Positions 1 to 64,000 of a stretch of DNA of 64,000 bases are shown here, piece by piece. The stretch lies in NCBI GenBank assembly GCA_017853275.1, contig JAFMJV010000001.1, positions 26,286-90,285 on the forward strand, written 5' to 3'. The translations under genes were made by a program, and so were the position numbers. The notes below the pieces were generated by a model. It was given only the letters and a program-made list of their open reading frames with translations. It did not search any database and was not told where the DNA came from. Numbering within the stretch: position 1 is the first letter of the stretch; every line of letters begins with the position of its first letter. Origin of the DNA: Chloroflexota bacterium. Lineage in GTDB: Bacteria > Chloroflexota > Limnocylindria > Limnocylindrales > CSP1-4.

Positions 1-1
1 C

Positions 2-1861
2 GTCGCGGTGATGGAGGGTGGCGAGCCGGTCGTCATCCCCAGCGAGGAGGGCGGCCGGACCGTCCCCTCCGTCGTCGCCTTCAGCAAGACCGGCGAGCGG
101 CTCGTGGGCACGATCGCCAAGCGACAGGCGATCACGAACCCGCGCAACACGATCTATTCCATCAAGCGCTTCATGGGCCGCCGCTGGGATGACCCGGAGG
201 TCCAGCGCTCGCTCAAGCTCGTCCCGTACGCGGTCCAGAAGGACGCGGGCACGGACGGCGTGCGCGTCGAGGTCGGGGACGGCAAGTCGTACTCGCCGCC
301 GGAGATCTCCGCGATGATCCTCGGGAAGCTGAAGGCGGACGCGGAGCGCTACCTCGGCGAGAAGGTGACCGAGGCGGTGATCACCGTCCCCGCCTACTTC
401 GACGACACCCAGCGCCAGGCCACGAAGGACGCGGGCCGGATCGCCGGTCTCGAGGTGAAGCGGATCATCAACGAGCCGACCGCCTCGTCCCTCGCCTATG
501 GCCTGGACAAGAAGAAGGACGAGATCATCGCGGTCTACGACCTCGGTGGCGGCACCTTCGACATCTCGATCCTCGAGCTCGGGGACGGCGTCTTCGAGGT
601 GAAGGCGACGAACGGCGATACCCACCTCGGTGGCGATGACTTCGACCAGAAGGTCATCGAGTGGCTCCTCGGCGAGTTCCGCCGGGAGCAGGGGATCGAC
701 CTCTCCACGGACCAGCAGGCGCTCCAGCGGCTGAAGGAGGCCGCGGAGCGGGCGAAGATCGAGCTCTCCTCCTCGATGCAGACGGAGATCAACCTCCCCT
801 ACATCACCGCGGATGCGAGCGGTCCCAAGCACCTCGTCGTCTCGCTCACCCGGGCGAAGCTGGAATCGCTCGTCGCGGACCTCATCGAGCGCACGAAGGC
901 GCCCGTCCTCGCGGCGCTCAAGGACGCGAACCTGAAGCCGGGCCAGATCGACGAGGTGATCCTCGTCGGTGGTCAGACCCGGATGCCCGCCGTCGTGGAG
1001 GCGGTGAAGGCGGTCTTCGGCGGCAAGGAGCCGAACAAGGGCGTCAACCCGGACGAGGTCGTCGCGATCGGCGCGGCGATCCAGGCCGGCGTCCTCGCGG
1101 GCGAGGTGAAGGATGTCCTCCTCCTGGACGTCACGCCGCTCTCGCTGGGCATCGAGACGCTCGGAGGCGTGATGACCCGCCTCATCGAGCGCAACACGAC
1201 GATCCCGACCTCCAAGAGCCAGGTCTTCTCCACCGCCTCGGACAACCAGCCGCAGGTGGAGATCAAGGTCCTCCAGGGCGAGCGCGAGTTCGCCGCGGAC
1301 AACAAGACGCTCGGCACCTTCATCCTGGACGGGATCCCCACCGCGCCCCGCGGCGTCCCCCAGATCGAGGTCACCTTCGACATCGACGCGAACGGGATCC
1401 TGGACGTCCGGGCGAAGGACCGGGCGACCTCCCGCGAGCAGTCCGTGCGCATCACCGCCTCCTCGATGCTCTCCAAGGACGCCGTCGACCGGATGGTCAA
1501 GGAGGCCCAGGAGCACGCCCGCGAGGACGCCGACCGGCGCGCGGTCGTGGAGGAGCGGAACCAGGCGGACAGCCTCATCGCCCAGGCCGAGCGGACGCTC
1601 CGCGACCTCGGCGAGAAGGTCTCCGCCGAGGACCGTGCGGATGTCGAGGGCCGGATCGCCACCGTCCGCGATGCGCTGAAGGGCGAGGACCGGACCGCGC
1701 TCCAGAACGCGGTGAACGGGCTGATGGAGGCGCTCCAGAAGGTCTCGCAGAAGGCGTACGCCGCCTCCGGCCCCGCCGAGGGGACGGATCCCGGTGCCTC
1801 CGCCGGCGGGGGAGCTCCCGCGGACGAGGACACCGTGGAAGGGGACTTCAAGGAGGTCTGA
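2..1861 (+). CDS. dnaK: Molecular chaperone DnaK (Hsp70), 5'-truncated by window edge
   Basis: Translation ...[27 protein letters not shown]..., [30 protein letters not shown], ends EGDFKEV. Collinear with Hsp70 from about residue 20 onward. Confidence 0.97.
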
Positions 1862-1869
1862 GCCGCGCG

Positions 1870-1898
1870 GGCGGCCCGGCGGACCGCCGGGCCGCCTT
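1870..1898 (+). terminator. Intrinsic-terminator-like hairpin after dnaK
   Basis: Perfect palindrome GGCGGCCCGGCGG-A-CCGCCGGGCCGCC followed by TT, starting 9 nt after the dnaK stop. Confidence 0.6.
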
Positions 1899-1927
1899 CG
1901 CGCTAGCATCGGAGAGAGCGGGCCGCC

Positions 1928-3355
1928 GTGCCCGCGCCACCCCGGGGAGCCATGATCCGCCGGCACGGTGCCACGCTCCGCGCCCTCCTCTTCGCCACGG
2001 ACGCGCTGATCGCGGCCGCGGTCGCGCTCGGCCTCCACGAGCTCCGCTTCACGCTCCTCCCGGGTGAGCCGGCGCCGAACCTCTTCGGGACGCCCGCGCT
2101 CGCCCTCCTCGTCTACGCGCTCGCCTGGCCCGCGATCCTCGCGGTCACCGGCCAGTACCGCCTCCGCGCGCGCTGGTCCTTCACCGCCCAGGCGGCAGGG
2201 ATCGGTCGGTCGCTCGTCTGGCTCGCCGTCCTCCTCTTCGCCGCGCTCTTCCTTACCCGCACGGGTGACCTGAGCCGCGCCTATGTCCTCCTCCTCCTGC
2301 CCGCGCAGGGGATCGCCACGGTCCTCGGGCGGCTCGCCCTCCACCTCCTCCTCGCGCGGCTCCGGGGCGCGGGGCGGAACACGCGCTATCTCCTCGTCGT
2401 GGGGGGTGGCGCGGACGCGCTGGCGCTCACCCGGCGCCTCGAGCGCCAGGCGGTCCTCGGGCTGAGCGTCGTGGGTCTCCTGGATGACGACCCGGCCGCG
2501 ATGCTCCCCGGAGTGCCGCACCTCGGCCCCGTGGACGCCTTCGAGGAGATCCTCCGGCGCGAGGTCGTGGACGAGGTCGCGCTCTGCCTGCCGCCCGCCG
2601 ACCATGCCCGGGCGGACGCGATCGCGACGATCGCCCAGGAGGAGGGGAAGATCGTCCGTCTCCCGCTCCCCGCCGGCCTCCCCGGCGTGGGACGGGCGCT
2701 CATCGAGGACCTGGACGGCCTTCCCGTCCTCAGCCTCGTGCGTGGGCCGGACCGCGCGGCGGCGCTCGCGGTGAAGCGCGTGGCGGACCTCGCCGGGGCG
2801 CTCCTCCTCCTCGTCCTCCTCGCGCCGCTCATCCTGCTCATCGCCCTCCGGATCCGGCTCGCGGACGGCGCGCCGGTCCTCTTCTCCCACGAGCGGGTCG
2901 GTCGCCATGGCCGCCGCTTCACGCTCTGGAAGTTCCGCACCATGGTCCCGGACGCGGAGGAGCGGCTCGCCGAGGTCGAGGCGCTCAACGCCACCCGGGG
3001 GGCCGCCTTCAAGGCCCCGGACGATCCGCGGGTGACGCCGACCGGCCGCTTCCTCCGCCGGACCGGACTGGACGAGCTCCCCCAGCTCTGGAACGTGGTG
3101 CGCGGCGAGATGAGCCTCGTGGGCCCCCGCCCCGCCCCCCCGCGCGAGGTGGACGGCTACGCCGGCTGGCACCGCCGCCGCCTCTCCGTCCGGCCGGGGA
3201 TCACCGGCCTCTGGCAGGTGACGACCCGCCTGGACGAGCACTTCGACGATCGCGCCGCGCTCGACCTCGACTACATCGACCGCTGGTCCCTCTGGCTCGA
3301 CCTCCGGATCCTCATCCGGACGATCCCGGCGGTCCTGCGACAGGAGGGCTCCTGA
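1928..3355 (+). CDS. Polyprenyl-phosphate glycosyl-1-phosphate transferase (WbaP/EpsB-type priming sugar transferase)
   Basis: C-terminal bacterial sugar transferase domain (LWKFRTM, PRVTPTGRFLRRTGLDELPQLWNVVRGEMSLVGPRP), preceded by several hydrophobic helices and a Rossmann-like segment. GTG 1928 (GGAGAG 11 nt upstream); ATG 1952 is an alternative start. Confidence 0.9.
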   Translation: MPAPPRGAMIRRHGATLRALLFATDALIAAAVALGLHELRFTLLPGEPAPNLFGTPALALLVYALAWPAILAVTGQYRLRARWSFTAQAAGIGRSLVWLAVLLFAALFLTRTGDLSRAYVLLLLPAQGIATVLGRLALHLLLARLRGAGRNTRYLLVVGGGADALALTRRLERQAVLGLSVVGLLDDDPAAMLPGVPHLGPVDAFEEILRREVVDEVALCLPPADHARADAIATIAQEEGKIVRLPLPAGLPGVGRALIEDLDGLPVLSLVRGPDRAAALAVKRVADLAGALLLLVLLAPLILLIALRIRLADGAPVLFSHERVGRHGRRFTLWKFRTMVPDAEERLAEVEALNATRGAAFKAPDDPRVTPTGRFLRRTGLDELPQLWNVVRGEMSLVGPRPAPPREVDGYAGWHRRRLSVRPGITGLWQVTTRLDEHFDDRAALDLDYIDRWSLWLDLRILIRTIPAVLRQEGS

Positions 3356-3921
3356 TGACCGATCCCCGGACCGCCGGCTGGGAGCCGCTCCCGCTCCCCG
3401 GCGTCCTGCGCCGTCGCCTCACCCTCCACCCCGACGATCGCGGCTCCTTCATGGAGCTCTGGCGCGCCTCGTGGACCGAGGGGCTCGACCCGGGGTCCGG
3501 TGACCCGGGACCCCGCCAGGCGAACCTCTCCCGCTCGGCCCCCGGCGTCCTCCGCGGCCTCCACCTCCACCGCCGCCAGGCGGACCTGTGGCTCGTGGCG
3601 GACGGCTCGCCGATCGTGGCGCTCGTCGACCTGCGCGCCGCGATCGCCGGGAGCGGGCCGGCCGTCCCGCTCCTCGTGGAGGCCGCGCCGGGGGACGCCT
3701 TCTGGCTTCCGGCGGGGGTCGCCCACGGCTTCGCGGCGCGCGATCCGCTCACCCTCATCTACCTCGTGACGAACGAGTACGACGGGAGCGACGAGCTCGG
3801 GTTCCGCTGGGACGACCCCGATGCCGGGGTCCCCTGGCCGGACCGCGATCCGATCCTCTCGCCGCGCGACGCCGCGGCGCCCTCCCTGGCTGCGCTTCTC
3901 GCGGAGCTCCGCGCCGGCTGA
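3355..3921 (+). CDS. rmlC: dTDP-4-dehydrorhamnose 3,5-epimerase
   Basis: DDRGSFMELW, GVLRGLHLH, AHGFAA, NEYDGSDELGFRWDDP: cupin RmlC signature. Start overlaps the upstream stop (TGATG). Confidence 0.92.
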   Translation: MTDPRTAGWEPLPLPGVLRRRLTLHPDDRGSFMELWRASWTEGLDPGSGDPGPRQANLSRSAPGVLRGLHLHRRQADLWLVADGSPIVALVDLRAAIAGSGPAVPLLVEAAPGDAFWLPAGVAHGFAARDPLTLIYLVTNEYDGSDELGFRWDDPDAGVPWPDRDPILSPRDAAAPSLAALLAELRAG

Positions 3922-3923
3922 GC

Positions 3924-4793
3924 TCAGCCGCGGAGGTGCTCCGCGAGCGCCTCCTCCCAGGGCCGCATGCGGACGCCGAGGGCAGCCGCGCGGCCGGTAT
4001 CGAGGACGCCCCACGCCGGCGGGTCCGAGGCACGCCGGAAGTCGTGGCGGCCGATCGGTCGCACGGAGCGTTCCGGCCGCCGGGCGGCAAGGACCGCCGC
4101 CGCCCAGCCGAGGCGCGAGGTGGCTCCTGCGTTCGTGAGGTGGAAGGTCCCGCCGGGGCTGCGCTCGACGAGCGCGAGGATCGCCGCGGCGAGGTCGCCG
4201 GCACGCGTCGGCGAGCCGTGCTCGTCCGCCACCACGGGGAGCGGCTCGCCCGCCGGCAGCCGGTCCGCGGCCGCCACGATCTTCTCGGGAAAGGCCGCCG
4301 CGGGCGGCCCGTAGACCCAGGCGGTCCGGACGATCCAGAGCCCGTGCCCCCCGGCGCGTGCGGTCGCGGCCCGCTCGCCGGCGAGCTTGCTCGCGCCGTA
4401 GGCGTTCCGCGGCGCGACCGGGTCGTCCTCCGCGTAGCCCCGGCCATCCGTCCGCTCGCCATCGAAGACCTCGTTCGTGGAGACGACGACGAGCCCGATC
4501 CCCGCCGCGGCGCACGCGGCGGCGAGCTCCCCCGTGGCCCCCGCGTTGCGCGCCATCGCCAGCTCCGGCTCCCGCGCGCAGCCGTCCACGTCCGTCCAGG
4601 CTGCCGCGTGGATGAGAAGCCCCGGGCGGTCCGCTCCGATCCGGCCGGCCGCGTCGGCAGACCGGTCGAGGTCCCACTCGGCGCGCGTCCAGGGGATCGG
4701 GGTCGTCCCGTCCCGGCCGGCGATCGCGGCGACGAGCGCGCTCCCCAGCCGCCCGGCGGCCCCGGTCACCGCGATCCGCCCCGGGAGGCTCAC
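3924..4793 (-). CDS. rmlD: dTDP-4-dehydrorhamnose reductase
   Basis: RIAVTGAAGRLG Rossmann start, STNEVFDG, YGASKLAGE (YxxxK). GTG start at 4793 forms a GTGA overlap with the rmlB stop. The 702-aa track ORF is an upstream run-on. Confidence 0.92.
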   Translation of the reverse strand: MSLPGRIAVTGAAGRLGSALVAAIAGRDGTTPIPWTRAEWDLDRSADAAGRIGADRPGLLIHAAAWTDVDGCAREPELAMARNAGATGELAAACAAAGIGLVVVSTNEVFDGERTDGRGYAEDDPVAPRNAYGASKLAGERAATARAGGHGLWIVRTAWVYGPPAAAFPEKIVAAADRLPAGEPLPVVADEHGSPTRAGDLAAAILALVERSPGGTFHLTNAGATSRLGWAAAVLAARRPERSVRPIGRHDFRRASDPPAWGVLDTGRAAALGVRMRPWEEALAEHLRG

Positions 4794-5827
4794 GCCGGTG
4801 CCGACCCCTCCAGGCGCCAGCCGTACTGGCGGCGGTAGTAGTCGTCCCAGTCCCCGCTCCGGACCGCCTGCCACCACGCGGCGTTCTCCCGGTACCAGTC
4901 CACCGTGGCCGCGAGACCGGCGGCGAAGGGGACGCGCGCTTCCCACCCGAGGGCCCGGAGCCGGCTCCCGTCCAGCGCATAGCGGCGGTCGTGGCCGGGC
5001 CGGTCCGGGACGCTCCGGACGAGCGACCAGGGCTTGCCGAGCTGCGCGAGGATCGCTTCCGTCACGGCGCGGTTCGGGCGCTCCTCGCCATCCCCGCTCA
5101 CGTTGTAGGCGAGCCCGGAGACGCCCCGGTCGAGGACGACGCCGACGGCGTCCGCGTGGTCGTCCACGTGGAGCCAGTCGCGCCGCTGCATCCCGTCCCC
5201 GTAGAGGGGGAGGGGAGCGTCCAGGATCGCGTTCGTGATGAAGAGGGGGATCAGCTTCTCGGGGTGCTGGCGCGGGCCGTACGTGTTCGCCCCGCGCGTG
5301 ATGCAGGCATCCAGCCCCCACGTCTCGTGCCATGCCCGGACGAGGTGCTCGCCCGCCGCCTTCGCGGCGCTGTAGGGGCTCGAGGGCCGGATCGGATCGT
5401 CCTCCCGGCTGCGTCCCTCCGGCACGGGGCCGTAGACCTCGTCCGTGGAGACCTGGACGAAGCGGTACCGGCTCCCCGTACCGCGCCGGTCCCGTTCCGT
5501 GCGCGCGGCCTCCAGGAGCCGGTGGACGCCGAGGACCCCGGTCCGGAGGAAGGCGTCGGGGTCGAGGATCGAGCGGTCCACGTGCGATTCGGCGGCGAAG
5601 TTGACGATCGCGTCCACCTCCCGCGCGAGCTCGTCCACGAGCGGACCGTCCGCGATATCCCCCCGGACGAGCCGGACGCGCCCCGGATCGAGGTCCGCCA
5701 GGTTCGCCGGGTTCCCGGCGTAGGTGAGCTTGTCCAGGACGACGATCGTGTCCTGCGTGGCGGCGAGCCGGCGCCGGACGAAGGTGCTGCCGATGAAGCC
5801 GGCGCCCCCGGTGACGAGGATCCTCAC
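4790..5827 (-). CDS. rmlB: dTDP-glucose 4,6-dehydratase
   Basis: ILVTGGAGFIGS, STDEVYG, YSAAKAAGEHL, DGMQRRDWLHVDDH. GTG at 5827 in a GTGA overlap with the rmlA stop. Confidence 0.95.
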   Translation of the reverse strand: MRILVTGGAGFIGSTFVRRRLAATQDTIVVLDKLTYAGNPANLADLDPGRVRLVRGDIADGPLVDELAREVDAIVNFAAESHVDRSILDPDAFLRTGVLGVHRLLEAARTERDRRGTGSRYRFVQVSTDEVYGPVPEGRSREDDPIRPSSPYSAAKAAGEHLVRAWHETWGLDACITRGANTYGPRQHPEKLIPLFITNAILDAPLPLYGDGMQRRDWLHVDDHADAVGVVLDRGVSGLAYNVSGDGEERPNRAVTEAILAQLGKPWSLVRSVPDRPGHDRRYALDGSRLRALGWEARVPFAAGLAATVDWYRENAAWWQAVRSGDWDDYYRRQYGWRLEGSAPA

Positions 5828-6567
5828 CGCGGCGGCTCGGCGGGCCCGCCGGAGCGGCGCGCCACGAGGACGCTCGCCTCGAGGAGCGAATCGATCGTCC
5901 CCGCGTCGTGCCACGCCCCGTCGTAGTGGCGGGTGAAGAGCCCGCCGTTGGCGATGTAATGGTTGAGGAGGTCGGTGATCTCGAGCTCCCCGCGACCGGA
6001 GGGGACGAGCCGGTCGATGACGGAGAAGGCATCCGGACGGAGGAAGTAGACGCCGATGGGGATCGAATCGCTCTTCGGGTGGGCGGGCTTCTCCTCGAAG
6101 CCGATCACCCGGCCGTCCGCATCCAGCTCCGCGACCCCGAAGCGCTGGGGGTCCGGGACGCGGGTGAGCAGGGTGCCACCGCCCCACGGGCCCTCCGCGA
6201 AGGCCCGTGCGACCGGCTCCAGGGGCTCGCCGACGAGGATGTTGTCCCCGAGGACGACGCAGAAGGGGTCCGACCCCACGAAGTCGCGGGCGAGCCCGAT
6301 CGCATGGGCGATCCCGAGCGCGCCCCGCTGGTAGCGATAGGTGAGGTCGAGCCCGTGGTCCCGCCCGTCCGCGAGGAGCTCCACGATGTCCCCGATGCTC
6401 CGCCCGCCGAGGATGACGAGGACCTCGCGGATCCCCATCCCGCGCAGGGTCTCGATCGGGTAGTGGATCATCGGCCGGTCGTGGACCGGCAGGAGATGCT
6501 TGTTCGTCACGAGGGTGAGCGGATGGAGGCGGGAGCCCGTCCCACCCGCGAGGAGCACGCCCTTCAC
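5824..6567 (-). CDS. rmlA: Glucose-1-phosphate thymidylyltransferase (short-form sugar nucleotidyltransferase)
   Basis: MKGVLLAGGTGSRLHPLT, GALGIAHA, VLGDN, FEEKP. First of the coupled rmlA-B-D genes. Confidence 0.88.
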   Translation of the reverse strand: MKGVLLAGGTGSRLHPLTLVTNKHLLPVHDRPMIHYPIETLRGMGIREVLVILGGRSIGDIVELLADGRDHGLDLTYRYQRGALGIAHAIGLARDFVGSDPFCVVLGDNILVGEPLEPVARAFAEGPWGGGTLLTRVPDPQRFGVAELDADGRVIGFEEKPAHPKSDSIPIGVYFLRPDAFSVIDRLVPSGRGELEITDLLNHYIANGGLFTRHYDGAWHDAGTIDSLLEASVLVARRSGGPAEPPR

Positions 6568-6635
6568 GCAGAGACCTCACGGCGGTCATGACGCCACCAC
6601 GGGGACGTCGCCCGGGGAGTGTAGCCGTCCACCTC

Positions 6636-8099
6636 TCAGCCGCGCGGGATGCGGTCGTGCGCGAGCGTCCGCCCCTCGGCGGCACCGTGACGCCGGTGGT
6701 GGAGGAGCGGGCAGATCGCCGCTGCGGCGACATCCGGGTAGTGGCGCAGGTAGTCGTCGCCATGCACGTGCGGGGAGGGGTCCCGGCCCTCGATCCAGCC
6801 GTGGAGGAGGTAGTGGGCGAGCGGGTCGCCACCCGCCTCCACGACGTCGGGGTTGCGGGTGCGGTACCAGGTGGTCCGGAAGGTCGCGCCGGGATCGCGG
6901 CCCTCGCGCCATCCGTGGCGCCGCCAGTGGATCCATGCCCGGCCGGGCCCCCCGGGAACGTCCGGGTAGGAGGCGCGGTACCAGGCCGCGTCGAAGAGCG
7001 GGTTCGGCAGCCCGAGCCGCAGACGGACCCGGAGGGCGAGCGTGCGCAGCCGCGCACCGGGTCGCCGGCCCGCGAGGAGGAGGAGCTCCCGGAGGAGCGC
7101 GCGATCATCCGTCGGCGCGCCCGCCCACGCCGGCCTGACCACGCCCGCTCCCGGGTCCACGCCCGGCCGGACGGGATCGGGTCCGACCCCCGCCGCCTCC
7201 AGGATGCGGCGGCGCACCTCGGCCTCCGCGGCTCGCCGGGCGGCGCGGGCCTCGTCCGCGACCAGGCGCATCCACGCCAGCTCGACCTCGGCGATCTCCG
7301 CCTCGGTCCGCGCCTCCTCCCCGCGCGCCTCACGTTCGTTCGCGAGACGGAGCGCCGCAAGCTGGCGCCTCCGGAGCTCGAGGAGCGCCTCATCCTCGTC
7401 GGAGTCCGCGGGGGCATCGAGCGCCGCCGCGTCCACGACCGCCACGGCCCGCCGGTCGGCCACGTGGTCACCCTCGTTCCCTGCCGGATGGGCCGACCGG
7501 TCGAGGAGCGGATCGATCGTGCTCGCTGCCGCATCCGCTCGCGCCGGGTCCAGCGCGCCACCGAGCGCGGCCAGCTCGCCGACGAGCGCCCGCGCGGTCC
7601 CGACGGGGTCTCCGATGAGCCCCGGGTAGTCCACGCGCACGATCGGCAGACCCGCGGCACCGGCCGCCAGGTGCCGGGCATAGGCACGGGCGAGCGCCCG
7701 GCAGTAGGCGACCGGGAGGTCATCGCGGACGCCGAGGGACCGCGCGATCTCGTCGATCGGCCGCTCGGTCACGACGAGGATGCAGCGGTCGGCGACGACC
7801 CTCCGCCAGATCGGGAGCAGGAGGGCGATCCGTGGGTCCCCGACGAGCCATGGTCCGTCACCGAGCTCCGCAGCGACCAGCGTGCGCAGCAGCGTGACTG
7901 CTGCGGGGCGGTCGTCGGGGAATGCGGGCGGCACGGGGGGCGGCGCATCCCATGACCAGCCCAGCTCGGCGAGGATCCGGTCGTTCGCATCCCGGATCGC
8001 CGTCCGCTCGTGGTCGCCGGCCGGGATGCCGGCCGCGGCGATCAGGCCGGCGACCGCCGAGGTCCCGCTCCGGTGCATCCCCGTCACGATGATCTTCAC
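6636..8099 (-). CDS. Sulfotransferase-family domain / coiled coil / triple WY-PDV-EGR repeat fusion protein
   Basis: N-terminus has GMHRSGTS (PAPS 5'-phosphosulfate loop type) and TERPIDEIARS (RxxDxxxS 3'-phosphate motif type). An E/R/A-rich heptad-like segment spans aa 236-300. Three ~38-aa repeats (FDAAWYRASYPDV...HGWREGRDP etc.) span aa 369-477. GTG start at 8099. Co-oriented directly upstream of rmlABD. Confidence 0.75.
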   Translation of the reverse strand: MKIIVTGMHRSGTSAVAGLIAAAGIPAGDHERTAIRDANDRILAELGWSWDAPPPVPPAFPDDRPAAVTLLRTLVAAELGDGPWLVGDPRIALLLPIWRRVVADRCILVVTERPIDEIARSLGVRDDLPVAYCRALARAYARHLAAGAAGLPIVRVDYPGLIGDPVGTARALVGELAALGGALDPARADAAASTIDPLLDRSAHPAGNEGDHVADRRAVAVVDAAALDAPADSDEDEALLELRRRQLAALRLANEREARGEEARTEAEIAEVELAWMRLVADEARAARRAAEAEVRRRILEAAGVGPDPVRPGVDPGAGVVRPAWAGAPTDDRALLRELLLLAGRRPGARLRTLALRVRLRLGLPNPLFDAAWYRASYPDVPGGPGRAWIHWRRHGWREGRDPGATFRTTWYRTRNPDVVEAGGDPLAHYLLHGWIEGRDPSPHVHGDDYLRHYPDVAAAAICPLLHHRRHGAAEGRTLAHDRIPRG

Positions 8100-8172
8100 G
8101 CGCCCTCCGCCCCCCGCCGGTGGGGAAGTGTAGGCCGCGGCCCGGCATCCGTCCGTCCCGCCGGTGCCCGGC

Positions 8173-8178
8173 TACCAT
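8173..8178 (+). promoter_or_regulatory. -10-like box TACCAT (GCTACCAT), 7 nt before ATG 8186: leaderless-type promoter
   Basis: gcTACCATcccgtcgATG. Same GCTAnnnT pattern recurs before many genes in this window. Confidence 0.4.
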
Positions 8179-8185
8179 CCCGTCG

Positions 8186-11100
8186 ATGGCCGTGCCCTCC
8201 GTTCCCCCTGCCGGCCGCGACGACCGGGAGCTTCCCCCGCTGCCGCCGCGCCCCCCGGCCTGGCGCCGTGCCCTCGTCCATCTCCGCCGCTACGGGACGG
8301 GTCCCACCCTCCGGCGGATCCGCGCCGAGCTCCTCCTCCGGCTCGCCGAGAGTCGCGCTCCGCGCTTCCTCCGTGCGCCCGTGGACCGGATGGCGGACCG
8401 GATCCTCCTCGCCGTCGACCGGCCCGCGCCCGGGGAGCTCGGGGTCGCCGGTGGGATCGTCGTCGAGGGCTGGGCGCTCTCCACGGTCCCGATCGTCTCG
8501 GTCGACCTCCACCTCGACGGACGGCCCCTTGTGGCTGCCGAGCTGGGCTTCCCGCGCACGGACGTGGAGGGCGCCCATCCCCGCCTCCCCGGTGCTGCGA
8601 CCGCCGGCTTCCGCGCCGAGGTCCGGGGGGAGCGGATCCTCCCCGGCGAGCACCACCTCCTCGTCGCCGTCCACGACACCGGCGGGGGGACCCGGACCGT
8701 GGAGCGGACGATCGAGCTCGTCGATCCCGCCGCGGGGTGGCACCGCTGGCGTGCGCGCCTCGAGGGGCCGGATGCGCCGCCCGTCCCCGATGAGGCGGGC
8801 GAGGCCATCACGCTCGAGATCCTGCGTGCGGCAGCCGGCGGGCTCGCCACGACGCTCCGCTCGCTCGCGCCGGCCGACCCTGGTGGTCGCGTCCGCGAGA
8901 TCCTTCTCCACCTCCCGCCTGGCGCGGACGCCGCGGTCGTCGCGCAGGCCCGGGCGCTCCTCGCGGAGGGAGGAGGACCGCCGCGCCGGGTCGTGGAGGC
9001 GGCCGATCCCGGCGCCCTGCCGGATGGCGGCCTGCGCGCGTGGGTCGCTGCCGGCGAGTCCCTCGCACCGGGCGCCGTGCCGGCCCTCCTGCACGCGATG
9101 GGGGAGGGGCGCGATCTCGTCACCGCGGATCGGGACCGGGTCCACGCCACCGGCCGCCATGCCGATCCGATCCTTGCCCCGGCCTGGTCCCCCGAGCATC
9201 TCCTGGGGCGCGACCTCTACGGCGGCGTCATCCTCGCCCGGGACGGAGGACGCCTCCGGGCGGCGCTGGCGGCCGCCGGCGATCCCTCCCGGCCGGCCTG
9301 GCGCTACGCCCTCCTCCTTGCGCTCGCGGACGCGCCGATCGAGACCGTCCACCTCTCCCGTCCGCTCCTCAGCGCGCCCGCCCCGGACGCGGATGCCGAG
9401 GACCGTTGGGCGGACGAGGCGTCGGCTGTCCGCGCGGCGCTCGCCCGGCGGGGCCGTCCGGCGGAGGTCGTGCCCGGTCCGCTGCCCGGGACGCGCCGGA
9501 TCGTCGACCCGCTCCCGCGCCGGCCCACCATCTCGATCGTCGTCGCCACCACCGGGCGCCGGTCGCTCGTGGAGCCCCTCCTCGACGGGCTGGAGCGGAC
9601 CCGCTGGCCCGAGCGCGAGCTCCTCCTCATCGATAACGGGCGTGGCCGCGATGACGGCGGGATCGCGCTGGCACGCCGGCGCGGGGTCCGCGTCCTCGAA
9701 CGCGACGAGCCCTTCAACTGGGCGCGCCTGATGAACGCGGGTGCAGCCGCCACCAGTGGGGAGCTCCTCCTCTTCCTCAATGACGACATCGAGGTCGAGG
9801 ACCCCGGCTGGGTCGAGGCGCTCGTCCGCCACGCGCTCCGTCCCGGGGCCGGCATCGTCGGTGCGCTCCTCGTCTACCCCGACGGGAGCGTGCAGCACGC
9901 GGGGATCACCACGACCCCCGAGAGCGGCGGCTTCGGCCACTGGCTCGTGGGCCGGGACCCCCACGACCCTGCGGCGCCCGCCGACCTCGCCGTCACCCGG
10001 GAGGCGCTCGCCGTGACCGGCGCGGTCCTCCTCGTTCCCCGGGCGCTCTTCGACGCGCTGGGCGGCTTCGACGAGACGCTCGCCGTGAGCGGCAACGATG
10101 TCGATCTCTGCCTGCGTGCCCGGGCCCACGGCGCGGAGGTGCTCTGGACGCCGGATGCCCGCCTCGTCCATCGCGAGAGCGCCTCCCGCGGACGGACCCC
10201 CACCCCCGAGGACGACCGGCGCCTGCGGTCCCTGCATCGCGACGTCATCGCCGCCGGCGACCCCTTCCGGAGCCCGTCGCTCACCGTCCACCGCTCCCAC
10301 ACCGACCTCGACTGGGACCGTGTCCGTGACCTCCGCGACCCGCCCCGCGGCGCGCCCGATGCGGGGGTCAACCTCGCGGGCTATCTCCGCGCCGAGATGG
10401 GGATCGGGGAGGCGACGCGCGGGATGGCCGCCGCGCTCCGTGCCGCGCAGATCCCGTTCGTCCTCCTGGAGGCGCGCGTGGGACCGGCCTCCCGCCAGGC
10501 CGAGACGAGCTGGGTCCATGCGATCGCCACGCGGCCGGCCTACGCCACGACGATCCTCCACGTCAACGCGGACACCCTCCCCGCCGTCCTCTCCCAGCTC
10601 CCCGCGGAGGCGACCCGTGGCCGCCATGCGATCGGCGTCTGGGCCTGGGAGCTGGAGACGATCCCGGACGCCTGGCGCGCCGCCTTCCGGCTCGTGGACG
10701 AGCTGTGGGCGCCGTCGGCCTTCGTCCGCGACGCCCTCGCCGCGGTCGCGCCCGTCCCCGTCCACCGGATCCCCCACGCGATCCCGGTCCGCCACGGTCC
10801 CTTCCTCTCCCGCGCGGAGCTCGGCCTGCCCGAGGACCGGGTCCTCTTCCTCATCGCCTACGACCCCTGGAGCGTCACCGACCGCAAGAACCCGGAGGGG
10901 GCGATCCGTGCCTTCTGTGACGCCTTCCCCGCCGGCGACCCGGGGGTCGCGCTCGTCGTCAAGGTGAACAACCCGAGCGAGCCGGACCTGCGCCGGCTGC
11001 GCCGGATCCTCCCTGCGGACCGCGAGGTCATCGTCATCGACCGCACCCTCGACCGGGCTGCCTTCGACTCCCTCCTCCACGCCTGCGATGTCTTCGTCTC

Positions 11101-11464
11101 GCTCCACCGGAGCGAGGGGTTCGGGCTCGTCATCGCGGAGGCGATGGGCCTCGGGCGCCCGGTCATCTCCACGGACTGGTCGGGGAGCCGGGACTTCGTG
11201 CGCCCGGGTGCCGGGATCCCCGTCGGCTACCGGCTCGTCCCCGTGGGGCGGCGGGAAGGACCCTATGACCCCGCGGCGCGCTGGGCGGAGCCGGACCTCG
11301 CGGAAGCCAGCCGCGCGATGCGTGCGCTGGCGGCCGACCCGGAGCTCCGGCGGCGGATCGGCGCTGCGGCGGCCGAGCTCGTGGAGCAGGAGCTCTCCCC
11401 GGAAGCCGTGGGGCTCCGGATCGCCCGGCATCTGCGCCGGGATCGGAACGCGCACACGTCGTGA
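8186..11464 (+). CDS. Multidomain glycosyltransferase (unknown N-terminal region + GT2 + GT4/GT-B)
   Basis: GT2 core: ISIVVATTGRR...LLLIDNG...LLFLNDDIEVEDPGW...GAVLLVPRALFDALGGFDE. C-terminal GT-B with canonical EX7E: SLHRSEGFGLVIAEAMGLGRPVIS. Start ATG 8186 preferred (promoter box); ATG 8120 is the alternative. Confidence 0.88.
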   Translation: MAVPSVPPAGRDDRELPPLPPRPPAWRRALVHLRRYGTGPTLRRIRAELLLRLAESRAPRFLRAPVDRMADRILLAVDRPAPGELGVAGGIVVEGWALSTVPIVSVDLHLDGRPLVAAELGFPRTDVEGAHPRLPGAATAGFRAEVRGERILPGEHHLLVAVHDTGGGTRTVERTIELVDPAAGWHRWRARLEGPDAPPVPDEAGEAITLEILRAAAGGLATTLRSLAPADPGGRVREILLHLPPGADAAVVAQARALLAEGGGPPRRVVEAADPGALPDGGLRAWVAAGESLAPGAVPALLHAMGEGRDLVTADRDRVHATGRHADPILAPAWSPEHLLGRDLYGGVILARDGGRLRAALAAAGDPSRPAWRYALLLALADAPIETVHLSRPLLSAPAPDADAEDRWADEASAVRAALARRGRPAEVVPGPLPGTRRIVDPLPRRPTISIVVATTGRRSLVEPLLDGLERTRWPERELLLIDNGRGRDDGGIALARRRGVRVLERDEPFNWARLMNAGAAATSGELLLFLNDDIEVEDPGWVEALVRHALRPGAGIVGALLVYPDGSVQHAGITTTPESGGFGHWLVGRDPHDPAAPADLAVTREALAVTGAVLLVPRALFDALGGFDETLAVSGNDVDLCLRARAHGAEVLWTPDARLVHRESASRGRTPTPEDDRRLRSLHRDVIAAGDPFRSPSLTVHRSHTDLDWDRVRDLRDPPRGAPDAGVNLAGYLRAEMGIGEATRGMAAALRAAQIPFVLLEARVGPASRQAETSWVHAIATRPAYATTILHVNADTLPAVLSQLPAEATRGRHAIGVWAWELETIPDAWRAAFRLVDELWAPSAFVRDALAAVAPVPVHRIPHAIPVRHGPFLSRAELGLPEDRVLFLIAYDPWSVTDRKNPEGAIRAFCDAFPAGDPGVALVVKVNNPSEPDLRRLRRILPADREVIVIDRTLDRAAFDSLLHACDVFVSLHRSEGFGLVIAEAMGLGRPVISTDWSGSRDFVRPGAGIPVGYRLVPVGRREGPYDPAARWAEPDLAEASRAMRALAADPELRRRIGAAAAELVEQELSPEAVGLRIARHLRRDRNAHTS

Positions 11465-11546
11465 TCCGTCGGCGGGCTACCATCGCGGAGATCGTCGCGG
11501 GCCGCCGCCGTAGGCCCGCCCGGTCTCAGCGGAGCGATCCTGCCCT

Positions 11547-13043
11547 GTGACGTCCCCCTCGGGTCCCCGGCCATCCCTCCGTGACCCCCGCCGCCTCTCC
11601 GCCGCGCTCCGGATCCGGATCCGCCGGGAGCTGGACCGCCGGGCGATCCTGCGCAGCGGCTTCTTCGACGCGGCGTGGTACCTCGACCGCTATCCGGACG
11701 TGGCCCGCTCCGGGACGGACCCCGCCCTCCATTACCTCCTCCACGGTGGCCGCGAGCGGCGCGACCCCGGGCCCCGCTTCTCCAGCGCGCGCTACCTCTC
11801 CCTCTACGAGGATGTGGCTCGCGCCGGGCTGAACCCGCTCCTCCACTACCTCCGCCACGGCAAGGCGGAAGGGCGGACGGAGGCGATCGTTCCCGAGGGC
11901 CGGACGGAGATCCCCGTCGATCTCGATGCGTGGTTCCCCCGGCTCGCCCCGATCCGGCTCCGCGCCCTGCCGGGTGCCGGGCCGCGGGTCTCGGTCGTCG
12001 TGGACAGCGTCGGCCCGGAGAGCCTCTTCGGCGGGGTCGCCACCGCGATCGTCATCGGCGCGATGATCGCCGCCCGCCGCGGTGCTGCGCTGCGCGTCGT
12101 CACCCGGGACGATGCCGCGGACCGGTCGGTCGTGGCGCGCGTCCTTGCCCGCAACGGGATCCCGATCCCCGCGCGCCTCGAGACGGATCGTGCCGCGGTC
12201 GGTCGTGGCGGATCGGTGATCGGTGACGGGCCGGACGAGCTGTGGCTGACGACCCTCTGGACCACGACCGCCGCCGTCCTCGAGTCGGTCCCGCCCGAGC
12301 GGGTGATCTGGCTGCTCCAGGACGACGAGCGGATCTTCTACCCGGCCGGTGACGAGCGGCAGCGCTGCGCGGAGACGATGGCCACCGAGGGGATCCGGAT
12401 CCTCGTCAACACCGCGCTCCTGCGCGACCACCTCGTCGCGGAGGGGTTCCGGAACGTGGAGCGCTCCGGGGTCGCCTTCGAGCCCGCCTTCCCCGCCCTC
12501 CTTCCCCATCGGCCGCGGGCAGCGGGAGCCCCGCGCCGGCTCCTCTTCCACGCACGGCCCACCCACCCGCGGAACCTCTATCACCGGGGGGTCGAGCTCC
12601 TCGACGCCGCGCTCGCGGACGGGATCCTCGATCCCGCGGGCTGGGAGATCGCCTTCGTGGGGACCGCGGACCGGCCGCTCCGCTTCGCCCGCGGCGTCCG
12701 GTCCGAGGTCCTCGGTGTCCTCTCCTTCGACCGCTACCTCGAGCGTGTCGCCGCGACCGACCTCGGCCTCGCGCTCATGGCCTCGCCGCATCCCAGCTAC
12801 CCGCCCCTCGACCTTGCCGGATCCGGGGCCGTCGTCGTCACCACCCGGGATGGCCGGAAGCAGGATCTCTCCGCCTACTCGCCGCGGATCCTGTGCGCGG
12901 AGCCCACGCTCCCCGGCCTTCTCGCGGCGCTCGCCGAAGCGGTCGCGATCGCCGGGACGGAGGTCGCCGACCCGGCCCCGGGGATCGCCCGCTCGTGGGA
13001 GGCGTCCGCCGGTCCGGCGATCGACCGGATCCTCGGCGGCTGA
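11547..13043 (+). CDS. Glycosyltransferase, WsaF-like (tentative), with two N-terminal WY-PDV-EGR repeats
   Basis: Repeats FFDAAWYLDRYPDVARSGTDPALHYLLHGGRERRDP and FSSARYLSLYEDVARAGLNPLLHYLRHGKAEGR. Then RVSVVVDSVGPESLFGGVATAI, resembling the WsaF-type rhamnosyltransferase N-terminus (recalled from memory). GTG start. Confidence 0.7.
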   Translation: MTSPSGPRPSLRDPRRLSAALRIRIRRELDRRAILRSGFFDAAWYLDRYPDVARSGTDPALHYLLHGGRERRDPGPRFSSARYLSLYEDVARAGLNPLLHYLRHGKAEGRTEAIVPEGRTEIPVDLDAWFPRLAPIRLRALPGAGPRVSVVVDSVGPESLFGGVATAIVIGAMIAARRGAALRVVTRDDAADRSVVARVLARNGIPIPARLETDRAAVGRGGSVIGDGPDELWLTTLWTTTAAVLESVPPERVIWLLQDDERIFYPAGDERQRCAETMATEGIRILVNTALLRDHLVAEGFRNVERSGVAFEPAFPALLPHRPRAAGAPRRLLFHARPTHPRNLYHRGVELLDAALADGILDPAGWEIAFVGTADRPLRFARGVRSEVLGVLSFDRYLERVAATDLGLALMASPHPSYPPLDLAGSGAVVVTTRDGRKQDLSAYSPRILCAEPTLPGLLAALAEAVAIAGTEVADPAPGIARSWEASAGPAIDRILGG

Positions 13044-13046
13044 GCG

Positions 13047-14222
13047 GTGCACCTCGTCGACCGTGCACCGGTCGGATACCGGGACCCGTGGCTCCTCCCG
13101 CTCGAGGAGCGGATCGACCGCCTCCGCGCGCGGCCGCACCGGATCGCCTGGCTCATGGAGGCGCCGGACTGGGGGACCTTCCGCTACCGCGCCTGGAATA
13201 TGGCGGAGCTCCTCGCCGAGCGGCATCCCGAGGTCGGCACGGCGTGGTTCTACGGGGACGAGATCGAGCGCCTTGCGTCGCTGGCGCCGCTCCTCCGGAC
13301 CCTGGTCATCGTGCGCTCCCGATACACGTGGGCGATCGACGATCTCGTCTCCCGGGTCCACCGCCACGGAGGCGAGGTGGTCTTCGATATCGACGACCTC
13401 ATCCTCGACCCCGCCCTGATCCCGGTCTTCCTGCGTACGACGGGCTACGGATGGGACGACGAGGCCGCCTGGACCCACTGGTTCGGCTACGCCGCCCGGA
13501 TGCAGGCGACCTTCCGGCTGGCGGACCGCGCGATCGCCTCCACCGAGCCGCTCGCCGCCGAGATGGCGCGGATCCACCCGGTCCGCGTCGACCACCTCCC
13601 GAACCACCTCGATCCGCCCCAGCTCGCGATCTCCGAGCGCGTCTGGCGCGAGAAGGAGTCCGCGCGCTTCGCGGGCGACGGCGCGATCCATCTCGGCTAC
13701 TTCAGCGGGACCCGGTCGCACGATCGCGACCTCGTCCTCGCCACGGACGCCCTCGCCCGTCTCTTCGACGAGATGGACGACCTGCGCCTTCTCCTCGTGG
13801 GGGACGTGGAGCCCACGGGGCCGATCCTCCGGCACGCGGGCCGGATCGTGCGCGTCCCGCGCACGGACTTCGTCCATCTGCAGGCGTGGATGGGGGCCGT
13901 GGAGCTGAACCTCGTGCCGCTCCAGGAGGACCGCTTCACCGTGTGCAAGTCGCCGCTCAAGGTCTTCGAGGCGGGAGCGGTGGGGACACCCTCGATCGCG
14001 TCACCGGGCTCCACGGCCGCAGCCGAGGTCGTCCGTTCCGGCGCGGGGTGGATCGCCCACAGCGAGGATTGGGAGCCGGCGCTCCGCGCGGCCGTCGCCG
14101 TTGCGCGGGACCGGGAGGGAGCGTACGCGGCGATCGCCCGCCGGGCCCGCGAGGCCACGCTCGCCGCGTGGTCCCCCGACGCGATCGGGCCGCTCGCGGA
14201 CCGGATCTACCTCGGCGGCTGA
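13047..14222 (+). CDS. Glycosyltransferase, GT-B fold (family 1-like)
   Basis: C-terminal LNLVPLQEDRFTVCKSPLKVFEAGAVGTPSIASP nucleotide-sugar-binding-type segment. GTG start 3 nt after the upstream stop. Confidence 0.7.
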   Translation: MHLVDRAPVGYRDPWLLPLEERIDRLRARPHRIAWLMEAPDWGTFRYRAWNMAELLAERHPEVGTAWFYGDEIERLASLAPLLRTLVIVRSRYTWAIDDLVSRVHRHGGEVVFDIDDLILDPALIPVFLRTTGYGWDDEAAWTHWFGYAARMQATFRLADRAIASTEPLAAEMARIHPVRVDHLPNHLDPPQLAISERVWREKESARFAGDGAIHLGYFSGTRSHDRDLVLATDALARLFDEMDDLRLLLVGDVEPTGPILRHAGRIVRVPRTDFVHLQAWMGAVELNLVPLQEDRFTVCKSPLKVFEAGAVGTPSIASPGSTAAAEVVRSGAGWIAHSEDWEPALRAAVAVARDREGAYAAIARRAREATLAAWSPDAIGPLADRIYLGG

Positions 14223-15022
14223 ACGGCCCCGGCCGCGCCGGCCGGGGAAGCGGGCACGGCCGCCTTCCCGATCCGGCCCCGGTACCAGGCGAGCGCTTCG
14301 GCGGCGTCGCCGGCGTGGACGAGCCGGCCCTCCTCCAGGACGATCGCGCGGTCGCACAGCGCGGTCACCGTCTCGCCCGAGTGGCTCACGAAGATGACCG
14401 TCCGCCCCTCGCGCACGACCGACCGGATCCGCTCCTGGCAGCGATCCCGGAAGGCCTCGTCGCCCACGGAGAGGATCTCGTCCAGGAGCATGATCTCGGT
14501 CGCCAGGTGGATCGAGACGGAGAAGGCGAGCCGGGCGTACATCCCGCTCGAGTAGTGCTTCATCGGGGTGTCCAGGAAGCGCCCCACCTCCGCGAACTCG
14601 ATGATCGGCCCGGTGAGCGCCGCCACGTCCGCGCGTGCCATGCCGAGGAGGGCGCCCGCGAGGGCGATATTGTCCCGGCCGCTCAGCTCCGGGTGGAAGC
14701 CGGTCCCGAGGGAGAGGAGGGAGCCGACCCGTCCGCGGGTCTCCGCCCGTCCCTCCGTGGGCGCGGTGACCCGCGCGAGGATGCGCAGGAGGGTCGACTT
14801 CCCGGACCCGTTCCGCCCGAGGACCCCGAGGACCTCCCCGCGCCGCACATCGAAGCTCACGTCGCGGAGCGCCCAGACGCTCGGGTGCGCATCGCCCTCC
14901 GGGACGCGGTGGCTCCCGAGGAGGCGCCCCATCCGGTCGTAGAGGCCGCCGCCGGTGGGGGTCGCCCCGATCGCGTAGCGCTTGCCGAGCCCCTCGACCC
15001 GGATGACGACCGGCTCCTCCAT
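14207..15022 (-). CDS. wzt: Polysaccharide ABC exporter ATP-binding protein (Wzt/TagH type, no C-terminal carbohydrate-binding domain)
   Basis: Walker A GRNGSGKST, signature YSSGM, Walker B MLLDEILSVGD. ATG at 15022, 2 nt after the wzm stop. Only the last 271 codons of the 1155-aa track ORF are credible. Confidence 0.92.
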   Translation of the reverse strand: MEEPVVIRVEGLGKRYAIGATPTGGGLYDRMGRLLGSHRVPEGDAHPSVWALRDVSFDVRRGEVLGVLGRNGSGKSTLLRILARVTAPTEGRAETRGRVGSLLSLGTGFHPELSGRDNIALAGALLGMARADVAALTGPIIEFAEVGRFLDTPMKHYSSGMYARLAFSVSIHLATEIMLLDEILSVGDEAFRDRCQERIRSVVREGRTVIFVSHSGETVTALCDRAIVLEEGRLVHAGDAAEALAWYRGRIGKAAVPASPAGAAGAVQPPR

Positions 15023-15024
15023 CC

Positions 15025-15864
15025 TCAGACGACGTCCACGAAGGACGGCTCGCGGAGCCGGAAGAAGGCATAGCCGGAGACGAGGACGGCGAGCGCGACG
15101 AGCCCGCCCACCGCGATCTCCGCGATCTCCGGGGGTGCCCCGCCGAAGATCGCCCACCGGAAGCCACCCACGGCCGCGACGAGCGGGTTGAGGGCGTAGA
15201 CGAGCCGCAGCTCCGCGGGGATGAGCGAGGCGGGGTAGACGATCGGCGAGGTGAAGAGCCAGACCTGGAGGAGGAAGGGGAGGAGGTGCCCGACGTCGCG
15301 CCAGGCCGCGTTGAGGGCGGAGGTCCAGAGCGCGATCCCGAGGGCGGCCACGAGCGCGAGGCCGAGGAAGAGCGGGGCGAGAAGGACGGTGGGGGTGAGG
15401 GGGATCCCGTAGACCACGAGGAAGCCCACGAGGACGAGCGCGCCGATCGCGAGGTCCACGAGGCTCCCGATCATCGCCGCCGCCGGGCAGTAGACACGTG
15501 GGAACCAGACCTGCCGGATGAGGCCCGATTCGGCGATCAGGCTCGTCGTCCCCTCGGCGACCGTCTTGGCGACCGCCCCCCAGAGGAGGAGCCCCGCGTA
15601 GATGAAGACCGGGTAGGGCGTCCCATCCGACCGGACGCCGGCGATGACGGAGAGGAAGGTCGTGAAGACGACCATCATGAGGAGCGGCTGAAGGACCGCC
15701 CAGAGCGCGCCCACGAGGGTCTGCCGGTAGCGCACCCGGAGCGAGCGGCGCGCCAGGACGAGGCAGGTGCTCCGGAGGCGCCACGCCTCGGCGAGCCCCC
15801 ACCCGGGCCAGCCGCCCGGCGGGATGATCGCGACGGCCGGCGGCAGGTCGGTACGCAGGCTCAC
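15025..15864 (-). CDS. wzm: Polysaccharide ABC-2 exporter permease (Wzm type)
   Basis: LRVRYRQTLVGALWAVLQPLL ABC-2 motif and six hydrophobic helices. Immediately upstream of wzt. Confidence 0.9.
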   Translation of the reverse strand: MSLRTDLPPAVAIIPPGGWPGWGLAEAWRLRSTCLVLARRSLRVRYRQTLVGALWAVLQPLLMMVVFTTFLSVIAGVRSDGTPYPVFIYAGLLLWGAVAKTVAEGTTSLIAESGLIRQVWFPRVYCPAAAMIGSLVDLAIGALVLVGFLVVYGIPLTPTVLLAPLFLGLALVAALGIALWTSALNAAWRDVGHLLPFLLQVWLFTSPIVYPASLIPAELRLVYALNPLVAAVGGFRWAIFGGAPPEIAEIAVGGLVALAVLVSGYAFFRLREPSFVDVV

Positions 15865-15964
15865 GACCGGCGCAGCGGCGGAGCGGGGAGGAGGGACAAC
15901 GGCACCAACGGACGATAGGAGCGCCCCGTCCCCCCGTCAAACGCCTGCCGTCGCACCCCGTGGC

Positions 15965-15970
15965 TAGACT
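15965..15970 (+). promoter_or_regulatory. -10-like box TAGACT (GCTAGACT), 6 nt before GTG 15977: leaderless-type promoter
   Basis: gGCTAGACTcggcgaGTG in the wzm/GT2 divergent intergenic region. Confidence 0.4.
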
Positions 15971-15976
15971 CGGCGA

Positions 15977-17005
15977 GTGTCCGAGCTCCCCCTTCCCGAG
16001 GTCACCGTCACCCTCGTCGTCCACGACGGAGCGGCCTGGCTCCCCGGCTGTCTCGCCTCCGTCCTCCGCCAGGAGGAGGTGCACCTGGAGCTCCTCATCC
16101 TCGATTCCGGCTCCTCGGACGACTCCGTGGCGCTCCTCCGGGCCGCAGCGGCAGCGGACCCGCGGATCCGCGTCATCGTCGCGGGGGAGAACGTGGGCTA
16201 TGCGCGGGGCCAGGACCGGCTGATCGGGGAGGCGCGCGGCGCTGCCATCCTCCTCCTCAACCAGGACGTGGAGCTCGATCCGCGCTTCCTCGTCCATGCC
16301 TGCGCCGCGCTCGCGGCCGACCCGGAGATCGGCTCCGTCCAGGGGCGGATCCGCCATCTCGCCGGGCCGGGCCGGCGCGAGGATCTCCTCGACACGACGG
16401 GGCTCGTCCTCCACCGCGACCGGCGCGTCACGAGCCGGGCGCAGGGGATGGCGGACGGCCCCGCGCACGCCGTGCCGGGCGAGGTCTGGGGGGCGGACGG
16501 CCCCGCGCCCGTCCACCGCCGCGCGGCGCTTCTTGCGGCGCGTCTCCCCGGGCGCGATGGGCCGGAGGTCCTGGACGGCGACTTCTTCATGTACAAGGAG
16601 GATGTCGACCTTGCCTGGCGCCTCCGCCGGCTCGGATGGCGGACCGCCTACCTCCCGGATGCCATCGCGTGGCATGGCAGGAGCGCGCCGGGGCCCGCCG
16701 GGACCGGTGCGCTCGCCGCGGTCCGGGCCCTGCGCAGCGCGCCGCCCTGGATCCGTGCCCTTTCGTGGCGGAACCAGCGGCTGATGCAGGTGAAGAACGA
16801 CCCGCTCCCCGCCGTTCTGCGCGACCTGCCCTGGATCGCGTGGCGCGAGCTCGCCTCGCTCGCCCTCCTCCTGGTGGCGGACCCACGCCGCCTCGCGATC
16901 CTCCCCTCGTTCCTCCGGCTTCTCCCCGGCGCGCTGCGCAAGCGGCGCGCCCTCGCCCGGCTCGCCGCCGCCGGGCCGAGGCCTCAGGCGGACCCGCGAC
17001 CCTGA
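15977..17005 (+). CDS. Glycosyltransferase family 2 (rhamnosyltransferase-like)
   Basis: VTLVVHDGAAWL, LDSGSSDDS, NVGYARG, LLNQDVEL, FFMYKEDVDLAWRLRRLGW. Confidence 0.88.
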   Translation: MSELPLPEVTVTLVVHDGAAWLPGCLASVLRQEEVHLELLILDSGSSDDSVALLRAAAAADPRIRVIVAGENVGYARGQDRLIGEARGAAILLLNQDVELDPRFLVHACAALAADPEIGSVQGRIRHLAGPGRREDLLDTTGLVLHRDRRVTSRAQGMADGPAHAVPGEVWGADGPAPVHRRAALLAARLPGRDGPEVLDGDFFMYKEDVDLAWRLRRLGWRTAYLPDAIAWHGRSAPGPAGTGALAAVRALRSAPPWIRALSWRNQRLMQVKNDPLPAVLRDLPWIAWRELASLALLLVADPRRLAILPSFLRLLPGALRKRRALARLAAAGPRPQADPRP

Positions 17006-17901
17006 CCCGCGCGGCGCTCCGTGAGCGCCAGCCAGGCACGGACGGGAGCGCGGAGGGGTCGCGGCGTGCCGGCCGCCAGGTGGAGCTCCCAGTAGCGCCG
17101 GTGGGAGCGGGCGATCTCGCCGCGCACGCGATCGCGGATCGCGCGCTGCGCCGCATCGAGCTCCGCCTCCGGCCGCCCGATCCCGCTCGACGCCCCCTTC
17201 ACGTGGAGGACCCGCGCCGAGCCCACGTAGACGATCCGCGACCCGGCCGCCCGGACCCGCGCGCACAGGTCGAGATCCTCGGCGTAGAAGCGGTAGGCCT
17301 CGTCCCAGCCCCCGACACGGGCGAGAAGGGCGGACCGGACGAGGAGGAAGGCTCCCGAGCAGGCCTCCACCTCGTGGGTCGATGCCGGATCGAGCCAGCC
17401 GAGCGTGTAGCGCGCGAGACGCCGCGAGCGCGGGAAGCGCCGGTCGAGCCCGAGCGTATGGAAGAGGGCTGCCGACGGCGTCGGGAGCCCGCGGTGGCAG
17501 GCGTGGTCCCGTTCTCCGTCCGGCCGCACGAGCTGCGCGGTCACGATCCCGGTCCGGGGGTCCGCCTCCAGCGCGTCCAGGCAGGCGGCGAGCGCGTCCG
17601 GGCCCAGCTCCGTGTCCGCGTTCAGGAAGAGGAGCCGGTCCGCCTCCGGGGCAGCGGCAGCGCCGCGGTTGCACGACGTCGCGTAGCCCTTGTTCCCGGC
17701 GTCCGGGCGCGGCCGCAGGTCGAAGGCGCCGGCGACCGGGTCGAGCGCCGCCGTGAGCGCGGCAGGGTCGCTCTCGTTGTCCACCACGACGACGATCTCC
17801 GGCCGCCGGGTGGAGGCGGCGAGGCTCGCGAGGCAGCCGGCGAGAAGGTCGTGGCGCCGGTGGTTCACGACGACCACCGCGAGGATCCCCCCGCCGCTCA
17901 C
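16984..17901 (-). CDS. Glycosyltransferase family 2
   Basis: LAVVVVNHRR, VVVDNESD, NKGYATSCNRG, LFLNADTEL, CSGAFLLVR, FYAEDLDLCARV. GTG 17901 in a GTGA overlap with the upstream DUF4012 gene stop. Confidence 0.88.
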   Translation of the reverse strand: MSGGGILAVVVVNHRRHDLLAGCLASLAASTRRPEIVVVVDNESDPAALTAALDPVAGAFDLRPRPDAGNKGYATSCNRGAAAAPEADRLLFLNADTELGPDALAACLDALEADPRTGIVTAQLVRPDGERDHACHRGLPTPSAALFHTLGLDRRFPRSRRLARYTLGWLDPASTHEVEACSGAFLLVRSALLARVGGWDEAYRFYAEDLDLCARVRAAGSRIVYVGSARVLHVKGASSGIGRPEAELDAAQRAIRDRVRGEIARSHRRYWELHLAAGTPRPLRAPVRAWLALTERRAGQGRGSA

Positions 17902-19814
17902 GGGAGCCACCGGAGCTCCAGGACGAGGTCCTCCGTCAGCGTCCCGGACCACCGGACCGTCTCGCCCTCCGCCACGAGGCCGGGGGAGAGGCTCGCCGGG
18001 CGCACCCCTGCCGGGAGACGGATCGCGATCGTCACCGGCTCCGGGCCCATCCCCGGCTGCTTCCGTAGGGAGAGCCGGTAGAGCCGTCCCTCTCCTTCGG
18101 CCAGGACGACCGCCGGCGTCCGCCACGCGTGGGCGAGCCAGGCCTCGCCGGGCGGGATGAGGAGGTAGCTGCCCCACGCGGTACGGCCCGCGATCGTCGT
18201 CGTCTCCTCCACGCCGCTGACCGGGAGCCGGCTCATCCCCTCGAGCGCGAGGAGCTCGCTCCCGCCCGGGACGAGGAGGCGCACATAGAGCCCGTAGAGC
18301 CCCTCCTCGCTCTCCGATGCCGCGCGGAGGAGGCGCGTCAGGGGGTCGTCCGCATCCCCGCGGTTCCGCCACGTCGTGCGCAACGCGTGCTCCACCGATC
18401 CGTCCGCCCCGAGCGCGGCGGAGAGCATCCACGCGCGCTCCACGACCGGGCTGAGCTTGGATGACGGGGCGACGTTCGCATCGACGAGATCCACGTGGTC
18501 GCCGGGTCCGGCGAGGAGCTCCCCGGCGAGCGGCGTCCCGGCGAGGAGGGCCTGCTCCGCGGGCCGGACGAGCCAGGCCTGGAGGTCGCGGCTCCGGACG
18601 AGCCCCGGGAGCTCCCGCACGAGCCCCGCCCGATCGGCAGCCGGGAGCGCGAGGAGCCGGGCGAGGAGGACCTCCGCGAGCTCCGCGATCGGGGCCTTCC
18701 GGTCCGTCCCCTCCGTGCGCGTCGCGCCGAGGATGACGGGGAGCGTCTCGCCCGCGCGCACCACGATCCCGCTCTCCGGCAGGGTGAGCGGCCCCGTGAC
18801 GCGGAGGAGCCGGTCGATCGCCCCCGTCCCGAGCGCGATCACGCCGTCGATCCGATCGTCACCGCTCTCCGCTCCGTAGAGGCGGAGGGCATCCGCGGCC
18901 GCCTCGGGGAAGTGCGGCGACCAGTTCGCGTCCGCCAGCTCCCACGAGCCCCGGCCGAGGAGGCGCGCGGCGAGCGCGGGGGGCGGCTCCTGCCGGGGGA
19001 GCCCGGGCTGACCGTCGAGCCGGTAGACGTCGTCCACCGTCACCCCGGCGAGCCCGCCGTCCCGCAGCGTGACGATCCCGTAGGTCCCGATGAACCCGCC
19101 GGTGGGCCGGATCTCGGCGGGGTTCTGCGCGAGGAGGAGGTAGCGTCGCTCGCCCTCGATCCCCGCGATCGCCGGGAGCGCCCCGGCGATCGACGCCCAC
19201 GAGCGGACGAGCGGCTCCGCTCGGACGGCGAGGCTCGCGACCCGCTCGGCCGTGCTCCGGAGGGGGCCTGCGGCCGTGGCCGGGACCGATGCCGCGGCGG
19301 CCGCCGCGCGGCCCAGGAGCTCCGCGGCACGGAGCGCATCGGGCTCGCTCGCCGCGACCGCCCGGACGAGCGCAGGGAGGGGGTCCGCCGCCGCGCTCTC
19401 CTGCTCGATGATGCCGGCCAGGTCGAGCGCGAGGAGCGCGGCCTCCGCGGCCGCCGCCGCCGCATCCGTGAGCGCGACCGCCCCGTCCACCTGGGCTGCG
19501 CCGCCGGGCAGGAGACGGACGAGGCCGGCGAGCGGATCACCCCGGAGCGCATCCCCAAGCCGTGCCGACCCACGAAGGATCGCGTCCGCATCCGCCCGGA
19601 GCGCGGCGGTGCCCCCCGTCACCACGATCTCCGGGCCGGCATCCGCGAGGGTCGTCGCCAGCCGCTCCGCTGCATCCCGGGTCTCGGCCGCCGCAAGCGC
19701 GAGCGGCAGGTAGCGCACGACCGCGACCGCGCCGAGCGCAAGCACGACGCCGGCACCGAGGAGGAGCGCACGCCGCCGGGATCGCCGGGCGCGGCGGCCG
19801 GGGGAGGGGGTCAC
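17898..19814 (-). CDS. DUF4012 domain membrane-anchored protein
   Basis: N-terminal RRARRSRRR + TM helix. Hallmark RYLLLAQNPAEIRPTGGFIGTYG segment, as recalled for DUF4012 proteins found beside Gram-positive glycan clusters. Confidence 0.8.
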   Translation of the reverse strand: MTPSPGRRARRSRRRALLLGAGVVLALGAVAVVRYLPLALAAAETRDAAERLATTLADAGPEIVVTGGTAALRADADAILRGSARLGDALRGDPLAGLVRLLPGGAAQVDGAVALTDAAAAAAEAALLALDLAGIIEQESAAADPLPALVRAVAASEPDALRAAELLGRAAAAAASVPATAAGPLRSTAERVASLAVRAEPLVRSWASIAGALPAIAGIEGERRYLLLAQNPAEIRPTGGFIGTYGIVTLRDGGLAGVTVDDVYRLDGQPGLPRQEPPPALAARLLGRGSWELADANWSPHFPEAAADALRLYGAESGDDRIDGVIALGTGAIDRLLRVTGPLTLPESGIVVRAGETLPVILGATRTEGTDRKAPIAELAEVLLARLLALPAADRAGLVRELPGLVRSRDLQAWLVRPAEQALLAGTPLAGELLAGPGDHVDLVDANVAPSSKLSPVVERAWMLSAALGADGSVEHALRTTWRNRGDADDPLTRLLRAASESEEGLYGLYVRLLVPGGSELLALEGMSRLPVSGVEETTTIAGRTAWGSYLLIPPGEAWLAHAWRTPAVVLAEGEGRLYRLSLRKQPGMGPEPVTIAIRLPAGVRPASLSPGLVAEGETVRWSGTLTEDLVLELRWLP

Positions 19815-19917
19815 GGCAGGGTCGATCGGAAGGTCCTCGGCTCGGGGGGCCCGGATCGGGGGTCCGGGGGGCCGTGGCTATACTGCCCCGACGCGGCCCT
19901 TCCCGTCCGAGGTCAGC

Positions 19918-21855
19918 ATGCTCTCGATCCTCCCAGGCGTCGCACGGGGACGCCGGGCCCTTGCAGCCGTGCTCGTGGCCCTCGTCCTCGCCGGAGCCCT
20001 CCCCGGTGCGCTCCCCGCCCTCGCCTACGGCCCGGCTCCCGTCTACCAGGTCGGGATCTCCGGCCCCTCGCGTGCCGTCGACTGCGGGCGCTCCGTCGAG
20101 CTGCGCGCCACCGTCCTCTCCACCGAGACCGGCCGGCCGGTCCGCCGCCAGGTCGTCCGCTGGACGATCGCCGAGGGGGCTTCCGGCGATCGCCTTTCCG
20201 CCACCCAGGGCGTGACCGCTGCGGACGGCACCACCACCGTCGTCCTCACCCTGGCGGTCGCCGCCGGAGACCGGCGCATCCGGGCCTCTGCCGCGGGCTC
20301 GGACGGCAGGGTCGCGATCGCCGTCCGCTGCTCCCCGCCCCCGGCCACCCCGGCACCCACCCGGAAGCCCCGCCGATCGCCCCGGCCGTCGTCCGCTCCG
20401 CCGGCCGCTCCGGTGGAGATCCCGGCGCTCCGCATCGGCTACCGCACGGAGGACCTCGCGGGCCGCGCCCCCTTCCTCGCTGCGGAGATCTCCGGGGCGG
20501 TGGCTGCCGCCGGGCTCGAGCCCCTCACCCTCGTCCCCGCCCCGGACGGTCTGGCGGCGCTCCGTGACGGGCGCGTCGAGATCGCCGTCGTTCCCGTCGC
20601 GGAGGCGATGGACGCGATCCGCCGCGGGGAGCCGTTCATCGTGATCGCCGGATACCGCCCCTGGTGGCCCAACCTCATCGCCGCGGCACCCACCCCGCTC
20701 CCCTCGGGCGCCCCCCTCATCCTGGGTGACGATCCGGAGCGCCTGGCCGCGATCCTCGCCGCGCTCGCCGAGGCGGGCCGGCCGGTCGATCCGGCGATCG
20801 ACCCGGTCCTCCTCCCGCCCGGTGGCCCGGATGCCTGGCTGGCGCCGCTCCTCGCGGGAGAGGTCGCGCTCGCGCCGGTCCGGAACGCGGACCGCCTCGC
20901 GCTCTCGCGCGCCGGCGCCCCGCTCCTCGTCGACCGCCAGGAGTGGGGTGGGGAGCTCCTCGTCGCCGGCTCCGCCTTTCCCGGGACGGCGCCCGCCACC
21001 CTCGCGGCCTTCCTCGACGCCTACCTCGCGGGCCTCGCGGCGCTCGCCGACCCTGCGAACGACCCGGCCCTCGAGCGTGCCGCGCGGATGGCGGGGATCG
21101 TCTACACGGATGCGGTCGTCGCCGGCTGGCCGAGCGACCTCGAGGACTTCCGGCCGGCGGACGGCGGGCTCGGCACCCCCGGCGAGGACGGTGGCCTCGC
21201 CGCTCTCCACGCCTGGGCCGCCGCGCGTGCTCGTCCTCTCCCGATCCCGGGGGACGCGATCGCCCTCGGGCCTCTGAACGCCGCCCAGGCGCGCCGCGGC
21301 GCCGCGCCGGACCCCGCGCTCCCCGCCCTCCCTCCTGGGGACGGTCGGACGATCCGCGTCGCGACCCCGGCCGATGACCCCGGCGCAGCCCTCCCGCTCG
21401 AGCGTGCCGGCCTCCTCGGGGTCGCTGCGCTCGCGGGTCTCTCCGGGGTCGTCGCCCTCCCGGCCGCGGATCCGATCGCCGAGCTCGCTGCCGGCCGTGC
21501 CGAGCTCGCCATCGTGCCCGCCGACCTCGCAGCGGCGCTCGCCGCGGACGCCGCCGGCCCGCGGACGATCGCCGGCTGGCGCGCGGACGGGGAGGGGGGT
21601 CCCGCGCTCGTCGTCCTCGCCTCCGCGGCCGACGCGGCCGACCCCGACCGGCTCGCGCCGGTCGTCGCCACCCTCCTGCGTGGCCTCGCTGCGCTCGACC
21701 ACGCGGACGCTGCGGAGGCCCTGCCGTCCCGGCTGCGCTCCGCGTATCTCCCCGGCGATGGGAGCATCCCTCCGGGGATCCCGGCCGCGCTCGCCGCCCC
21801 GGAGGCGCTCGCGATCGCGCGAGCGGCCCTCGGCCTCGCGGGTGACCGCCCGTGA
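19918..21855 (+). CDS. Secreted protein: Big_1-like Ig domain + Pro-rich linker + Ala-rich binding-protein-like region (function unknown)
   Basis: Signal peptide ...ALPALA/YG. Ig-like segment VELRATVLSTETGRPVRRQVVRWTI...TAADGTTTVVLT. Linker PPPATPAPTRKPRRSPRPSSAPPAAP. The remainder is only weakly reminiscent of SsuA/NMT1-type binding proteins. Confidence 0.6.
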   Translation: MLSILPGVARGRRALAAVLVALVLAGALPGALPALAYGPAPVYQVGISGPSRAVDCGRSVELRATVLSTETGRPVRRQVVRWTIAEGASGDRLSATQGVTAADGTTTVVLTLAVAAGDRRIRASAAGSDGRVAIAVRCSPPPATPAPTRKPRRSPRPSSAPPAAPVEIPALRIGYRTEDLAGRAPFLAAEISGAVAAAGLEPLTLVPAPDGLAALRDGRVEIAVVPVAEAMDAIRRGEPFIVIAGYRPWWPNLIAAAPTPLPSGAPLILGDDPERLAAILAALAEAGRPVDPAIDPVLLPPGGPDAWLAPLLAGEVALAPVRNADRLALSRAGAPLLVDRQEWGGELLVAGSAFPGTAPATLAAFLDAYLAGLAALADPANDPALERAARMAGIVYTDAVVAGWPSDLEDFRPADGGLGTPGEDGGLAALHAWAAARARPLPIPGDAIALGPLNAAQARRGAAPDPALPALPPGDGRTIRVATPADDPGAALPLERAGLLGVAALAGLSGVVALPAADPIAELAAGRAELAIVPADLAAALAADAAGPRTIAGWRADGEGGPALVVLASAADAADPDRLAPVVATLLRGLAALDHADAAEALPSRLRSAYLPGDGSIPPGIPAALAAPEALAIARAALGLAGDRP

Positions 21856-22823
21856 TGCGGGTCCGCGCCACCACCGCCCTCCTCGCCGTCCTCCTCGTCG
21901 CGCTGGCCGCACCCGTCCCCGCGGCCGCCGCACGGCCCCTTGCGCTCGGGGTCGGGCACCTCCCGAGCGACGACATCGCGGAGGTCGATTCCTTCACTGC
22001 GAGCGTGGGCGGGGTCGCGCCGGCGATCTGGACCCTCTGGTCCGCGTGGGGCGGGCCGACCGCGCCCTTCCCCTCCGCCACCTTCCTCGATGCGCTCCGC
22101 GACCGTGGGATCGCCCCGATGGTGAACTGGGAGCCGGTCGACCCCTCGCGGCAGCTGAGCAGCCGCTACACGTATGCCCGGATCGCCTCGGGACGCCATG
22201 ACGCCTACATCCGGGGCTGGGCCCGGGCGGCGGCCGCCTGGGGTGGGACGGTCTACCTGCGCTTCGCCCACGAGATGAACGGGACCTGGTTCCCGTGGGG
22301 GATCGGGCGCTTCAGCAACACCGCAACCACCTTCAAGGAGGCCTGGCGCCATATCGTCCGGATCTTCCGTGCGGAGGGAGCGCGCAACGTCCGCTTCGTC
22401 TGGAGCCCCTACATGCTCTGCCCCTGGTGCGGCCGCTACTCCACGATCTATCCCGGGAACCGGTGGGTCCACCACACGAGCTTCAGCGCCTTCGACTGGC
22501 AGACGGAATGGCTGCCGGCGCGTTCGATGACGTCGCTCTTCCTTCCCTCGGTGCGCGCCCTCCGCCAGGTGGCACCCAGGAAGTCGATCATCGTCGCGGA
22601 GACGGGGACGCCGGCGATCGAGGGCTACAAGGCGGACTGGATCCGGGACGGCTATCCGGCGGTCCACGAGGCCTTCCCGGAGATCCTCGCGATCGTCTGG
22701 TTCGACGTGCGGACCGAGGACGCCGACCACCCGGACTGGCGGCTCAGCCAGCCCCCCGCCGCGCTCGCCGCCTACGCCGCGATCGTCGCCCAGCCGCAGT
22801 TCCAGGGCCGCCTCATCCCCTGA
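21852..22823 (+). CDS. Secreted glycoside hydrolase family 26-like protein
   Basis: Signal peptide MMRVRATTALLAVLLVALAAPVPAAAA. LRFAHEMNGTWFPWG (acid/base Glu motif) and SIIVAETG (nucleophile Glu motif). GTG 21852 (GTGA overlap) or ATG 21855. Confidence 0.8.
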   Translation: MMRVRATTALLAVLLVALAAPVPAAAARPLALGVGHLPSDDIAEVDSFTASVGGVAPAIWTLWSAWGGPTAPFPSATFLDALRDRGIAPMVNWEPVDPSRQLSSRYTYARIASGRHDAYIRGWARAAAAWGGTVYLRFAHEMNGTWFPWGIGRFSNTATTFKEAWRHIVRIFRAEGARNVRFVWSPYMLCPWCGRYSTIYPGNRWVHHTSFSAFDWQTEWLPARSMTSLFLPSVRALRQVAPRKSIIVAETGTPAIEGYKADWIRDGYPAVHEAFPEILAIVWFDVRTEDADHPDWRLSQPPAALAAYAAIVAQPQFQGRLIP

Positions 22824-22846
22824 CCCGCGCCCGGGGTCGGTGGGGA

Positions 22847-22866
22847 GCGGTGCCGTGGGGCACCGC
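22847..22866 (+). terminator. Short hairpin after the GH26 gene
   Basis: GCGGTGCC-GTGG-GGCACCGC, 24 nt after the stop. No T-tract. Confidence 0.3.
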
Positions 22867-22892
22867 GGAGTCGCCGGAACACCTCCTGCACC

Positions 22893-22922
22893 CTGACAAC
22901 CTCCGCGGTTGCGTGGTACTTT
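22893..22922 (+). promoter_or_regulatory. Candidate sigma-70-type promoter (CTGACA - 18 nt - TACTTT)
   Basis: Lies in the most AT-rich intergenic patch of the window, ~90 nt upstream of ATG 23011. Confidence 0.3.
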
Positions 22923-22930
22923 CGTCCTAT

Positions 22931-22948
22931 CCGAACGCAGGCGTTCGG
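22931..22948 (+). promoter_or_regulatory. Perfect inverted repeat CCGAACGC-AG-GCGTTCGG just downstream of the candidate -10
   Basis: 8-bp arms with a 2-nt spacer. Could be an operator or a 5'-UTR stem-loop. Confidence 0.3.
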
Positions 22949-23010
22949 TCTACCCGACGCGGGTTCCCAAGGCGCCGGTCGCCGCCCGAAAAGCAAAGGG
23001 GAGAGCCACG

Positions 23011-24471
23011 ATGCAGTTCCGTTCCAGCCTGGGTGGCGCCGTTCGCGGCCGCCTCCTGCGGGCGTCGATCCTGGGGGCCGGCATGGTCCTCGCCACCGCC
23101 GCGGTCGCCTTCGCGGACGCCCCGTACCCCACCTCCGTCGACGTCGAGCAGGACGGTGCCACCGTCACGCTCACCGGGACGTGGGTCTGGGAGGACAAGA
23201 CCGATCCGTGCGGCCCCGGCACCTCTGCCAACCGCGCCGTCGGCTGGGCCGCGGACTGGGGCGACGGCTGGGACGGCAACTTCATCAAGAGCAAGGGCGC
23301 TCCCAAGGGCGTCGGTTACCACATGGGCACCGCCGAGGACAACCTCGTGCGCACCTCGGACGCGAACGGCGGCCTCGGTGACTGCGGCCTGCCCCTTCTC
23401 CAGGGCGCCTCGGATGATGCCCCGCGCGGCGTCACGGGGACCTGGGGCCCGATCAGCTACACCTACGGCGGCCCCGGCACGTACGAGATCTGCGTCGTCA
23501 CCTACGACGTGAAGTACAAGTTCGAGGGTGAGGCGATCGTCCCCAAGGACGCGAAGCAGCTCGTCGCCGGCGGCAAGGACCACAATTCGGACAACTCCGC
23601 CGAGGGCCAGTACCTCGACTCCGGGCGCCAGTGCGCGAACGGCGAGGGCGGTGTCCCGATCATCGTCGAGATCCCGCTCCCGGTCCTTGAGCTCACGAAG
23701 AAGGCCGCCGAGCCGGAGTTCACCCCGATCGTCGGCTCCACCGTCCTCTACCGCTTCCGCGTCGAGAACGTCGGGCAGGGCCCGGCCGCCGGCCCGATCG
23801 TCATCAACGACCCGATGGTCCCCGATGCCGAGTGCCCGAGCCTGGTCATGATCGGTGACGAGGACGACCACCTGGACGTCGGCGAGCACATCGTCTGCGT
23901 CGGCAGCTACAGCGTCACCCAGGACGACATCGACGCGGGCGAGATCGTGAACACCGCGACCGCCGCCTCCGGCACGTTCGTCTCGAACGACAGCACCGAG
24001 ACGGTCACCGAGGCCGCCACGGTCCACGTCCTCCTCGACGAGAGCGGCTCGATGACCTCGGCCGCGAACCGCGTCATCCGCGACTACAACCGCTTCCTTG
24101 CCGGCCAGCAGGCGCGCCGCCCGATGGCGATCTACGGCCTCACGCTCTTCAGCTCCGAGCGCTATGTGAACCGCTACGGCCAGCGGGTGATCACGAGCGT
24201 CCCGAACCTCAACAGCAAGAGCTTCCGGCCGGCCGGCCGGACCCCGCTCTACGACGCGGCGACCCGGGCGATCAACGCGCTGGCGGCCACGAACCCCCAG
24301 AGCCAGGTGATCTTCGTCATCGACACGGACGGTGCCGATAACGCGAGCACCTCGGCGACCCGTTCGAGCCTGGCGAAGCTCATCCGCCAGAAGGAGAACG
24401 ACGGCTGGAAGTTCGTCTTCCGCGGCAAGGACCTCGCGGGCATCCAGTCCGCGGTGGCTGCGCTCCGCTAG
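23011..24471 (+). CDS. Secreted protein: unknown N-terminal domain + DUF11-type conserved repeat + C-terminal vWA (MIDAS) domain
   Basis: SD AAAGGGGAGAG before ATG 23011. Signal peptide ...ATAAVAFA/DA. Repeat: LELTKKAAEPEFTPIVGSTVLYRFRVENVGQGPAAGPIVINDP...VTQDDIDAGEIVNTATA. vWA: VHVLLDESGSMT ... GRTPLYDA ... VIDTDGADN. Confidence 0.8.
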   Translation: MQFRSSLGGAVRGRLLRASILGAGMVLATAAVAFADAPYPTSVDVEQDGATVTLTGTWVWEDKTDPCGPGTSANRAVGWAADWGDGWDGNFIKSKGAPKGVGYHMGTAEDNLVRTSDANGGLGDCGLPLLQGASDDAPRGVTGTWGPISYTYGGPGTYEICVVTYDVKYKFEGEAIVPKDAKQLVAGGKDHNSDNSAEGQYLDSGRQCANGEGGVPIIVEIPLPVLELTKKAAEPEFTPIVGSTVLYRFRVENVGQGPAAGPIVINDPMVPDAECPSLVMIGDEDDHLDVGEHIVCVGSYSVTQDDIDAGEIVNTATAASGTFVSNDSTETVTEAATVHVLLDESGSMTSAANRVIRDYNRFLAGQQARRPMAIYGLTLFSSERYVNRYGQRVITSVPNLNSKSFRPAGRTPLYDAATRAINALAATNPQSQVIFVIDTDGADNASTSATRSSLAKLIRQKENDGWKFVFRGKDLAGIQSAVAALR

Positions 24472-24516
24472 CCTCGCCGGGGCGGCCTCGCGGTCACCCC
24501 ATCCCGGACCAGGAAG

Positions 24517-24556
24517 CCGAGGGCCCGTCCCCCCGCACGGGGGGACGGGCCCTCGG
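24517..24556. terminator. Strong bidirectional hairpin between convergent genes
   Basis: 18-bp perfect stem CCGAGGGCCCGTCCCCCC-GCAC-GGGGGGACGGGCCCTCGG, between the 24471 stop (+) and the 24589 stop (-). Confidence 0.65.
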
Positions 24557-24588
24557 TCATCTGCCGCTCGGTCGTGTGCCGCCGGCGC

Positions 24589-25092
24589 TCAGCCCGCGGC
24601 CGGGCCGCTCCCGCTTCCGGCGCCGCGGATCCGCCCCAGGCTCACCCAGGCATCCGGATCCGCGGTGAGGGCGGCGATCCGCTCGGGGAGGGTGCCGTCG
24701 CGGACCTCGGCGAGCGAGGTCGCCTCGAGGAGGTCGCGGAGCGCGGCGCGTACCGCGATCCAGACCTGCGTGAGGTGGATGGCCGCCCCCTCATAGGCGA
24801 TCCGCTCGGGGCGGTCGCCCCGCACGTTCGCGAGGGGCCCGTCCACGGCGCGGATGACGTCCGCGATGCTGATCTCGGCGGCCGGCCGCGCCAGGGCGTA
24901 GCCGCCATCCGGGCCGCGCCGGCTCGTCACGATCCCCGCGTGCTTCAGCTCCAGGAGGATCGTCTCGAGGAACTTGCGCGGGATCCCCTGGCGCTCGGAG
25001 ATCTTCTCCGCGTTCAGCGGACCATCCGCCTCGGCGGCGGCGAGCTCGATCGTGGCCCGGACGGCGTAGTCGGCCTTGGCGGAGACGCGCAT
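24589..25092 (-). CDS. Rrf2-family transcriptional regulator (no cysteines, so not an Fe-S sensor type)
   Basis: MRVSAKADYAVRATIELA...ISERQGIPRKFLETILLELKHAGIVTSRRGPDGGYALARP: winged-helix Rrf2 signature. The 167-aa product contains no Cys. Confidence 0.9.
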   Translation of the reverse strand: MRVSAKADYAVRATIELAAAEADGPLNAEKISERQGIPRKFLETILLELKHAGIVTSRRGPDGGYALARPAAEISIADVIRAVDGPLANVRGDRPERIAYEGAAIHLTQVWIAVRAALRDLLEATSLAEVRDGTLPERIAALTADPDAWVSLGRIRGAGSGSGPAAG

Positions 25093-25094
25093 GG

Positions 25095-25115
25095 GGGGAT
25101 TATCCGGGAATCCCC
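25095..25115. promoter_or_regulatory. Candidate Rrf2 operator: GGGGATT-N7-AATCCCC, with nested palindrome GGATTATCC
   Basis: Starts 3 nt from the Rrf2 start codon and covers its GATAAT -10-like box. A third half-site, GGGGATA, lies at 25127-25133. Confidence 0.4.
25099..25104 (-). promoter_or_regulatory. -10-like box GATAAT, 6 nt before ATG 25092 (leaderless Rrf2 mRNA)
   Basis: Minus strand reads cccgGATAATccccccATG. Confidence 0.4.
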
Positions 25116-25174
25116 GCTTCCCGGTGGGGATACGGGTGATCAGCCTCGCCGGGGGCTCCCGGCCGGGGGACGGG

Positions 25175-25180
25175 TACCAT
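25175..25180 (+). promoter_or_regulatory. -10-like box TACCAT, 6 nt before GTG 25187 (leaderless ABC operon)
   Basis: gggTACCATccgcaaGTG. Confidence 0.4.
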
Positions 25181-25186
25181 CCGCAA

Positions 25187-26122
25187 GTGACCACCGCCGA
25201 TCCCCTCGTCCTCGCCCGCGACCTCTCCAAGCGCTTCGGATCCTTCACCGCCGTGGACGGGATCTCCTTCTCCGTCGCCCCCGGGGAGGCCTTCGGCTTC
25301 CTCGGCCCGAACGGCGCCGGCAAGTCGAGCACGATGCGCATGATCGGCTGCGTCTCCCCGCCCACCGGCGGCGAGCTGCGGGTCCTGGGGATGGACCCAG
25401 CCCGGGATGGCGCAAGGATCCGCGCCCTCCTCGGGGTCGTCCCCCAGCAGGACTCCCTGGACATGGAGCTGACCGTCCGGGAGAACCTCATCCTCTACGG
25501 GCGCTACTTCGACCTCTCCTACCGGGAGTCGCGGGCGCGTGCGGACGAGCTCCTCGACTTCGTCCAGCTCGCCGATCGCGCGGGTGACGAGGTGGAGCCG
25601 CTCTCCGGCGGGATGAAGCGGCGGCTCACGATCGCGCGCGGGCTCGTGAACCGCCCCCGCCTCCTCCTCCTGGACGAGCCCACGACCGGGCTCGACCCCC
25701 AGGCGCGCCATCTCCTCTGGGACCGCCTCTACCGCCTGAAGCAGGACGGCGTCTCGCTCGTCCTCACGACCCACTACATGGACGAGGCGGAGCAGCTGTG
25801 CGACCGGCTCGTCGTCATGGACAAGGCGCGGATCGTGGCGGAGGGGTCGCCGCGCGCGCTGATCGCCGAGCACGCGACCCGCGAGGTCCTCGAGGTCCGC
25901 TTCGCGCCGGACGCGCGCCCCGCGGAGGACGATCCGCGACTCGCCGGGGTCGCGGAGCGGATCGAGGTCCTCCCGGACCGGACCCTTCTCTACACCCAGG
26001 ATGGTGAGGCGGCCGCGGTCACCCTCCACGACCGGGGGCTCCGGCCGGTCGCCACCCTCGTCCGGCGGAGCTCGCTCGAGGATGTCTTCCTCCGGCTGAC
26101 CGGCCGGACGCTCGTCGACTGA
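25187..26122 (+). CDS. ABC transporter ATP-binding protein (DrrA/NodI-type, ABC-2 exporter)
   Basis: Walker A GPNGAGKSST, signature LSGGMKRR, Walker B LLLLDEPTTGLD. GTG 25187 is preferred over ATG 25076, which would overlap the divergent Rrf2 gene. Confidence 0.9.
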   Translation: MTTADPLVLARDLSKRFGSFTAVDGISFSVAPGEAFGFLGPNGAGKSSTMRMIGCVSPPTGGELRVLGMDPARDGARIRALLGVVPQQDSLDMELTVRENLILYGRYFDLSYRESRARADELLDFVQLADRAGDEVEPLSGGMKRRLTIARGLVNRPRLLLLDEPTTGLDPQARHLLWDRLYRLKQDGVSLVLTTHYMDEAEQLCDRLVVMDKARIVAEGSPRALIAEHATREVLEVRFAPDARPAEDDPRLAGVAERIEVLPDRTLLYTQDGEAAAVTLHDRGLRPVATLVRRSSLEDVFLRLTGRTLVD

Positions 26123-26124
26123 TC

Positions 26125-26907
26125 GTGCGCGGCGCGATGCGGACGGGCGGCTCGATCCGGATCCTCGAGCACCACCTCCTGCGCTACCGGCGGACCTGGC
26201 GCGGCTCGGCGATCACGACCTTCGTCAGCCCGCTCTTCTTCCTCGGCTCGATCGGGATCGGGCTCGGGTCGTTCGTGGACGCGGGGGGCTCCGCGCTCGC
26301 GGGGGTCGGCTACCTCGCCTTCCTCGCACCCGGCCTGCTCGCTTCGTCGGCGATGCAGACCGCCGCCTTCGAATCGACCTACCCGGTGATGGGTGGGCTG
26401 CGCTGGGACCGGACCTACCAGGCCGCCGTGGCCACGCCGCTCCTGCCGCGCCACATCGCGATCGGGAACCTCGCCTTCGTCGCCGTCCGCCTCGTGATCG
26501 CCGCCTCCGTCTTCTCGGCGATCGCGGTCGCGCTCGGGGCGACCGACCCGCTCCGCGGTGCGCTCATGGTCCCCGCCGCTGTGCTCACCGGGCTCGCCTT
26601 CGCGGCCCCGATCCAGGCCTTCTCGGCGACCCAGCGCGGGGACGCGGGCTTCACGATCCTCTTCCGCTTCGTGATCACGCCGCTCGCCCTCTTCTCCGGC
26701 ACCTTCTTCCCGATCGCGGAGCTCCCCGCGATCCTCCAGCTCGTGGCCTGGCTCACGCCGCTCGCGCACGGGGTGGCGCTGACCCGCGCGATCGCGCTCG
26801 GCACGCCGGACCCGGCGATGGCGCTCCACCTCGCCGTCCTCCTCGCCTACCTCGTGGTGGGCGCAGTGGCTGCCGCGGCGCTCTTCCGGCGCCGGCTGAT
26901 CGCCTGA
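26125..26907 (+). CDS. ABC-2 type transporter permease 1
   Basis: Six hydrophobic segments with an LRYRRTWRGS-type N-terminus. Starts 3 nt after the ATPase stop. Confidence 0.85.
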   Translation: MRGAMRTGGSIRILEHHLLRYRRTWRGSAITTFVSPLFFLGSIGIGLGSFVDAGGSALAGVGYLAFLAPGLLASSAMQTAAFESTYPVMGGLRWDRTYQAAVATPLLPRHIAIGNLAFVAVRLVIAASVFSAIAVALGATDPLRGALMVPAAVLTGLAFAAPIQAFSATQRGDAGFTILFRFVITPLALFSGTFFPIAELPAILQLVAWLTPLAHGVALTRAIALGTPDPAMALHLAVLLAYLVVGAVAAAALFRRRLIA

Positions 26908-27701
26908 TGCTCGCCTCCCTCGCCCGCCTCATGCCCGGCACGACCGGCCTCCCCGGGCGCCGCGGGATCCGCCTCCTGGAGCGGAACGTCTGGGTCTACC
27001 GCCGCTCCTGGATCGCGCTCGTCACCGGCTTCTTCGAGCCACTCTTCTACCTGCTCGGGATGGGCTACGGGATGGGTGCCCTCGTGGGCGAGATCGAGGG
27101 GCTCCCCTACGCGGTCTTCGTGGCGCCCGCGCTGATGGCCACCGCGGCGATGAACGGCGCGCTCTACGACAGCACCTTCAACCTCTTCTACAAGCTGCGC
27201 TACGCCCGGACCTACGACGCCGTCCTCGCCACGCCGCTCGGACCCGCCGATGTCGCCTCCGGCGAGGTCGCCTGGGCGCTCATCCGCGGCTCGCTCTACG
27301 CGGTCGCCTTCGTCGTCCTCATGCTCCTCCTCGGGCTCGCGCTCTCGCCGCTCGTCCTGCTCACGATCCCCGGCTCGCTCCTCATCGGGTTCGCGGCGGC
27401 CGGCGTGGGGACCGCCGCCACCACGTGGATGCGCCGCTGGCAGGACTTCGACCTCGTGGCGGTCTTCACCCTCCCTCTCTTCCTCTTCAGCGCGACCTTC
27501 TTCCCGGTCACGGCCTACCCGGAGCCGATCCGCACGATCGTGGAGCTCACGCCGCTCTACCGCGGGATCCACCTCCTCCGTGCCCTCTCGACCGGGCAGC
27601 CCGACCCCGCGATCGTCCTCGACGTCGTCTATCTCCTCGTCCTCGGCCTCGTCGGGATGAGCATCACCTCGCGCCGGCTCGGGAAGCTCCTCCTCCGCTA
27701 G
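26907..27701 (+). CDS. ABC-2 type transporter permease 2
   Basis: Paralog of permease 1 (LERNVWVYRRSWIALVTGFFEPLFYLLG). TGATG overlap with permease 1. Confidence 0.85.
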   Translation: MLASLARLMPGTTGLPGRRGIRLLERNVWVYRRSWIALVTGFFEPLFYLLGMGYGMGALVGEIEGLPYAVFVAPALMATAAMNGALYDSTFNLFYKLRYARTYDAVLATPLGPADVASGEVAWALIRGSLYAVAFVVLMLLLGLALSPLVLLTIPGSLLIGFAAAGVGTAATTWMRRWQDFDLVAVFTLPLFLFSATFFPVTAYPEPIRTIVELTPLYRGIHLLRALSTGQPDPAIVLDVVYLLVLGLVGMSITSRRLGKLLLR

Positions 27702-28978
27702 CCGGCGGCCTCCGGGGCGATCGTCCCGAAGCGGCGCTTCTCGGCTGCGAGCCCGGTGGCCCAGCCGATCCGGCGCGCGCCGCCGAAGCCCGCCCAGGCC
27801 GCGATCGCCGCGCGGATCGCCGGGACGAGGCCGGGGTCGGCGTCCGGGTCGATCCCCGGCTCCCACCACCAGCCGAGGATCCGGGCGCTCCCGCTCGCGC
27901 GCTCGAAGCGGGGCTCGATCCGTCCCACGATCCGGTCCCCGGCGAGGACGGGGAGGACGTAGTAGCCCCAGCGCCGCCGTGCCGGCGGCGTATAGACCTC
28001 CCAGCGGTAGTCGCAGCCGAAGAGCGAGGCGAGCAGGGAGCGGTCCCACATCAGCGGGTCGAGCGGGGCGAGGAGGGTCGCGGTCCGGGGGCCGGGGAGC
28101 GCGCCCTCGCGGCCGGCTGCCTCCAGGAGCGGCAGGTCCTCGCGGACGATGAAGCGCATCCCCGGGACCCCCTCCACGGCGACCGGGAGGAGCGCGCCGC
28201 TTGCGACGAGATCGGCGTGGAGCTCGGCCCGGACCGGGGCCTCCGCCGGGAGCGCGGGCGTCCGGCGGGCGGGGGCGATGTCCAGCCAGACCTCGGGCTG
28301 CCCTGCCGTGCCGAGGAGCCCGTGCGCCCGGTAGCGGCTGAGGAGGCGGTGACGCGCGGCGTCCGCGGGCGGATGGCGCTCGGCGAGGATCGCCGGAGGG
28401 ACGATCCGCTCGATCCGGTCGAACCAGCGGCGGTTCCCCTCCCGGCGGGTCACGCCGAGGATCCCGGCCACGGTGAGCGCCTCCAGCGCCGCCCGGACCT
28501 CGCTCGTCGGCCCCCACCACCAGTCGATCCGCGGGCCCGGCCCCCCGTCCGTGCTCGTGATCGGACCCGTGGCGTCGATCCGGGTGAGGAGCGCATCGAT
28601 CGTTCCCCGGAGGCGCGGGAAGAGCTCCGTCTCGTAGCGCTCCCGGGTCCGGTCCCAGGTGTCGCGGTGCCACGGGACCTCGGCCATCGGCACGAGGCTC
28701 AGGCCCTTGTTCCAGAGCTCGATGAGCGCGCGTCGCTCGCCGAGGAGGGTCGTGGTCCACTCCGGACGGTAGCCGGCGACCCGCGCGTGGAGGACGAGAT
28801 CGTGGTTCCGGCCGGCCACCGCGATCGGGTCGAACTGGACCGAGCCGATCCGGTCCACGAGCGCGGCGACCCCGTCCGCCCCGCCGGTCAGGGCGCGGGC
28901 GGGTGCGAGGGCATGGCGGCGGACGAGGAAGCGGCGGGCGGTCGCCGCCTCGATCCGGATCGGCGCGGGGGAGGGCAT
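27698..28978 (-). CDS. YcaQ/AlkZ-family (HTH_42, winged-helix) DNA glycosylase, QxD (YcaQ-like) subtype
   Basis: [23 protein letters not shown] aligns with E. coli Yca[66 protein letters not shown] aligns with the YcaQ C-terminal core (recalled from memory). ATG 28978 is preferred (TATCGT box 7 nt upstream); ATG 29005 is the alternative. Confidence 0.85.
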
Positions 28979-28985
28979 CCGCCCC

Positions 28986-28991
28986 ACGATA
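28986..28991 (-). promoter_or_regulatory. -10-like box TATCGT, 7 nt before ATG 28978 (leaderless)
   Basis: Minus strand reads ggTATCGTggggcggATG. Confidence 0.35.
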
Positions 28992-29063
28992 CCTGTGCGA
29001 ACCACGGGTGATGGCCTGCTGCGCCGGGGAGGTCCCCGCTCTTCCCTATACTCCGTCCTGCCG

Positions 29064-30227
29064 ATGACGACCGCTCGCGACTACTACGACATCCTCGGGG
29101 TCCCGCGCGGAGCGTCCGACGACGAGGTGAAGAAGGCCTTCCGGAAGCTCGCCCAGCAGTGGCACCCGGATGTGAACCGCGAGCCCGGCGCGGACGAGCG
29201 CTTCAAGGAGATCAACGAGGCCTACCAGGTCCTCTCCGACCCGCAGCGGCGCCAGGCCTACGACACCTTCGGCCGGGCAGGGGTCGGTGGCTCCGGCGCC
29301 GAGGGCTACGGCCCCTTCGGCGGCTTCTCCGGCTTCGGGGACATCTTCGATGCCTTCTTCGGCGGTGCGCAGGCCGGAACCCGTCGCGGCCGCCCGCCGA
29401 CCGGGGCGGACCTGCGCTACGACCTCCGGCTCTCCTTCGAGGAATCGATCCGCGGCGCGGAGAAGGAGATCGCCTTCGCCGCCGCCGGCCGCTGCGAGGC
29501 CTGCGACGGCAGCGGCGCCGCGCCCGGGACGACCCCCACCACCTGCCCCGGCTGCCAGGGCTCCGGCGAGATCCGCCAGGTCCGCTCCACGATGCTCGGC
29601 CAGATGGTGAACGTGACCACCTGCGGCCAGTGCCGCGGGCAGGGCCGGATCGTCACCCAGCCCTGTACCGCCTGCCGCGGGGAAGGCCGTGCGGAGCGGA
29701 AGCGGACCCTCCGCGTCACGATCCCCGCGGGCATCGACGACGGCCACCAGATCCGGCTTTCCGGGGAAGGGGAGGCGGGTCCGCGCGGGGGCGCTCCGGG
29801 GAACCTCTACGTCGTCATCCACGTGGAGCCGCACCCCCAGCTCCGCCGCGAGGAGACGGAGCTCTTCTTCGAGCTCCCCGTCTCGATCACCCAGGCCGCG
29901 CTCGGCGCGCGCATCTCCGTCCCCACGCCGGACGGCCAGGAGACGGTGGAGATCCGGCCCGGGACCCAGCACGGGGCGGAGATCCGCCTCCGTGGCCGGG
30001 GCGTCCCGCACCTTCGCCGGGCGAACGTCCGCGGCGACCTCCACGTCCTCGTCGACCTGCGCGTCCCCACGAAGCTGACCGCCCGTCAGCGCGAGCTGCT
30101 CGAGGAGCTCGCCGAGGAGTCCGGCGAGCACCATGCCGAGGATGCGCCCACCGAGCCGGACGCGCGCCCGCGCGGCGGCCGCGGCAAGCGCGGCCTGACG
30201 GACCGGCTCAAGGACGCGATCAGCTGA
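29064..30227 (+). CDS. dnaJ: Molecular chaperone DnaJ (type I, with zinc-finger domain)
   Basis: [33 protein letters not shown] (J domain with HPD), a G/F-rich region, and four CxxCxGxG repeats ([32 protein letters not shown]). TATACT box 11 nt upstream. Confidence 0.96.
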
Positions 30228-31186
30228 GCGGCGACGGCACGATCGCCGCGGGGACCTGGCTGGAGCTCGCCGTGGAGGCGGACCAGGAGGCCGTCGAGGC
30301 GGTGAGCGAGATCCTGGCCCGCGTCGCCCCCGGTGGGGTCTCCGTGGAGATGCCCTTCCGTCTCGTCGCGGAGGGGCTTGCCGCGGAGGTCGATGCCTCC
30401 CGTCCCGCGATCGTCCGCGCCTACCTGCCCGGGCGCGACCCGGTCGCCGCGGACGCCGCGATCGCGAGCGCCCGCCGCTCGCTCGGCCACCTCCAGGCCT
30501 TCGGGCTGCGTCCGATCGGCGAGCTCTCCGTGAGCGCCGTCCACGAGGAGGACTGGGCGGCCGCCTGGAAGGCGCACTTCCCGGTCCTGCGTGTCGGGCG
30601 CCGGATGGTCATCCGGCCCACGTGGCGCCGCCATCGGAGCCGGCCGGGCGATGTCGTCCTCGCCCTCGATCCCGGGATGGCCTTCGGGACCGGGCTCCAT
30701 CCCACGACGCGCCTCTGCCTCGCCGGGATCGAGCGCTGGGGGGACGAGGGGATCGTCGCCGGCGCCCGGGCGATCGACGTCGGCTGTGGCTCGGGGATCC
30801 TCGCGATCGCCGCGGGGCTGCTCGGGGCCGAGAGCGTGCTTGGCGTGGATACGGACCCGATCGCCGTGGAGGCCACCCTCGCGAACGCCCGCCGCAACCG
30901 GCTCGCCCGCCGGATCGGCGCCCGGACCGGCTCCCTCCCCGTCGCGGAGGGCCCCTTCGACCTCGTCCTCGCGAACCTCATCGCCTCCCTCCTCGTCGAC
31001 CTTTCGGGGGAGCTGGCCGCGGCCCTCCGCCCGGGTGGCCGCCTCCTTGCCTCGGGGATCTTCATCGACCGCGAGCCGGAGGTCGTGGCCGCCTTCCGCA
31101 GCGCCGGGCTCGTCGTCCGTGAGCGCACGGCCGAGGGCGACTGGGTGGCGCTGGACGTGGAGCGTCCGGCCGGGGATCGGAGATGA
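30224..31186 (+). CDS. prmA: Ribosomal protein L11 methyltransferase
   Basis: [20 protein letters not shown]..., [28 protein letters not shown]. No ATG/GTG/TTG lies upstream of the conserved Trp. CTG 30224 (CTGA overlap with the dnaJ stop) is proposed; ATC 30242 or GTG 30272 are alternatives. Confidence 0.85.
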
Positions 31187-31665
31187 TCCCGCCCGCGCTC
31201 TTCCCCGTCCTCCTTCTCGCCCACATCACGCTCGCGCTCTCCCTCTTCCTGCCGAGCTTCCTCCTCCCGTTCACGATGCGCACCCGGGCGCGCGACGGCA
31301 CCCCGGTCGTCGCCCCGCCCGGCCGGTTCGTCCGCGGCCTCCTCTGGCTGGAGCGGAACGGGACGACGGTCATCGGGGTCGGGGTCGCGGTGACCGGGGT
31401 GGGGATGCTCTCGATCCTCGGTCCCGCCTTCGCCCAGCAGCCCTGGCTCCTCGCCGGGCTCGCGATCTACACCGGCGTCCTCGTCACCTCCTTCTTCATC
31501 CAGCGGCCCGGCCTGCGGCGTCTCGTGGGGCTCCGTTCGGATGCGTCACCGGAGGAGCAGGAGCGCTGGAAGCGCCGCGCGCGGCGGCAGCGCTACATCA
31601 GCTACGGGATGGCCGGTGCGATCGGCCTCATCGGGTGGCTGATGATGGCGAAGCCGGGCGCCTGA
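31183..31665 (+). CDS. Integral membrane protein (4 TM, DUF2269-like), function unknown
   Basis: Four hydrophobic helices. ATGA overlap with the prmA stop. Confidence 0.7.
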   Translation: MIPPALFPVLLLAHITLALSLFLPSFLLPFTMRTRARDGTPVVAPPGRFVRGLLWLERNGTTVIGVGVAVTGVGMLSILGPAFAQQPWLLAGLAIYTGVLVTSFFIQRPGLRRLVGLRSDASPEEQERWKRRARRQRYISYGMAGAIGLIGWLMMAKPGA

Positions 31666-31709
31666 GCAGACCCGCTACGATCGATGCACCGCAACGCACG
31701 GAGACCCCG

Positions 31710-32060
31710 ATGAGCGCCAGCGACTGCCTCTTCTGCCGGATCGCCGAGGGGACGATCCCCGCCCGGATCGCCCACGCGGACGAGGCGGTCATCGCCTTCC
31801 ACGACATCGCCCCCCAGGCGCCGGTCCATCTCCTCCTCATCCCGCGCCGCCATGTCGGCTCGGCCGCGGAGCTGGGGACCGAGGATGGCGTGCTCCTCGC
31901 GCAGATCCACGCGCTCGCGGCCCGTCTCGCCCGCGAGGCGGGGGTCGCGGAGAGCGGCTTCCGGCTCGTCACGAACAGCGGGCCCGATGCCGGCCAGTCG
32001 GTCCATCACCTCCACTGGCATCTCCTCGCCGGCCGCCACCTCGGATGGCCTCCCGGATGA
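31710..32060 (+). CDS. HIT-family (histidine triad, HinT-like) nucleotide hydrolase
   Basis: CLFCRI...IAFHDIAPQAPVHLLLIPRRH...SVHHLHWHLLAG (HxHxHxx motif). Confidence 0.9.
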   Translation: MSASDCLFCRIAEGTIPARIAHADEAVIAFHDIAPQAPVHLLLIPRRHVGSAAELGTEDGVLLAQIHALAARLAREAGVAESGFRLVTNSGPDAGQSVHHLHWHLLAGRHLGWPPG

Positions 32061-32590
32061 GGCGCCTCCGCCCGCTTGCGCTCGGGCTCGTCCTTCTCCT
32101 CGTCGCCGCCTGTGGCGGTCCGTCCTCTGCTCCGGCGACCCCCGCGGCGGCGCTCCCCACGCCACTCGCCTCGCTCGGCCCGGCCCTCCAGGGGACGGCG
32201 GCGGCGCTGAGCAGCGCGCTCGCCGGCCTCGGCCTCCGGCTCGACCCGCCCGCCGGCCCCTACCGGCCCTCCGAGCCCGAGCGGCTCCTCCGCACGCCCC
32301 GCGCGATCTTCCAGGCCGGGACGGGGGATCCGGGCCAGGGCTACGTCGTCCTCTACCAGCTCGTGGACGACCCGGACGCGGATGCCGCCGCGCGCGAGCT
32401 CGCGGCGTACCTGGGGTCCGGCTTCGGTCAGACGAACTTCCCCGTGGATGCCCAGCTCCACGTCGCCCGCGACGGGAGCGTCGTGATCTTCACCTGGTGG
32501 TCGCGCGAGAAGAGCGCGGACCCTGCCCGCGCGGAGGCTGCCTGGGCGGCGGTCGCGTCGGTCGGGATCGAGGTCCCCGTCCGGAAGTAG
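32057..32590 (+). CDS. Lipoprotein, function unknown
   Basis: MRRLRPLALGLVLLLVAAC lipobox (VAAC). ATGA overlap with the HIT stop. Confidence 0.7.
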   Translation: MRRLRPLALGLVLLLVAACGGPSSAPATPAAALPTPLASLGPALQGTAAALSSALAGLGLRLDPPAGPYRPSEPERLLRTPRAIFQAGTGDPGQGYVVLYQLVDDPDADAAARELAAYLGSGFGQTNFPVDAQLHVARDGSVVIFTWWSREKSADPARAEAAWAAVASVGIEVPVRK

Positions 32591-32601
32591 GCGCGGACCG
32601 G

Positions 32602-34320
32602 CTAGGCGCCTGGCCGGCCGTGCTCCTCGCGGACCGCGAGCGGGACGTCCGCCGCGGCCCAGGCGCGCACGTCGTCGCGGCGGATCTTCAGCGTGTGGGT
32701 GCGCGGGAAGTCGGTCTCCGGCCAGAGGCGCCAGGAATCGATCCGCTGGTGGACGCCAAGGGTGGCGTTCGCGGCGCGGACGATCGCATCGATCTCTGCC
32801 CGCACCCGCGCTTCGGCCTCCGCGTCCCGTGCCTCCTGGCCGCCACGGCCGGGTGCCACGACGGGCATCGTGCCCGGCGGCAGGACGATCGCCTCGATCC
32901 GCCCGGGGCTCGTCTCGAGCACGACCGCCTGCCCCAGGCCATGGTCCGCGAGGACGTTCTCGATATCCTCGGGATAGACGTTCAGCCCGTTCGGCAGGAC
33001 GATGATGTTCTTCTTCCGGCCCACGAGGAGGAGTCGTCCCTTCTCGTCGATCCGCCCGATATCGCCGGTCCGGTACCAGCCTTCGGGGTCGAAGGCGGCG
33101 GCGGTCGCCTCCGGGTCCTCCCAGTAGCCGGGGCTCACCGTGGGCCCCGCGATGAGGATCTCCGCATCCGCCGGGTCGAGCCGGAGCCGGACGGGCGGGA
33201 TCGTCCGGCCCACGATCCCGGAGGGGTGGTCCGCCTCGGAGTTCGATGCCGCCGGTCCGCATTCCGTCGCGCCGTAGCCCTGCTGGACCACGACCCCGAT
33301 CTCCTCCCAGGCATGCTGGATCTCGGGTGGCAGGTAGGCGCCCGCCACGGCGAAGAGGCGGAGCTCGCCACCGAGCTTCCGGTGGAGGGAGCGGAAGATG
33401 AGCCGGCGCGCACCGTACGGGAGGTGGCGGGCGACCCTGCGCATCCGGGCCACGAGCGCCGCCTTCCCCTGCCGCTCGACCTCGCGCATGATCCCGGTCC
33501 AGAAGATCTCCAGGAGCTGGGGCGTGACGACCATCGTGGTCACGCGCAGCTCCTCGAGCGCCTCGAAGATCACCCGCGGGTTCCGCGAGCGCACGTAGAC
33601 GAGCTCCGCGCCGATCATCGTCCCGTAGTAGAGGACGGGGCCCTGCTCGAAGAGATGGGAGAGCGGCAGGAGCGAGACCGCGCGGTGCGGGCGCGGCGGC
33701 AGGATCCGGCGGCACACGTCGAGGGTCGCGAGGAGCGTCCCGTGGGTGAGCATCACGCCCTTCGGCGCGCTCGTCGTCCCGGAGGTGTAGATGACCTCCA
33801 CGAGCGTCTCCCGGCTCGGACGCGGGAGCGCATCGAGGCGCGCCTCCCAGTCCGCCGGGAAGCGCTCATCCGGGTCCGCGGTCAGGTCGTCCAGGGGGAG
33901 GGTGGCGAGATGGCCCAGCCCGGCGGCGGCAGGGTCCGGGGCATCCTGGCCGCCGGTCCCGAGCGCGAGCCACGGCGTCCGGGCGCGCTCCGCGATCCGC
34001 TGGAGGACGGCAGGCGCCATCCGCAGGTCGAGCGGGACGATGACGACCCCGAGGACCATCGCCGCCCAGTAGACGGCCGGGAGGCGGGGCGTGGACGGGC
34101 TCCAGGTGAGGAGGCGGTCCCCGGCCCGCAGCCCATGCTCGTGGAGGCGCCACGCGGCGAGCCGGGAGCGGCGGCGGAGCTCCGCGGCGGACCAGCGGTC
34201 CACGAGCCCGGCATCCGTGCGCAGGCTGAGGATCGGGTGATCCGCGGGCCAGCGCTCCGCGGCGTCATCCAGGAGATCGACGAGCGAGTCGAAGGCGGAG
34301 GGATCGGGGTAGACGGCCAT
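32602..34320 (-). CDS. AMP-dependent acyl-CoA synthetase/ligase (long-chain fatty-acid-CoA ligase-like)
   Basis: AMP-binding motifs IYTSGTTSAPKGVMLTH, QGYGATE, GWYRTGDIG, GRKKNIIVLPNG. ATG 34320 is preceded by GCTACACT 7 nt upstream. The 772-aa track ORF is an upstream run-on. Confidence 0.9.
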   Translation of the reverse strand: MAVYPDPSAFDSLVDLLDDAAERWPADHPILSLRTDAGLVDRWSAAELRRRSRLAAWRLHEHGLRAGDRLLTWSPSTPRLPAVYWAAMVLGVVIVPLDLRMAPAVLQRIAERARTPWLALGTGGQDAPDPAAAGLGHLATLPLDDLTADPDERFPADWEARLDALPRPSRETLVEVIYTSGTTSAPKGVMLTHGTLLATLDVCRRILPPRPHRAVSLLPLSHLFEQGPVLYYGTMIGAELVYVRSRNPRVIFEALEELRVTTMVVTPQLLEIFWTGIMREVERQGKAALVARMRRVARHLPYGARRLIFRSLHRKLGGELRLFAVAGAYLPPEIQHAWEEIGVVVQQGYGATECGPAASNSEADHPSGIVGRTIPPVRLRLDPADAEILIAGPTVSPGYWEDPEATAAAFDPEGWYRTGDIGRIDEKGRLLLVGRKKNIIVLPNGLNVYPEDIENVLADHGLGQAVVLETSPGRIEAIVLPPGTMPVVAPGRGGQEARDAEAEARVRAEIDAIVRAANATLGVHQRIDSWRLWPETDFPRTHTLKIRRDDVRAWAAADVPLAVREEHGRPGA

Positions 34321-34327
34321 CCCGGCG

Positions 34328-34333
34328 AGTGTA
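34328..34333 (-). promoter_or_regulatory. -10-like box TACACT (GCTACACT), 7 nt before ATG 34320 (leaderless)
   Basis: Minus strand reads cGCTACACTcgccgggATG. Confidence 0.4.
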
Positions 34334-34497
34334 GCGGGCGCCCGCAGCAGACCGGCCGGTGTTCGCTTGCCCGTTCTCCGCCGGGCGGCTAGACTCCGCA
34401 GGCCCTCGCAGCCGGGAGATCGGGTGCGGCGTGTCCCCGGTGTCGGCGCCCGGGTCCGCGGGGCGACGCACATCCGCCGGTGGGAGGTGATCCGGGA

Positions 34498-34677
34498 TTG
34501 GCTGAGGTCCGAGTCGGCGAGAACGAGTCCTTCGAGAGCGCCCTGCGACGCTTCAACAAGAAGATCCAGCAGAGCGGCATCCTCGCGGAGGCGCGGCGAC
34601 GCGAGCACTACGAGAAGCCCAGCGTCAAGCGCAAGCGCAAGGAAGCGAAGCGCAAGAAGGCGACCCGCCAGGACTAG
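34498..34677 (+). CDS. rpsU: 30S ribosomal protein S21
   Basis: (M)[56 protein letters not shown] 34498 with GGGAGG 10 nt upstream; GTG 34480 is the alternative. Confidence 0.93.
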
Positions 34678-34684
34678 GCGTCCC

Positions 34685-34713
34685 GGGGCGGCACCGGACC
34701 GGTGCCGCCCCTT
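34685..34713 (+). terminator. Intrinsic-terminator-like hairpin after rpsU
   Basis: Perfect palindrome GGGGCGGCACCGG-A-CCGGTGCCGCCCC followed by TT. Same architecture as the dnaK hairpin. Confidence 0.6.
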
Positions 34714-34759
34714 CGGGTCTCCGGGGGCCGTGCGCACCCGGTGGAGATGGAGTGTGGCG

Positions 34760-35224
34760 ATGACGATCGCGGAGCGGCTCACCGCGGATATGAAGACGGC
34801 GATGCGGGAGCAGGACGCGCTCCGGCGCGACACGCTCCGGATGGCGATCTCCGCGGCGGAGTACGCGGAGAAGGCGGCCCGCCGCCCGCTCACGGATGAC
34901 GACCTGATCGGCGTCCTCACCCGCGAGGTGAAGACCCGCCGCGAGGCGGTCGATGCCTACGAGAAGGCCGGCCGGAGCGATCTCGCCGAGAAGGAGCGCC
35001 TGGAGGCGGAGATCCTCGGCGGCTATCTTCCCGCGGCCCTTTCCGCGGACGAGCTCCGCGCGCTCGTCCTCGCCACGATCGACGAGGCGGGGGCGACGGG
35101 GCCGCGCGAGATGGGGAAGGTGATGGGCCTCCTCACGCCGCGGACGCGTGGCCGCGCGGACGGCCGCGAGGTCTCCTCCCTCGTCACGGCGGAGCTGGCG
35201 CGGCGCGCCGGGGGCGCCGCCTGA
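34760..35224 (+). CDS. yqeY: GatB/YqeY domain protein
   Basis: IAERLTADMKTAMREQDALRRDTLRMAISA...EMGKVMGLL. rpsU-yqeY adjacency as in Bacillus. Confidence 0.88.
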   Translation: MTIAERLTADMKTAMREQDALRRDTLRMAISAAEYAEKAARRPLTDDDLIGVLTREVKTRREAVDAYEKAGRSDLAEKERLEAEILGGYLPAALSADELRALVLATIDEAGATGPREMGKVMGLLTPRTRGRADGREVSSLVTAELARRAGGAA

Positions 35225-35793
35225 CCGCTCCCGGGCTCCGGGCACCCCGCCCGCGGATCGCGATCGCGGTCCGCCCGGGCATCGACCCGATCCTTCCGCC
35301 TGCCGCTGCACGCGGGCTCGTGGCGCGCGCTCTGCGCGTGGCCGGCGCGCCGGCGGGGGCGATCGTCGAGGTCGCCTTCGCGGACGACGTCGAGATCGCG
35401 GAGCTCAACGTCACCCACCTCGGCAAGAGCGGCCCCACGGACGTGCTCAGCTTCCCGCTCCTCCCGCCCGGCGCCTTCCCGCCGCACCCGGGCCAGGACC
35501 CCGCGCTCCGGGAGATCGGCGCCGCGGAGCGCTTCATCCTCCCGCCCGGGCTCCCCGTCCACCTCGGGGAGATCGTCCTCTCCGTGGAGCGGGCCGTGGC
35601 GCAGGCCGAGGGCGGGACGGGCGGCTGGACCGGCGACCGGCGCTGGGAGCCCGCGGACGAGATCCGTCTCCTCCTCGTCCACGGCACCCTCCATCTGTGC
35701 GGGTGGGACCACGCGGAGCCCGGGGAGGAGGCCGCGATGCGTGCGCTGGAGCACCGGATCCTGGCTGCCGCGGAGAGACGACGCAACCTCTGA
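35221..35793 (+). CDS. ybeY: rRNA maturation endoribonuclease YbeY
   Basis: PTDVLSFPL and zinc motif HGTLHLCGWDH. The N-terminal strand RIAIAVRPG... lies upstream of the first canonical start (GTG 35320). CTG 35221 in a CTGA overlap with the yqeY stop is proposed. Confidence 0.85.
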   Translation: MTAPGLRAPRPRIAIAVRPGIDPILPPAAARGLVARALRVAGAPAGAIVEVAFADDVEIAELNVTHLGKSGPTDVLSFPLLPPGAFPPHPGQDPALREIGAAERFILPPGLPVHLGEIVLSVERAVAQAEGGTGGWTGDRRWEPADEIRLLLVHGTLHLCGWDHAEPGEEAAMRALEHRILAAAERRRNL

Positions 35794-35873
35794 GGACCCC
35801 GCTGCCTCAGAAGGGGAGGAACGGATGCCAGGCACGACCGCCGGCCCCCCTTCCCCTCCACGGGAGCTCACAG

Positions 35874-36311
35874 ATGGTCAAGCGGATCGCCCTCATCGTC
35901 TCCTCGCTCTCCGCCGCGCTCGTCCTTGCCGCCGGGCTCGCGTGGGCCGGCTACGGCCCCCAGGCCTCGGTCGCCGCCGAGCAGGAGGCCGCCGCCGCCG
36001 ATCCTGCCGGCGCGGTCGCGGCGCTCCTCGTTCCCTGGGAAGCCGGCACGGCCGCCGCGCTCGCCCCCGTCGTCCAGGTCGAGGAGGAGATCGTCTACAT
36101 CGAGCCGGCGCCCACGCCGAAGACGATCCGGGTCGTCCGCAAGGCAGCCGCCGTGAGCGCGGGGAGCCGCGCCGTGCGCAGCAGCGGGGACGACCACCAG
36201 GGCCGTGGCCATGACGGCGAGTACGAGGATGAGGACGAGGACGAGCACGAGGACGAGGACGAGGACGAGGACGAGCACGAGGAGCGCGAGCACGAGCGGG
36301 AGGACGACTGA
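35874..36311 (+). CDS. Small membrane-anchored/secreted protein with acidic His-rich tail, function unknown
   Basis: MVKRIALIVSSLSAALVLAAGLAWAG anchor or signal. GGGAG lies 7 nt upstream. C-terminus: GDDHQGRGHDGEYEDEDEDEHEDEDEDEDEHEEREHEREDD. Confidence 0.7.
   Translation: MVKRIALIVSSLSAALVLAAGLAWAGYGPQASVAAEQEAAAADPAGAVAALLVPWEAGTAAALAPVVQVEEEIVYIEPAPTPKTIRVVRKAAAVSAGSRAVRSSGDDHQGRGHDGEYEDEDEDEHEDEDEDEDEHEEREHEREDD
36225..36308 (+). repeat. Coding low-complexity repeat (GAG-GAC/CAC)n
   Basis: Alternating GAG and GAC/GAT/CAC codons encode the (E-D/H)n tail. Confidence 0.9.
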
Positions 36312-36679
36312 TGTCCGGCTCTTCCGCCCAGCCGCCTGCCCGGAAGCCGAAGCCGGACCCGCGTCCGGGCCGGATCGGGATCGGCGCCGGCGCCCTCGCG
36401 GTCCTCTCCATCCTCACCGTCGCGCTCGTCCCGGTCCCCGCCGCGGAGCCGGGTGCCGACGAGGCCGCGGATGACCTTGCTGCCCTCCCGGCGCGCGAGG
36501 TCCGCGTGGAGACCCGCGTCCGCTATGTCCGCCTGAAGCGCGGGGAGACGGCACCGCCCGGTGCCCGCACGATCGCCGCTGCCGCCCCGACCCCCCGGGT
36601 CGTCGTGACCACGATCGCCGCCCCGGCCCCCGCCCGCGAGCGCCGGAGCGCGGGCCGGACGCGTCAGTCCGGGGGCTGA
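36311..36679 (+). CDS. Small single-pass membrane protein, function unknown
   Basis: Basic N-terminus, then TM helix IGIGAGALAVLSILTVALVPV. Shares an APTP[KR]-beta-branched motif with the preceding protein. TGATG overlap. Confidence 0.6.
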   Translation: MSGSSAQPPARKPKPDPRPGRIGIGAGALAVLSILTVALVPVPAAEPGADEAADDLAALPAREVRVETRVRYVRLKRGETAPPGARTIAAAAPTPRVVVTTIAAPAPARERRSAGRTRQSGG

Positions 36680-36683
36680 CCCG

Positions 36684-37661
36684 ATGGCTCTCGCTGCCCT
36701 CGACCGTCCGGATCCCGGGCGCCTCCGCGCGGACGCTCCGGTCGAGCTCACCCATGCCCACCGGACGATGGGCGGGATGCTCACCCTCCGCCTGGCCGTG
36801 CCCCCCGGATCGACCGCGACCGCGGAGCGCTCGCTGCGCCAGGTCGCGGGACGGGTGGATGCCTGGGCGGCCCACCTCACCCGCTACACCGACCGCTCCG
36901 ACCTCGCGGCCCTCAACCGCCGGCCGGACGCTTCCCGCGAGCCGGTGCGTCCGACCCTCGCGGCCGTCCTCGCCTGGGCGGCCCGCGCCGAGGAGGAGAC
37001 CGGCGGGCTCGTGGACGTCACCCTGCTCGATGCACGGCTCACCGCCGAGCCGGGAGCCGATGCGGACGCGGACCCCGCGATGCTCCTCCCCGCAGCCTGG
37101 CGCCTGGAGCGCCACGGACGCGGTGCCGTCGTGGAACGCCAGGCGCCCTGCCGCTTCGACCTGGACGGCGTCGCGAAGGGCTGGATCGCGGACCGCGCCC
37201 TCGCCCTTCTCCGCCGCTACCCCGCCGCGCTCGTCGATGCGGACGGGGACCTGGCGGTCCGGCTGGAGCGCGGACGGACCTGGGAGATCGCGGTCGCCGA
37301 TCCGCGACGACCCGGCACGGACCTCGCGATCCTCTCCCTGGACGACCGCCTCCCGGGTGGCCGCGCCGGGGTCGCGACCTCGGGTACCTCGATCCACCGC
37401 TGGCCGGACGGACCCGACGGGTCCCCGCGCCACCATCTCATCGACCCGCGGACCGGCCGGCCCGCCCGGACCGACCTCGCCCAGGTGACCGTCCTCGCCG
37501 GGGATGCGGCCCGAGCCGAGGTCCTCGCCAAGGCAGCCCTCATCGTGGGCTCCGGCGACGCGATCGACCTCCTCGAGCGGAGCGGCGCCCATGCCGCGCT
37601 CCTCCTGCGCACGGATGGGGAGCTCCTCGCGACGCGCGGCAGCCTCGGGTGGCTGGCATGA
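36684..37661 (+). CDS. apbE: FAD:protein FMN transferase (ApbE family), no detectable signal peptide
   Basis: HRTMGGMLTLRL, FDLDGVAKGWIADRA, GVATSGTSIH, HHLIDPRTGRPA, AEVLAKAAL. The in-frame stop at 36606 and the absence of any start codon before 36684 exclude a longer N-terminus. Confidence 0.88.
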   Translation: MALAALDRPDPGRLRADAPVELTHAHRTMGGMLTLRLAVPPGSTATAERSLRQVAGRVDAWAAHLTRYTDRSDLAALNRRPDASREPVRPTLAAVLAWAARAEEETGGLVDVTLLDARLTAEPGADADADPAMLLPAAWRLERHGRGAVVERQAPCRFDLDGVAKGWIADRALALLRRYPAALVDADGDLAVRLERGRTWEIAVADPRRPGTDLAILSLDDRLPGGRAGVATSGTSIHRWPDGPDGSPRHHLIDPRTGRPARTDLAQVTVLAGDAARAEVLAKAALIVGSGDAIDLLERSGAHAALLLRTDGELLATRGSLGWLA

Positions 37662-38428
37662 ACGGCCGGGGCCTCGATCCGCGCGCCCGCCGGATCGGCT
37701 GGATGCTCGTGGCGGTCGCGATCGCCGCGCTCTACCTTGCGAGCGGGCCGGCCGCCCTCGAGCGCGCGGGCGGCTGGCTGGAGAGCGAGCGGGAGCGTCT
37801 CCCGTGGTACGCCACCCGGCTCCTCGGGCTCCTCTCGTGGCTCGCGATCGCCGGCTCCGTGATCTGGGGCCTCCTCCTCTCCACGGGGATCCTCGATGCG
37901 ATCGCCCACCGGGCGGTCTCGTTCACCCTCCACCAGGACCTCTCCGCCTACGGCCTCGGCCTCGCGCTCGTCCATGCCGCGATCCTGATGATCGACCGCT
38001 CCGTCCCCTACAGCCCCCTCGAGCTCCTCGTCCCCTTCGCCGGCCCCTACCGTCCGATCTGGGTGGGGATCGGCCAGGTCACCCTCTACCTCACGATCGT
38101 CGTCCTCGGCAGCTTCTACGTCCGGAAGCGGATCGGGCAGAAGCGCTGGCGGACGCTCCACTACCTCTCCTTCCTCGCCTTCGTGGGGGCGACGGTCCAC
38201 GGCCTGATGGCGGGGACGGACACGGCGGCGCCCCTCATCCGATGGGCGTACGCGATCGCCGGCGCGATCGTCGCCTTCCTCTTCGTCTACCGGATCGTGC
38301 TCGCCGTGGCTGCCCGTGCCTTCCCGCAGGCCACGCTCCCCACGACGCGCACCCCGCGCACGGTCGTCCCCGCGCAGCCCGCGGCGCCACCGCCGGCCGG
38401 GGCACCTCCCGCGCCGCCCGCCTCCTAG
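37658..38428 (+). CDS. Ferric-reductase-like (FRD/MsrQ-like) transmembrane heme-b protein
   Basis: Six TM helices with spaced His residues (HRAVSFTLHQD; LVHAAILM; LHYLSFLAFVGATVHG). Pro/Ala-rich tail. ATG 37658 in an ATGA overlap with apbE; ATG 37649 is the alternative. Confidence 0.8.
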   Translation: MNGRGLDPRARRIGWMLVAVAIAALYLASGPAALERAGGWLESERERLPWYATRLLGLLSWLAIAGSVIWGLLLSTGILDAIAHRAVSFTLHQDLSAYGLGLALVHAAILMIDRSVPYSPLELLVPFAGPYRPIWVGIGQVTLYLTIVVLGSFYVRKRIGQKRWRTLHYLSFLAFVGATVHGLMAGTDTAAPLIRWAYAIAGAIVAFLFVYRIVLAVAARAFPQATLPTTRTPRTVVPAQPAAPPPAGAPPAPPAS

Positions 38429-38534
38429 CCCCGGCGCGGCTACCATCCCCGGAGACGCCGCGGGCCCGTGGATCGGGCCGGCGGCGGTCCGGCATGGGGA
38501 CCCGCCGTCGCGCGGGATCGGCCACGGAGGCAGG

Positions 38535-39272
38535 GTGAGGATCGTCATCGGGCTCGGGAACCCGGGCAGCCGCTACGAGGGGACACGCCACAACGTGGGC
38601 TGGATGGTCCTCGACCGGCTCGCCGACCGGGCCGGGATCGGCGGCCGGACCAAGGCACGCGACGCCGCGGCGACCGTGCGCGGCCGCTACGAGGAGCTCG
38701 ACCTCCTCCTCGTGAAGCCGATGACCTACATGAACCTCTCCGGCGAGGCGGTCCGCAAGGTGCTCGCCCGGGAGCGGGTCCCGCTCGACGAGACGCTCGT
38801 CGTGGTGGACGACATCGCCCTGCCGCTCGGGCGCCTCCGCCTGCGCGACGAGGGGAGCGCCGGGGGCCACAACGGGCTGCGCTCGATCATCGCGGAGATG
38901 GGGACGCAGCGGTTCGCCCGCCTCCGGGTCGGGATCGGCGCGCCGGAGCGGGGGATGGTGGACCACGTCCTCGGACGCTTCCAGCCCGACGAGGAGGAGC
39001 GCCTCCGGCGCGTCCTGGACGCCGCCACGGACGCGGTCCTCGACTGGGCGCGCCACGGCAGCGGCCGCGCCGCGAACCGCTGGAACGCCTGGGAGCTCCC
39101 CGCCGACTCTGTGGATCCCGCGGGCGCGGCGGGTATCGATGCTCCCGCATCCGCGGGCCGCTCCACGACCTCCGATGCCGGCGGCCGGGTGACCGGGCCG
39201 GACGGGATCGTGCGCACCTCCACCGGCTGGCGGAAGCCGCTCGGGGGACGCGAGCACCGGCACGACGGGTGA
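38535..39272 (+). CDS. pth: Peptidyl-tRNA hydrolase with ~55-aa C-terminal extension
   Basis: RIVIGLGNPGSRYEGTRHNVGW, KPMTYMNLSGEAV, VVVDDIALPLGRLRLR, GGHNGLRS. GTG 38535 after GGAGG. Confidence 0.93.
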   Translation: MRIVIGLGNPGSRYEGTRHNVGWMVLDRLADRAGIGGRTKARDAAATVRGRYEELDLLLVKPMTYMNLSGEAVRKVLARERVPLDETLVVVDDIALPLGRLRLRDEGSAGGHNGLRSIIAEMGTQRFARLRVGIGAPERGMVDHVLGRFQPDEEERLRRVLDAATDAVLDWARHGSGRAANRWNAWELPADSVDPAGAAGIDAPASAGRSTTSDAGGRVTGPDGIVRTSTGWRKPLGGREHRHDG

Positions 39273-42200
39273 GCGGAGACCGCACCCCGCTCCGCGGCCG
39301 GCGCGGTCGCGAGCGGCGGATCGCCACGCTCGCGGACGCGGTGGCGGAAGCGCGCGCCGCGCGGGCCGGGAGCGCCACCACCCCGGCGCGCCACCGGGTA
39401 TCGGACCTCTCCGCGCTCGTGGGCTCCCTCGCTGCGGCGGGGACCCTGCGCGACCTCGCCGATGCGCTCGGCGGGCCGAAGGCAGGCCGGGCAGGCTCCG
39501 CCCGTCGCCACCGGATCCTCGCCGGGATCCCCCACGGCGCGAAGAGCTACCTCGCCGCCGCCCTCGCCTCCGCCACCGGGGAGCGGATCGTCTGGATCGC
39601 CCGGGACGCGGAGATCGCGGACCGGGTCGCGGACGAGCTCGCCGTCTGGCTCGGCGATCCCGCCCGTGTCGTCGTCCTCGAGCCGCGGACAGCCCTGCCC
39701 TGGGAGCGCGGCGAGCTCGTCCGGGATGAGGGTGCGGCCCGGGTGGCCACGCTCGCGGCATGGCGTGACCCGGACGGGCCGCCGCGGATCCTCGTGGCGG
39801 GGGTCCAGGCCCTCCTCCAGCGGACGATCGCGCCGGCGGACCTGCCGGATGCGCCGCTCGTCCTCCGGCCGGGTCTCCGCCTCGCCCAGGAGAAGGTCCT
39901 CTCGGCGCTCGCCGCGCTCGGCTACGAGCACGTGCCCGAGGTCGGCGGCCGCGGGGAGCTGGCGCGCCGCGGGGGCATCCTCGACTGCTTCCCGGCCGGC
40001 CGGCCGCTCCCCGTGCGGATCGAGTGGCTGGGGGATGAGATCGCCTCGATCCGTGCCTTCGACCCGGCGGACCAGCGGGGGGTCGGTCCGGTCGATGCCG
40101 TGACCCTCCTTCCCGCGAGCGAGCTGGCGGGCGCGCTCGGGGATCCGGAGCGGATCACGGAGCGCCTCGGGCGGCTGGCGGGCCGCCTGACCGAGCGCCT
40201 GGCGGAGGACCGCGCGCGCCTCGAGACGGGCGACCCCGGGGACGCCGCCGAGGTCTGGGGTGGCATCCTCGCGCCGGCCTTCCCGGTCGATCACCTCGGC
40301 GAGCCGATCGTCATCCTCGACGAGCCGGACGAGATCGCTGCCGCCCTCGCCTTCCTCCACGGCCAGGCGGACGAGCGCCGGGCCGAGCTGGAGCAGGCGG
40401 GCGAGCTGCCCCGTGGATGGCCGGGTGTCCATCCCGACCCGGCGCGCTGGGAGGCGGCGCTCGGGCGGCTGCGGACCCTCGCCCTCACCTGGGAGCCGGA
40501 AGCGGACGGCGCCCCGCCCGGTGGCAACCCGTTCGGCTGGCACGAGCCACAGCTCCCCCCGGCGCCGATGGGCGACCTCGCCCGGACGATCGCCCGGTTG
40601 CGCGCGGAGGGGGGCCGGGTCGTCATCGCCACGGACCAGTCGGCCCGGATCGCGGAGATCCTCGAGGAGGGCGGGGCGATCGCGGCCCCCGTCTCGCGGA
40701 TCGGCGGCCCGCTTCCGGACGGCGGGCTTGCGCTCGTCGACCGGAGCCTCGGCGGCGGCTTCGCCGGGGGCCCGGACGGCCATGTCGTGCTCACGGACCG
40801 GGAGCTCTTCGGGACCGTCCGCGTGCGCCGCCCGCGCGCCCTCCGGCGGGTCGTGGCGAAGGACCTCCTCGAGCGTCTCGTCCCCGGAGACCATGTCGTC
40901 CACGCGGACCGCGGGATCGCGCGCTACGCGGGCCTCGTCCGGCGGAGCGCCGGGGGCGAGGCGGGCGAGGCGCGCGACTACCTCGAGCTCCACTTCGCGG
41001 GCGGGGACCGGATCTGGGTCGCGGTGGAGCAGATCGATCGCGTCTCCCGCTACGCGGGCGGTGAGACCCCCCAGCTCTCCGCGCTCGGCAGCGGCGAGTG
41101 GCAGCGCGCCCGGACCCGGGTCCGGAAGGCGGTGGGCGATCTCGCGAAGGACCTCCTCGCCCTCTACAGCCGGCGCGCCGCGGCACGTGGCCGCTCCTTC
41201 GGCGAGGACACCCCCTGGCAGGCGGAGATGGAGGCGGCCTTCCCCTACGAGGAGACCCGCGACCAGCTGCGCGCGATCCTCGAGGTGAAGGAGGACCTGG
41301 AGCGCGAGACGCCGATGGACCGGCTCGTCGTGGGCGACGTGGGCTACGGGAAGACGGAGGTCGCGATCCGCGCCGCCTTCAAGGCGATCCAGGCGGGGAC
41401 GCAGGTCGCCGTCCTCGTCCCCACCACGATCCTCGCCGCCCAGCACTTCCAGACCTTCCGCGCCCGGTTCGCGGCCTACCCGATCTCCGTCCGGATGCTC
41501 TCCCGCTTCGTCCCCGCCGCCGAGCAGACGGAGACGATCGGCGGCCTCGCGAAGGGGAGCGTGGACCTCGTCATCGGGACCCACAAGCTCCTCGGGAAGG
41601 AGGTCCGCTTCCGTGACCTGGGCCTCGTCATCGTGGACGAGGAGCAGCGCTTCGGCGTCGCGCACAAGGAGCGCCTGAAGCAGCTGCGCACGGAGGTCCA
41701 CGTCCTCACCCTCTCCGCGACGCCGATCCCCCGGACGCTCAACCTCGCGCTCGCCGGGATCCGGGAGATGAGCGTCATCGAGACGCCGCCGGAGGACCGC
41801 CTCCCGATCCAGACGCGTGTCGCCGAGGCGTCCGCGGGGCTCGTCCGGGATGCGATCGTGCGCGAGCTGGACCGCGGCGGCCAGGTCTTCTACGTCCACA
41901 ACCGGGTGGAGACGATCGAGGCGCAGGCGGAGCAGCTCCGGCGCCTCCTCCCCGAGACGCGGATCATCGTGGGCCATGGGCAGATGGCGGAGACGGAGCT
42001 CGAGCGCGTCATGCTCGCCTTCGCGCGCGGCGAGGCGGAGGTCCTCGTCTCCACCACGATCATCGAATCGGGGCTCGACATCCCGAACGCGAACACGATC
42101 GTCATCGACCGCGCGGACGCCCTCGGCCTCGCCCAGCTCTACCAGCTGCGCGGGCGGGTCGGTCGCTCCTCGCGCCGCGCCTACGCCTACCTCCTCTACC

Positions 42201-42946
42201 GGCGGAAGGACCGCCTCTCCGATGTCGCCCGGAAGCGCCTCCAGGCGATCTTCAACGCCTCGGAGCTCGGGGCGGGCTTCCAGATCGCGCTCGCCGACCT
42301 CGAGATCCGCGGGGCCGGGAATATCCTCGGCGGCGAGCAGCACGGGCAGATCGCCGCGGTCGGCTTCGACCTCTACACGCGGATGCTCGCGGAGGCGGTG
42401 GAGACGGAGAAGGCGGTCCTGGAGGACCGGGAGCCGCGCCATGCGCGGATCTCCGCGGAGATCGACCTGCCGGTGGACGCCTACCTCCCGGATGCCTACA
42501 TCCCGGAGGAGCCGCACCGGCTCGAGCTCTACCGGCGGCTCGGACGCGTCGTCATGGAGAGCGAGCTGGCCTCGATGCAGGCCGAGCTCCTCGACCGCTA
42601 CGGACCTCTCCCGCCCCCCGTGGAGCGCCTCCTCATGGTCGCGCGCCTCCGCTACACCGCGGAGGACGCCGGGATCGCCTCCGTCTCGCGGGACGAGGGC
42701 CGCCTCGTCCTCCGCTTCGCGCCGGGCTGGTCGAAGGCCGTCACCGCGCGCTCGCTCGCGCCCCGCGATCCCGCCGACCCGATCCGGGCGCTCGCCGGCG
42801 GGATCGTCTACGGGTCGAACCAGCTGCGGGTCCGGATGCCGCGGGACGCGGAGTCCGCGTGGCGCCTCACGCGCATCCTCGTGGAGCGGATCGCCGCCGC
42901 CGTGGAAGCCCTGCCCTCCGAGCCCGGGGAGGGCGCCGCGACTTGA
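39269..42946 (+). CDS. mfd: Transcription-repair coupling factor Mfd
   Basis: UvrB-homology N-terminus; CarD/RID-like segment GDHVVHADRGIARYAGL; SF2 helicase motifs GDVGYGKTEVAIRAAF, VIVDEEQRFGV, LTLSATPIPRTL, HGQM, QLRGRVGRS; TRG region. GTG 39269 in a GTGA overlap with the pth stop; GTG 39341 is the alternative. Confidence 0.95.
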   Translation: MSGDRTPLRGRRGRERRIATLADAVAEARAARAGSATTPARHRVSDLSALVGSLAAAGTLRDLADALGGPKAGRAGSARRHRILAGIPHGAKSYLAAALASATGERIVWIARDAEIADRVADELAVWLGDPARVVVLEPRTALPWERGELVRDEGAARVATLAAWRDPDGPPRILVAGVQALLQRTIAPADLPDAPLVLRPGLRLAQEKVLSALAALGYEHVPEVGGRGELARRGGILDCFPAGRPLPVRIEWLGDEIASIRAFDPADQRGVGPVDAVTLLPASELAGALGDPERITERLGRLAGRLTERLAEDRARLETGDPGDAAEVWGGILAPAFPVDHLGEPIVILDEPDEIAAALAFLHGQADERRAELEQAGELPRGWPGVHPDPARWEAALGRLRTLALTWEPEADGAPPGGNPFGWHEPQLPPAPMGDLARTIARLRAEGGRVVIATDQSARIAEILEEGGAIAAPVSRIGGPLPDGGLALVDRSLGGGFAGGPDGHVVLTDRELFGTVRVRRPRALRRVVAKDLLERLVPGDHVVHADRGIARYAGLVRRSAGGEAGEARDYLELHFAGGDRIWVAVEQIDRVSRYAGGETPQLSALGSGEWQRARTRVRKAVGDLAKDLLALYSRRAAARGRSFGEDTPWQAEMEAAFPYEETRDQLRAILEVKEDLERETPMDRLVVGDVGYGKTEVAIRAAFKAIQAGTQVAVLVPTTILAAQHFQTFRARFAAYPISVRMLSRFVPAAEQTETIGGLAKGSVDLVIGTHKLLGKEVRFRDLGLVIVDEEQRFGVAHKERLKQLRTEVHVLTLSATPIPRTLNLALAGIREMSVIETPPEDRLPIQTRVAEASAGLVRDAIVRELDRGGQVFYVHNRVETIEAQAEQLRRLLPETRIIVGHGQMAETELERVMLAFARGEAEVLVSTTIIESGLDIPNANTIVIDRADALGLAQLYQLRGRVGRSSRRAYAYLLYRRKDRLSDVARKRLQAIFNASELGAGFQIALADLEIRGAGNILGGEQHGQIAAVGFDLYTRMLAEAVETEKAVLEDREPRHARISAEIDLPVDAYLPDAYIPEEPHRLELYRRLGRVVMESELASMQAELLDRYGPLPPPVERLLMVARLRYTAEDAGIASVSRDEGRLVLRFAPGWSKAVTARSLAPRDPADPIRALAGGIVYGSNQLRVRMPRDAESAWRLTRILVERIAAAVEALPSEPGEGAAT

Positions 42947-43012
42947 CCCCGCGCCCCGCGCGGTGCCACGATGCGCCCCGTCATCCGCCGCATCCACCGG
43001 GAGGTCCGCCGC

Positions 43013-43498
43013 GTGCCCCAGGAGGTCTCGCTCGTCGTCAACGGTGTCGACCGCCGGGTCTCCGTGGAGCCACGCAGGATGCTCGCGGAGCTCCTCCGCG
43101 ATGACCTCGGCCTGACCGGTACGAACCTCGGCTGCGATACGACGCAGTGCGGCGCCTGCACCGTCCTCCTCGACGGCCGCGCCGTGAAGAGCTGCTCGGT
43201 CCTCGCGCTCCAGGCGGAGGGGAGCTCCGTGACCACGATCGAGGGGCTGGCGGAGGGTGGCACGCTCCACCCGCTCCAGACGGCCTTCGCGGAGTGCCAC
43301 GGCCTCCAGTGCGGCTTCTGCACCCCGGGGATGATCCTCGCCGCTGCGGACCTCATCGCCCGCGACCCGGACCCGGCCCCGGAGACGGTCCGCCACGCGC
43401 TGGAGGGGAACCTCTGTCGCTGCACCGGCTACCACACGATCGTGGACGCGGTCCTCGCGGGTGCCGCCGCGATGCGTGATGACGGGGCGGCACGATGA
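43013..43498 (+). CDS. (2Fe-2S)-binding small subunit of a xanthine dehydrogenase/aerobic CO dehydrogenase-family enzyme (CoxS-like)
   Basis: [12 protein letters not shown] and CGFCTPGM...NLCRCTGY cluster motifs. GTG 43013 with GGGAGG 8 nt upstream; ATG 42971 is the alternative. Confidence 0.9.
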
Positions 43499-44361
43499 TC
43501 CCCGCGGCCTTCGACTACCGGCGCGCCGACGGCCTGGACGACGTCCTCGCAGCGCTCGCCACGGATGCCCCGGTCACCCTCCTCGCGGGGGGGCAGAGCC
43601 TCCTCCCGCTCCTCAAGCTCCGGCTTGCCGAGGTGGGGACGCTCCTGGATATCGGCCGGATCCCGGAGCTCCACGGCGTGCGCGTGCGTGACGAGGGTGG
43701 GATCGCGATCGGCGCCACGACCACCTGGAACGAGATCCTCGAGGACCCGCTCGTCGCCGCCCACGCCCCGCTCCTCCGGCAGGTCGTGGCCGGGATCGGC
43801 GACGTCCAGGTCCGGAACCGCGGCACGATCGGCGGCAGCGTCGCCCACGCGGATCCCGCGGCGGATATCGTCCCCGCTCTCCTCGCCCTGGACGCCACGA
43901 TCGCCCTCCGGTCCGCCACGAGCCGGCGCGCCGGCCCGGCGGACGGCTTCTTCCGCGGCCCCTTCGAGACCGTCCGCCGCTCGGACGAGCTGATCGTCGA
44001 GATCCGCATCCCGGCCCTCCCCGCCGGCGCGGGCGGAGCCTGGGAGGCGGTCAGCCAGCCCGCGTCGGGGTGGTCGATCGCCGCCGCCGCCGCGGTCCTC
44101 GCGGTGAGCGACGGCCGGATCTCCCACGCGCGGGTCGCCCTCGGTGGCGCCGGCGAGTGCGGCGTCCGCGCGAAGGCTGTCGAGGCGGCGCTCGTGGACC
44201 GCCCGGCCACCCCCGAGACGCTCACCGCCGCCGCATCCGCTGCCACGGAGGGGATCGCCGTCCAGGGCGACCTCCACGCGGATGCCGCCTACCGCACGTC
44301 GGTCGCCCGCGTCGTCGTCCGCCGCGCCCTCGAGGCCGCCCGCGCCCGTGCCGCCGGCTGA
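43495..44361 (+). CDS. FAD-binding medium subunit (CoxM/CutM-like)
   Basis: [37 protein letters not shown] overlap with the small subunit gene. Confidence 0.9.
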
Positions 44362-44388
44362 GCCCCCCGCCGGGGCTCCCGATCGGCG

Positions 44389-45480
44389 ATGAAGGTCCTG
44401 CGCATCCGGCCCGGGGAGCCTCTCCCCGCCGGTCTCGCCGGCGCCATCCTGTGCCGGGACGTGCGCGTGGGGGGCGATCCCTGGGCGAAGGGCCGCCGCC
44501 TCACCGCTGACGATCTCGCGCGCCTCGCCGCCGGGCCGGTGAGCCGGCGCGGCGTCTGGGCGGGCTCCGGTCGCGATCCGGCGGAGCTCACCCTCCTCCT
44601 CCCCGACGCCGCCGACCTCCACGAGGACGAGGCGGCGAGCCGGATCGCGGCCGCGATCTCCGGGCCGGGCCTCATCGCCGGTGACCCCGCGGAGAGCCGC
44701 GTCGACCTTCGGGCGCGCCACGATGGCGTCGTCCGCGTCCGGCCCGGTGCGCTCGCGCGTCTTGCCCGCCTGGACGGGATCTCCGCCTTCACGATCCTCG
44801 ATGGGCGGGCGGTCGCGGCGGGGAGCCTGGTCGCCGCCGTGAAGACCGGCCCGCACCTCGTGCCTGCGGCCCTCGTGGAGCGGGCGTGCCGGATCGGTGC
44901 GCTCGGCGGTCCCCTCGTCGACCTTCTGCCCTACCGTCCGATCCCCCTCGCCGCGGCCGTCCGCGAGCACCTCGCCCCCGCCGCCCGGGACCGCTTCGCC
45001 GCCGGGCTCGCCGCGCGCGCCGCGGGGCTCGGGGCGCGGCTCGCGGGGATCGCCGACCTCCCGGACGATCCGGCAGGTGCGGCCGCCGTTCTCGGGGAGC
45101 TCGTCCGTGGTCCGGCGCGCGGGGGCGTGATCCTCGTGGCAGGGGCCGCCTCCACGGACCCGGCCGACCCGGTCCTCCTCGCGCTCGACCGGCTCGGCGC
45201 CCGTGTCGTGAGCCACGGCGTCCCCGCCCACCCCGGGTCGATGCTCCTCCTCGCCCGCCTCCGCGGGACGGCGATCATCGCCCTCCCGACCTGCGGCGCC
45301 TACTCGCGTGCGACTGCGGCCGACCTCCTCCTCCCGTGGCTCGCCGCAGGCGCTCCGCCGACCCGCGCCACCGTGGCGCGCCTCGCCCACGGCGGGATCC
45401 TCGACCGAGACCAGCGCCACCGCTTCCCGCCCTACGCGCGGGCGCTCCCGGACCCGGGAGAGGAGCCGGGGGAGGGGTGA
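44389..45480 (+). CDS. Molybdopterin-binding (MoCF_biosynth/MoeA-CinA-like) domain protein
   Basis: C-terminal GGVILVAGAASTDPADPVLLALDRLGARVVSHGVPAHPGSMLLLARLRGTAIIALPTCG resembles the MoCF-binding fold. Confidence 0.65.
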   Translation: MKVLRIRPGEPLPAGLAGAILCRDVRVGGDPWAKGRRLTADDLARLAAGPVSRRGVWAGSGRDPAELTLLLPDAADLHEDEAASRIAAAISGPGLIAGDPAESRVDLRARHDGVVRVRPGALARLARLDGISAFTILDGRAVAAGSLVAAVKTGPHLVPAALVERACRIGALGGPLVDLLPYRPIPLAAAVREHLAPAARDRFAAGLAARAAGLGARLAGIADLPDDPAGAAAVLGELVRGPARGGVILVAGAASTDPADPVLLALDRLGARVVSHGVPAHPGSMLLLARLRGTAIIALPTCGAYSRATAADLLLPWLAAGAPPTRATVARLAHGGILDRDQRHRFPPYARALPDPGEEPGEG

Positions 45481-46421
45481 CGGTGTACCCTTCGCCCGTG
45501 AGCTCCCAGGACCCCGGCCGCCCGGACGCCACCCGCTCGATCGACGGCCTCCGTGACGTGATGGCGGGCCACGGCTACATCGCCGACCGCGCCCTCGCCA
45601 CCGTCCTCTTCCTCGGCCTCGAGCTCGGCCGCCCCGTCCTCCTCGAGGGTGAGGCGGGCGTGGGCAAGACGGAGGTCGCGAAGGTCCTCTCCGCGGTCCT
45701 CGGCGGGCGGCTCATCCGCCTCCAGTGCTACGAGGGCCTGGACGCGACGACCGCGATCTACGAGTGGAACTACCCGCGCCAGATGCTCGAGATCCGGCTC
45801 CTCGAGGCGCGCGGCGAGGCGCGCGCCGCCACGGCCCACGACATCTTCGCGCCCGACTTCCTCATCCGCCGCCCCCTCCTCCAGGCGCTGGAAGCGGCGG
45901 ACGGCGTGCCGCCGGTCCTCCTCATCGACGAGATCGACCGTGCGGACGAGGAGTTCGAGGCCTTCCTCCTCGAGATCCTCTCCGACTTCCAGGTGACGAT
46001 CCCGGAGATCGGGACGATCCGCGCCACCCACCCGCCGCGCGTCATCCTCACCTCGAACCGGACCCGCGAGGTCCACGACGCGCTGAAGCGGCGCTGCCTC
46101 TTCCACTGGATCGACTACCCGGAGGCGGAGAAGGAAGCCGCGATCGTGCGCGCCCGCATCCCGGGGATCCCGGACGAGCTCGCCCGCCAGGTCGTGGCCT
46201 TCGTCGCCCGCCTGCGGACCGCGGACCTCACGAAGCTCCCCGGCGTCGCCGAGACGATCGACTGGGCGGCCGCCCTCCTCGCCCTCGGGACCCCGGCGCT
46301 CACCCCCGAGGTCGTCGATCCCACCCTCGGGGTCCTCCTGAAGTACGAGGAGGACCTGCGCGCGATCCGGGGTGCGCGCGCCGCCGGGTTCGTGGCGGAG
46401 GTCGCCGGGGGCGGCGCGTGA
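45477..46421 (+). CDS. MoxR-type AAA+ ATPase (CoxD-like)
   Basis: Walker A GEAGVGKTE, Walker B LLIDEIDRADEE, TSNRTREVHDALKRR. GTG 45477 in a GTGA overlap. Confidence 0.9.
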   Translation: MTVYPSPVSSQDPGRPDATRSIDGLRDVMAGHGYIADRALATVLFLGLELGRPVLLEGEAGVGKTEVAKVLSAVLGGRLIRLQCYEGLDATTAIYEWNYPRQMLEIRLLEARGEARAATAHDIFAPDFLIRRPLLQALEAADGVPPVLLIDEIDRADEEFEAFLLEILSDFQVTIPEIGTIRATHPPRVILTSNRTREVHDALKRRCLFHWIDYPEAEKEAAIVRARIPGIPDELARQVVAFVARLRTADLTKLPGVAETIDWAAALLALGTPALTPEVVDPTLGVLLKYEEDLRAIRGARAAGFVAEVAGGGA

Positions 46422-47638
46422 GCGCGTCCGCCGGCGATCCCGGCTCTTCCGGCGTCTCCCCGGACGCCCTCCTCGCGGCGATCCTCGGCTTCGGGCGCGA
46501 GCTGCGCGCCGCCGGCCTCGCGGGCGATCTCCCCGCCCTCCTCGACTTCGGGCGCGCCCTCGCGGCGCTGGGGATCGAGGAGCGGGAGACCGTGCGCGTC
46601 GCGGGGGAGGCGCTCTTCGTCCGCCACCGGGACGAGATCCCCCTCTACGACGCCTGCTTCGCGCGCTTCTGGGACCGGCGCCGGCGGACCCTCGAGGTGA
46701 CGCTCCCGGTGAGCGACCCCGACGCGCCGCCCGGCGGCGAGGAGCGCGGCCTCGTCCCGGGCACGGAGCCGGCGCGCGCCGGCGAGCTCGCGGTCCCCAC
46801 CGATGCCGAGGAGGGCGAAGGGGAGGGGGAGGGGAGCCTCCTCACCTGGAGCGCGGGGGAGCGGCTCCGCTCCACGGCCTTCGACCGGATGTCCGCGGAC
46901 GAGCTGCGCGAGGCGGAGCGGGCGATCGACCGGATGATCATCCGGCTCCCGGAGCGCCGGATGCGCCGCTGGCGCCTCCACGCATCCGGCCGGATCCTCG
47001 CACCGCGGCCGATGATGCGCCGCAACCTGGCCACCGGCGGCGACCCGCTCACCTGGCTCTGGCGCCGCCCGCGGACCGAGCCGCGGAGCCTCGTCCTCCT
47101 GTGCGACATCAGCGGCTCGATGGAGCGCCACGCCCGCCTCCTCCTCCGCTTCAGCCACGCCCTCTCCCGCTCCGACGTGCGCACGGAGGCCTTCGTCTTC
47201 GGGACGCGGCTCACCCGGATCACCCCCGCGCTCCGCCTCCGTGACCCCGACCGCGCCCTGGACGCGGTCACCGCATCCGTGGACGACTGGTCCGGCGGGA
47301 CCCGCATCGGCGGTGCCTTCCGCGAGTTCAACCAGCGCTGGGCGCGGCGCGTCCTCCGCACGAGCGGGATCGTCATCGTCGTGAGCGACGGCTGGGACCG
47401 CGGGGACCCGGCGATCGTGGGCACGGAGACCGCGCGCCTGCGGCGCAGCTGCCACCGGCTCGTCTGGGTCAACCCGCTCGCCGGGTCGCGCGACTACCGC
47501 CCGCTCGCGGCGGGGATGGCGGCGGCCTACCCCCACCTCGATCTCTTCCTCCCCGGTCATGACCTTGCCAGCCTGGAATCGCTCGCGACCCTCCTCGCGG
47601 AGGGGGCGGGCTCCCGGGGCGGGGCCTCGCTCGCCTGA
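46418..47638 (+). CDS. vWA-domain protein (CoxE-like)
   Basis: VLLCDISGSM MIDAS motif, GGTRIG, VVSDGWDRGD. GTG 46418 in a GTGA overlap. Confidence 0.88.
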   Translation: MSASAGDPGSSGVSPDALLAAILGFGRELRAAGLAGDLPALLDFGRALAALGIEERETVRVAGEALFVRHRDEIPLYDACFARFWDRRRRTLEVTLPVSDPDAPPGGEERGLVPGTEPARAGELAVPTDAEEGEGEGEGSLLTWSAGERLRSTAFDRMSADELREAERAIDRMIIRLPERRMRRWRLHASGRILAPRPMMRRNLATGGDPLTWLWRRPRTEPRSLVLLCDISGSMERHARLLLRFSHALSRSDVRTEAFVFGTRLTRITPALRLRDPDRALDAVTASVDDWSGGTRIGGAFREFNQRWARRVLRTSGIVIVVSDGWDRGDPAIVGTETARLRRSCHRLVWVNPLAGSRDYRPLAAGMAAAYPHLDLFLPGHDLASLESLATLLAEGAGSRGGASLA

Positions 47639-47640
47639 TC

Positions 47641-48750
47641 ATGGAAGACCTGCTGCCGATCCTCGATGCGTGGGCCGCCGAGGGCGTCCGTGCCGGCCGG
47701 GCGGTCGTCATCCGCTCCTTCGGCAGCGCCCCGCGCCCGGTCGGCGCCGTCCTCGCCGCAACCGAGGACGGGCGGATCGCCGGCTCCGTCAGCGGCGGCT
47801 GCGTGGAAGGGGCTGCCGTCGGTGAGATCGAGCGCGCCCGGGCGGACGGGACGGCGCGGACGATCCGCTACGGGATCTCGGACGAGACCGCCCGCTCCGT
47901 CGGTCTCGCCTGCGGCGGGACGATCGACGTCCTCGTGGAGCCGCGGATCCGCCCCGAGCTGATCGCCGCCGCCCGGGAGCGTGGGCAGGTCGTGGCGATC
48001 CCGCTTCCGCCCGGCGGCCCGGGCGCCGATCCGGGTCCCGCGCTCCCCGGCGAGGGCCCGGCCGATCAGCCCGCGGTCGTGCTGGACGAGATGGGTGGCC
48101 GGACGGGCACCACCGGCGACCCGGAGGCCGACGCCCTCCTCGCTGCTGCCGCCGCCGATGCCCTCGCGACCGGCCGTCCCGCGGTCGTCCCGCTCGCCGG
48201 CCGGGAGTGGCTCCTCGAGGTCGCGCCGCGGCCGCCGCGCCTCGTCATCGTGGGTGCCGTCCAGGTCGCGATCCCGCTCGTCGCCCTCGCCCGGACGCTC
48301 GGCTGGCGGACGGTCGTCGTGGATGGCCGGCCCGCCTTCGCGACCCGTGAGCGCTTCCCGCACGCGGACGAGCTGATCGTGGGCTGGCCGGACGAGGCCG
48401 CGGAGGCGATCGGCCTCGGCCCCGCGGACAGCGTCGCCGTCCTCTCCCACGACGTGAAGTTCGACGAGCCCGCGATCGCGCTCGCGCTCGCCCGCGGCTG
48501 CCGCTACGTGGGCGCCGTCGGGAGCCGCCGGACCCAGGCGGACCGGCGGGAGCGGCTCCGTGCCGCCGGCGTGAGCGAGGAGGGGATCGCCCGCCTCCAC
48601 GGCCCGATCGGGCTCGACCTCGGCGGCCGCGAGCCGGCGGAGACGGCGCTCGCGATCCTTGCCGAGATCGTGGCCGCGCGCTTCGGCGGCTCGGGGCTCC
48701 CGCTCGCGCTGCGAGCCGCGGAGGCCGGCGCAGGCGGACCCCTGCGCTAG
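47641..48750 (+). CDS. XdhC/CoxF-family molybdoenzyme maturation protein
   Basis: N-terminal XdhC_CoxI-type segment (GSAPRPVGA...GSVSGGCVE) and a Rossmann segment (LVIVGAVQVAIPLVALA). Confidence 0.88.
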   Translation: MEDLLPILDAWAAEGVRAGRAVVIRSFGSAPRPVGAVLAATEDGRIAGSVSGGCVEGAAVGEIERARADGTARTIRYGISDETARSVGLACGGTIDVLVEPRIRPELIAAARERGQVVAIPLPPGGPGADPGPALPGEGPADQPAVVLDEMGGRTGTTGDPEADALLAAAAADALATGRPAVVPLAGREWLLEVAPRPPRLVIVGAVQVAIPLVALARTLGWRTVVVDGRPAFATRERFPHADELIVGWPDEAAEAIGLGPADSVAVLSHDVKFDEPAIALALARGCRYVGAVGSRRTQADRRERLRAAGVSEEGIARLHGPIGLDLGGREPAETALAILAEIVAARFGGSGLPLALRAAEAGAGGPLR

Positions 48751-48789
48751 ACTGTCCCCGACCCACCTCCCCGGCGCCGCGAGGTCACC

Positions 48790-49311
48790 GTGTCCGCTGA
48801 GACGCTCCGCTCCAAGATCCGCGAGGTCCCCGGCTTCCCCAAGCCCGGCATCCTCTTCTACGACATCACCACCCTCCTCCGCGACCGCGAGGCCTTCCAC
48901 GAGGCGGTGGAGCTGATGGTCGCCCCCTACCTGGAGTCCGGCATCGATCTCGTCGTGGGGATGGAATCGCGCGGCTTCATCTTCAGCGCCCCGATGGCCT
49001 ACCGGCTCGGGGCCGGGATGGTCCCCGTGCGCAAGCTGGGCAAGCTCCCCGCCGAGACGATCAGCGTGGAGTACAGCCTGGAGTACGGGACGAACACCCT
49101 GGAGATCCACCGCGACGCGATCGAGCCCGGCCAGCGGGTCCTCGTCGTGGACGACCTCCTCGCCACCGGCGGCACGGTCGTGGGGACGATCGACCTGATC
49201 CGCCAGCTCAAGGGAGAGGTCGTCGGCTGCAGCTTCCTCGTGGAGCTCGACTTCCTCAACGGCAGGGAGCGGCTCGGTGGGATCCCGATCAACAGCATCG
49301 TCCGGTACTGA
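48790..49311 (+). CDS. apt: Adenine phosphoribosyltransferase
   Basis: PGFPKPGILFYDIT, VGMESRGFIF, VLVVDDLLATGGT (PRPP motif). GTG start; GCTAGACT box at 48746-48753. Confidence 0.95.
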   Translation: MSAETLRSKIREVPGFPKPGILFYDITTLLRDREAFHEAVELMVAPYLESGIDLVVGMESRGFIFSAPMAYRLGAGMVPVRKLGKLPAETISVEYSLEYGTNTLEIHRDAIEPGQRVLVVDDLLATGGTVVGTIDLIRQLKGEVVGCSFLVELDFLNGRERLGGIPINSIVRY

Positions 49312-49315
49312 CGGG

Positions 49316-50769
49316 ATGGCACCCGAGCCGGGTGCCATCGAGCCGGAGCCGCCGGAAGCGCCCGGCGCGGACGGCCATGACCCCGCGCGCCGCCGCTTCT
49401 TCCGCTCCTTCGGCCGCCAGGCCTTCGACACCGCCGCCCAGGTCGTGGGGATCACCGGTGCCGTCTCCAAGGCCACGACCCAGGTCGCGGTCAACGTGGC
49501 CGGCATCCTCGCCGACCCGGACGGGACGGCGGAGCGGCTGAGCGCGGAGCCGGACGAGCCGGAGGCCGCCGCAGCACCCGCCGGAGCGAGCGGTCCGCCG
49601 GTCTCCCACCGGAGCCCCTATCGCCTCGCCGGCGACACCCTCCACCTGCTCGACCAGCGCTCCCTCCCCGGGCGGCTCGAGGAGCAGGTCTGCCGTCGCG
49701 GCTCGGATGTCGCCTTCTATGCGCGGGTCGGCGCGGTCGCCGGTGGCGCGCTCCTCGGCCAGCTCGCCGCCTACGGGCTCGCGCTCACCGCCCGCGAGGT
49801 CGTCCCCCGCTCGCATCCGGCGCGCCTCGCGGAGTGGGGCCGGGTCCTCCGGACCCTCCGCGGCATGCGCTCCGAGTCGCGGATGCTCGAGGTCGCGCTC
49901 GCCCGGATGGACGCGCTCCACGCGAGCTACGGCCCGGATGCGGACCCGGACCGGATCGCCCGCGACCTGCGTGCGGAGGCGGACCGGATCGCGATGGAAT
50001 CGCAGCTCGACCACGCGACGATCGCGCGCACGATCGCCGCCCGCCTCCCGTGCCCGGACGAGCGCCCGCTCGGGGTCCTCGTCCATGGCGCGCCGGGGAC
50101 CTCCACGGCCGGGATGGTCGGCGGAGCGCTCAACGCGCTCGCGCTCGTCGCGCAGGAAGGCCGGCCGATGCAGGTCTGGCTGACCGAGGGCGGGCCCGCC
50201 CTCCCCGGCCCGCGGCTCGCGGCGTGGGAGCTCGGCAATCACGGGATCGAGCCGGTCATCGTCCCGGACGCCGCGGTCGGCTCTCTTCTCGATACCCAGC
50301 CGGTCGACATCGTCCTCCTCGGGGCGGAGCGGATCTCCGTCGACGGCGAGGTCGCGAACGTCGTGGGGAGCCGGGTCGTGGCGGAGCTCGCCGCCGCTGC
50401 CCGCCGCGGTCCGGTCCCCGTCTGGGTCGCCGCGCCCGCGGAGGCGATCGATCCGGCGACGGCGGAGACGCCGATCGTCGTCGGGGAGCTCCGGCCGGCG
50501 CGCGAGATCCTCACCTACCGCACGGGCTGGAAGCCCGACCGGCCGGCCGCCTACATCCCCGTCCTCGACATCGTCCCCGCGGACCGGGTCGCCCTCGTCG
50601 TGACGGAGATCGGCGTCACGGAGCCCGGGCCCGGGACGCTCGCCCCCGTCCTTGCGGCGCGGCTCGCCCGCCGCCCCGCCCCGCCGGCGCCCTGGCAGCC
50701 CGCGCCCGGGGAGCCGGAGCCCGCCGGGGAGCCGGAGCGCGAGCCCGCCGCGGAGCCCGGCGCGCCGGC

Positions 50770-50773
<4 letters not shown>
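49316..50773 (+). CDS. eIF-2B alpha/beta/delta-family (MtnA-like) protein, divergent, with ~115-aa N-terminal extension
   Basis: Family core: LLDQRSLP...VLVHGAPGTSTAG...RLAAWELGNHGIEPVIVPDAA...LLGAERISVDGEVANVVGS...VWVAAP. The positions I align to the catalytic Cys and Asp of MtnA read Gly and Glu. Confidence 0.7.
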
Positions 50774-52967
<2,194 letters not shown>

Positions 52968-52977
52968 CGGTCTCCCT

Positions 52978-52993
52978 CCGGGGCTGCCCCCGG
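52978..52993. terminator. Short hairpin between convergent ahcY and the unknown gene
   Basis: CCGGGG-CTGC-CCCCGG. Confidence 0.3.
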
Positions 52994-53001
52994 GCGGCCC
53001 G

Positions 53002-53724
53002 CTAGGCGGGGCTCGCGTCCCCGAGGAGCGCCGCGGTGGACGCCGCATCCAGGCGGGCGAGCAGCCGCTCGCCCGCCGCCCATGCCTCCGCGTGGTCCCT
53101 GCGCAGCCGGAACTCCTCGTGGGCCACGGTGCGCGCAAGGTCCGCGTGGAGCCGGCGCAGGATCTCGCTCTGCCGGTGGCGTCGCGCGGTCTCCGCCACG
53201 AAGCACGCGTAGCGCGCGAGCGGGTCCGCGGTCGCCTCCTCCGCCTCGAAGCGGGCATCGCCTCCGGCTGCCGCGCGGAGCCGGGCGAAGAAGGCCCCCA
53301 CATCCGCCGCCCCCTCGTCCCAGCCCTGGGAGTGGCCGCCCCGCCGCAGCAGGGGGGCGGGCGAGGAGAAGACCGCGATCAGGGCCTCATCGATCCGCTC
53401 CGCCTGGACCCGTCCGCCGAAGGAGTACCACTCGTTCGTGGCCCGGACCCGGTCCACGACGCGGATCATCCCCCACGTCGTCTCCCGGTCGAGCGGGAGA
53501 CGCGCGGTCCGGTCGAGCACCTGGCTCGTCCCCCGGCCCGCTTCCGCGACCCAGTACTCCACGCTCTCCGGGTCGTAGTGGGCGAGCGTCGGGTGGGGGC
53601 GGATCGCGACGAGCAGCCAGCTCGGCCCGGCGATATCCGGCAGGTCGGAGTGCGCGAGGAAGCCCCACGCAGCGAGCATGGGCGCCGCGCCCGCCGGGTC
53701 GATCGCTTCCGGGATCCGAGTCAT
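53002..53724 (-). CDS. Hypothetical protein (240 aa), no recognisable motifs
   Basis: ATG 53724 with GGGAGG 6 nt upstream. Balanced composition, unlike shadow ORFs. High GC3 in this frame. Confidence 0.6.
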   Translation of the reverse strand: MTRIPEAIDPAGAAPMLAAWGFLAHSDLPDIAGPSWLLVAIRPHPTLAHYDPESVEYWVAEAGRGTSQVLDRTARLPLDRETTWGMIRVVDRVRATNEWYSFGGRVQAERIDEALIAVFSSPAPLLRRGGHSQGWDEGAADVGAFFARLRAAAGGDARFEAEEATADPLARYACFVAETARRHRQSEILRRLHADLARTVAHEEFRLRRDHAEAWAAGERLLARLDAASTAALLGDASPA

Positions 53725-53833
53725 CGCAGTCCTCCCGGGGGAACGGTAGCGCAGGATCCCCGGGGGTGGGCCCGCACGGGCAGGGCGGGCGCCCCCGCCC
53801 GTGCTACGATTCAGCCGAGCAGGGAAGGAGCCC

Positions 53834-55057
53834 ATGACCAGCATCCTCGATGCCAAGCGCTATCTCTTCACGTCCGAGTCCGTGACCGAAGGTCACCCGG
53901 ACAAGATGTGCGACCAGATCTCGGACGCGATCCTCGACGCGATCATCGCGAAGGATCCGGACGCGCGGGTCGCCTGCGAGACCGCCACCACCACCGGCCT
54001 CGTCGTCGTCATCGGGGAGATCACCACCTCCGCCTACGTGGATATCCAGACGGTCGTCCGCGAGACGGTCAAGGGGATCGGCTACACCAAGGCGGAGTAC
54101 GGCTTCGACTACGAGACCTGCGGCACGCTCGTCTCGATCAAGGAGCAGTCGCGCGATATCGCCCAGGGCGTGGACGCGGCCGCGGAGGTCCGGGACGATC
54201 CCCGGTCCCGGGACGAGCTCGGCGCGGGCGACCAGGGGATGATGTTCGGGTTCGCCTGCCGCGAGACCCCGGAGCTCATGCCCCTCCCGATCGCGCTCGC
54301 GCACCGGATGGCACGCCGGCTCGCCGAGGCCCGCAAGAGCGGCCAGCTCGCCTACCTGCGCCCGGACGGCAAGACCCAGGTCACCGTGGAGTACGCGGAA
54401 GGGCGCCCCGTCGCGGTCCCCACCGTCGTCCTCTCCACCCAGCACGACCCGGACGTGGACCCGGAGCGGCTCCGCCGCGAGGTGATCGATGCGGTGATCA
54501 TGCCCACGATCGACCCCGCCCTCCGGACGCAGGAGCCGGTCATCTACGTCAACCCCACCGGCCGCTTCGTGACCGGCGGGCCCAAGGGCGATGCCGGCCT
54601 CACCGGCCGCAAGATCATCGTGGACACCTACGGCGGGATGGCCCGTCACGGCGGCGGCGCCTTCTCCGGCAAGGACCCGACGAAGGTCGACCGGTCCGCC
54701 GCCTACGCGGCGCGCTGGGTCGCCAAGAACATCGTCGCGGCGGGGATCGCGGACCGCTTCGAGGTCGAGGTCGCCTACGGGATCGGGATCGCGCACCCGC
54801 TCAGCCTCTCCGTGGAGAGCTTCGGCACGGGCCGGATCCCGGACGAGCGGATCGTGGAGCTGATCGGCGCCCACTTCGACCTCCGCCCCTCGCGGATCAT
54901 CGACACCCTCGAGCTGCGCAACCCGATCTACCGCCAGACGGCGGCCTACGGGCACTTCGGTCGCGCGGACCTCGATCTCCCCTGGGAGCGCACGACGAAG
55001 GCCGAGGCTCTCGCCCGCGACGCCGGTCTCCCGGCGCCGCCGCCCCGCCCGGTCTGA
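53834..55057 (+). CDS. metK: S-adenosylmethionine synthetase
   Basis: [57 protein letters not shown]; GCTACGAT box at 53803-53810. Confidence 0.97.
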
Positions 55058-55112
55058 TCCCGGGCGGCCGAGGCCGTCCCATCCGGGACCCGGAGCCCCC
55101 GGCCGGCTCTGC

Positions 55113-56222
55113 TCAGGAGCGCCGGCCGCGCAGCTCCTCTGCCACCGCGAGATAGCGGTCGGCCGTCTTCGCCACGGTCAGCTCCTCGCGTAGCCGCACG
55201 ACCGCCGGGTCCACCTCCGGCAGGTCGCCCGCGAGCGCCTCGCGGACCGCCGCGGCGATCCGGTCCGGCTCCGGCTCCCCGAGGAAGCGGAGCGCACCCG
55301 GCACGCGTGCGTCGTACTCGCGGAAGCCGGGCAGGTCGCTGACGAGGATCGGCTTCCCGGCCGCGATCCAGGTGGAGAGCGACCCGGAGGCGGAGAGGTC
55401 CCGGAAGGGGAGAAGGGCGAGATGGCTCGCCGAGATCCAGGCCTCCAGGTCCTCCTCGGAGAGATAGCCGGTGACGCGCAGCCGATCCTCGATCCCGAGC
55501 TCCCTGCGGCGCTGCTTCACGACCCCGAGCACCTTGTCCCGGCCTGCCACGGGACCGCCCGCGTAGACGACGAGGACATCCTCCGGGAGCTGCGGGATCG
55601 CCTCCACGGTCGGCTTGTGCCCCTTCCGGCCGTAGATGAAGCCGAGGATCGTGACGACCCGCCGGTCCGCCACACCGAGCCGCTCGCGCGCCTCCGCCGG
55701 GCCGAGGGCGAGCCGGCGCTCCTCCACGAAGTGGGGGATGACGCGCAGCTTCTCCGCGGGGACGATCCCGCGCAGCCGCTCCACCTCCACCTCGGAGTGG
55801 ACGATCAGCCGGTCCGCGCTCCGGCCGAGCATGCGCAGGCTCCAGACCTCCGGCATCAGCCAGCGATCGCGGATCCGCGGGCGGTCGAAGACGTCATGAA
55901 GGGTCGCGATCAGCGGGCCGCGCCAGGCGCGTCGGAAGTCGAGGAAGCGGGCGACGGAGCGCGGGCCGCGTCCCCAGCCACGCCGGTTCCACTGCATGAG
56001 GACGACCTCGGCCCCCGCGTCCCGGAAGGCCGCCCCGTGGCGCCCGAGCCCGCCCGCCCGGCCCTCGAGGAGCCCGGCATCCGCCTCGATGATCCGCAGC
56101 TCCGGGCGGGCGGCGAGCTCGTCCGCGACGATCCGCGCGTAGCGCCGGACGCCGCTCTCCGGGCGGCCGACCTGGAGGATCCCGAGGGTGGGCCGGCCAT
56201 CGCCCCCCGAGCGCTCGGTCAC
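55113..56222 (-). CDS. GT-B glycosyltransferase, cassette A (GT4-like but lacking EX7E)
   Basis: Paralog of 58548..59627 (GILQVGRPESGVRRYARIVA, LHDVFDR, VIPHFVEE). C-terminal LSASGSLSTWIAAGKPILVSD sits where GT4 enzymes carry E-x7-E. GTG start. Confidence 0.8.
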   Translation of the reverse strand: MTERSGGDGRPTLGILQVGRPESGVRRYARIVADELAARPELRIIEADAGLLEGRAGGLGRHGAAFRDAGAEVVLMQWNRRGWGRGPRSVARFLDFRRAWRGPLIATLHDVFDRPRIRDRWLMPEVWSLRMLGRSADRLIVHSEVEVERLRGIVPAEKLRVIPHFVEERRLALGPAEARERLGVADRRVVTILGFIYGRKGHKPTVEAIPQLPEDVLVVYAGGPVAGRDKVLGVVKQRRRELGIEDRLRVTGYLSEEDLEAWISASHLALLPFRDLSASGSLSTWIAAGKPILVSDLPGFREYDARVPGALRFLGEPEPDRIAAAVREALAGDLPEVDPAVVRLREELTVAKTADRYLAVAEELRGRRS

Positions 56223-56226
56223 CCGC

Positions 56227-57339
56227 TCAGTCGCCGTAGCCGAGCGACCGGAGGAGCTCCGCCGAATCGGCCACGACCTGGCGCTGCTCGGCGGGGCTGA
56301 AGGTCCGCTTCCAGGAGCCCATCGATCCCTCCGAGGCGCGGTCGCACGCGGTGAGGAAGACCTCCCGCGAGGCGGGGTCCGTGATGCCCAGGAAGTCGAG
56401 GATCCGCGTCCCCTCCGTGCGCGGGTCCGTGACGAGCGATTCGTAGCGCAGCTCGTGGTAGCGGGACGGGCCGAGCGGGCGGCCGTCGCGGATCGCCGCC
56501 TCCGTGTAGCGCCGCCAGGACCAGATCATCCGGTGCGCGTCGCTCGTCGTCTCGAACTCCCGGACCCGCTCCTTCTCCACCCACCACGGAGCCCACGGGC
56601 CGTGGAGGTAGCCACCGGGCTCGCGCTTCCCGGAGGTCGCCTGGTCCAGGCGCAGCCAGGGCTGCTTGTAGTGCGAGGCCGCGGCATCCCGGCCGTCCCG
56701 GATGATGTGCACGAACTGGGCGTCCGGGAAGGCGCGCGCGAGGAAGGGGACGAGGAGCGCGTTCGTGGGCGTCTTCTCGCAGAAGCGGAGGTGGCCGTCC
56801 AGCTCGAGGCGGAGGAGCCAGGCGTAGACGGAGCGGAAGAAGAAGCGCGACCGGCGCTCGCTCCACAGCCCCTCGTAGACGTAGCGTCCGGCAGCCTTGG
56901 TGGCGGGGGGCTCGTGGTGATAGCTGATCTCCGGGACGTGCCCGAAGCAGTCGCCGAGGAAGGTGGTCCCGGAGCGCGCCGCGCCGATGATGAAGACCGC
57001 CCGCTTCAGGGACGGGAAGGCCGACGCGAGGAGGCGCTCGGGGGTGGGGCGGACGGGGCGCTCGAGGCGCCGGTAGTAGCGCTTCTCCGCGCGATAGGAG
57101 AGCCGGGCCCAGCGGTGGAGGTTGCGCAGGACGATCGGCGTCGGGGTGGCATCGATGTGCGCCGGCGGCCCGCCGCTCCCGGGGAGCGGCTCCTCGCCCG
57201 ACTCGGCAGGGGTCGCGAGGCCGAGGTCCGCGGCCGTCACGGCCGGATCGGCGCCCTCGATCGCCTCGATCGCGGGGACCGGGGCGGCCCCGTCCGGGCC
57301 CGCGGTGCTCGTCTCGTCGTCCCGGCTCGTCATCCCCAT
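56227..57339 (-). CDS. Sulfotransferase-family protein, cassette A (acidic disordered N-terminus)
   Basis: FIIGAARSGTTFL (5'-PSB loop type), HIIRDGRDAAASH (3'-PB type), YHELRYESLVTDP. Confidence 0.8.
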   Translation of the reverse strand: MGMTSRDDETSTAGPDGAAPVPAIEAIEGADPAVTAADLGLATPAESGEEPLPGSGGPPAHIDATPTPIVLRNLHRWARLSYRAEKRYYRRLERPVRPTPERLLASAFPSLKRAVFIIGAARSGTTFLGDCFGHVPEISYHHEPPATKAAGRYVYEGLWSERRSRFFFRSVYAWLLRLELDGHLRFCEKTPTNALLVPFLARAFPDAQFVHIIRDGRDAAASHYKQPWLRLDQATSGKREPGGYLHGPWAPWWVEKERVREFETTSDAHRMIWSWRRYTEAAIRDGRPLGPSRYHELRYESLVTDPRTEGTRILDFLGITDPASREVFLTACDRASEGSMGSWKRTFSPAEQRQVVADSAELLRSLGYGD

Positions 57340-57468
57340 CCCCGTCGGCGGTCGTCATCCGGCCGCCGCGCACCTCGCGCCGCGCCCGCATCAGCCTGCG
57401 CATTCTACCGGTCCGGGGCGGAGCCGAGTCCCCGGCGCCGGTCCGCCCCGCGGGGCCGCCGCGAGCGC

Positions 57469-57474
57469 TACGAT
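57469..57474 (+). promoter_or_regulatory. -10-like box TACGAT (GCGCTACGAT), 6 nt before ATG 57481 (leaderless manC)
   Basis: gcGCTACGATcgggcgATG. Confidence 0.4.
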
Positions 57475-57480
57475 CGGGCG

Positions 57481-58551
57481 ATGTACGCCGTCATCATGGC
57501 GGGCGGAGGCGGGACGCGCCTCTGGCCGCTCAGCCGTGCCGCCCGCCCCAAGCCCTTCCTGCCGCTCCTCGGGGAGACGACCCTCCTCCAGGCGACGGTC
57601 GCCCGTCTCGCGCCGCTCATCGGCCCCGAGGACGTCCATATCGTCACGGACGGACGCTACCTCCCTCTCGTGCGCGAGCAGCTCCCCGCCGTCCCCGCCG
57701 CCAACCTCCTTGCCGAGCCGATGGGCCGGAACACCGCCGCGGCCGTCGCCTACGCCGCCGCCGCGATCGACCGCCCGGACGACGAGGTGATGGTCGTCCT
57801 CCCCGCCGATCACCGGATCGCGGACGAGGCCGGCTTCCGGGCCGCCCTCGCCGCCGCCGCGGAGCGCGCCGCGAACGGTGACCTCGTCACGCTCGGCATC
57901 ACCCCCTCGGGGCCGGAGACCGGCTACGGGTATGTCCTCGCCACCGGAGACGCCGTCGCGGTCCGGGGGATGCCCGCCTGGCGCGTCGAGCGCTTCGTGG
58001 AGAAGCCCACGGTGGAGCGCGCCCGCGAGCTCCTTGCCGGGGGCCGCGCCTCGTGGAACGCCGGGATCTTCGTGTGGCGCCGCGATGCGCTCATCGCGGG
58101 CCTCCGGCGCCACGCGCCGGAGATCCTCGAGCCCCTCCTCGCCGCCCCTTCCCCGGAGGCGCTCGCCGCGCTCTACCCGGGGCTCCGGGCGACCTCGATC
58201 GACTACGCGCTCCTCGAGCCTGCCTCGCTCGAGGGCCGGGTCGCGGTCGTCCCGGTGGAGGTGGGCTGGAGCGACCTCGGGTCGTGGGCGGCGCTTCTCG
58301 AGGCCGGGGTGGCGGAGGGCGACGGGACGGTCGTCAGCCGCGCGGAGGACGGGGCGGAGGTCCTCACCGTCGGCGGCCGCGATCTCCTCGTCCATGCCGC
58401 GGGCGGGCGGCTCGTCGCCGTCGTCGGGCTCGAAGGGGCGATCGTCGTGGATACGCCGGACGCCCTCCTCGTCGTCGGCCGGGAGGCTGCCCAGGACGTG
58501 AAGCGGATCGTGGACGCGCTCGCTGCCCGCGGGGACCGCGACCGGCTCTAG
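57481..58551 (+). CDS. manC: Mannose-1-phosphate guanylyltransferase (no isomerase domain)
   Basis: MYAVIMAGGGGTRLWPLSR..KPF, GRNTAAAV, VLPADH, GYGY, FVEKP, WNAGIFVW, EVGWSDLGSW. Confidence 0.9.
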   Translation: MYAVIMAGGGGTRLWPLSRAARPKPFLPLLGETTLLQATVARLAPLIGPEDVHIVTDGRYLPLVREQLPAVPAANLLAEPMGRNTAAAVAYAAAAIDRPDDEVMVVLPADHRIADEAGFRAALAAAAERAANGDLVTLGITPSGPETGYGYVLATGDAVAVRGMPAWRVERFVEKPTVERARELLAGGRASWNAGIFVWRRDALIAGLRRHAPEILEPLLAAPSPEALAALYPGLRATSIDYALLEPASLEGRVAVVPVEVGWSDLGSWAALLEAGVAEGDGTVVSRAEDGAEVLTVGGRDLLVHAAGGRLVAVVGLEGAIVVDTPDALLVVGREAAQDVKRIVDALAARGDRDRL

Positions 58552-59627
58552 CGGCCCGCGGCCTCCGTCCAGACCGCGCGGTAGCGCGCGACGATGCGCG
58601 GGATGGCGAGCGCGTCGGCGAGCCGCGCGACCGCCGGATCGGGCGATGGCGGCGGGTCGGCGAGGATCTCCGCGATCCGCGCCGCCAGGCCCTCGGCGTC
58701 GAGCGGGTCGACGACGCGCATCGCCCCCGGCGCCAGCGCGTCGTACTCCCGGAACTGGGGGAGCCCGGAGGTGACGATCGGCCGTCCCGTGGCGATCCAC
58801 GTGGAGACGGACCCGGAGGCGGACATCTCGCGGAAGGGGGCGAGCGCCACGTCGCTCGCGGCGAGGATGGTGCGCAGCTCCGCGTCCGGGACCCAGCCGG
58901 TGAAGCGGACCCGATCGGCGACCCCGAGCCGGCGCGCCTCCGTGGCGAGCTCGTCGCTGCGGGCCTCGCGCCCCTCGATCGGGGAGCCCGCGAAGATCGC
59001 CACCACATCGTCCGGGAGGAGGGGGAGCGCGGCGAGGACGATCCCGTGACCCTTCCGGCGCGTCATGAAGCCCTGGAGGGTGATGACCCGCCGCCCCGCG
59101 AGGCCGAGCGCCGCCTTCGCCGCGTCCCGCTCGGGCAGCCCGTCCAGCCGCTCCACGAAGTGCGGGATGACCGTCACCGTTCCGCGACCGGTCAGGGTGC
59201 GCAGCCGCCGGACCTCCTCCTCTCCGTGGACGATGACGCGTGCGGCGCGCCCGAGGAGGCGCCGGGTCGCCATCGCGGCCGGGTGGAGGAAGCGGTCCCG
59301 GAAGCCCTCGCGCTCGTACACGTCGTGGAGGGTGACCACGAGCGGCCGGCGGCAACCCGCGAGGAAGAGCTCGAGGTGGGGGAGGGCCCACCGGACGCCA
59401 CCCCAGTCGGCGAGCTTCCACTGGACCTGGACGACATCCGTCCCGGCGAGCGTCCGTGCCGCCGCCGAGATCCCGCGCCGGCCGGCGTCCCGCGGCCCGG
59501 CATCGGCCTCCACGACCTCGATCCCATCGGCCTCCGCTGCCCCCTCCGCGATGATCCGCCCGTAGCGCCGGACCCCGCTCTCCGCCTTGCCGAGGTGGAG
59601 GACGCCGACCCGGAGCGGGCGGCTCAC
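58548..59627 (-). CDS. GT-B glycosyltransferase, cassette B (GT4-like but lacking EX7E)
   Basis: GVLHLGKAESGVRRYGRIIA, LHDVYER, VIPHFVER, MSASGSVSTWIATGRPIVTSG. GTG 59627 in a GTGA overlap with the sulfotransferase stop. Confidence 0.8.
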   Translation of the reverse strand: MSRPLRVGVLHLGKAESGVRRYGRIIAEGAAEADGIEVVEADAGPRDAGRRGISAAARTLAGTDVVQVQWKLADWGGVRWALPHLELFLAGCRRPLVVTLHDVYEREGFRDRFLHPAAMATRRLLGRAARVIVHGEEEVRRLRTLTGRGTVTVIPHFVERLDGLPERDAAKAALGLAGRRVITLQGFMTRRKGHGIVLAALPLLPDDVVAIFAGSPIEGREARSDELATEARRLGVADRVRFTGWVPDAELRTILAASDVALAPFREMSASGSVSTWIATGRPIVTSGLPQFREYDALAPGAMRVVDPLDAEGLAARIAEILADPPPSPDPAVARLADALAIPRIVARYRAVWTEAAGR

Positions 59628-60439
59628 CGCGCGCCCGGGGCGCGCAGCGAGCGGAGGAGGTCGCCGGAGCTGCGCGCCAGGAGGAGCCGGAGGAGCGGGT
59701 CGAGCCGCTGCCCGCCGCTCCCCACGCGGGAGCGGTAGATCGCCCCGCTCTCCCCACCCTCGGCGCGGCGCTGGGCGGTGAAGCGCCGGTAGCGCTCGGT
59801 GGCCGCGTGCTCCTGCTCGTCGAAGCGGAGGACGACCGGGTCCCACGGCTCGCCGAGGAAGGCGAAGAGCGGCCGGAGCGTCCCCTCGGGATCGGCGACG
59901 AGCGCCTCGTAGCGGACCTCGTGGTAGCGATCCGCGGTGAGGCCGCCGGCGAGGCTGCGGGCCGCCTCCACGTAGCGGCGCCACTCCCCGTTCGCCATCC
60001 GGGCTCCCGAGCGCCAGCCCCAGCGGTCGCGGGCGGAGGCGACGACATCCCGTCCGTCGCGCAGGAGATGGACGTAGAGGGCGTCCGGGAAGAGCTCCCC
60101 GATGAAGGGGAGGAGGAGCGTGTAGGTGGGGTCCTTCTCCGCCCAGCGCCGCTTCCCGCGCCCGGCCAGGACATCCGCCTGGAAGCCGGTGTAGAGGTCG
60201 CGGATCCGTCCGATCCAGTAGGCGCGCGGGAAGCCGTAGGGCTCCACCATCCGCCAGTGGCGGCCCACGATCGGCTCCAGCTCCCGGAGGAAGTGGGTCT
60301 CCTCGCCGCACGAGATCGCGGGGTGGGAATCGAGGATCAGCCGGAGGAGGGTCGTCCCGGAGCGCGGCGCACCGACGATGAAGATCGGGCGCGCGGAAGC
60401 CGGGGGGCCGGAGAGGGGGGACCGGTCGGCGTCGCTCAC
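59624..60439 (-). CDS. Sulfotransferase-family protein, cassette B
   Basis: FIVGAPRSGTTLL, HLLRDGRDVVASA, YHEVRYEALVADP. GTG start. Confidence 0.82.
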   Translation of the reverse strand: MSDADRSPLSGPPASARPIFIVGAPRSGTTLLRLILDSHPAISCGEETHFLRELEPIVGRHWRMVEPYGFPRAYWIGRIRDLYTGFQADVLAGRGKRRWAEKDPTYTLLLPFIGELFPDALYVHLLRDGRDVVASARDRWGWRSGARMANGEWRRYVEAARSLAGGLTADRYHEVRYEALVADPEGTLRPLFAFLGEPWDPVVLRFDEQEHAATERYRRFTAQRRAEGGESGAIYRSRVGSGGQRLDPLLRLLLARSSGDLLRSLRAPGAR

Positions 60440-60563
60440 GTCCGGTCAAGGATACCGGCCGGGCGCACGGGGGACCCTGCCGCTCCCCGTCCGGTCGAGG
60501 CGCTACGATGAGCGCTCCGCCGGACCCTCCCCATCGGCCCGGCGCCACGAGGAGCACGAGCGA

Positions 60564-62042
60564 GTGACGGAGCCGACCGCGACCCCGACCCCGCCGATCG
60601 TCTTCGGCACGGACGGGTGGCGCGCCCGGATCGGCGAGGACTACACGTTCGAGAACGTCCGGCGCTGCGCGCAGGGCGTGGCGGACTGGCTGATCGAGAG
60701 CGGGACCGCGGGCAAGGGCGTCGTCGTCGGCTATGACCGGCGCTTCGCGAGCGAGCACTTCGCCCAGGCCGCGGCGGAGGTCCTCCTCGCCCACGACATC
60801 CCGGTCGCGCTCGCGCGGGAGGCGATCCCCACCCAGATGACCTCCTACCTCGTCGTCGAGGAGGGGCTCGCCTGTGGCGTCATGATCACCGCCTCCCACA
60901 ACCCCTGGACGGACAACGGCTTCAAGGTGAAGTCGCCCACCGGCTCGGCGGCGGACGCCGCGATCCTCTCGGTGATCGAGCGTTCGATCCGCGCCCATGC
61001 GGCGGACGAGCCGCCGGTCCGGCCCCTTGCGGACGGTGAGGCAGCCGGCCTCGTCAGCCGCCCGGATCCCTTCCCCGGCTATGCCCGCTACGTGGCCCGG
61101 AGCCTGGACCTGGACCGGCTGCGCGCGGCGGACCTGCGCATCCTCGTGGATCCCCTCTACGGGTCCGGTGCGGGCTGGATCCCGCGCCTCCTCGCCGGCG
61201 GCCGGATCCGCGTGGACGAGATCCACGCGGAGCGGAACCCGTGGTTCGGCGGCGTGAACCCGGAGCCGATCCGTCCGAACGTGGACGAGGCGCTCGCGCG
61301 GATCGCGGCGGGCGGCTACGACCTCGGCCTCCTCCTGGACGGGGACGCGGACCGGGCCGGGGCCGCGGACGAGACCGGGACCTTCATCCACCAGCTCCAG
61401 GTGATGGGGCTTCTCATGTACTACCTCCTCGAGCACCGCGGGCTGCGTGCCCCGGTCGTCTCCACGATCAACGAGACCGCGATGGTCGGCCGGCTCGGCG
61501 CGCGCTACGGCGTGGATGTCCACGAGACGGCGGTCGGCTTCAAGTACGTCGGCCCGAAGATGATCGAGACGGGCGCGATGATGGGCGGCGAGGAATCGGG
61601 TGGATACGGCTTCGGGATGCACCTCCCGGAGCGCGACGGGATCTACGCCGACCTCCTCCTCCTCGACCTCTTCGTCCGCGAGCGCGAGGCGGGCCGCGCG
61701 CCGGTCTCCGCCGCCGTGCGGCACCTCCACGAGATCGCCGGTCCCTCCTTCTACCTGCGCACGGACGTCCACGCGGATCGCGCCGGCTACCCGGCCCTGA
61801 AGGAGCGCCTCCTGCGCGAGCTCGGGGCGCACGCGCCGGCCGCGATCGCCGGGGTCCCGGTCGTCCGGACCGACGCGCTCGACACGCGGGACGGCTACAA
61901 GTTCTGGACCGAGGACGGCTCCTGGCTCCTTGTCCGGTTCAGCGGCACCGAGCCGCTTGTCCGGGTCTATGCGGAGGCCGCGAGCGCGGAGCAGCGCGAC
62001 GCCTTCCTCGCCGAGGGTGGCCGGATGGTGAACGGGCGATGA
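60564..62042 (+). CDS. manB: Phosphomannomutase/phosphoglucomutase
   Basis: FGTDGWRA, active-site TASHNP, DGDADR, GGEESGG, RFSGTEPLVRVY. GTG 60564; ATG 60378 is rejected because it overlaps the divergent gene. Confidence 0.92.
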   Translation: MTEPTATPTPPIVFGTDGWRARIGEDYTFENVRRCAQGVADWLIESGTAGKGVVVGYDRRFASEHFAQAAAEVLLAHDIPVALAREAIPTQMTSYLVVEEGLACGVMITASHNPWTDNGFKVKSPTGSAADAAILSVIERSIRAHAADEPPVRPLADGEAAGLVSRPDPFPGYARYVARSLDLDRLRAADLRILVDPLYGSGAGWIPRLLAGGRIRVDEIHAERNPWFGGVNPEPIRPNVDEALARIAAGGYDLGLLLDGDADRAGAADETGTFIHQLQVMGLLMYYLLEHRGLRAPVVSTINETAMVGRLGARYGVDVHETAVGFKYVGPKMIETGAMMGGEESGGYGFGMHLPERDGIYADLLLLDLFVREREAGRAPVSAAVRHLHEIAGPSFYLRTDVHADRAGYPALKERLLRELGAHAPAAIAGVPVVRTDALDTRDGYKFWTEDGSWLLVRFSGTEPLVRVYAEAASAEQRDAFLAEGGRMVNGR

Positions 62043-63163
62043 CCGGCGAGCCGATCATGAGCGGGGGGATCCTGGACGACGCGGCCGCGTCCCGCCGTGC
62101 CGACCCGGCCGGGATGGCCGGGGAGGTGGCCCGGATCCCGGAGCAGATCCGTGACGCGTGGCGCATCTCCCGCACGCTCTCCCTCCCCGCGAGCCACACG
62201 AGCGCGACGGCGGTCGCCGTCCTCGGCATGGGCGGATCCGCGATCGGCGGCGATCTCGTGCGCTCGATCTGGTCCGACCGCCTCCGTGTCCCCGTCGAGG
62301 TCGTGCGCGGCTATGACCTGCCGGGGTGGACAGGGGCCGGGAGCCTCGTCGTCGCCAGCTCCTACAGCGGCGCCACGGAGGAGACCCTCTCCGCCGTCGA
62401 GCAGGCGTTCACGCGTCGCTGCCCGGTCGCCGTGATCACCACCGGCGGTCCGCTGGGCGCCGTCGCCGAGCGGGCCGGGCTCCCATCCCTCCGCTTCCCC
62501 GGGGGCGGCCAGCCACGTGCCGCGGTCGGCTACGCCGTCACGCTTCTCGCCGGGCTCCTGGAGCGGGGTGGCTACCTCGCCCTCCCGGACGAGGAGATCG
62601 AGGCCGGGGCGCAGGCCGCGGAGGCTGCCCTCGCCGCATGGGGCCCGGACGTGCCCACGGAGCGGAACCTCGCCAAGCGCCTCGCCTGGGCGATGCTCGA
62701 CCGCCTGCCGGTGGTGGAGGCGAGCGGATCGCTCGCGGCGGTCGCCCGGCGCTGGAAGACGCAGCTCAACGAGAATGGGAAGACGATGGCCGTCTGGGAG
62801 GAGCTCCCGGAGGCGAACCACAACACGGTCGTGGGGCACCCGCACCCGGGCACGATCCGCGACCACCAGCTCGTCGTCTTCCTCACCTCCGCGCTCGACC
62901 ACCCGCGGAACGCGCTCCGCTCGCGCCTCTCCGCGGCGCTCGTCGCGGATGCGGGGATCCTCCACGAGGAGGTCCGCGTCGAGGGCGCCACACGCTTCGC
63001 CCAGGCCCTCTCGGCGATCGTCCTCGGGGACCTCGTGAGCGTCTATCTCGCCTATCTCTACCGGGCGGACCCCACGCCGGTGGAGACGATCGCCGGCCTC
63101 AAGGCCGCGCTCGCCGCGGCGAGCCGGTCGGATGCTGCGCCGGGGGCGAACGGACCCTCCTGA
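62039..63163 (+). CDS. Bifunctional phosphoglucose/phosphomannose isomerase (SIS-domain type)
   Basis: AVLGMGGSAIGGD, VASSYSGATEET, RWKTQLNENGK, ELPEANHN. ATGA overlap with the manB stop. Confidence 0.88.
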   Translation: MTGEPIMSGGILDDAAASRRADPAGMAGEVARIPEQIRDAWRISRTLSLPASHTSATAVAVLGMGGSAIGGDLVRSIWSDRLRVPVEVVRGYDLPGWTGAGSLVVASSYSGATEETLSAVEQAFTRRCPVAVITTGGPLGAVAERAGLPSLRFPGGGQPRAAVGYAVTLLAGLLERGGYLALPDEEIEAGAQAAEAALAAWGPDVPTERNLAKRLAWAMLDRLPVVEASGSLAAVARRWKTQLNENGKTMAVWEELPEANHNTVVGHPHPGTIRDHQLVVFLTSALDHPRNALRSRLSAALVADAGILHEEVRVEGATRFAQALSAIVLGDLVSVYLAYLYRADPTPVETIAGLKAALAAASRSDAAPGANGPS

Positions 63164-63319
63164 CGGGGCGCGACGGCACGGCTCCCATGCCCCCCGCGCG
63201 GGTGTACGCTCGCGGTGTCGTCGGAGCCCGGCCCCCGCAGCCGATGGGGTGGGCCGGTCGCTCCGGGTGAGTGGGTCACGACCCCTCGCGGGCCGGACCC
63301 GGGCAAGGAGGTCCCCGCG

Positions 63320-63598
63320 ATGCACTCGAGCGTGATCGGGAAGATCGAGAAGGCCCATCGCTATGCCCGCGAGCCCGAGCGGATCAGCCTGCGGCGGCTG
63401 GAGGCGGGGTTCCAGGGCGACAACGACAGCTACGAGGTCGTCCTCGGAGCGGACGGCTGGAGCTGCAGCTGCCATTCCTTCCACAGCCTCCACGGTTGTG
63501 CGCACATCCTCGCGCTCCAGGATCTGCTCGGCCGCATCCTGCCGGAGAACGCCCGCCTCTCCGGTCTCTTCGAGCCCGCGGGCGTCGGCGCCGGCTGA
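63320..63598 (+). CDS. Small stand-alone SWIM zinc-finger protein
   Basis: AAGGAGG SD 8 nt upstream. WSCSCHSFHSLHGCAH fits CxCx(n)CxH. Confidence 0.7.
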   Translation: MHSSVIGKIEKAHRYAREPERISLRRLEAGFQGDNDSYEVVLGADGWSCSCHSFHSLHGCAHILALQDLLGRILPENARLSGLFEPAGVGAG

Positions 63599-64000
63599 CG
63601 GACCGGCGGCCGCGCCGCGCACGCGCAGGCTCGCCTCGAGATCCCCGCGGCCGCGATCCCAGCGGAGCGCGATCCGGATGCGCCAGGTCCCCGCTCCGGG
63701 CGGCCCCGGGAGCGCCAGCCGGGTCGTGCCCGGCGGCAGATCCGGATGCTCCACGAGCCGGACCGCCCGGCGGCCCTCCGGCGGGCCGATCGGCTCCGCG
63801 ACGACCCGCACCGCCGCGAAGGCACCGCCGTCCGAGGCGGTGAGGATGAGCGGCTCCTCGGGGCTGCGCATCCGGAGCTCCGGGAGCGGCATCCCCGGCG
63901 CGCCCGGCAGACCCGCGCAGGTCCCGAGGTAGCAGCCGGGGCCGTTCCGGGCGATCACCGTCCGGCCGCCGCCGAAGAGGACGACCCCCGGGGCCGAGGG
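63599..64000 (-). CDS. Possible 3' part of a minus-strand gene running off the window (unresolved: no in-frame stop)
   Basis: Codon-position GC pattern and a protein-like translation (...VVLFGGGRTVIARNGPGCYLGTCAGLPGAPGMPLPELRMRSPEEPLILTASDGGAFAAVRVVAEPIG...). However, the frame stays open until 61967, antisense to well-supported genes. Confidence 0.3.

Follow-up and report, generated by a model that had tools for sequence, protein, structure and literature searches.

What do two sulfotransferase-glycosyltransferase (ST-GT) gene pairs, interleaved with genes for GDP-mannose supply, make in Limnocylindria (Chloroflexota; Limnocylindria/Ellin6529), an uncultured lineage that is very common in soil and freshwater? 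The window examined here is the whole stretch of 64,000 nucleotides that was analysed, and a first-pass annotation had proposed that duplicated cassettes within it build a sulfated mannoglycan. Our preferred reading, to which we assign a probability of roughly 0.55, is cytoplasmic-side assembly of a sulfated glycoconjugate, probably one that contains mannose.

Organization and conservation of the locus

All seven open reading frames named in the first-pass annotation translate with zero internal stops, and its domain calls were upheld by profile searches and structural checks. Read along the minus strand, the nine-gene block has the order PGI/PMI, PMM, ST-B, GT-B, manC, ST-A, GT-A and metK to ahcY, in which both ST-GT pairs are transcribed in the direction of reading and the other genes against it. 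The ST-B stop (59624..60439, minus strand) overlaps the start of GT-B (58548..59627, minus strand) in the sequence GTGA, and from this junction the two genes are judged to be translationally coupled. ST-A (56227..57339) and GT-A (55113..56222), also on the minus strand, are separated by 4 nt. The convergent stop codons of GT-B and manC (57481..58551, plus strand) overlap (CTAG), and the stop of the phosphohexomutase gene (PMM; 60564..62042, plus strand) overlaps the start of the gene for bifunctional phosphoglucose/phosphomannose isomerase (PGI/PMI; 62039..63163, plus strand). None of the four cassette proteins has a transmembrane segment. Three of them have a pI of 9.8-10, including GT-A (369 aa, pI 10) and GT-B (359 aa, pI 9.9), and ST-A has a pI of 7.8, compared to 5.0-5.7 for the three sugar-activation enzymes. 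These values are consistent with anionic substrates or peripheral membrane binding.

The three sugar-activation enzymes form, at the family level and by Pfam and NCBIfam profiles, a complete route from fructose-6-P to GDP-mannose, as had been claimed. ManC is of the mannose-1-phosphate guanylyltransferase type (NTP_transferase, 143 bits, and ManC_GMP_beta-helix in Pfam) and lacks a C-terminal PMI cupin domain; because this half is missing, the match to TIGR01479 (GMP_PMI; 283 bits, model positions 1-349 of 467) falls under the cut-off. The PMM gene, a member of the PMM/PGM family and better conserved than any other gene of the block (73-87% identity), encodes all four PGM_PMM domains (I-IV). 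Its best NCBIfam match is to the archaeal-type GlmM family (267 bits, under the cut-off), so that "manB" is a name given by context. PGI/PMI matches bact-PGI_C in Pfam (139 bits) and exceeds the cut-offs of NF006426 (bifunctional PGI/PMI; 297.1, cut-off 295) and TIGR02128 (223.6, cut-off 213.9).

The nine-gene order is strictly conserved and recurs in about 37 species-level Limnocylindria MAGs (loci L002, L004, L006 and L009-L049), most of which represent separate GTDB species; the encoded proteins are 43-87% identical. The link between the cassettes and manC, PMM and PGI/PMI is therefore no single-genome accident. In L004, an IS481 element is inserted between GT-B and manC and the gene order is unbroken. 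The block belongs to the core of the Limnocylindria lineage and is not a mobile island. Even so, PGI/PMI, PMM, manC, metK and ahcY are housekeeping genes, and the neighborhood could be inherited synteny with no functional link to the cassettes.

Divergent intergenic regions

ST-A and manC diverge from intergenic region A (57340..57480), and ST-B and PMM diverge from region B (60440..60563). The 10-mer GCGCTACGAT, which the first-pass annotation had placed in both regions, is indeed present in each and occurs exactly twice in the 64 kb (57465-57474 and 60500-60509), against an expected count of 0.15; 1 of 100 shuffles reached two copies. It is read most simply as a -10-like TACGAT promoter box. 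In region A the box ends 6 nt 5' of the manC ATG, suggesting that the manC mRNA is likely leaderless. CTACGAT is found at the same distance from manC in L002, and L004 and L006 have another -10-like hexamer; as a full 10-mer, GCGCTACGAT is not conserved in more distant relatives, and a sigma-70 consensus scan of region A gave no match. Region B also holds CAAGGATACCGG beside the ST-B start, which on the minus strand reads TATCCT, 9 nt before the GTG. Region B of L002 contains GCGCTAGGAT, and CAAGnnTA is conserved in this region in four genomes.

Relationship between the two cassettes

The cassettes are paralogous at the protein level. Identity is 44% between GT-A and GT-B, over 358 aa (E 8e-79), and 33% between ST-A and ST-B, over 224 aa (E 4e-22, 81 bits), and the shared peptides listed in the first-pass annotation were found. 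The shared DNA patch is likewise real, with 36 of 39 positions identical between ~56122-56160 and ~59545-59583. The patch codes for the peptide ESGVRRYxRI, which is conserved, and third codon positions in the coding frames of this genome are ~90% or more G+C; protein conservation plus codon bias suffice to account for the identity. The description of the cassettes as duplicated held for the GTs, which look like lineage-level paralogues, but not for the STs. ST-A is far nearer to a sulfotransferase of Salisaeta longa (46%, 234 bits) than to ST-B, indicating that the STs are old, distinct subfamilies and not recent duplicates.

The sulfotransferases

Both STs are of the PAPS type and match Sulfotransfer_3 (PF13469) well above the cut-off of 27 (ST-A, 93 bits; ST-B, 132 bits). 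ST-A carries a poorly conserved N-terminal extension of ~110 aa, and its public gene call starts 2 codons downstream (368 aa). Residues R122/S123/T125 (5'-PSB), E143, K189 and R214...S222 (3'-PB) of ST-A are kept in 36-38 of 38 orthologues, and in ST-B, whose orthologues are 59-77% identical, R26-S-G-T-T30, E47, K102, R127, D128 and S135 are invariant across 37 sequences. The 5'-PSB loop, the 3'-PB motif and the catalytic Glu and Lys are thus intact in both proteins. As judged from these alignments, both STs retain all PAPS-binding and catalytic residues, and PAPS would be the sulfate donor.

The nearest solved structures to ST-B are human TPST1 and TPST2 (PDB 5wrj, 3ap1), which were the best matches in both the PDB sequence search (E 4e-19) and the comparison with the predicted model (pLDDT 87.8; TM 0.75), with ~22-25% identity in structural alignments. 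ST-B has in common with them the PRSGTT 5'-PSB loop, the CGEET catalytic Glu, the KDP Lys and the RDGR...S 3'-PB motif, and each of the TPST catalytic residues (R/E/K/S) has its counterpart in the alignment. The TPSTs differ in residing in the Golgi membrane and in modifying acidic peptides; ST-B is soluble, bacterial and co-translated with a glycosyltransferase. Their substrate is protein tyrosine and not a sugar, which counts against the glycoconjugate reading. On this basis the STs might be protein tyrosine sulfotransferases like TPST or RaxST, with GT-like partners that glycosylate or bind protein or serve as non-catalytic scaffolds for the ST. We consider this very improbable. No conserved gene for a substrate peptide lies beside the cassettes; the conserved neighbor of 92-95 aa is a cytoplasmic protein with a CxC..CxH (SWIM-like) motif. 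ST-B also matches CurM/Stf-type enzymes in the PDB sequence search, and NoeE, a fucose sulfotransferase, is the sole NCBIfam model matched by ST-A and ST-B, although scores are far under the equivalog cut-offs (49 vs 500 bits for ST-B with NoeE). NoeE, NodH, LpsS, Stf1 and Stf9 (PDB 2zq5, 2z6v for the last two) are bacterial PAPS-dependent enzymes that sulfate the sugars of glycolipids or lipo-oligosaccharides, and Stf1 and Stf9 turn up in both sequence and fold searches with ST-B. The rhizobial and mycobacterial systems differ from the Limnocylindria locus in having no partner GT of the kind described below and no link to GDP-mannose genes.

The glycosyltransferases

GT-A and GT-B score above the Pfam gathering thresholds for Glyco_trans_1_4 (47 bits for GT-A), Glycos_transf_1 and Glyco_transf_4, and GT-A orthologues were found in ~35 Limnocylindria loci (48-70% identity). 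The AlphaFold model of GT-B (pLDDT 93.9) matches retaining GT4 enzymes. The best Foldseek matches were GlgM, MshA, HepE, SPS, BshA and PimA, with E-values among the GT4 enzymes of 1e-15 to 1e-12, which are so close to one another that the ranking has no discriminating power. The GTs therefore have a confident GT-B/GT4 fold, yet belong to an uncharacterised subfamily. Solved GDP-mannose-dependent GT4 enzymes such as PimA and PimB' keep the canonical EX7E motif and the arginine of GRxxxxKG. In the subfamily of GT-A and GT-B, a conserved loop, [SA]ASGSL[SA]TW (SASGSLSTW at residue 277 of GT-A), takes the place of both glutamates of the EX7E donor motif. The EX7E positions align with S269 and T276 of GT-B, S271 is invariant, and the phosphate-binding Arg is an aromatic residue throughout the subfamily. 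K192, G186, G214 and H101-D102 are invariant or almost so. With both glutamates missing, we rejected an identity as ordinary GT4 mannosyltransferases. The loss of EX7E could mean that GT catalysis has been lost, as the tyrosine sulfotransferase alternative would allow, but the replacement loop is under strong purifying selection, as a working active site would be and a decayed one would not.

These substitutions count against the mannose part of the proposal. The GTs might use another donor and make a sulfated glycoconjugate that is no mannoside, the GDP-mannose genes, metK and ahcY being neighbors by synteny; the genes flanking the block are core metabolism, in keeping with this. We regard this possibility as doubtful but worth serious attention. 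It must accommodate the long retention, in genomes as divergent as those above, of the interleaving, the divergent promoters and the convergent stop overlap, and the survival of the order after the IS481 insertion. The GDP-mannose users PimA and PimB' (PDB 2gej, 3oka; ~22% identity) are also among the structural matches and, like GT-A and GT-B, are soluble or peripheral proteins without transmembrane segments, although they differ at the S...T and aromatic positions.

ST-GT modules in other phyla

The pairing of the two enzymes is not confined to Limnocylindria but recurs, as do ST-GT fusions, at polysaccharide loci in two other phyla. In Salisaeta longa (L005), homologues of ST-A (46%), ST-B (32%) and the GT subfamily (41%) occur in the same ST to GT order, with a 4-bp overlap, beside a Wzx flippase and a GT2. 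The pairing is also found in Salinibacter and Salinivenus MAGs, and with Wzx on a metagenome contig (L008). The module of the Salinibacteraceae lies in a variable surface-polysaccharide region and has one GT per two STs; ST and GT genes have been reported within the O-antigen cluster of Salinibacter ruber (PMC6060240). In the cultured Microbacterium sp. G2-8, a single ORF encodes a GT-ST fusion, GT domain first, adjoining Wzx and four further STs; fusions in the opposite order also exist (P0245). The GT subfamily is further fused to GT2, GT4, GT61 and polysaccharide pyruvyl transferase domains, partners that indicate polysaccharide assembly. No cassette homologue has an assigned known product.

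The Salisaeta, L008, Microbacterium and Salinibacteraceae loci have no GDP-mannose genes beside the module. With EX7E also absent, the "mannoglycan" of the first-pass annotation comes down to the adjacency of the cassettes to GDP-mannose genes.

The association with Wzx, GT2 and pyruvyl transferase points to glycans and speaks against tyrosine sulfation. It also argues against a soluble sulfated small molecule as the product, for instance a mannosyl compatible solute or metabolite, whose synthesis would be completed in the cytoplasm and which would not be an envelope polymer. Such a product would suit enzymes that are all soluble, a locus that lies amid core metabolic genes, is universal in the class and has no carrier or export genes, and GT matches (GlgM, MshA, SPS, BshA) that take small anionic acceptors; since the ranking of those matches is undiscriminating and the module adjoins flippases and further GTs elsewhere, we hold it to be unlikely.

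A further variant is that the ST acts first, on a nucleotide sugar or acceptor, and that the GT pocket is specialised for a sulfated sugar substrate. The constant order of ST then GT with translational coupling, the strictly conserved Ser/Gly-rich loop in place of the donor-site glutamates, the strongly basic GTs and fusion partners that add anionic groups (sulfate, pyruvate ketal) would fit this sequence of events. However, the order of the genes need not be that of the reactions, the Microbacterium fusion has its GT domain first, and no nucleotide sugar carrying a sulfate ester is known to us as a glycosyl donor. We think it quite improbable.

PAPS supply, priming and export

The first-pass annotation had stated that the window lacks lipid-carrier, export and PAPS-synthesis genes. 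The last part was borne out, as neither the window nor 0.79 Mb of retrieved loci yielded cysC, cysNC, sat or cysQ, which weighs against the preferred reading. The other parts were not, as a Bac_transf polyprenyl-phosphate sugar (priming) transferase lies at 1907-3355 and an ABC-2 (Wzm/Wzt) exporter pair at 14207-15936 of the window. Both belong to a polysaccharide cluster 38 kb upstream of the locus and are the nearest such genes, there being no priming transferase, flippase or polymerase within the locus itself, a further point against that reading. From the literature, a report that sat and assimilatory sulfite reductases are common in the lineage (bioRxiv 10.1101/2021.08.23.457424) favors it, and a study in which most MAGs of freshwater Chloroflexi lacked PAPS synthase and sulfate adenylyltransferase (PMC6169038) speaks against it.

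Discussion

The closest comparison for a sulfated, mannose-containing glycan is the xss (synechan) cluster of Synechocystis sp. PCC 6803, which by Pfam family also encodes sulfotransferases (PF00685/PF13469), two in number and of distinct subfamilies, together with several GTs, and whose product is a sulfated, mannose-containing heteropolysaccharide assembled in the cytoplasm (PMC8205485). The xss genes form a plasmid-borne, self-contained Wzx/Wzy cluster that includes flippase, polymerase, co-polymerase and regulators (PMC8205485), none of which is found in the Limnocylindria locus. The latter consists of two ST-GT pairs only, is chromosomal and class-wide, has GDP-mannose genes interleaved and encodes EX7E-less GTs.

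In the sulfated glycoconjugate reading that we prefer, two soluble, basic modules, each a co-translated pair of a PAPS-dependent ST and a GT4-like GT, would work alongside the three enzymes from fructose-6-P to GDP-mannose with which they are interleaved and from which they are divergently transcribed. Each GT would add a hexose, presumably from GDP-mannose, and its partner ST would then place a sulfate ester on a hydroxyl. The acceptor may be membrane-anchored (polyprenyl-linked or lipid), and the product would be exported by machinery encoded elsewhere. Gene content, operon structure, the intact ST residues, the GT fold, the class-wide locus and the recurrence of ST with GT were established computationally; the two donors, the reaction order, the acceptor and the product are inferred. 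The locus thus predicts a sulfated sugar product, so far unseen, in Limnocylindria.

Organization and conservation of the gene block

Two sulfotransferase-glycosyltransferase cassettes on the minus strand, ST-A (56227..57339) followed by GT-A (55113..56222) and ST-B (59624..60439) followed by GT-B (58548..59627), are interleaved with the sugar-activation genes manC (57481-58551), PMM (a phosphohexomutase; 60564-62042) and PGI/PMI (62039-63163). All seven ORFs named by the first-pass annotation translated cleanly at these coordinates, and its family calls held: the four cassette proteins passed profile checks (Pfam), and ST-B and GT-B passed structure-model checks. The GT-B start overlaps with the stop of ST-B (GTGA), a gap of 4 nt separates ST-A from GT-A, the convergent stops of GT-B and manC overlap (CTAG) and PMM and PGI/PMI overlap by 4 nt (62039-62042). 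None of the four cassette proteins has TM segments. Three have a pI of 9.8-10 and ST-A is near neutral (7.8); values for the sugar-activation enzymes are 5.0-5.7. The basic pI and lack of TM segments fit proteins that may handle anionic substrates or bind membranes peripherally.

The two cassettes had been described as paralogous, and this was borne out at the protein level by identities of 44% between the GTs (E 8e-79) and 33% between the STs (E 4e-22). The DNA patch said to be shared between them was likewise recovered (36 of 39 nucleotides identical). It codes for the conserved peptide ESGVRRYxRI, and third-position G+C in the coding frames of this genome is about 90% or more, so no special mechanism is needed to account for the patch. 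A recent duplication of the cassettes does not hold for the STs, since ST-A is much nearer to an ST of Salisaeta longa (46%, 234 bits) than to ST-B (33%, 81 bits), which makes ST-A and ST-B old subfamilies. Salisaeta also encodes an ST-B-like enzyme (32%).

From individual homologue contexts and a scan of GTDB species representatives, analysed by tblastn, the order PGI/PMI<-PMM, ST-B->GT-B, <-manC, ST-A->GT-A, <-metK ... <-ahcY was found in about 37 genomes. Identity to the window protein was 73-87% for PMM, 59-77% for ST-B, 58-77% for ManC, 57-77% for ST-A, 48-70% for GT-A, 43-68% for GT-B and 39-63% for PGI/PMI. GT-A is apparently missing from two of the fetched loci (L010 and L011). In a third, from a Limnocylindria MAG (L004), an IS481-family transposase with rve and HTH domains (11246-12106) lies between GT-B and manC and the block is otherwise intact. 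Since the same order recurs in about 37 genomes and was kept despite this insertion, the block is, judged by gene order, part of the core of the class, inherited vertically, and not an island. Homologues of the GTs and STs came almost entirely from uncultured Chloroflexota, the named ones being Candidatus Limnocylindrales, and the ST-B sequence was found unchanged on an ENA metagenome contig. The homologue names led us to reject an actinobacterial origin, which a G+C content of 75% had first brought to mind. The class has also been called Ellin6529, Edaphomicrobia and 'Eulabeiota' (bioRxiv 10.1101/2021.08.23.457424); a 2026 paper on Limnocylindria (PMC13212565) mentions none of sulfate, sulfotransferase, mannose or cell wall. 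On one long-read contig (L003; ENA ERZ25039462 contig_34155) most genes of the block are fragmented (PMM 299 aa, ManC 186 aa, ST-A 157 aa, MetK 48 aa), a splitting typical of uncorrected indel errors rather than of pseudogenisation.

The sulfotransferases

Both STs score far over the Sulfotransfer_3 (PF13469) cut-off of 27 bits (ST-A 93.4, ST-B 131.7). In an alignment of 37 sequences (36 ST-B relatives and ST-A), the 5'-phosphosulfate loop (xxRSGTT; R26-S-G-T-T30 of ST-B) and the R127, D128 and S135 of the 3'-phosphate motif (RDxxD...S) were invariant, as were the PRSGTT loop, the Glu of CGEET, the Lys of EKDP and RDGRD...S as a whole. E47 and K102 of ST-B align with E99 and K158 of TPST2; in ST-A, E143 is kept in 38 of 38 orthologues and K189 in 36 of 38. 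Among the 36-40 orthologues of each ST taken from the loci, the PAPS-binding and catalytic motif residues are kept. The lack of a PAPS pocket, named at the outset as a finding that would count against sulfation, was thus not seen: the PAPS-site motifs are conserved in both enzymes, and both look catalytically competent.

The closest solved relatives of ST-B by sequence are the human and tick TPSTs (E 4e-19), followed by the ST domains of CurM and olefin synthase and by mycobacterial Stf1 and Stf9. Its AlphaFold model (pLDDT 87.8) gave the same ranking by fold, with a TM score of 0.75 to TPST1/2, and the best 50 matches listed by Foldseek against the PDB were all sulfotransferases or sulfotransferase-fold enzymes. 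ST-A has weak similarity to solved structures and carries a low-complexity, non-conserved N-terminal extension. The likeness of ST-B to the TPST/RaxST type is one of overall sequence and fold, and neither ST-A nor ST-B is classed as a TPST; no candidate substrate-peptide gene is conserved at the locus in the window and related loci.

Glycosyltransferases with a remodelled donor site

GT-A and GT-B score over the gathering thresholds of Glyco_trans_1_4, Glycos_transf_1 and Glyco_transf_4. The GT-B model (pLDDT 93.9, pTM 0.91) has the two-Rossmann GT-B fold and yielded 378 PDB matches at E<=0.001 with GT4 enzymes foremost, the retaining GlgM, MshA, HepE, sucrose-phosphate synthase (SPS), BshA, PimA and PimB' among them. 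The sugar- and ribose-binding glutamate pair of the GT4 donor site (EX7E, in the C-terminal domain) is absent: S269 stands in place of the first glutamate and T276 in place of the second when the protein is aligned by HMMER to SPS and HepE. In 47 of the 48 copies from the fetched loci, and in 125 diverse representatives of the family, the first position holds S or A and the second T or S. The 125 representatives share the signature PFxxx[SA]-A-S-G-S-L-[SA]-T-W, in which the first S after A is invariant; K192, G186 and G214 are also invariant, and H101-D102 and the PHFVE motif nearly so. At the GRxxxxKG diphosphate-binding motif, placed through a by-eye alignment to the PimA motif, G186 and K192 are kept, the Arg position holds F, Y or W, and 80 of the 125 sequences have an additional Arg, R191, before the Lys. 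A canonical GT4 domain encoded at another place in the window served as an internal control and retains SEGFGLVIAEAMG.

A profile search of 1.84 billion representatives (E<=1e-30) placed at least 574 clusters at 50% identity in this subfamily, nearly all full-length, and no NCBIfam equivalog covers it. That the replacement residues are so strongly conserved speaks for active enzymes with an altered donor site rather than decayed ones. GT-A and GT-B are accordingly best named GT4-like and are not classed here as canonical GT4 mannosyltransferases.

The putative GDP-mannose genes

ManC contains the NTP_transferase domain and the ManC beta-helix (Pfam). Against TIGR01479 it matched the GMP half, scoring 283 against a cut-off of 373, as expected in the absence of a PMI domain. 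PMM has all four PGM/PMM domains (Pfam) and falls below every NCBIfam equivalog cut-off, so its sugar specificity is not set by any curated model. PGI/PMI carries the C-terminal SIS domain of bacterial PGI (Pfam) and passes two NCBIfam bifunctional cut-offs (297.1 against 295 and 223.6 against 213.9).

Upstream regions of the divergent units

The first-pass annotation had pointed to a sequence common to the divergent intergenic regions, and we confirmed that the window contains exactly two copies of the 10-mer GCGCTACGAT, one per such region (0.15 expected). The TACGAT in it ends 6 nt before the ATG of manC and 54 nt before the GTG of PMM. Of eight loci searched, L001 alone carried the 10-mer, and L001 is the DNA of the window itself; in L002, a close relative, CTACGAT has the same spacing to manC and GCGCTAGGAT lies ahead of PMM, and farther relatives have other hexamers at the corresponding positions. 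A conserved operator or dedicated regulatory site was dropped in favor of a -10 box, the 10-mer not being kept in relatives. Hexamers resembling a -10 box lie 6-9 nt before the starts of manC (TACGAT, 57465-57481) and ST-B (TATCCT on the minus strand, 60440-60463), and it is their position, not their exact sequence, that relatives keep. On that basis the transcripts of both divergent units may be leaderless. The simplest reading of the 10-mer is that it would serve as a -10 box for a leaderless manC mRNA, a promoter assignment made from position only. A scan of 54900-63700 for sigma-70 and terminator consensus sequences returned nothing, as expected at 75% G+C.

Surroundings of the block and PAPS supply

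The statement that the window holds no lipid-carrier or export genes proved incorrect, since 1907-19877 includes a Bac_transf priming transferase (1907-3355) and a Wzt/Wzm ABC-2 exporter (14207-15936, minus strand). Also in this cluster are rmlC (3355-3921), rmlB (4790-5824) and rmlA (5824-6576), the last two on the minus strand, a GT2-GT4 fusion of about 1,100 aa (8093-11464), a WsaF-like rhamnosyltransferase (11514-13043), a GT4 (13044-14222), two GT2 genes (15968-17898), a DUF4012 protein (17898-19877, minus strand) and an unassigned 511-aa ORF; a GH26-like protein (21846-22823) follows. By its gene content this is a complete-looking glycan cluster of the ABC-transporter type, predicted to be rhamnose-based. 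It lies 38 kb upstream of the ST/GT block and is separate, with no evidence tying it to the block. Neither the 51-64 kb part of the window nor the block conserved in the approximately 37 relatives contains a priming transferase, a flippase or ABC exporter, or a polymerase.

The window otherwise holds housekeeping genes (dnaK, dnaJ, prmA, mfd, molybdenum-hydroxylase accessory genes, mtnA, GNAT, ahcY and metK). Methionine/SAM-cycle genes lie directly beside the cassettes (49199-55057): an mtnA-like IF-2B gene (49199-50773), a GNAT/FR47 protein (50773-51633), ahcY (51630-52967) and metK (53801-55057). Their synteny is class-wide and a functional tie to sulfation is not evident. On the other side, PGI/PMI is followed in all relatives by a conserved CxC...CxH protein of 92-95 aa (WSCSCHSFHSLHGCAH, SWIM-zinc-finger-like; 63320-63598, plus strand). 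Beyond the window end (L001 4260-5969) there is a conserved, apparently secreted protein of about 500-570 aa (569 aa here) with the metalloprotease motif HELGHIIGLGH. Neither has a Pfam match. Both were considered as parts of the system, and neither the CxC...CxH protein (92 aa) nor the HELGH protein looks related.

With respect to PAPS supply, none of cysC, sat and cysQ was found in the window or the fetched loci, and scanning these 0.79 Mb for motifs of APS kinase, ATP sulfurylase, CysD and CysH gave one spurious match. The literature on the lineage is mixed: one study reports that sat and assimilatory sulfite reductases are common (bioRxiv 10.1101/2021.08.23.457424), and another that most freshwater Chloroflexi MAGs lack PAPS synthase and sulfate adenylyltransferase (PMC6169038).

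Pairing of the ST and GT outside Limnocylindria

Salisaeta longa has ST, GT, Wzx flippase, GT2, ST-A-like, ST-B-like and GT genes, in that order, and the final two overlap by 4 bp. A metagenome contig (L008) has GT, Wzx and several other genes followed by ST and GT, and Salinibacter and Salinivenus MAGs have one or more STs followed by a GT. The cultured actinobacterium Microbacterium sp. G2-8 (NZ_JAHKSH010000001.1; L050 7929-9833) encodes a GT domain of the same subfamily and a Sulfotransfer_3 domain, in that order, in one ORF, a 586-aa 'sulfotransferase' in NCBI, with a Wzx flippase and four additional STs on its flanks; its GT retains Glu at the second EX7E position (SASGSMLEW). There are fusions in the reverse order, ST-GT, as well (P0245). 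Members of the subfamily are also fused with polysaccharide pyruvyl transferase, GT2, GT4 and GT61 domains, the EX7E-less GTs of two metagenome proteins (P0314 and P0348) being joined to polysaccharide pyruvyl transferase. The ST and pyruvyl transferase fusions show that the subfamily has repeatedly been joined to enzymes adding anionic groups (sulfate or pyruvate ketal).

For GTs at least 32% identical to those of the window, an ST precedes or is fused in every locus with upstream DNA available. Strict ST linkage of the whole subfamily was rejected, and in more distant members an ST is not always linked: one such member (L051) has GT8-like and GT4-like neighbors. P0314, a GT-pyruvyltransferase-GT fusion, adjoins a GT4 and UDP-glucose dehydrogenase. 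Genome papers on S. ruber place ST and GT genes in an O-antigen cluster (PMC6060240). Together, the pairings, fusions, Wzx neighbors and O-antigen placement point to a module that would work in cytoplasmic-face glycan assembly before flipping. GDP-mannose genes are not beside the ST+GT module in these other phyla.

A possible pathway and its significance

On balance we lean, with a probability of roughly 0.55, toward two ST-GT modules that draw on cytoplasmic nucleotide-sugar and PAPS pools and build a sulfated glycoconjugate with GDP-mannose as donor. The modules would act in the cytoplasm, and the choice of GDP-mannose as sugar donor is suggested by the conserved interleaved arrangement of the genes. 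The prediction is well supported at the level of the genes, and the chemistry of the proposed pathway is wholly inferred. Against its mannose part we counted two points: EX7E is missing, and in other phyla the module has no GDP-mannose genes next to it. A more specific proposal, which we consider improbable, is that the GTs with the Ser/Gly-rich 'SASGS' loop in place of EX7E form a class adapted to anionic (sulfated or pyruvylated) sugars, the ST acting before the GT or in complex with it, and that Limnocylindria, an abundant class not yet cultured, would make a class-wide sulfated mannoside as a core component, either of the envelope or cytoplasmic. If true, such a product would have no earlier example beyond cyanobacteria and the special rhizobial and mycobacterial glycolipids.

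Bacterial sulfated glycans and polysaccharides are described as essentially cyanobacterial in papers up to 2026 (PMC8205485; PMC13390465). Among characterised systems, the synechan xss cluster (PMC8205485) is nearest in kind. Compared with xss, the locus described here lacks export and polymerisation genes and is not a self-contained cluster of the Wzx/Wzy or ABC type, is conserved class-wide in a housekeeping neighborhood, has its ST-GT pairs interleaved with GDP-mannose synthesis genes and uses a GT subfamily without EX7E.

The analysis defines an uncharacterised GT4-like subfamily with a remodelled donor site that recurs beside, or fused to, enzymes adding anionic groups. Since Salisaeta longa and Microbacterium sp. 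G2-8 are cultured carriers of the module, experiments are possible without culturing Limnocylindria. The ST/GT locus belongs to the conserved core genome of an entire class, uncultured and common in soils and fresh water. Its product, if there is one, would serve as a chemotaxonomic marker of the class, a sulfate sink in soil and a determinant of cell-surface charge.
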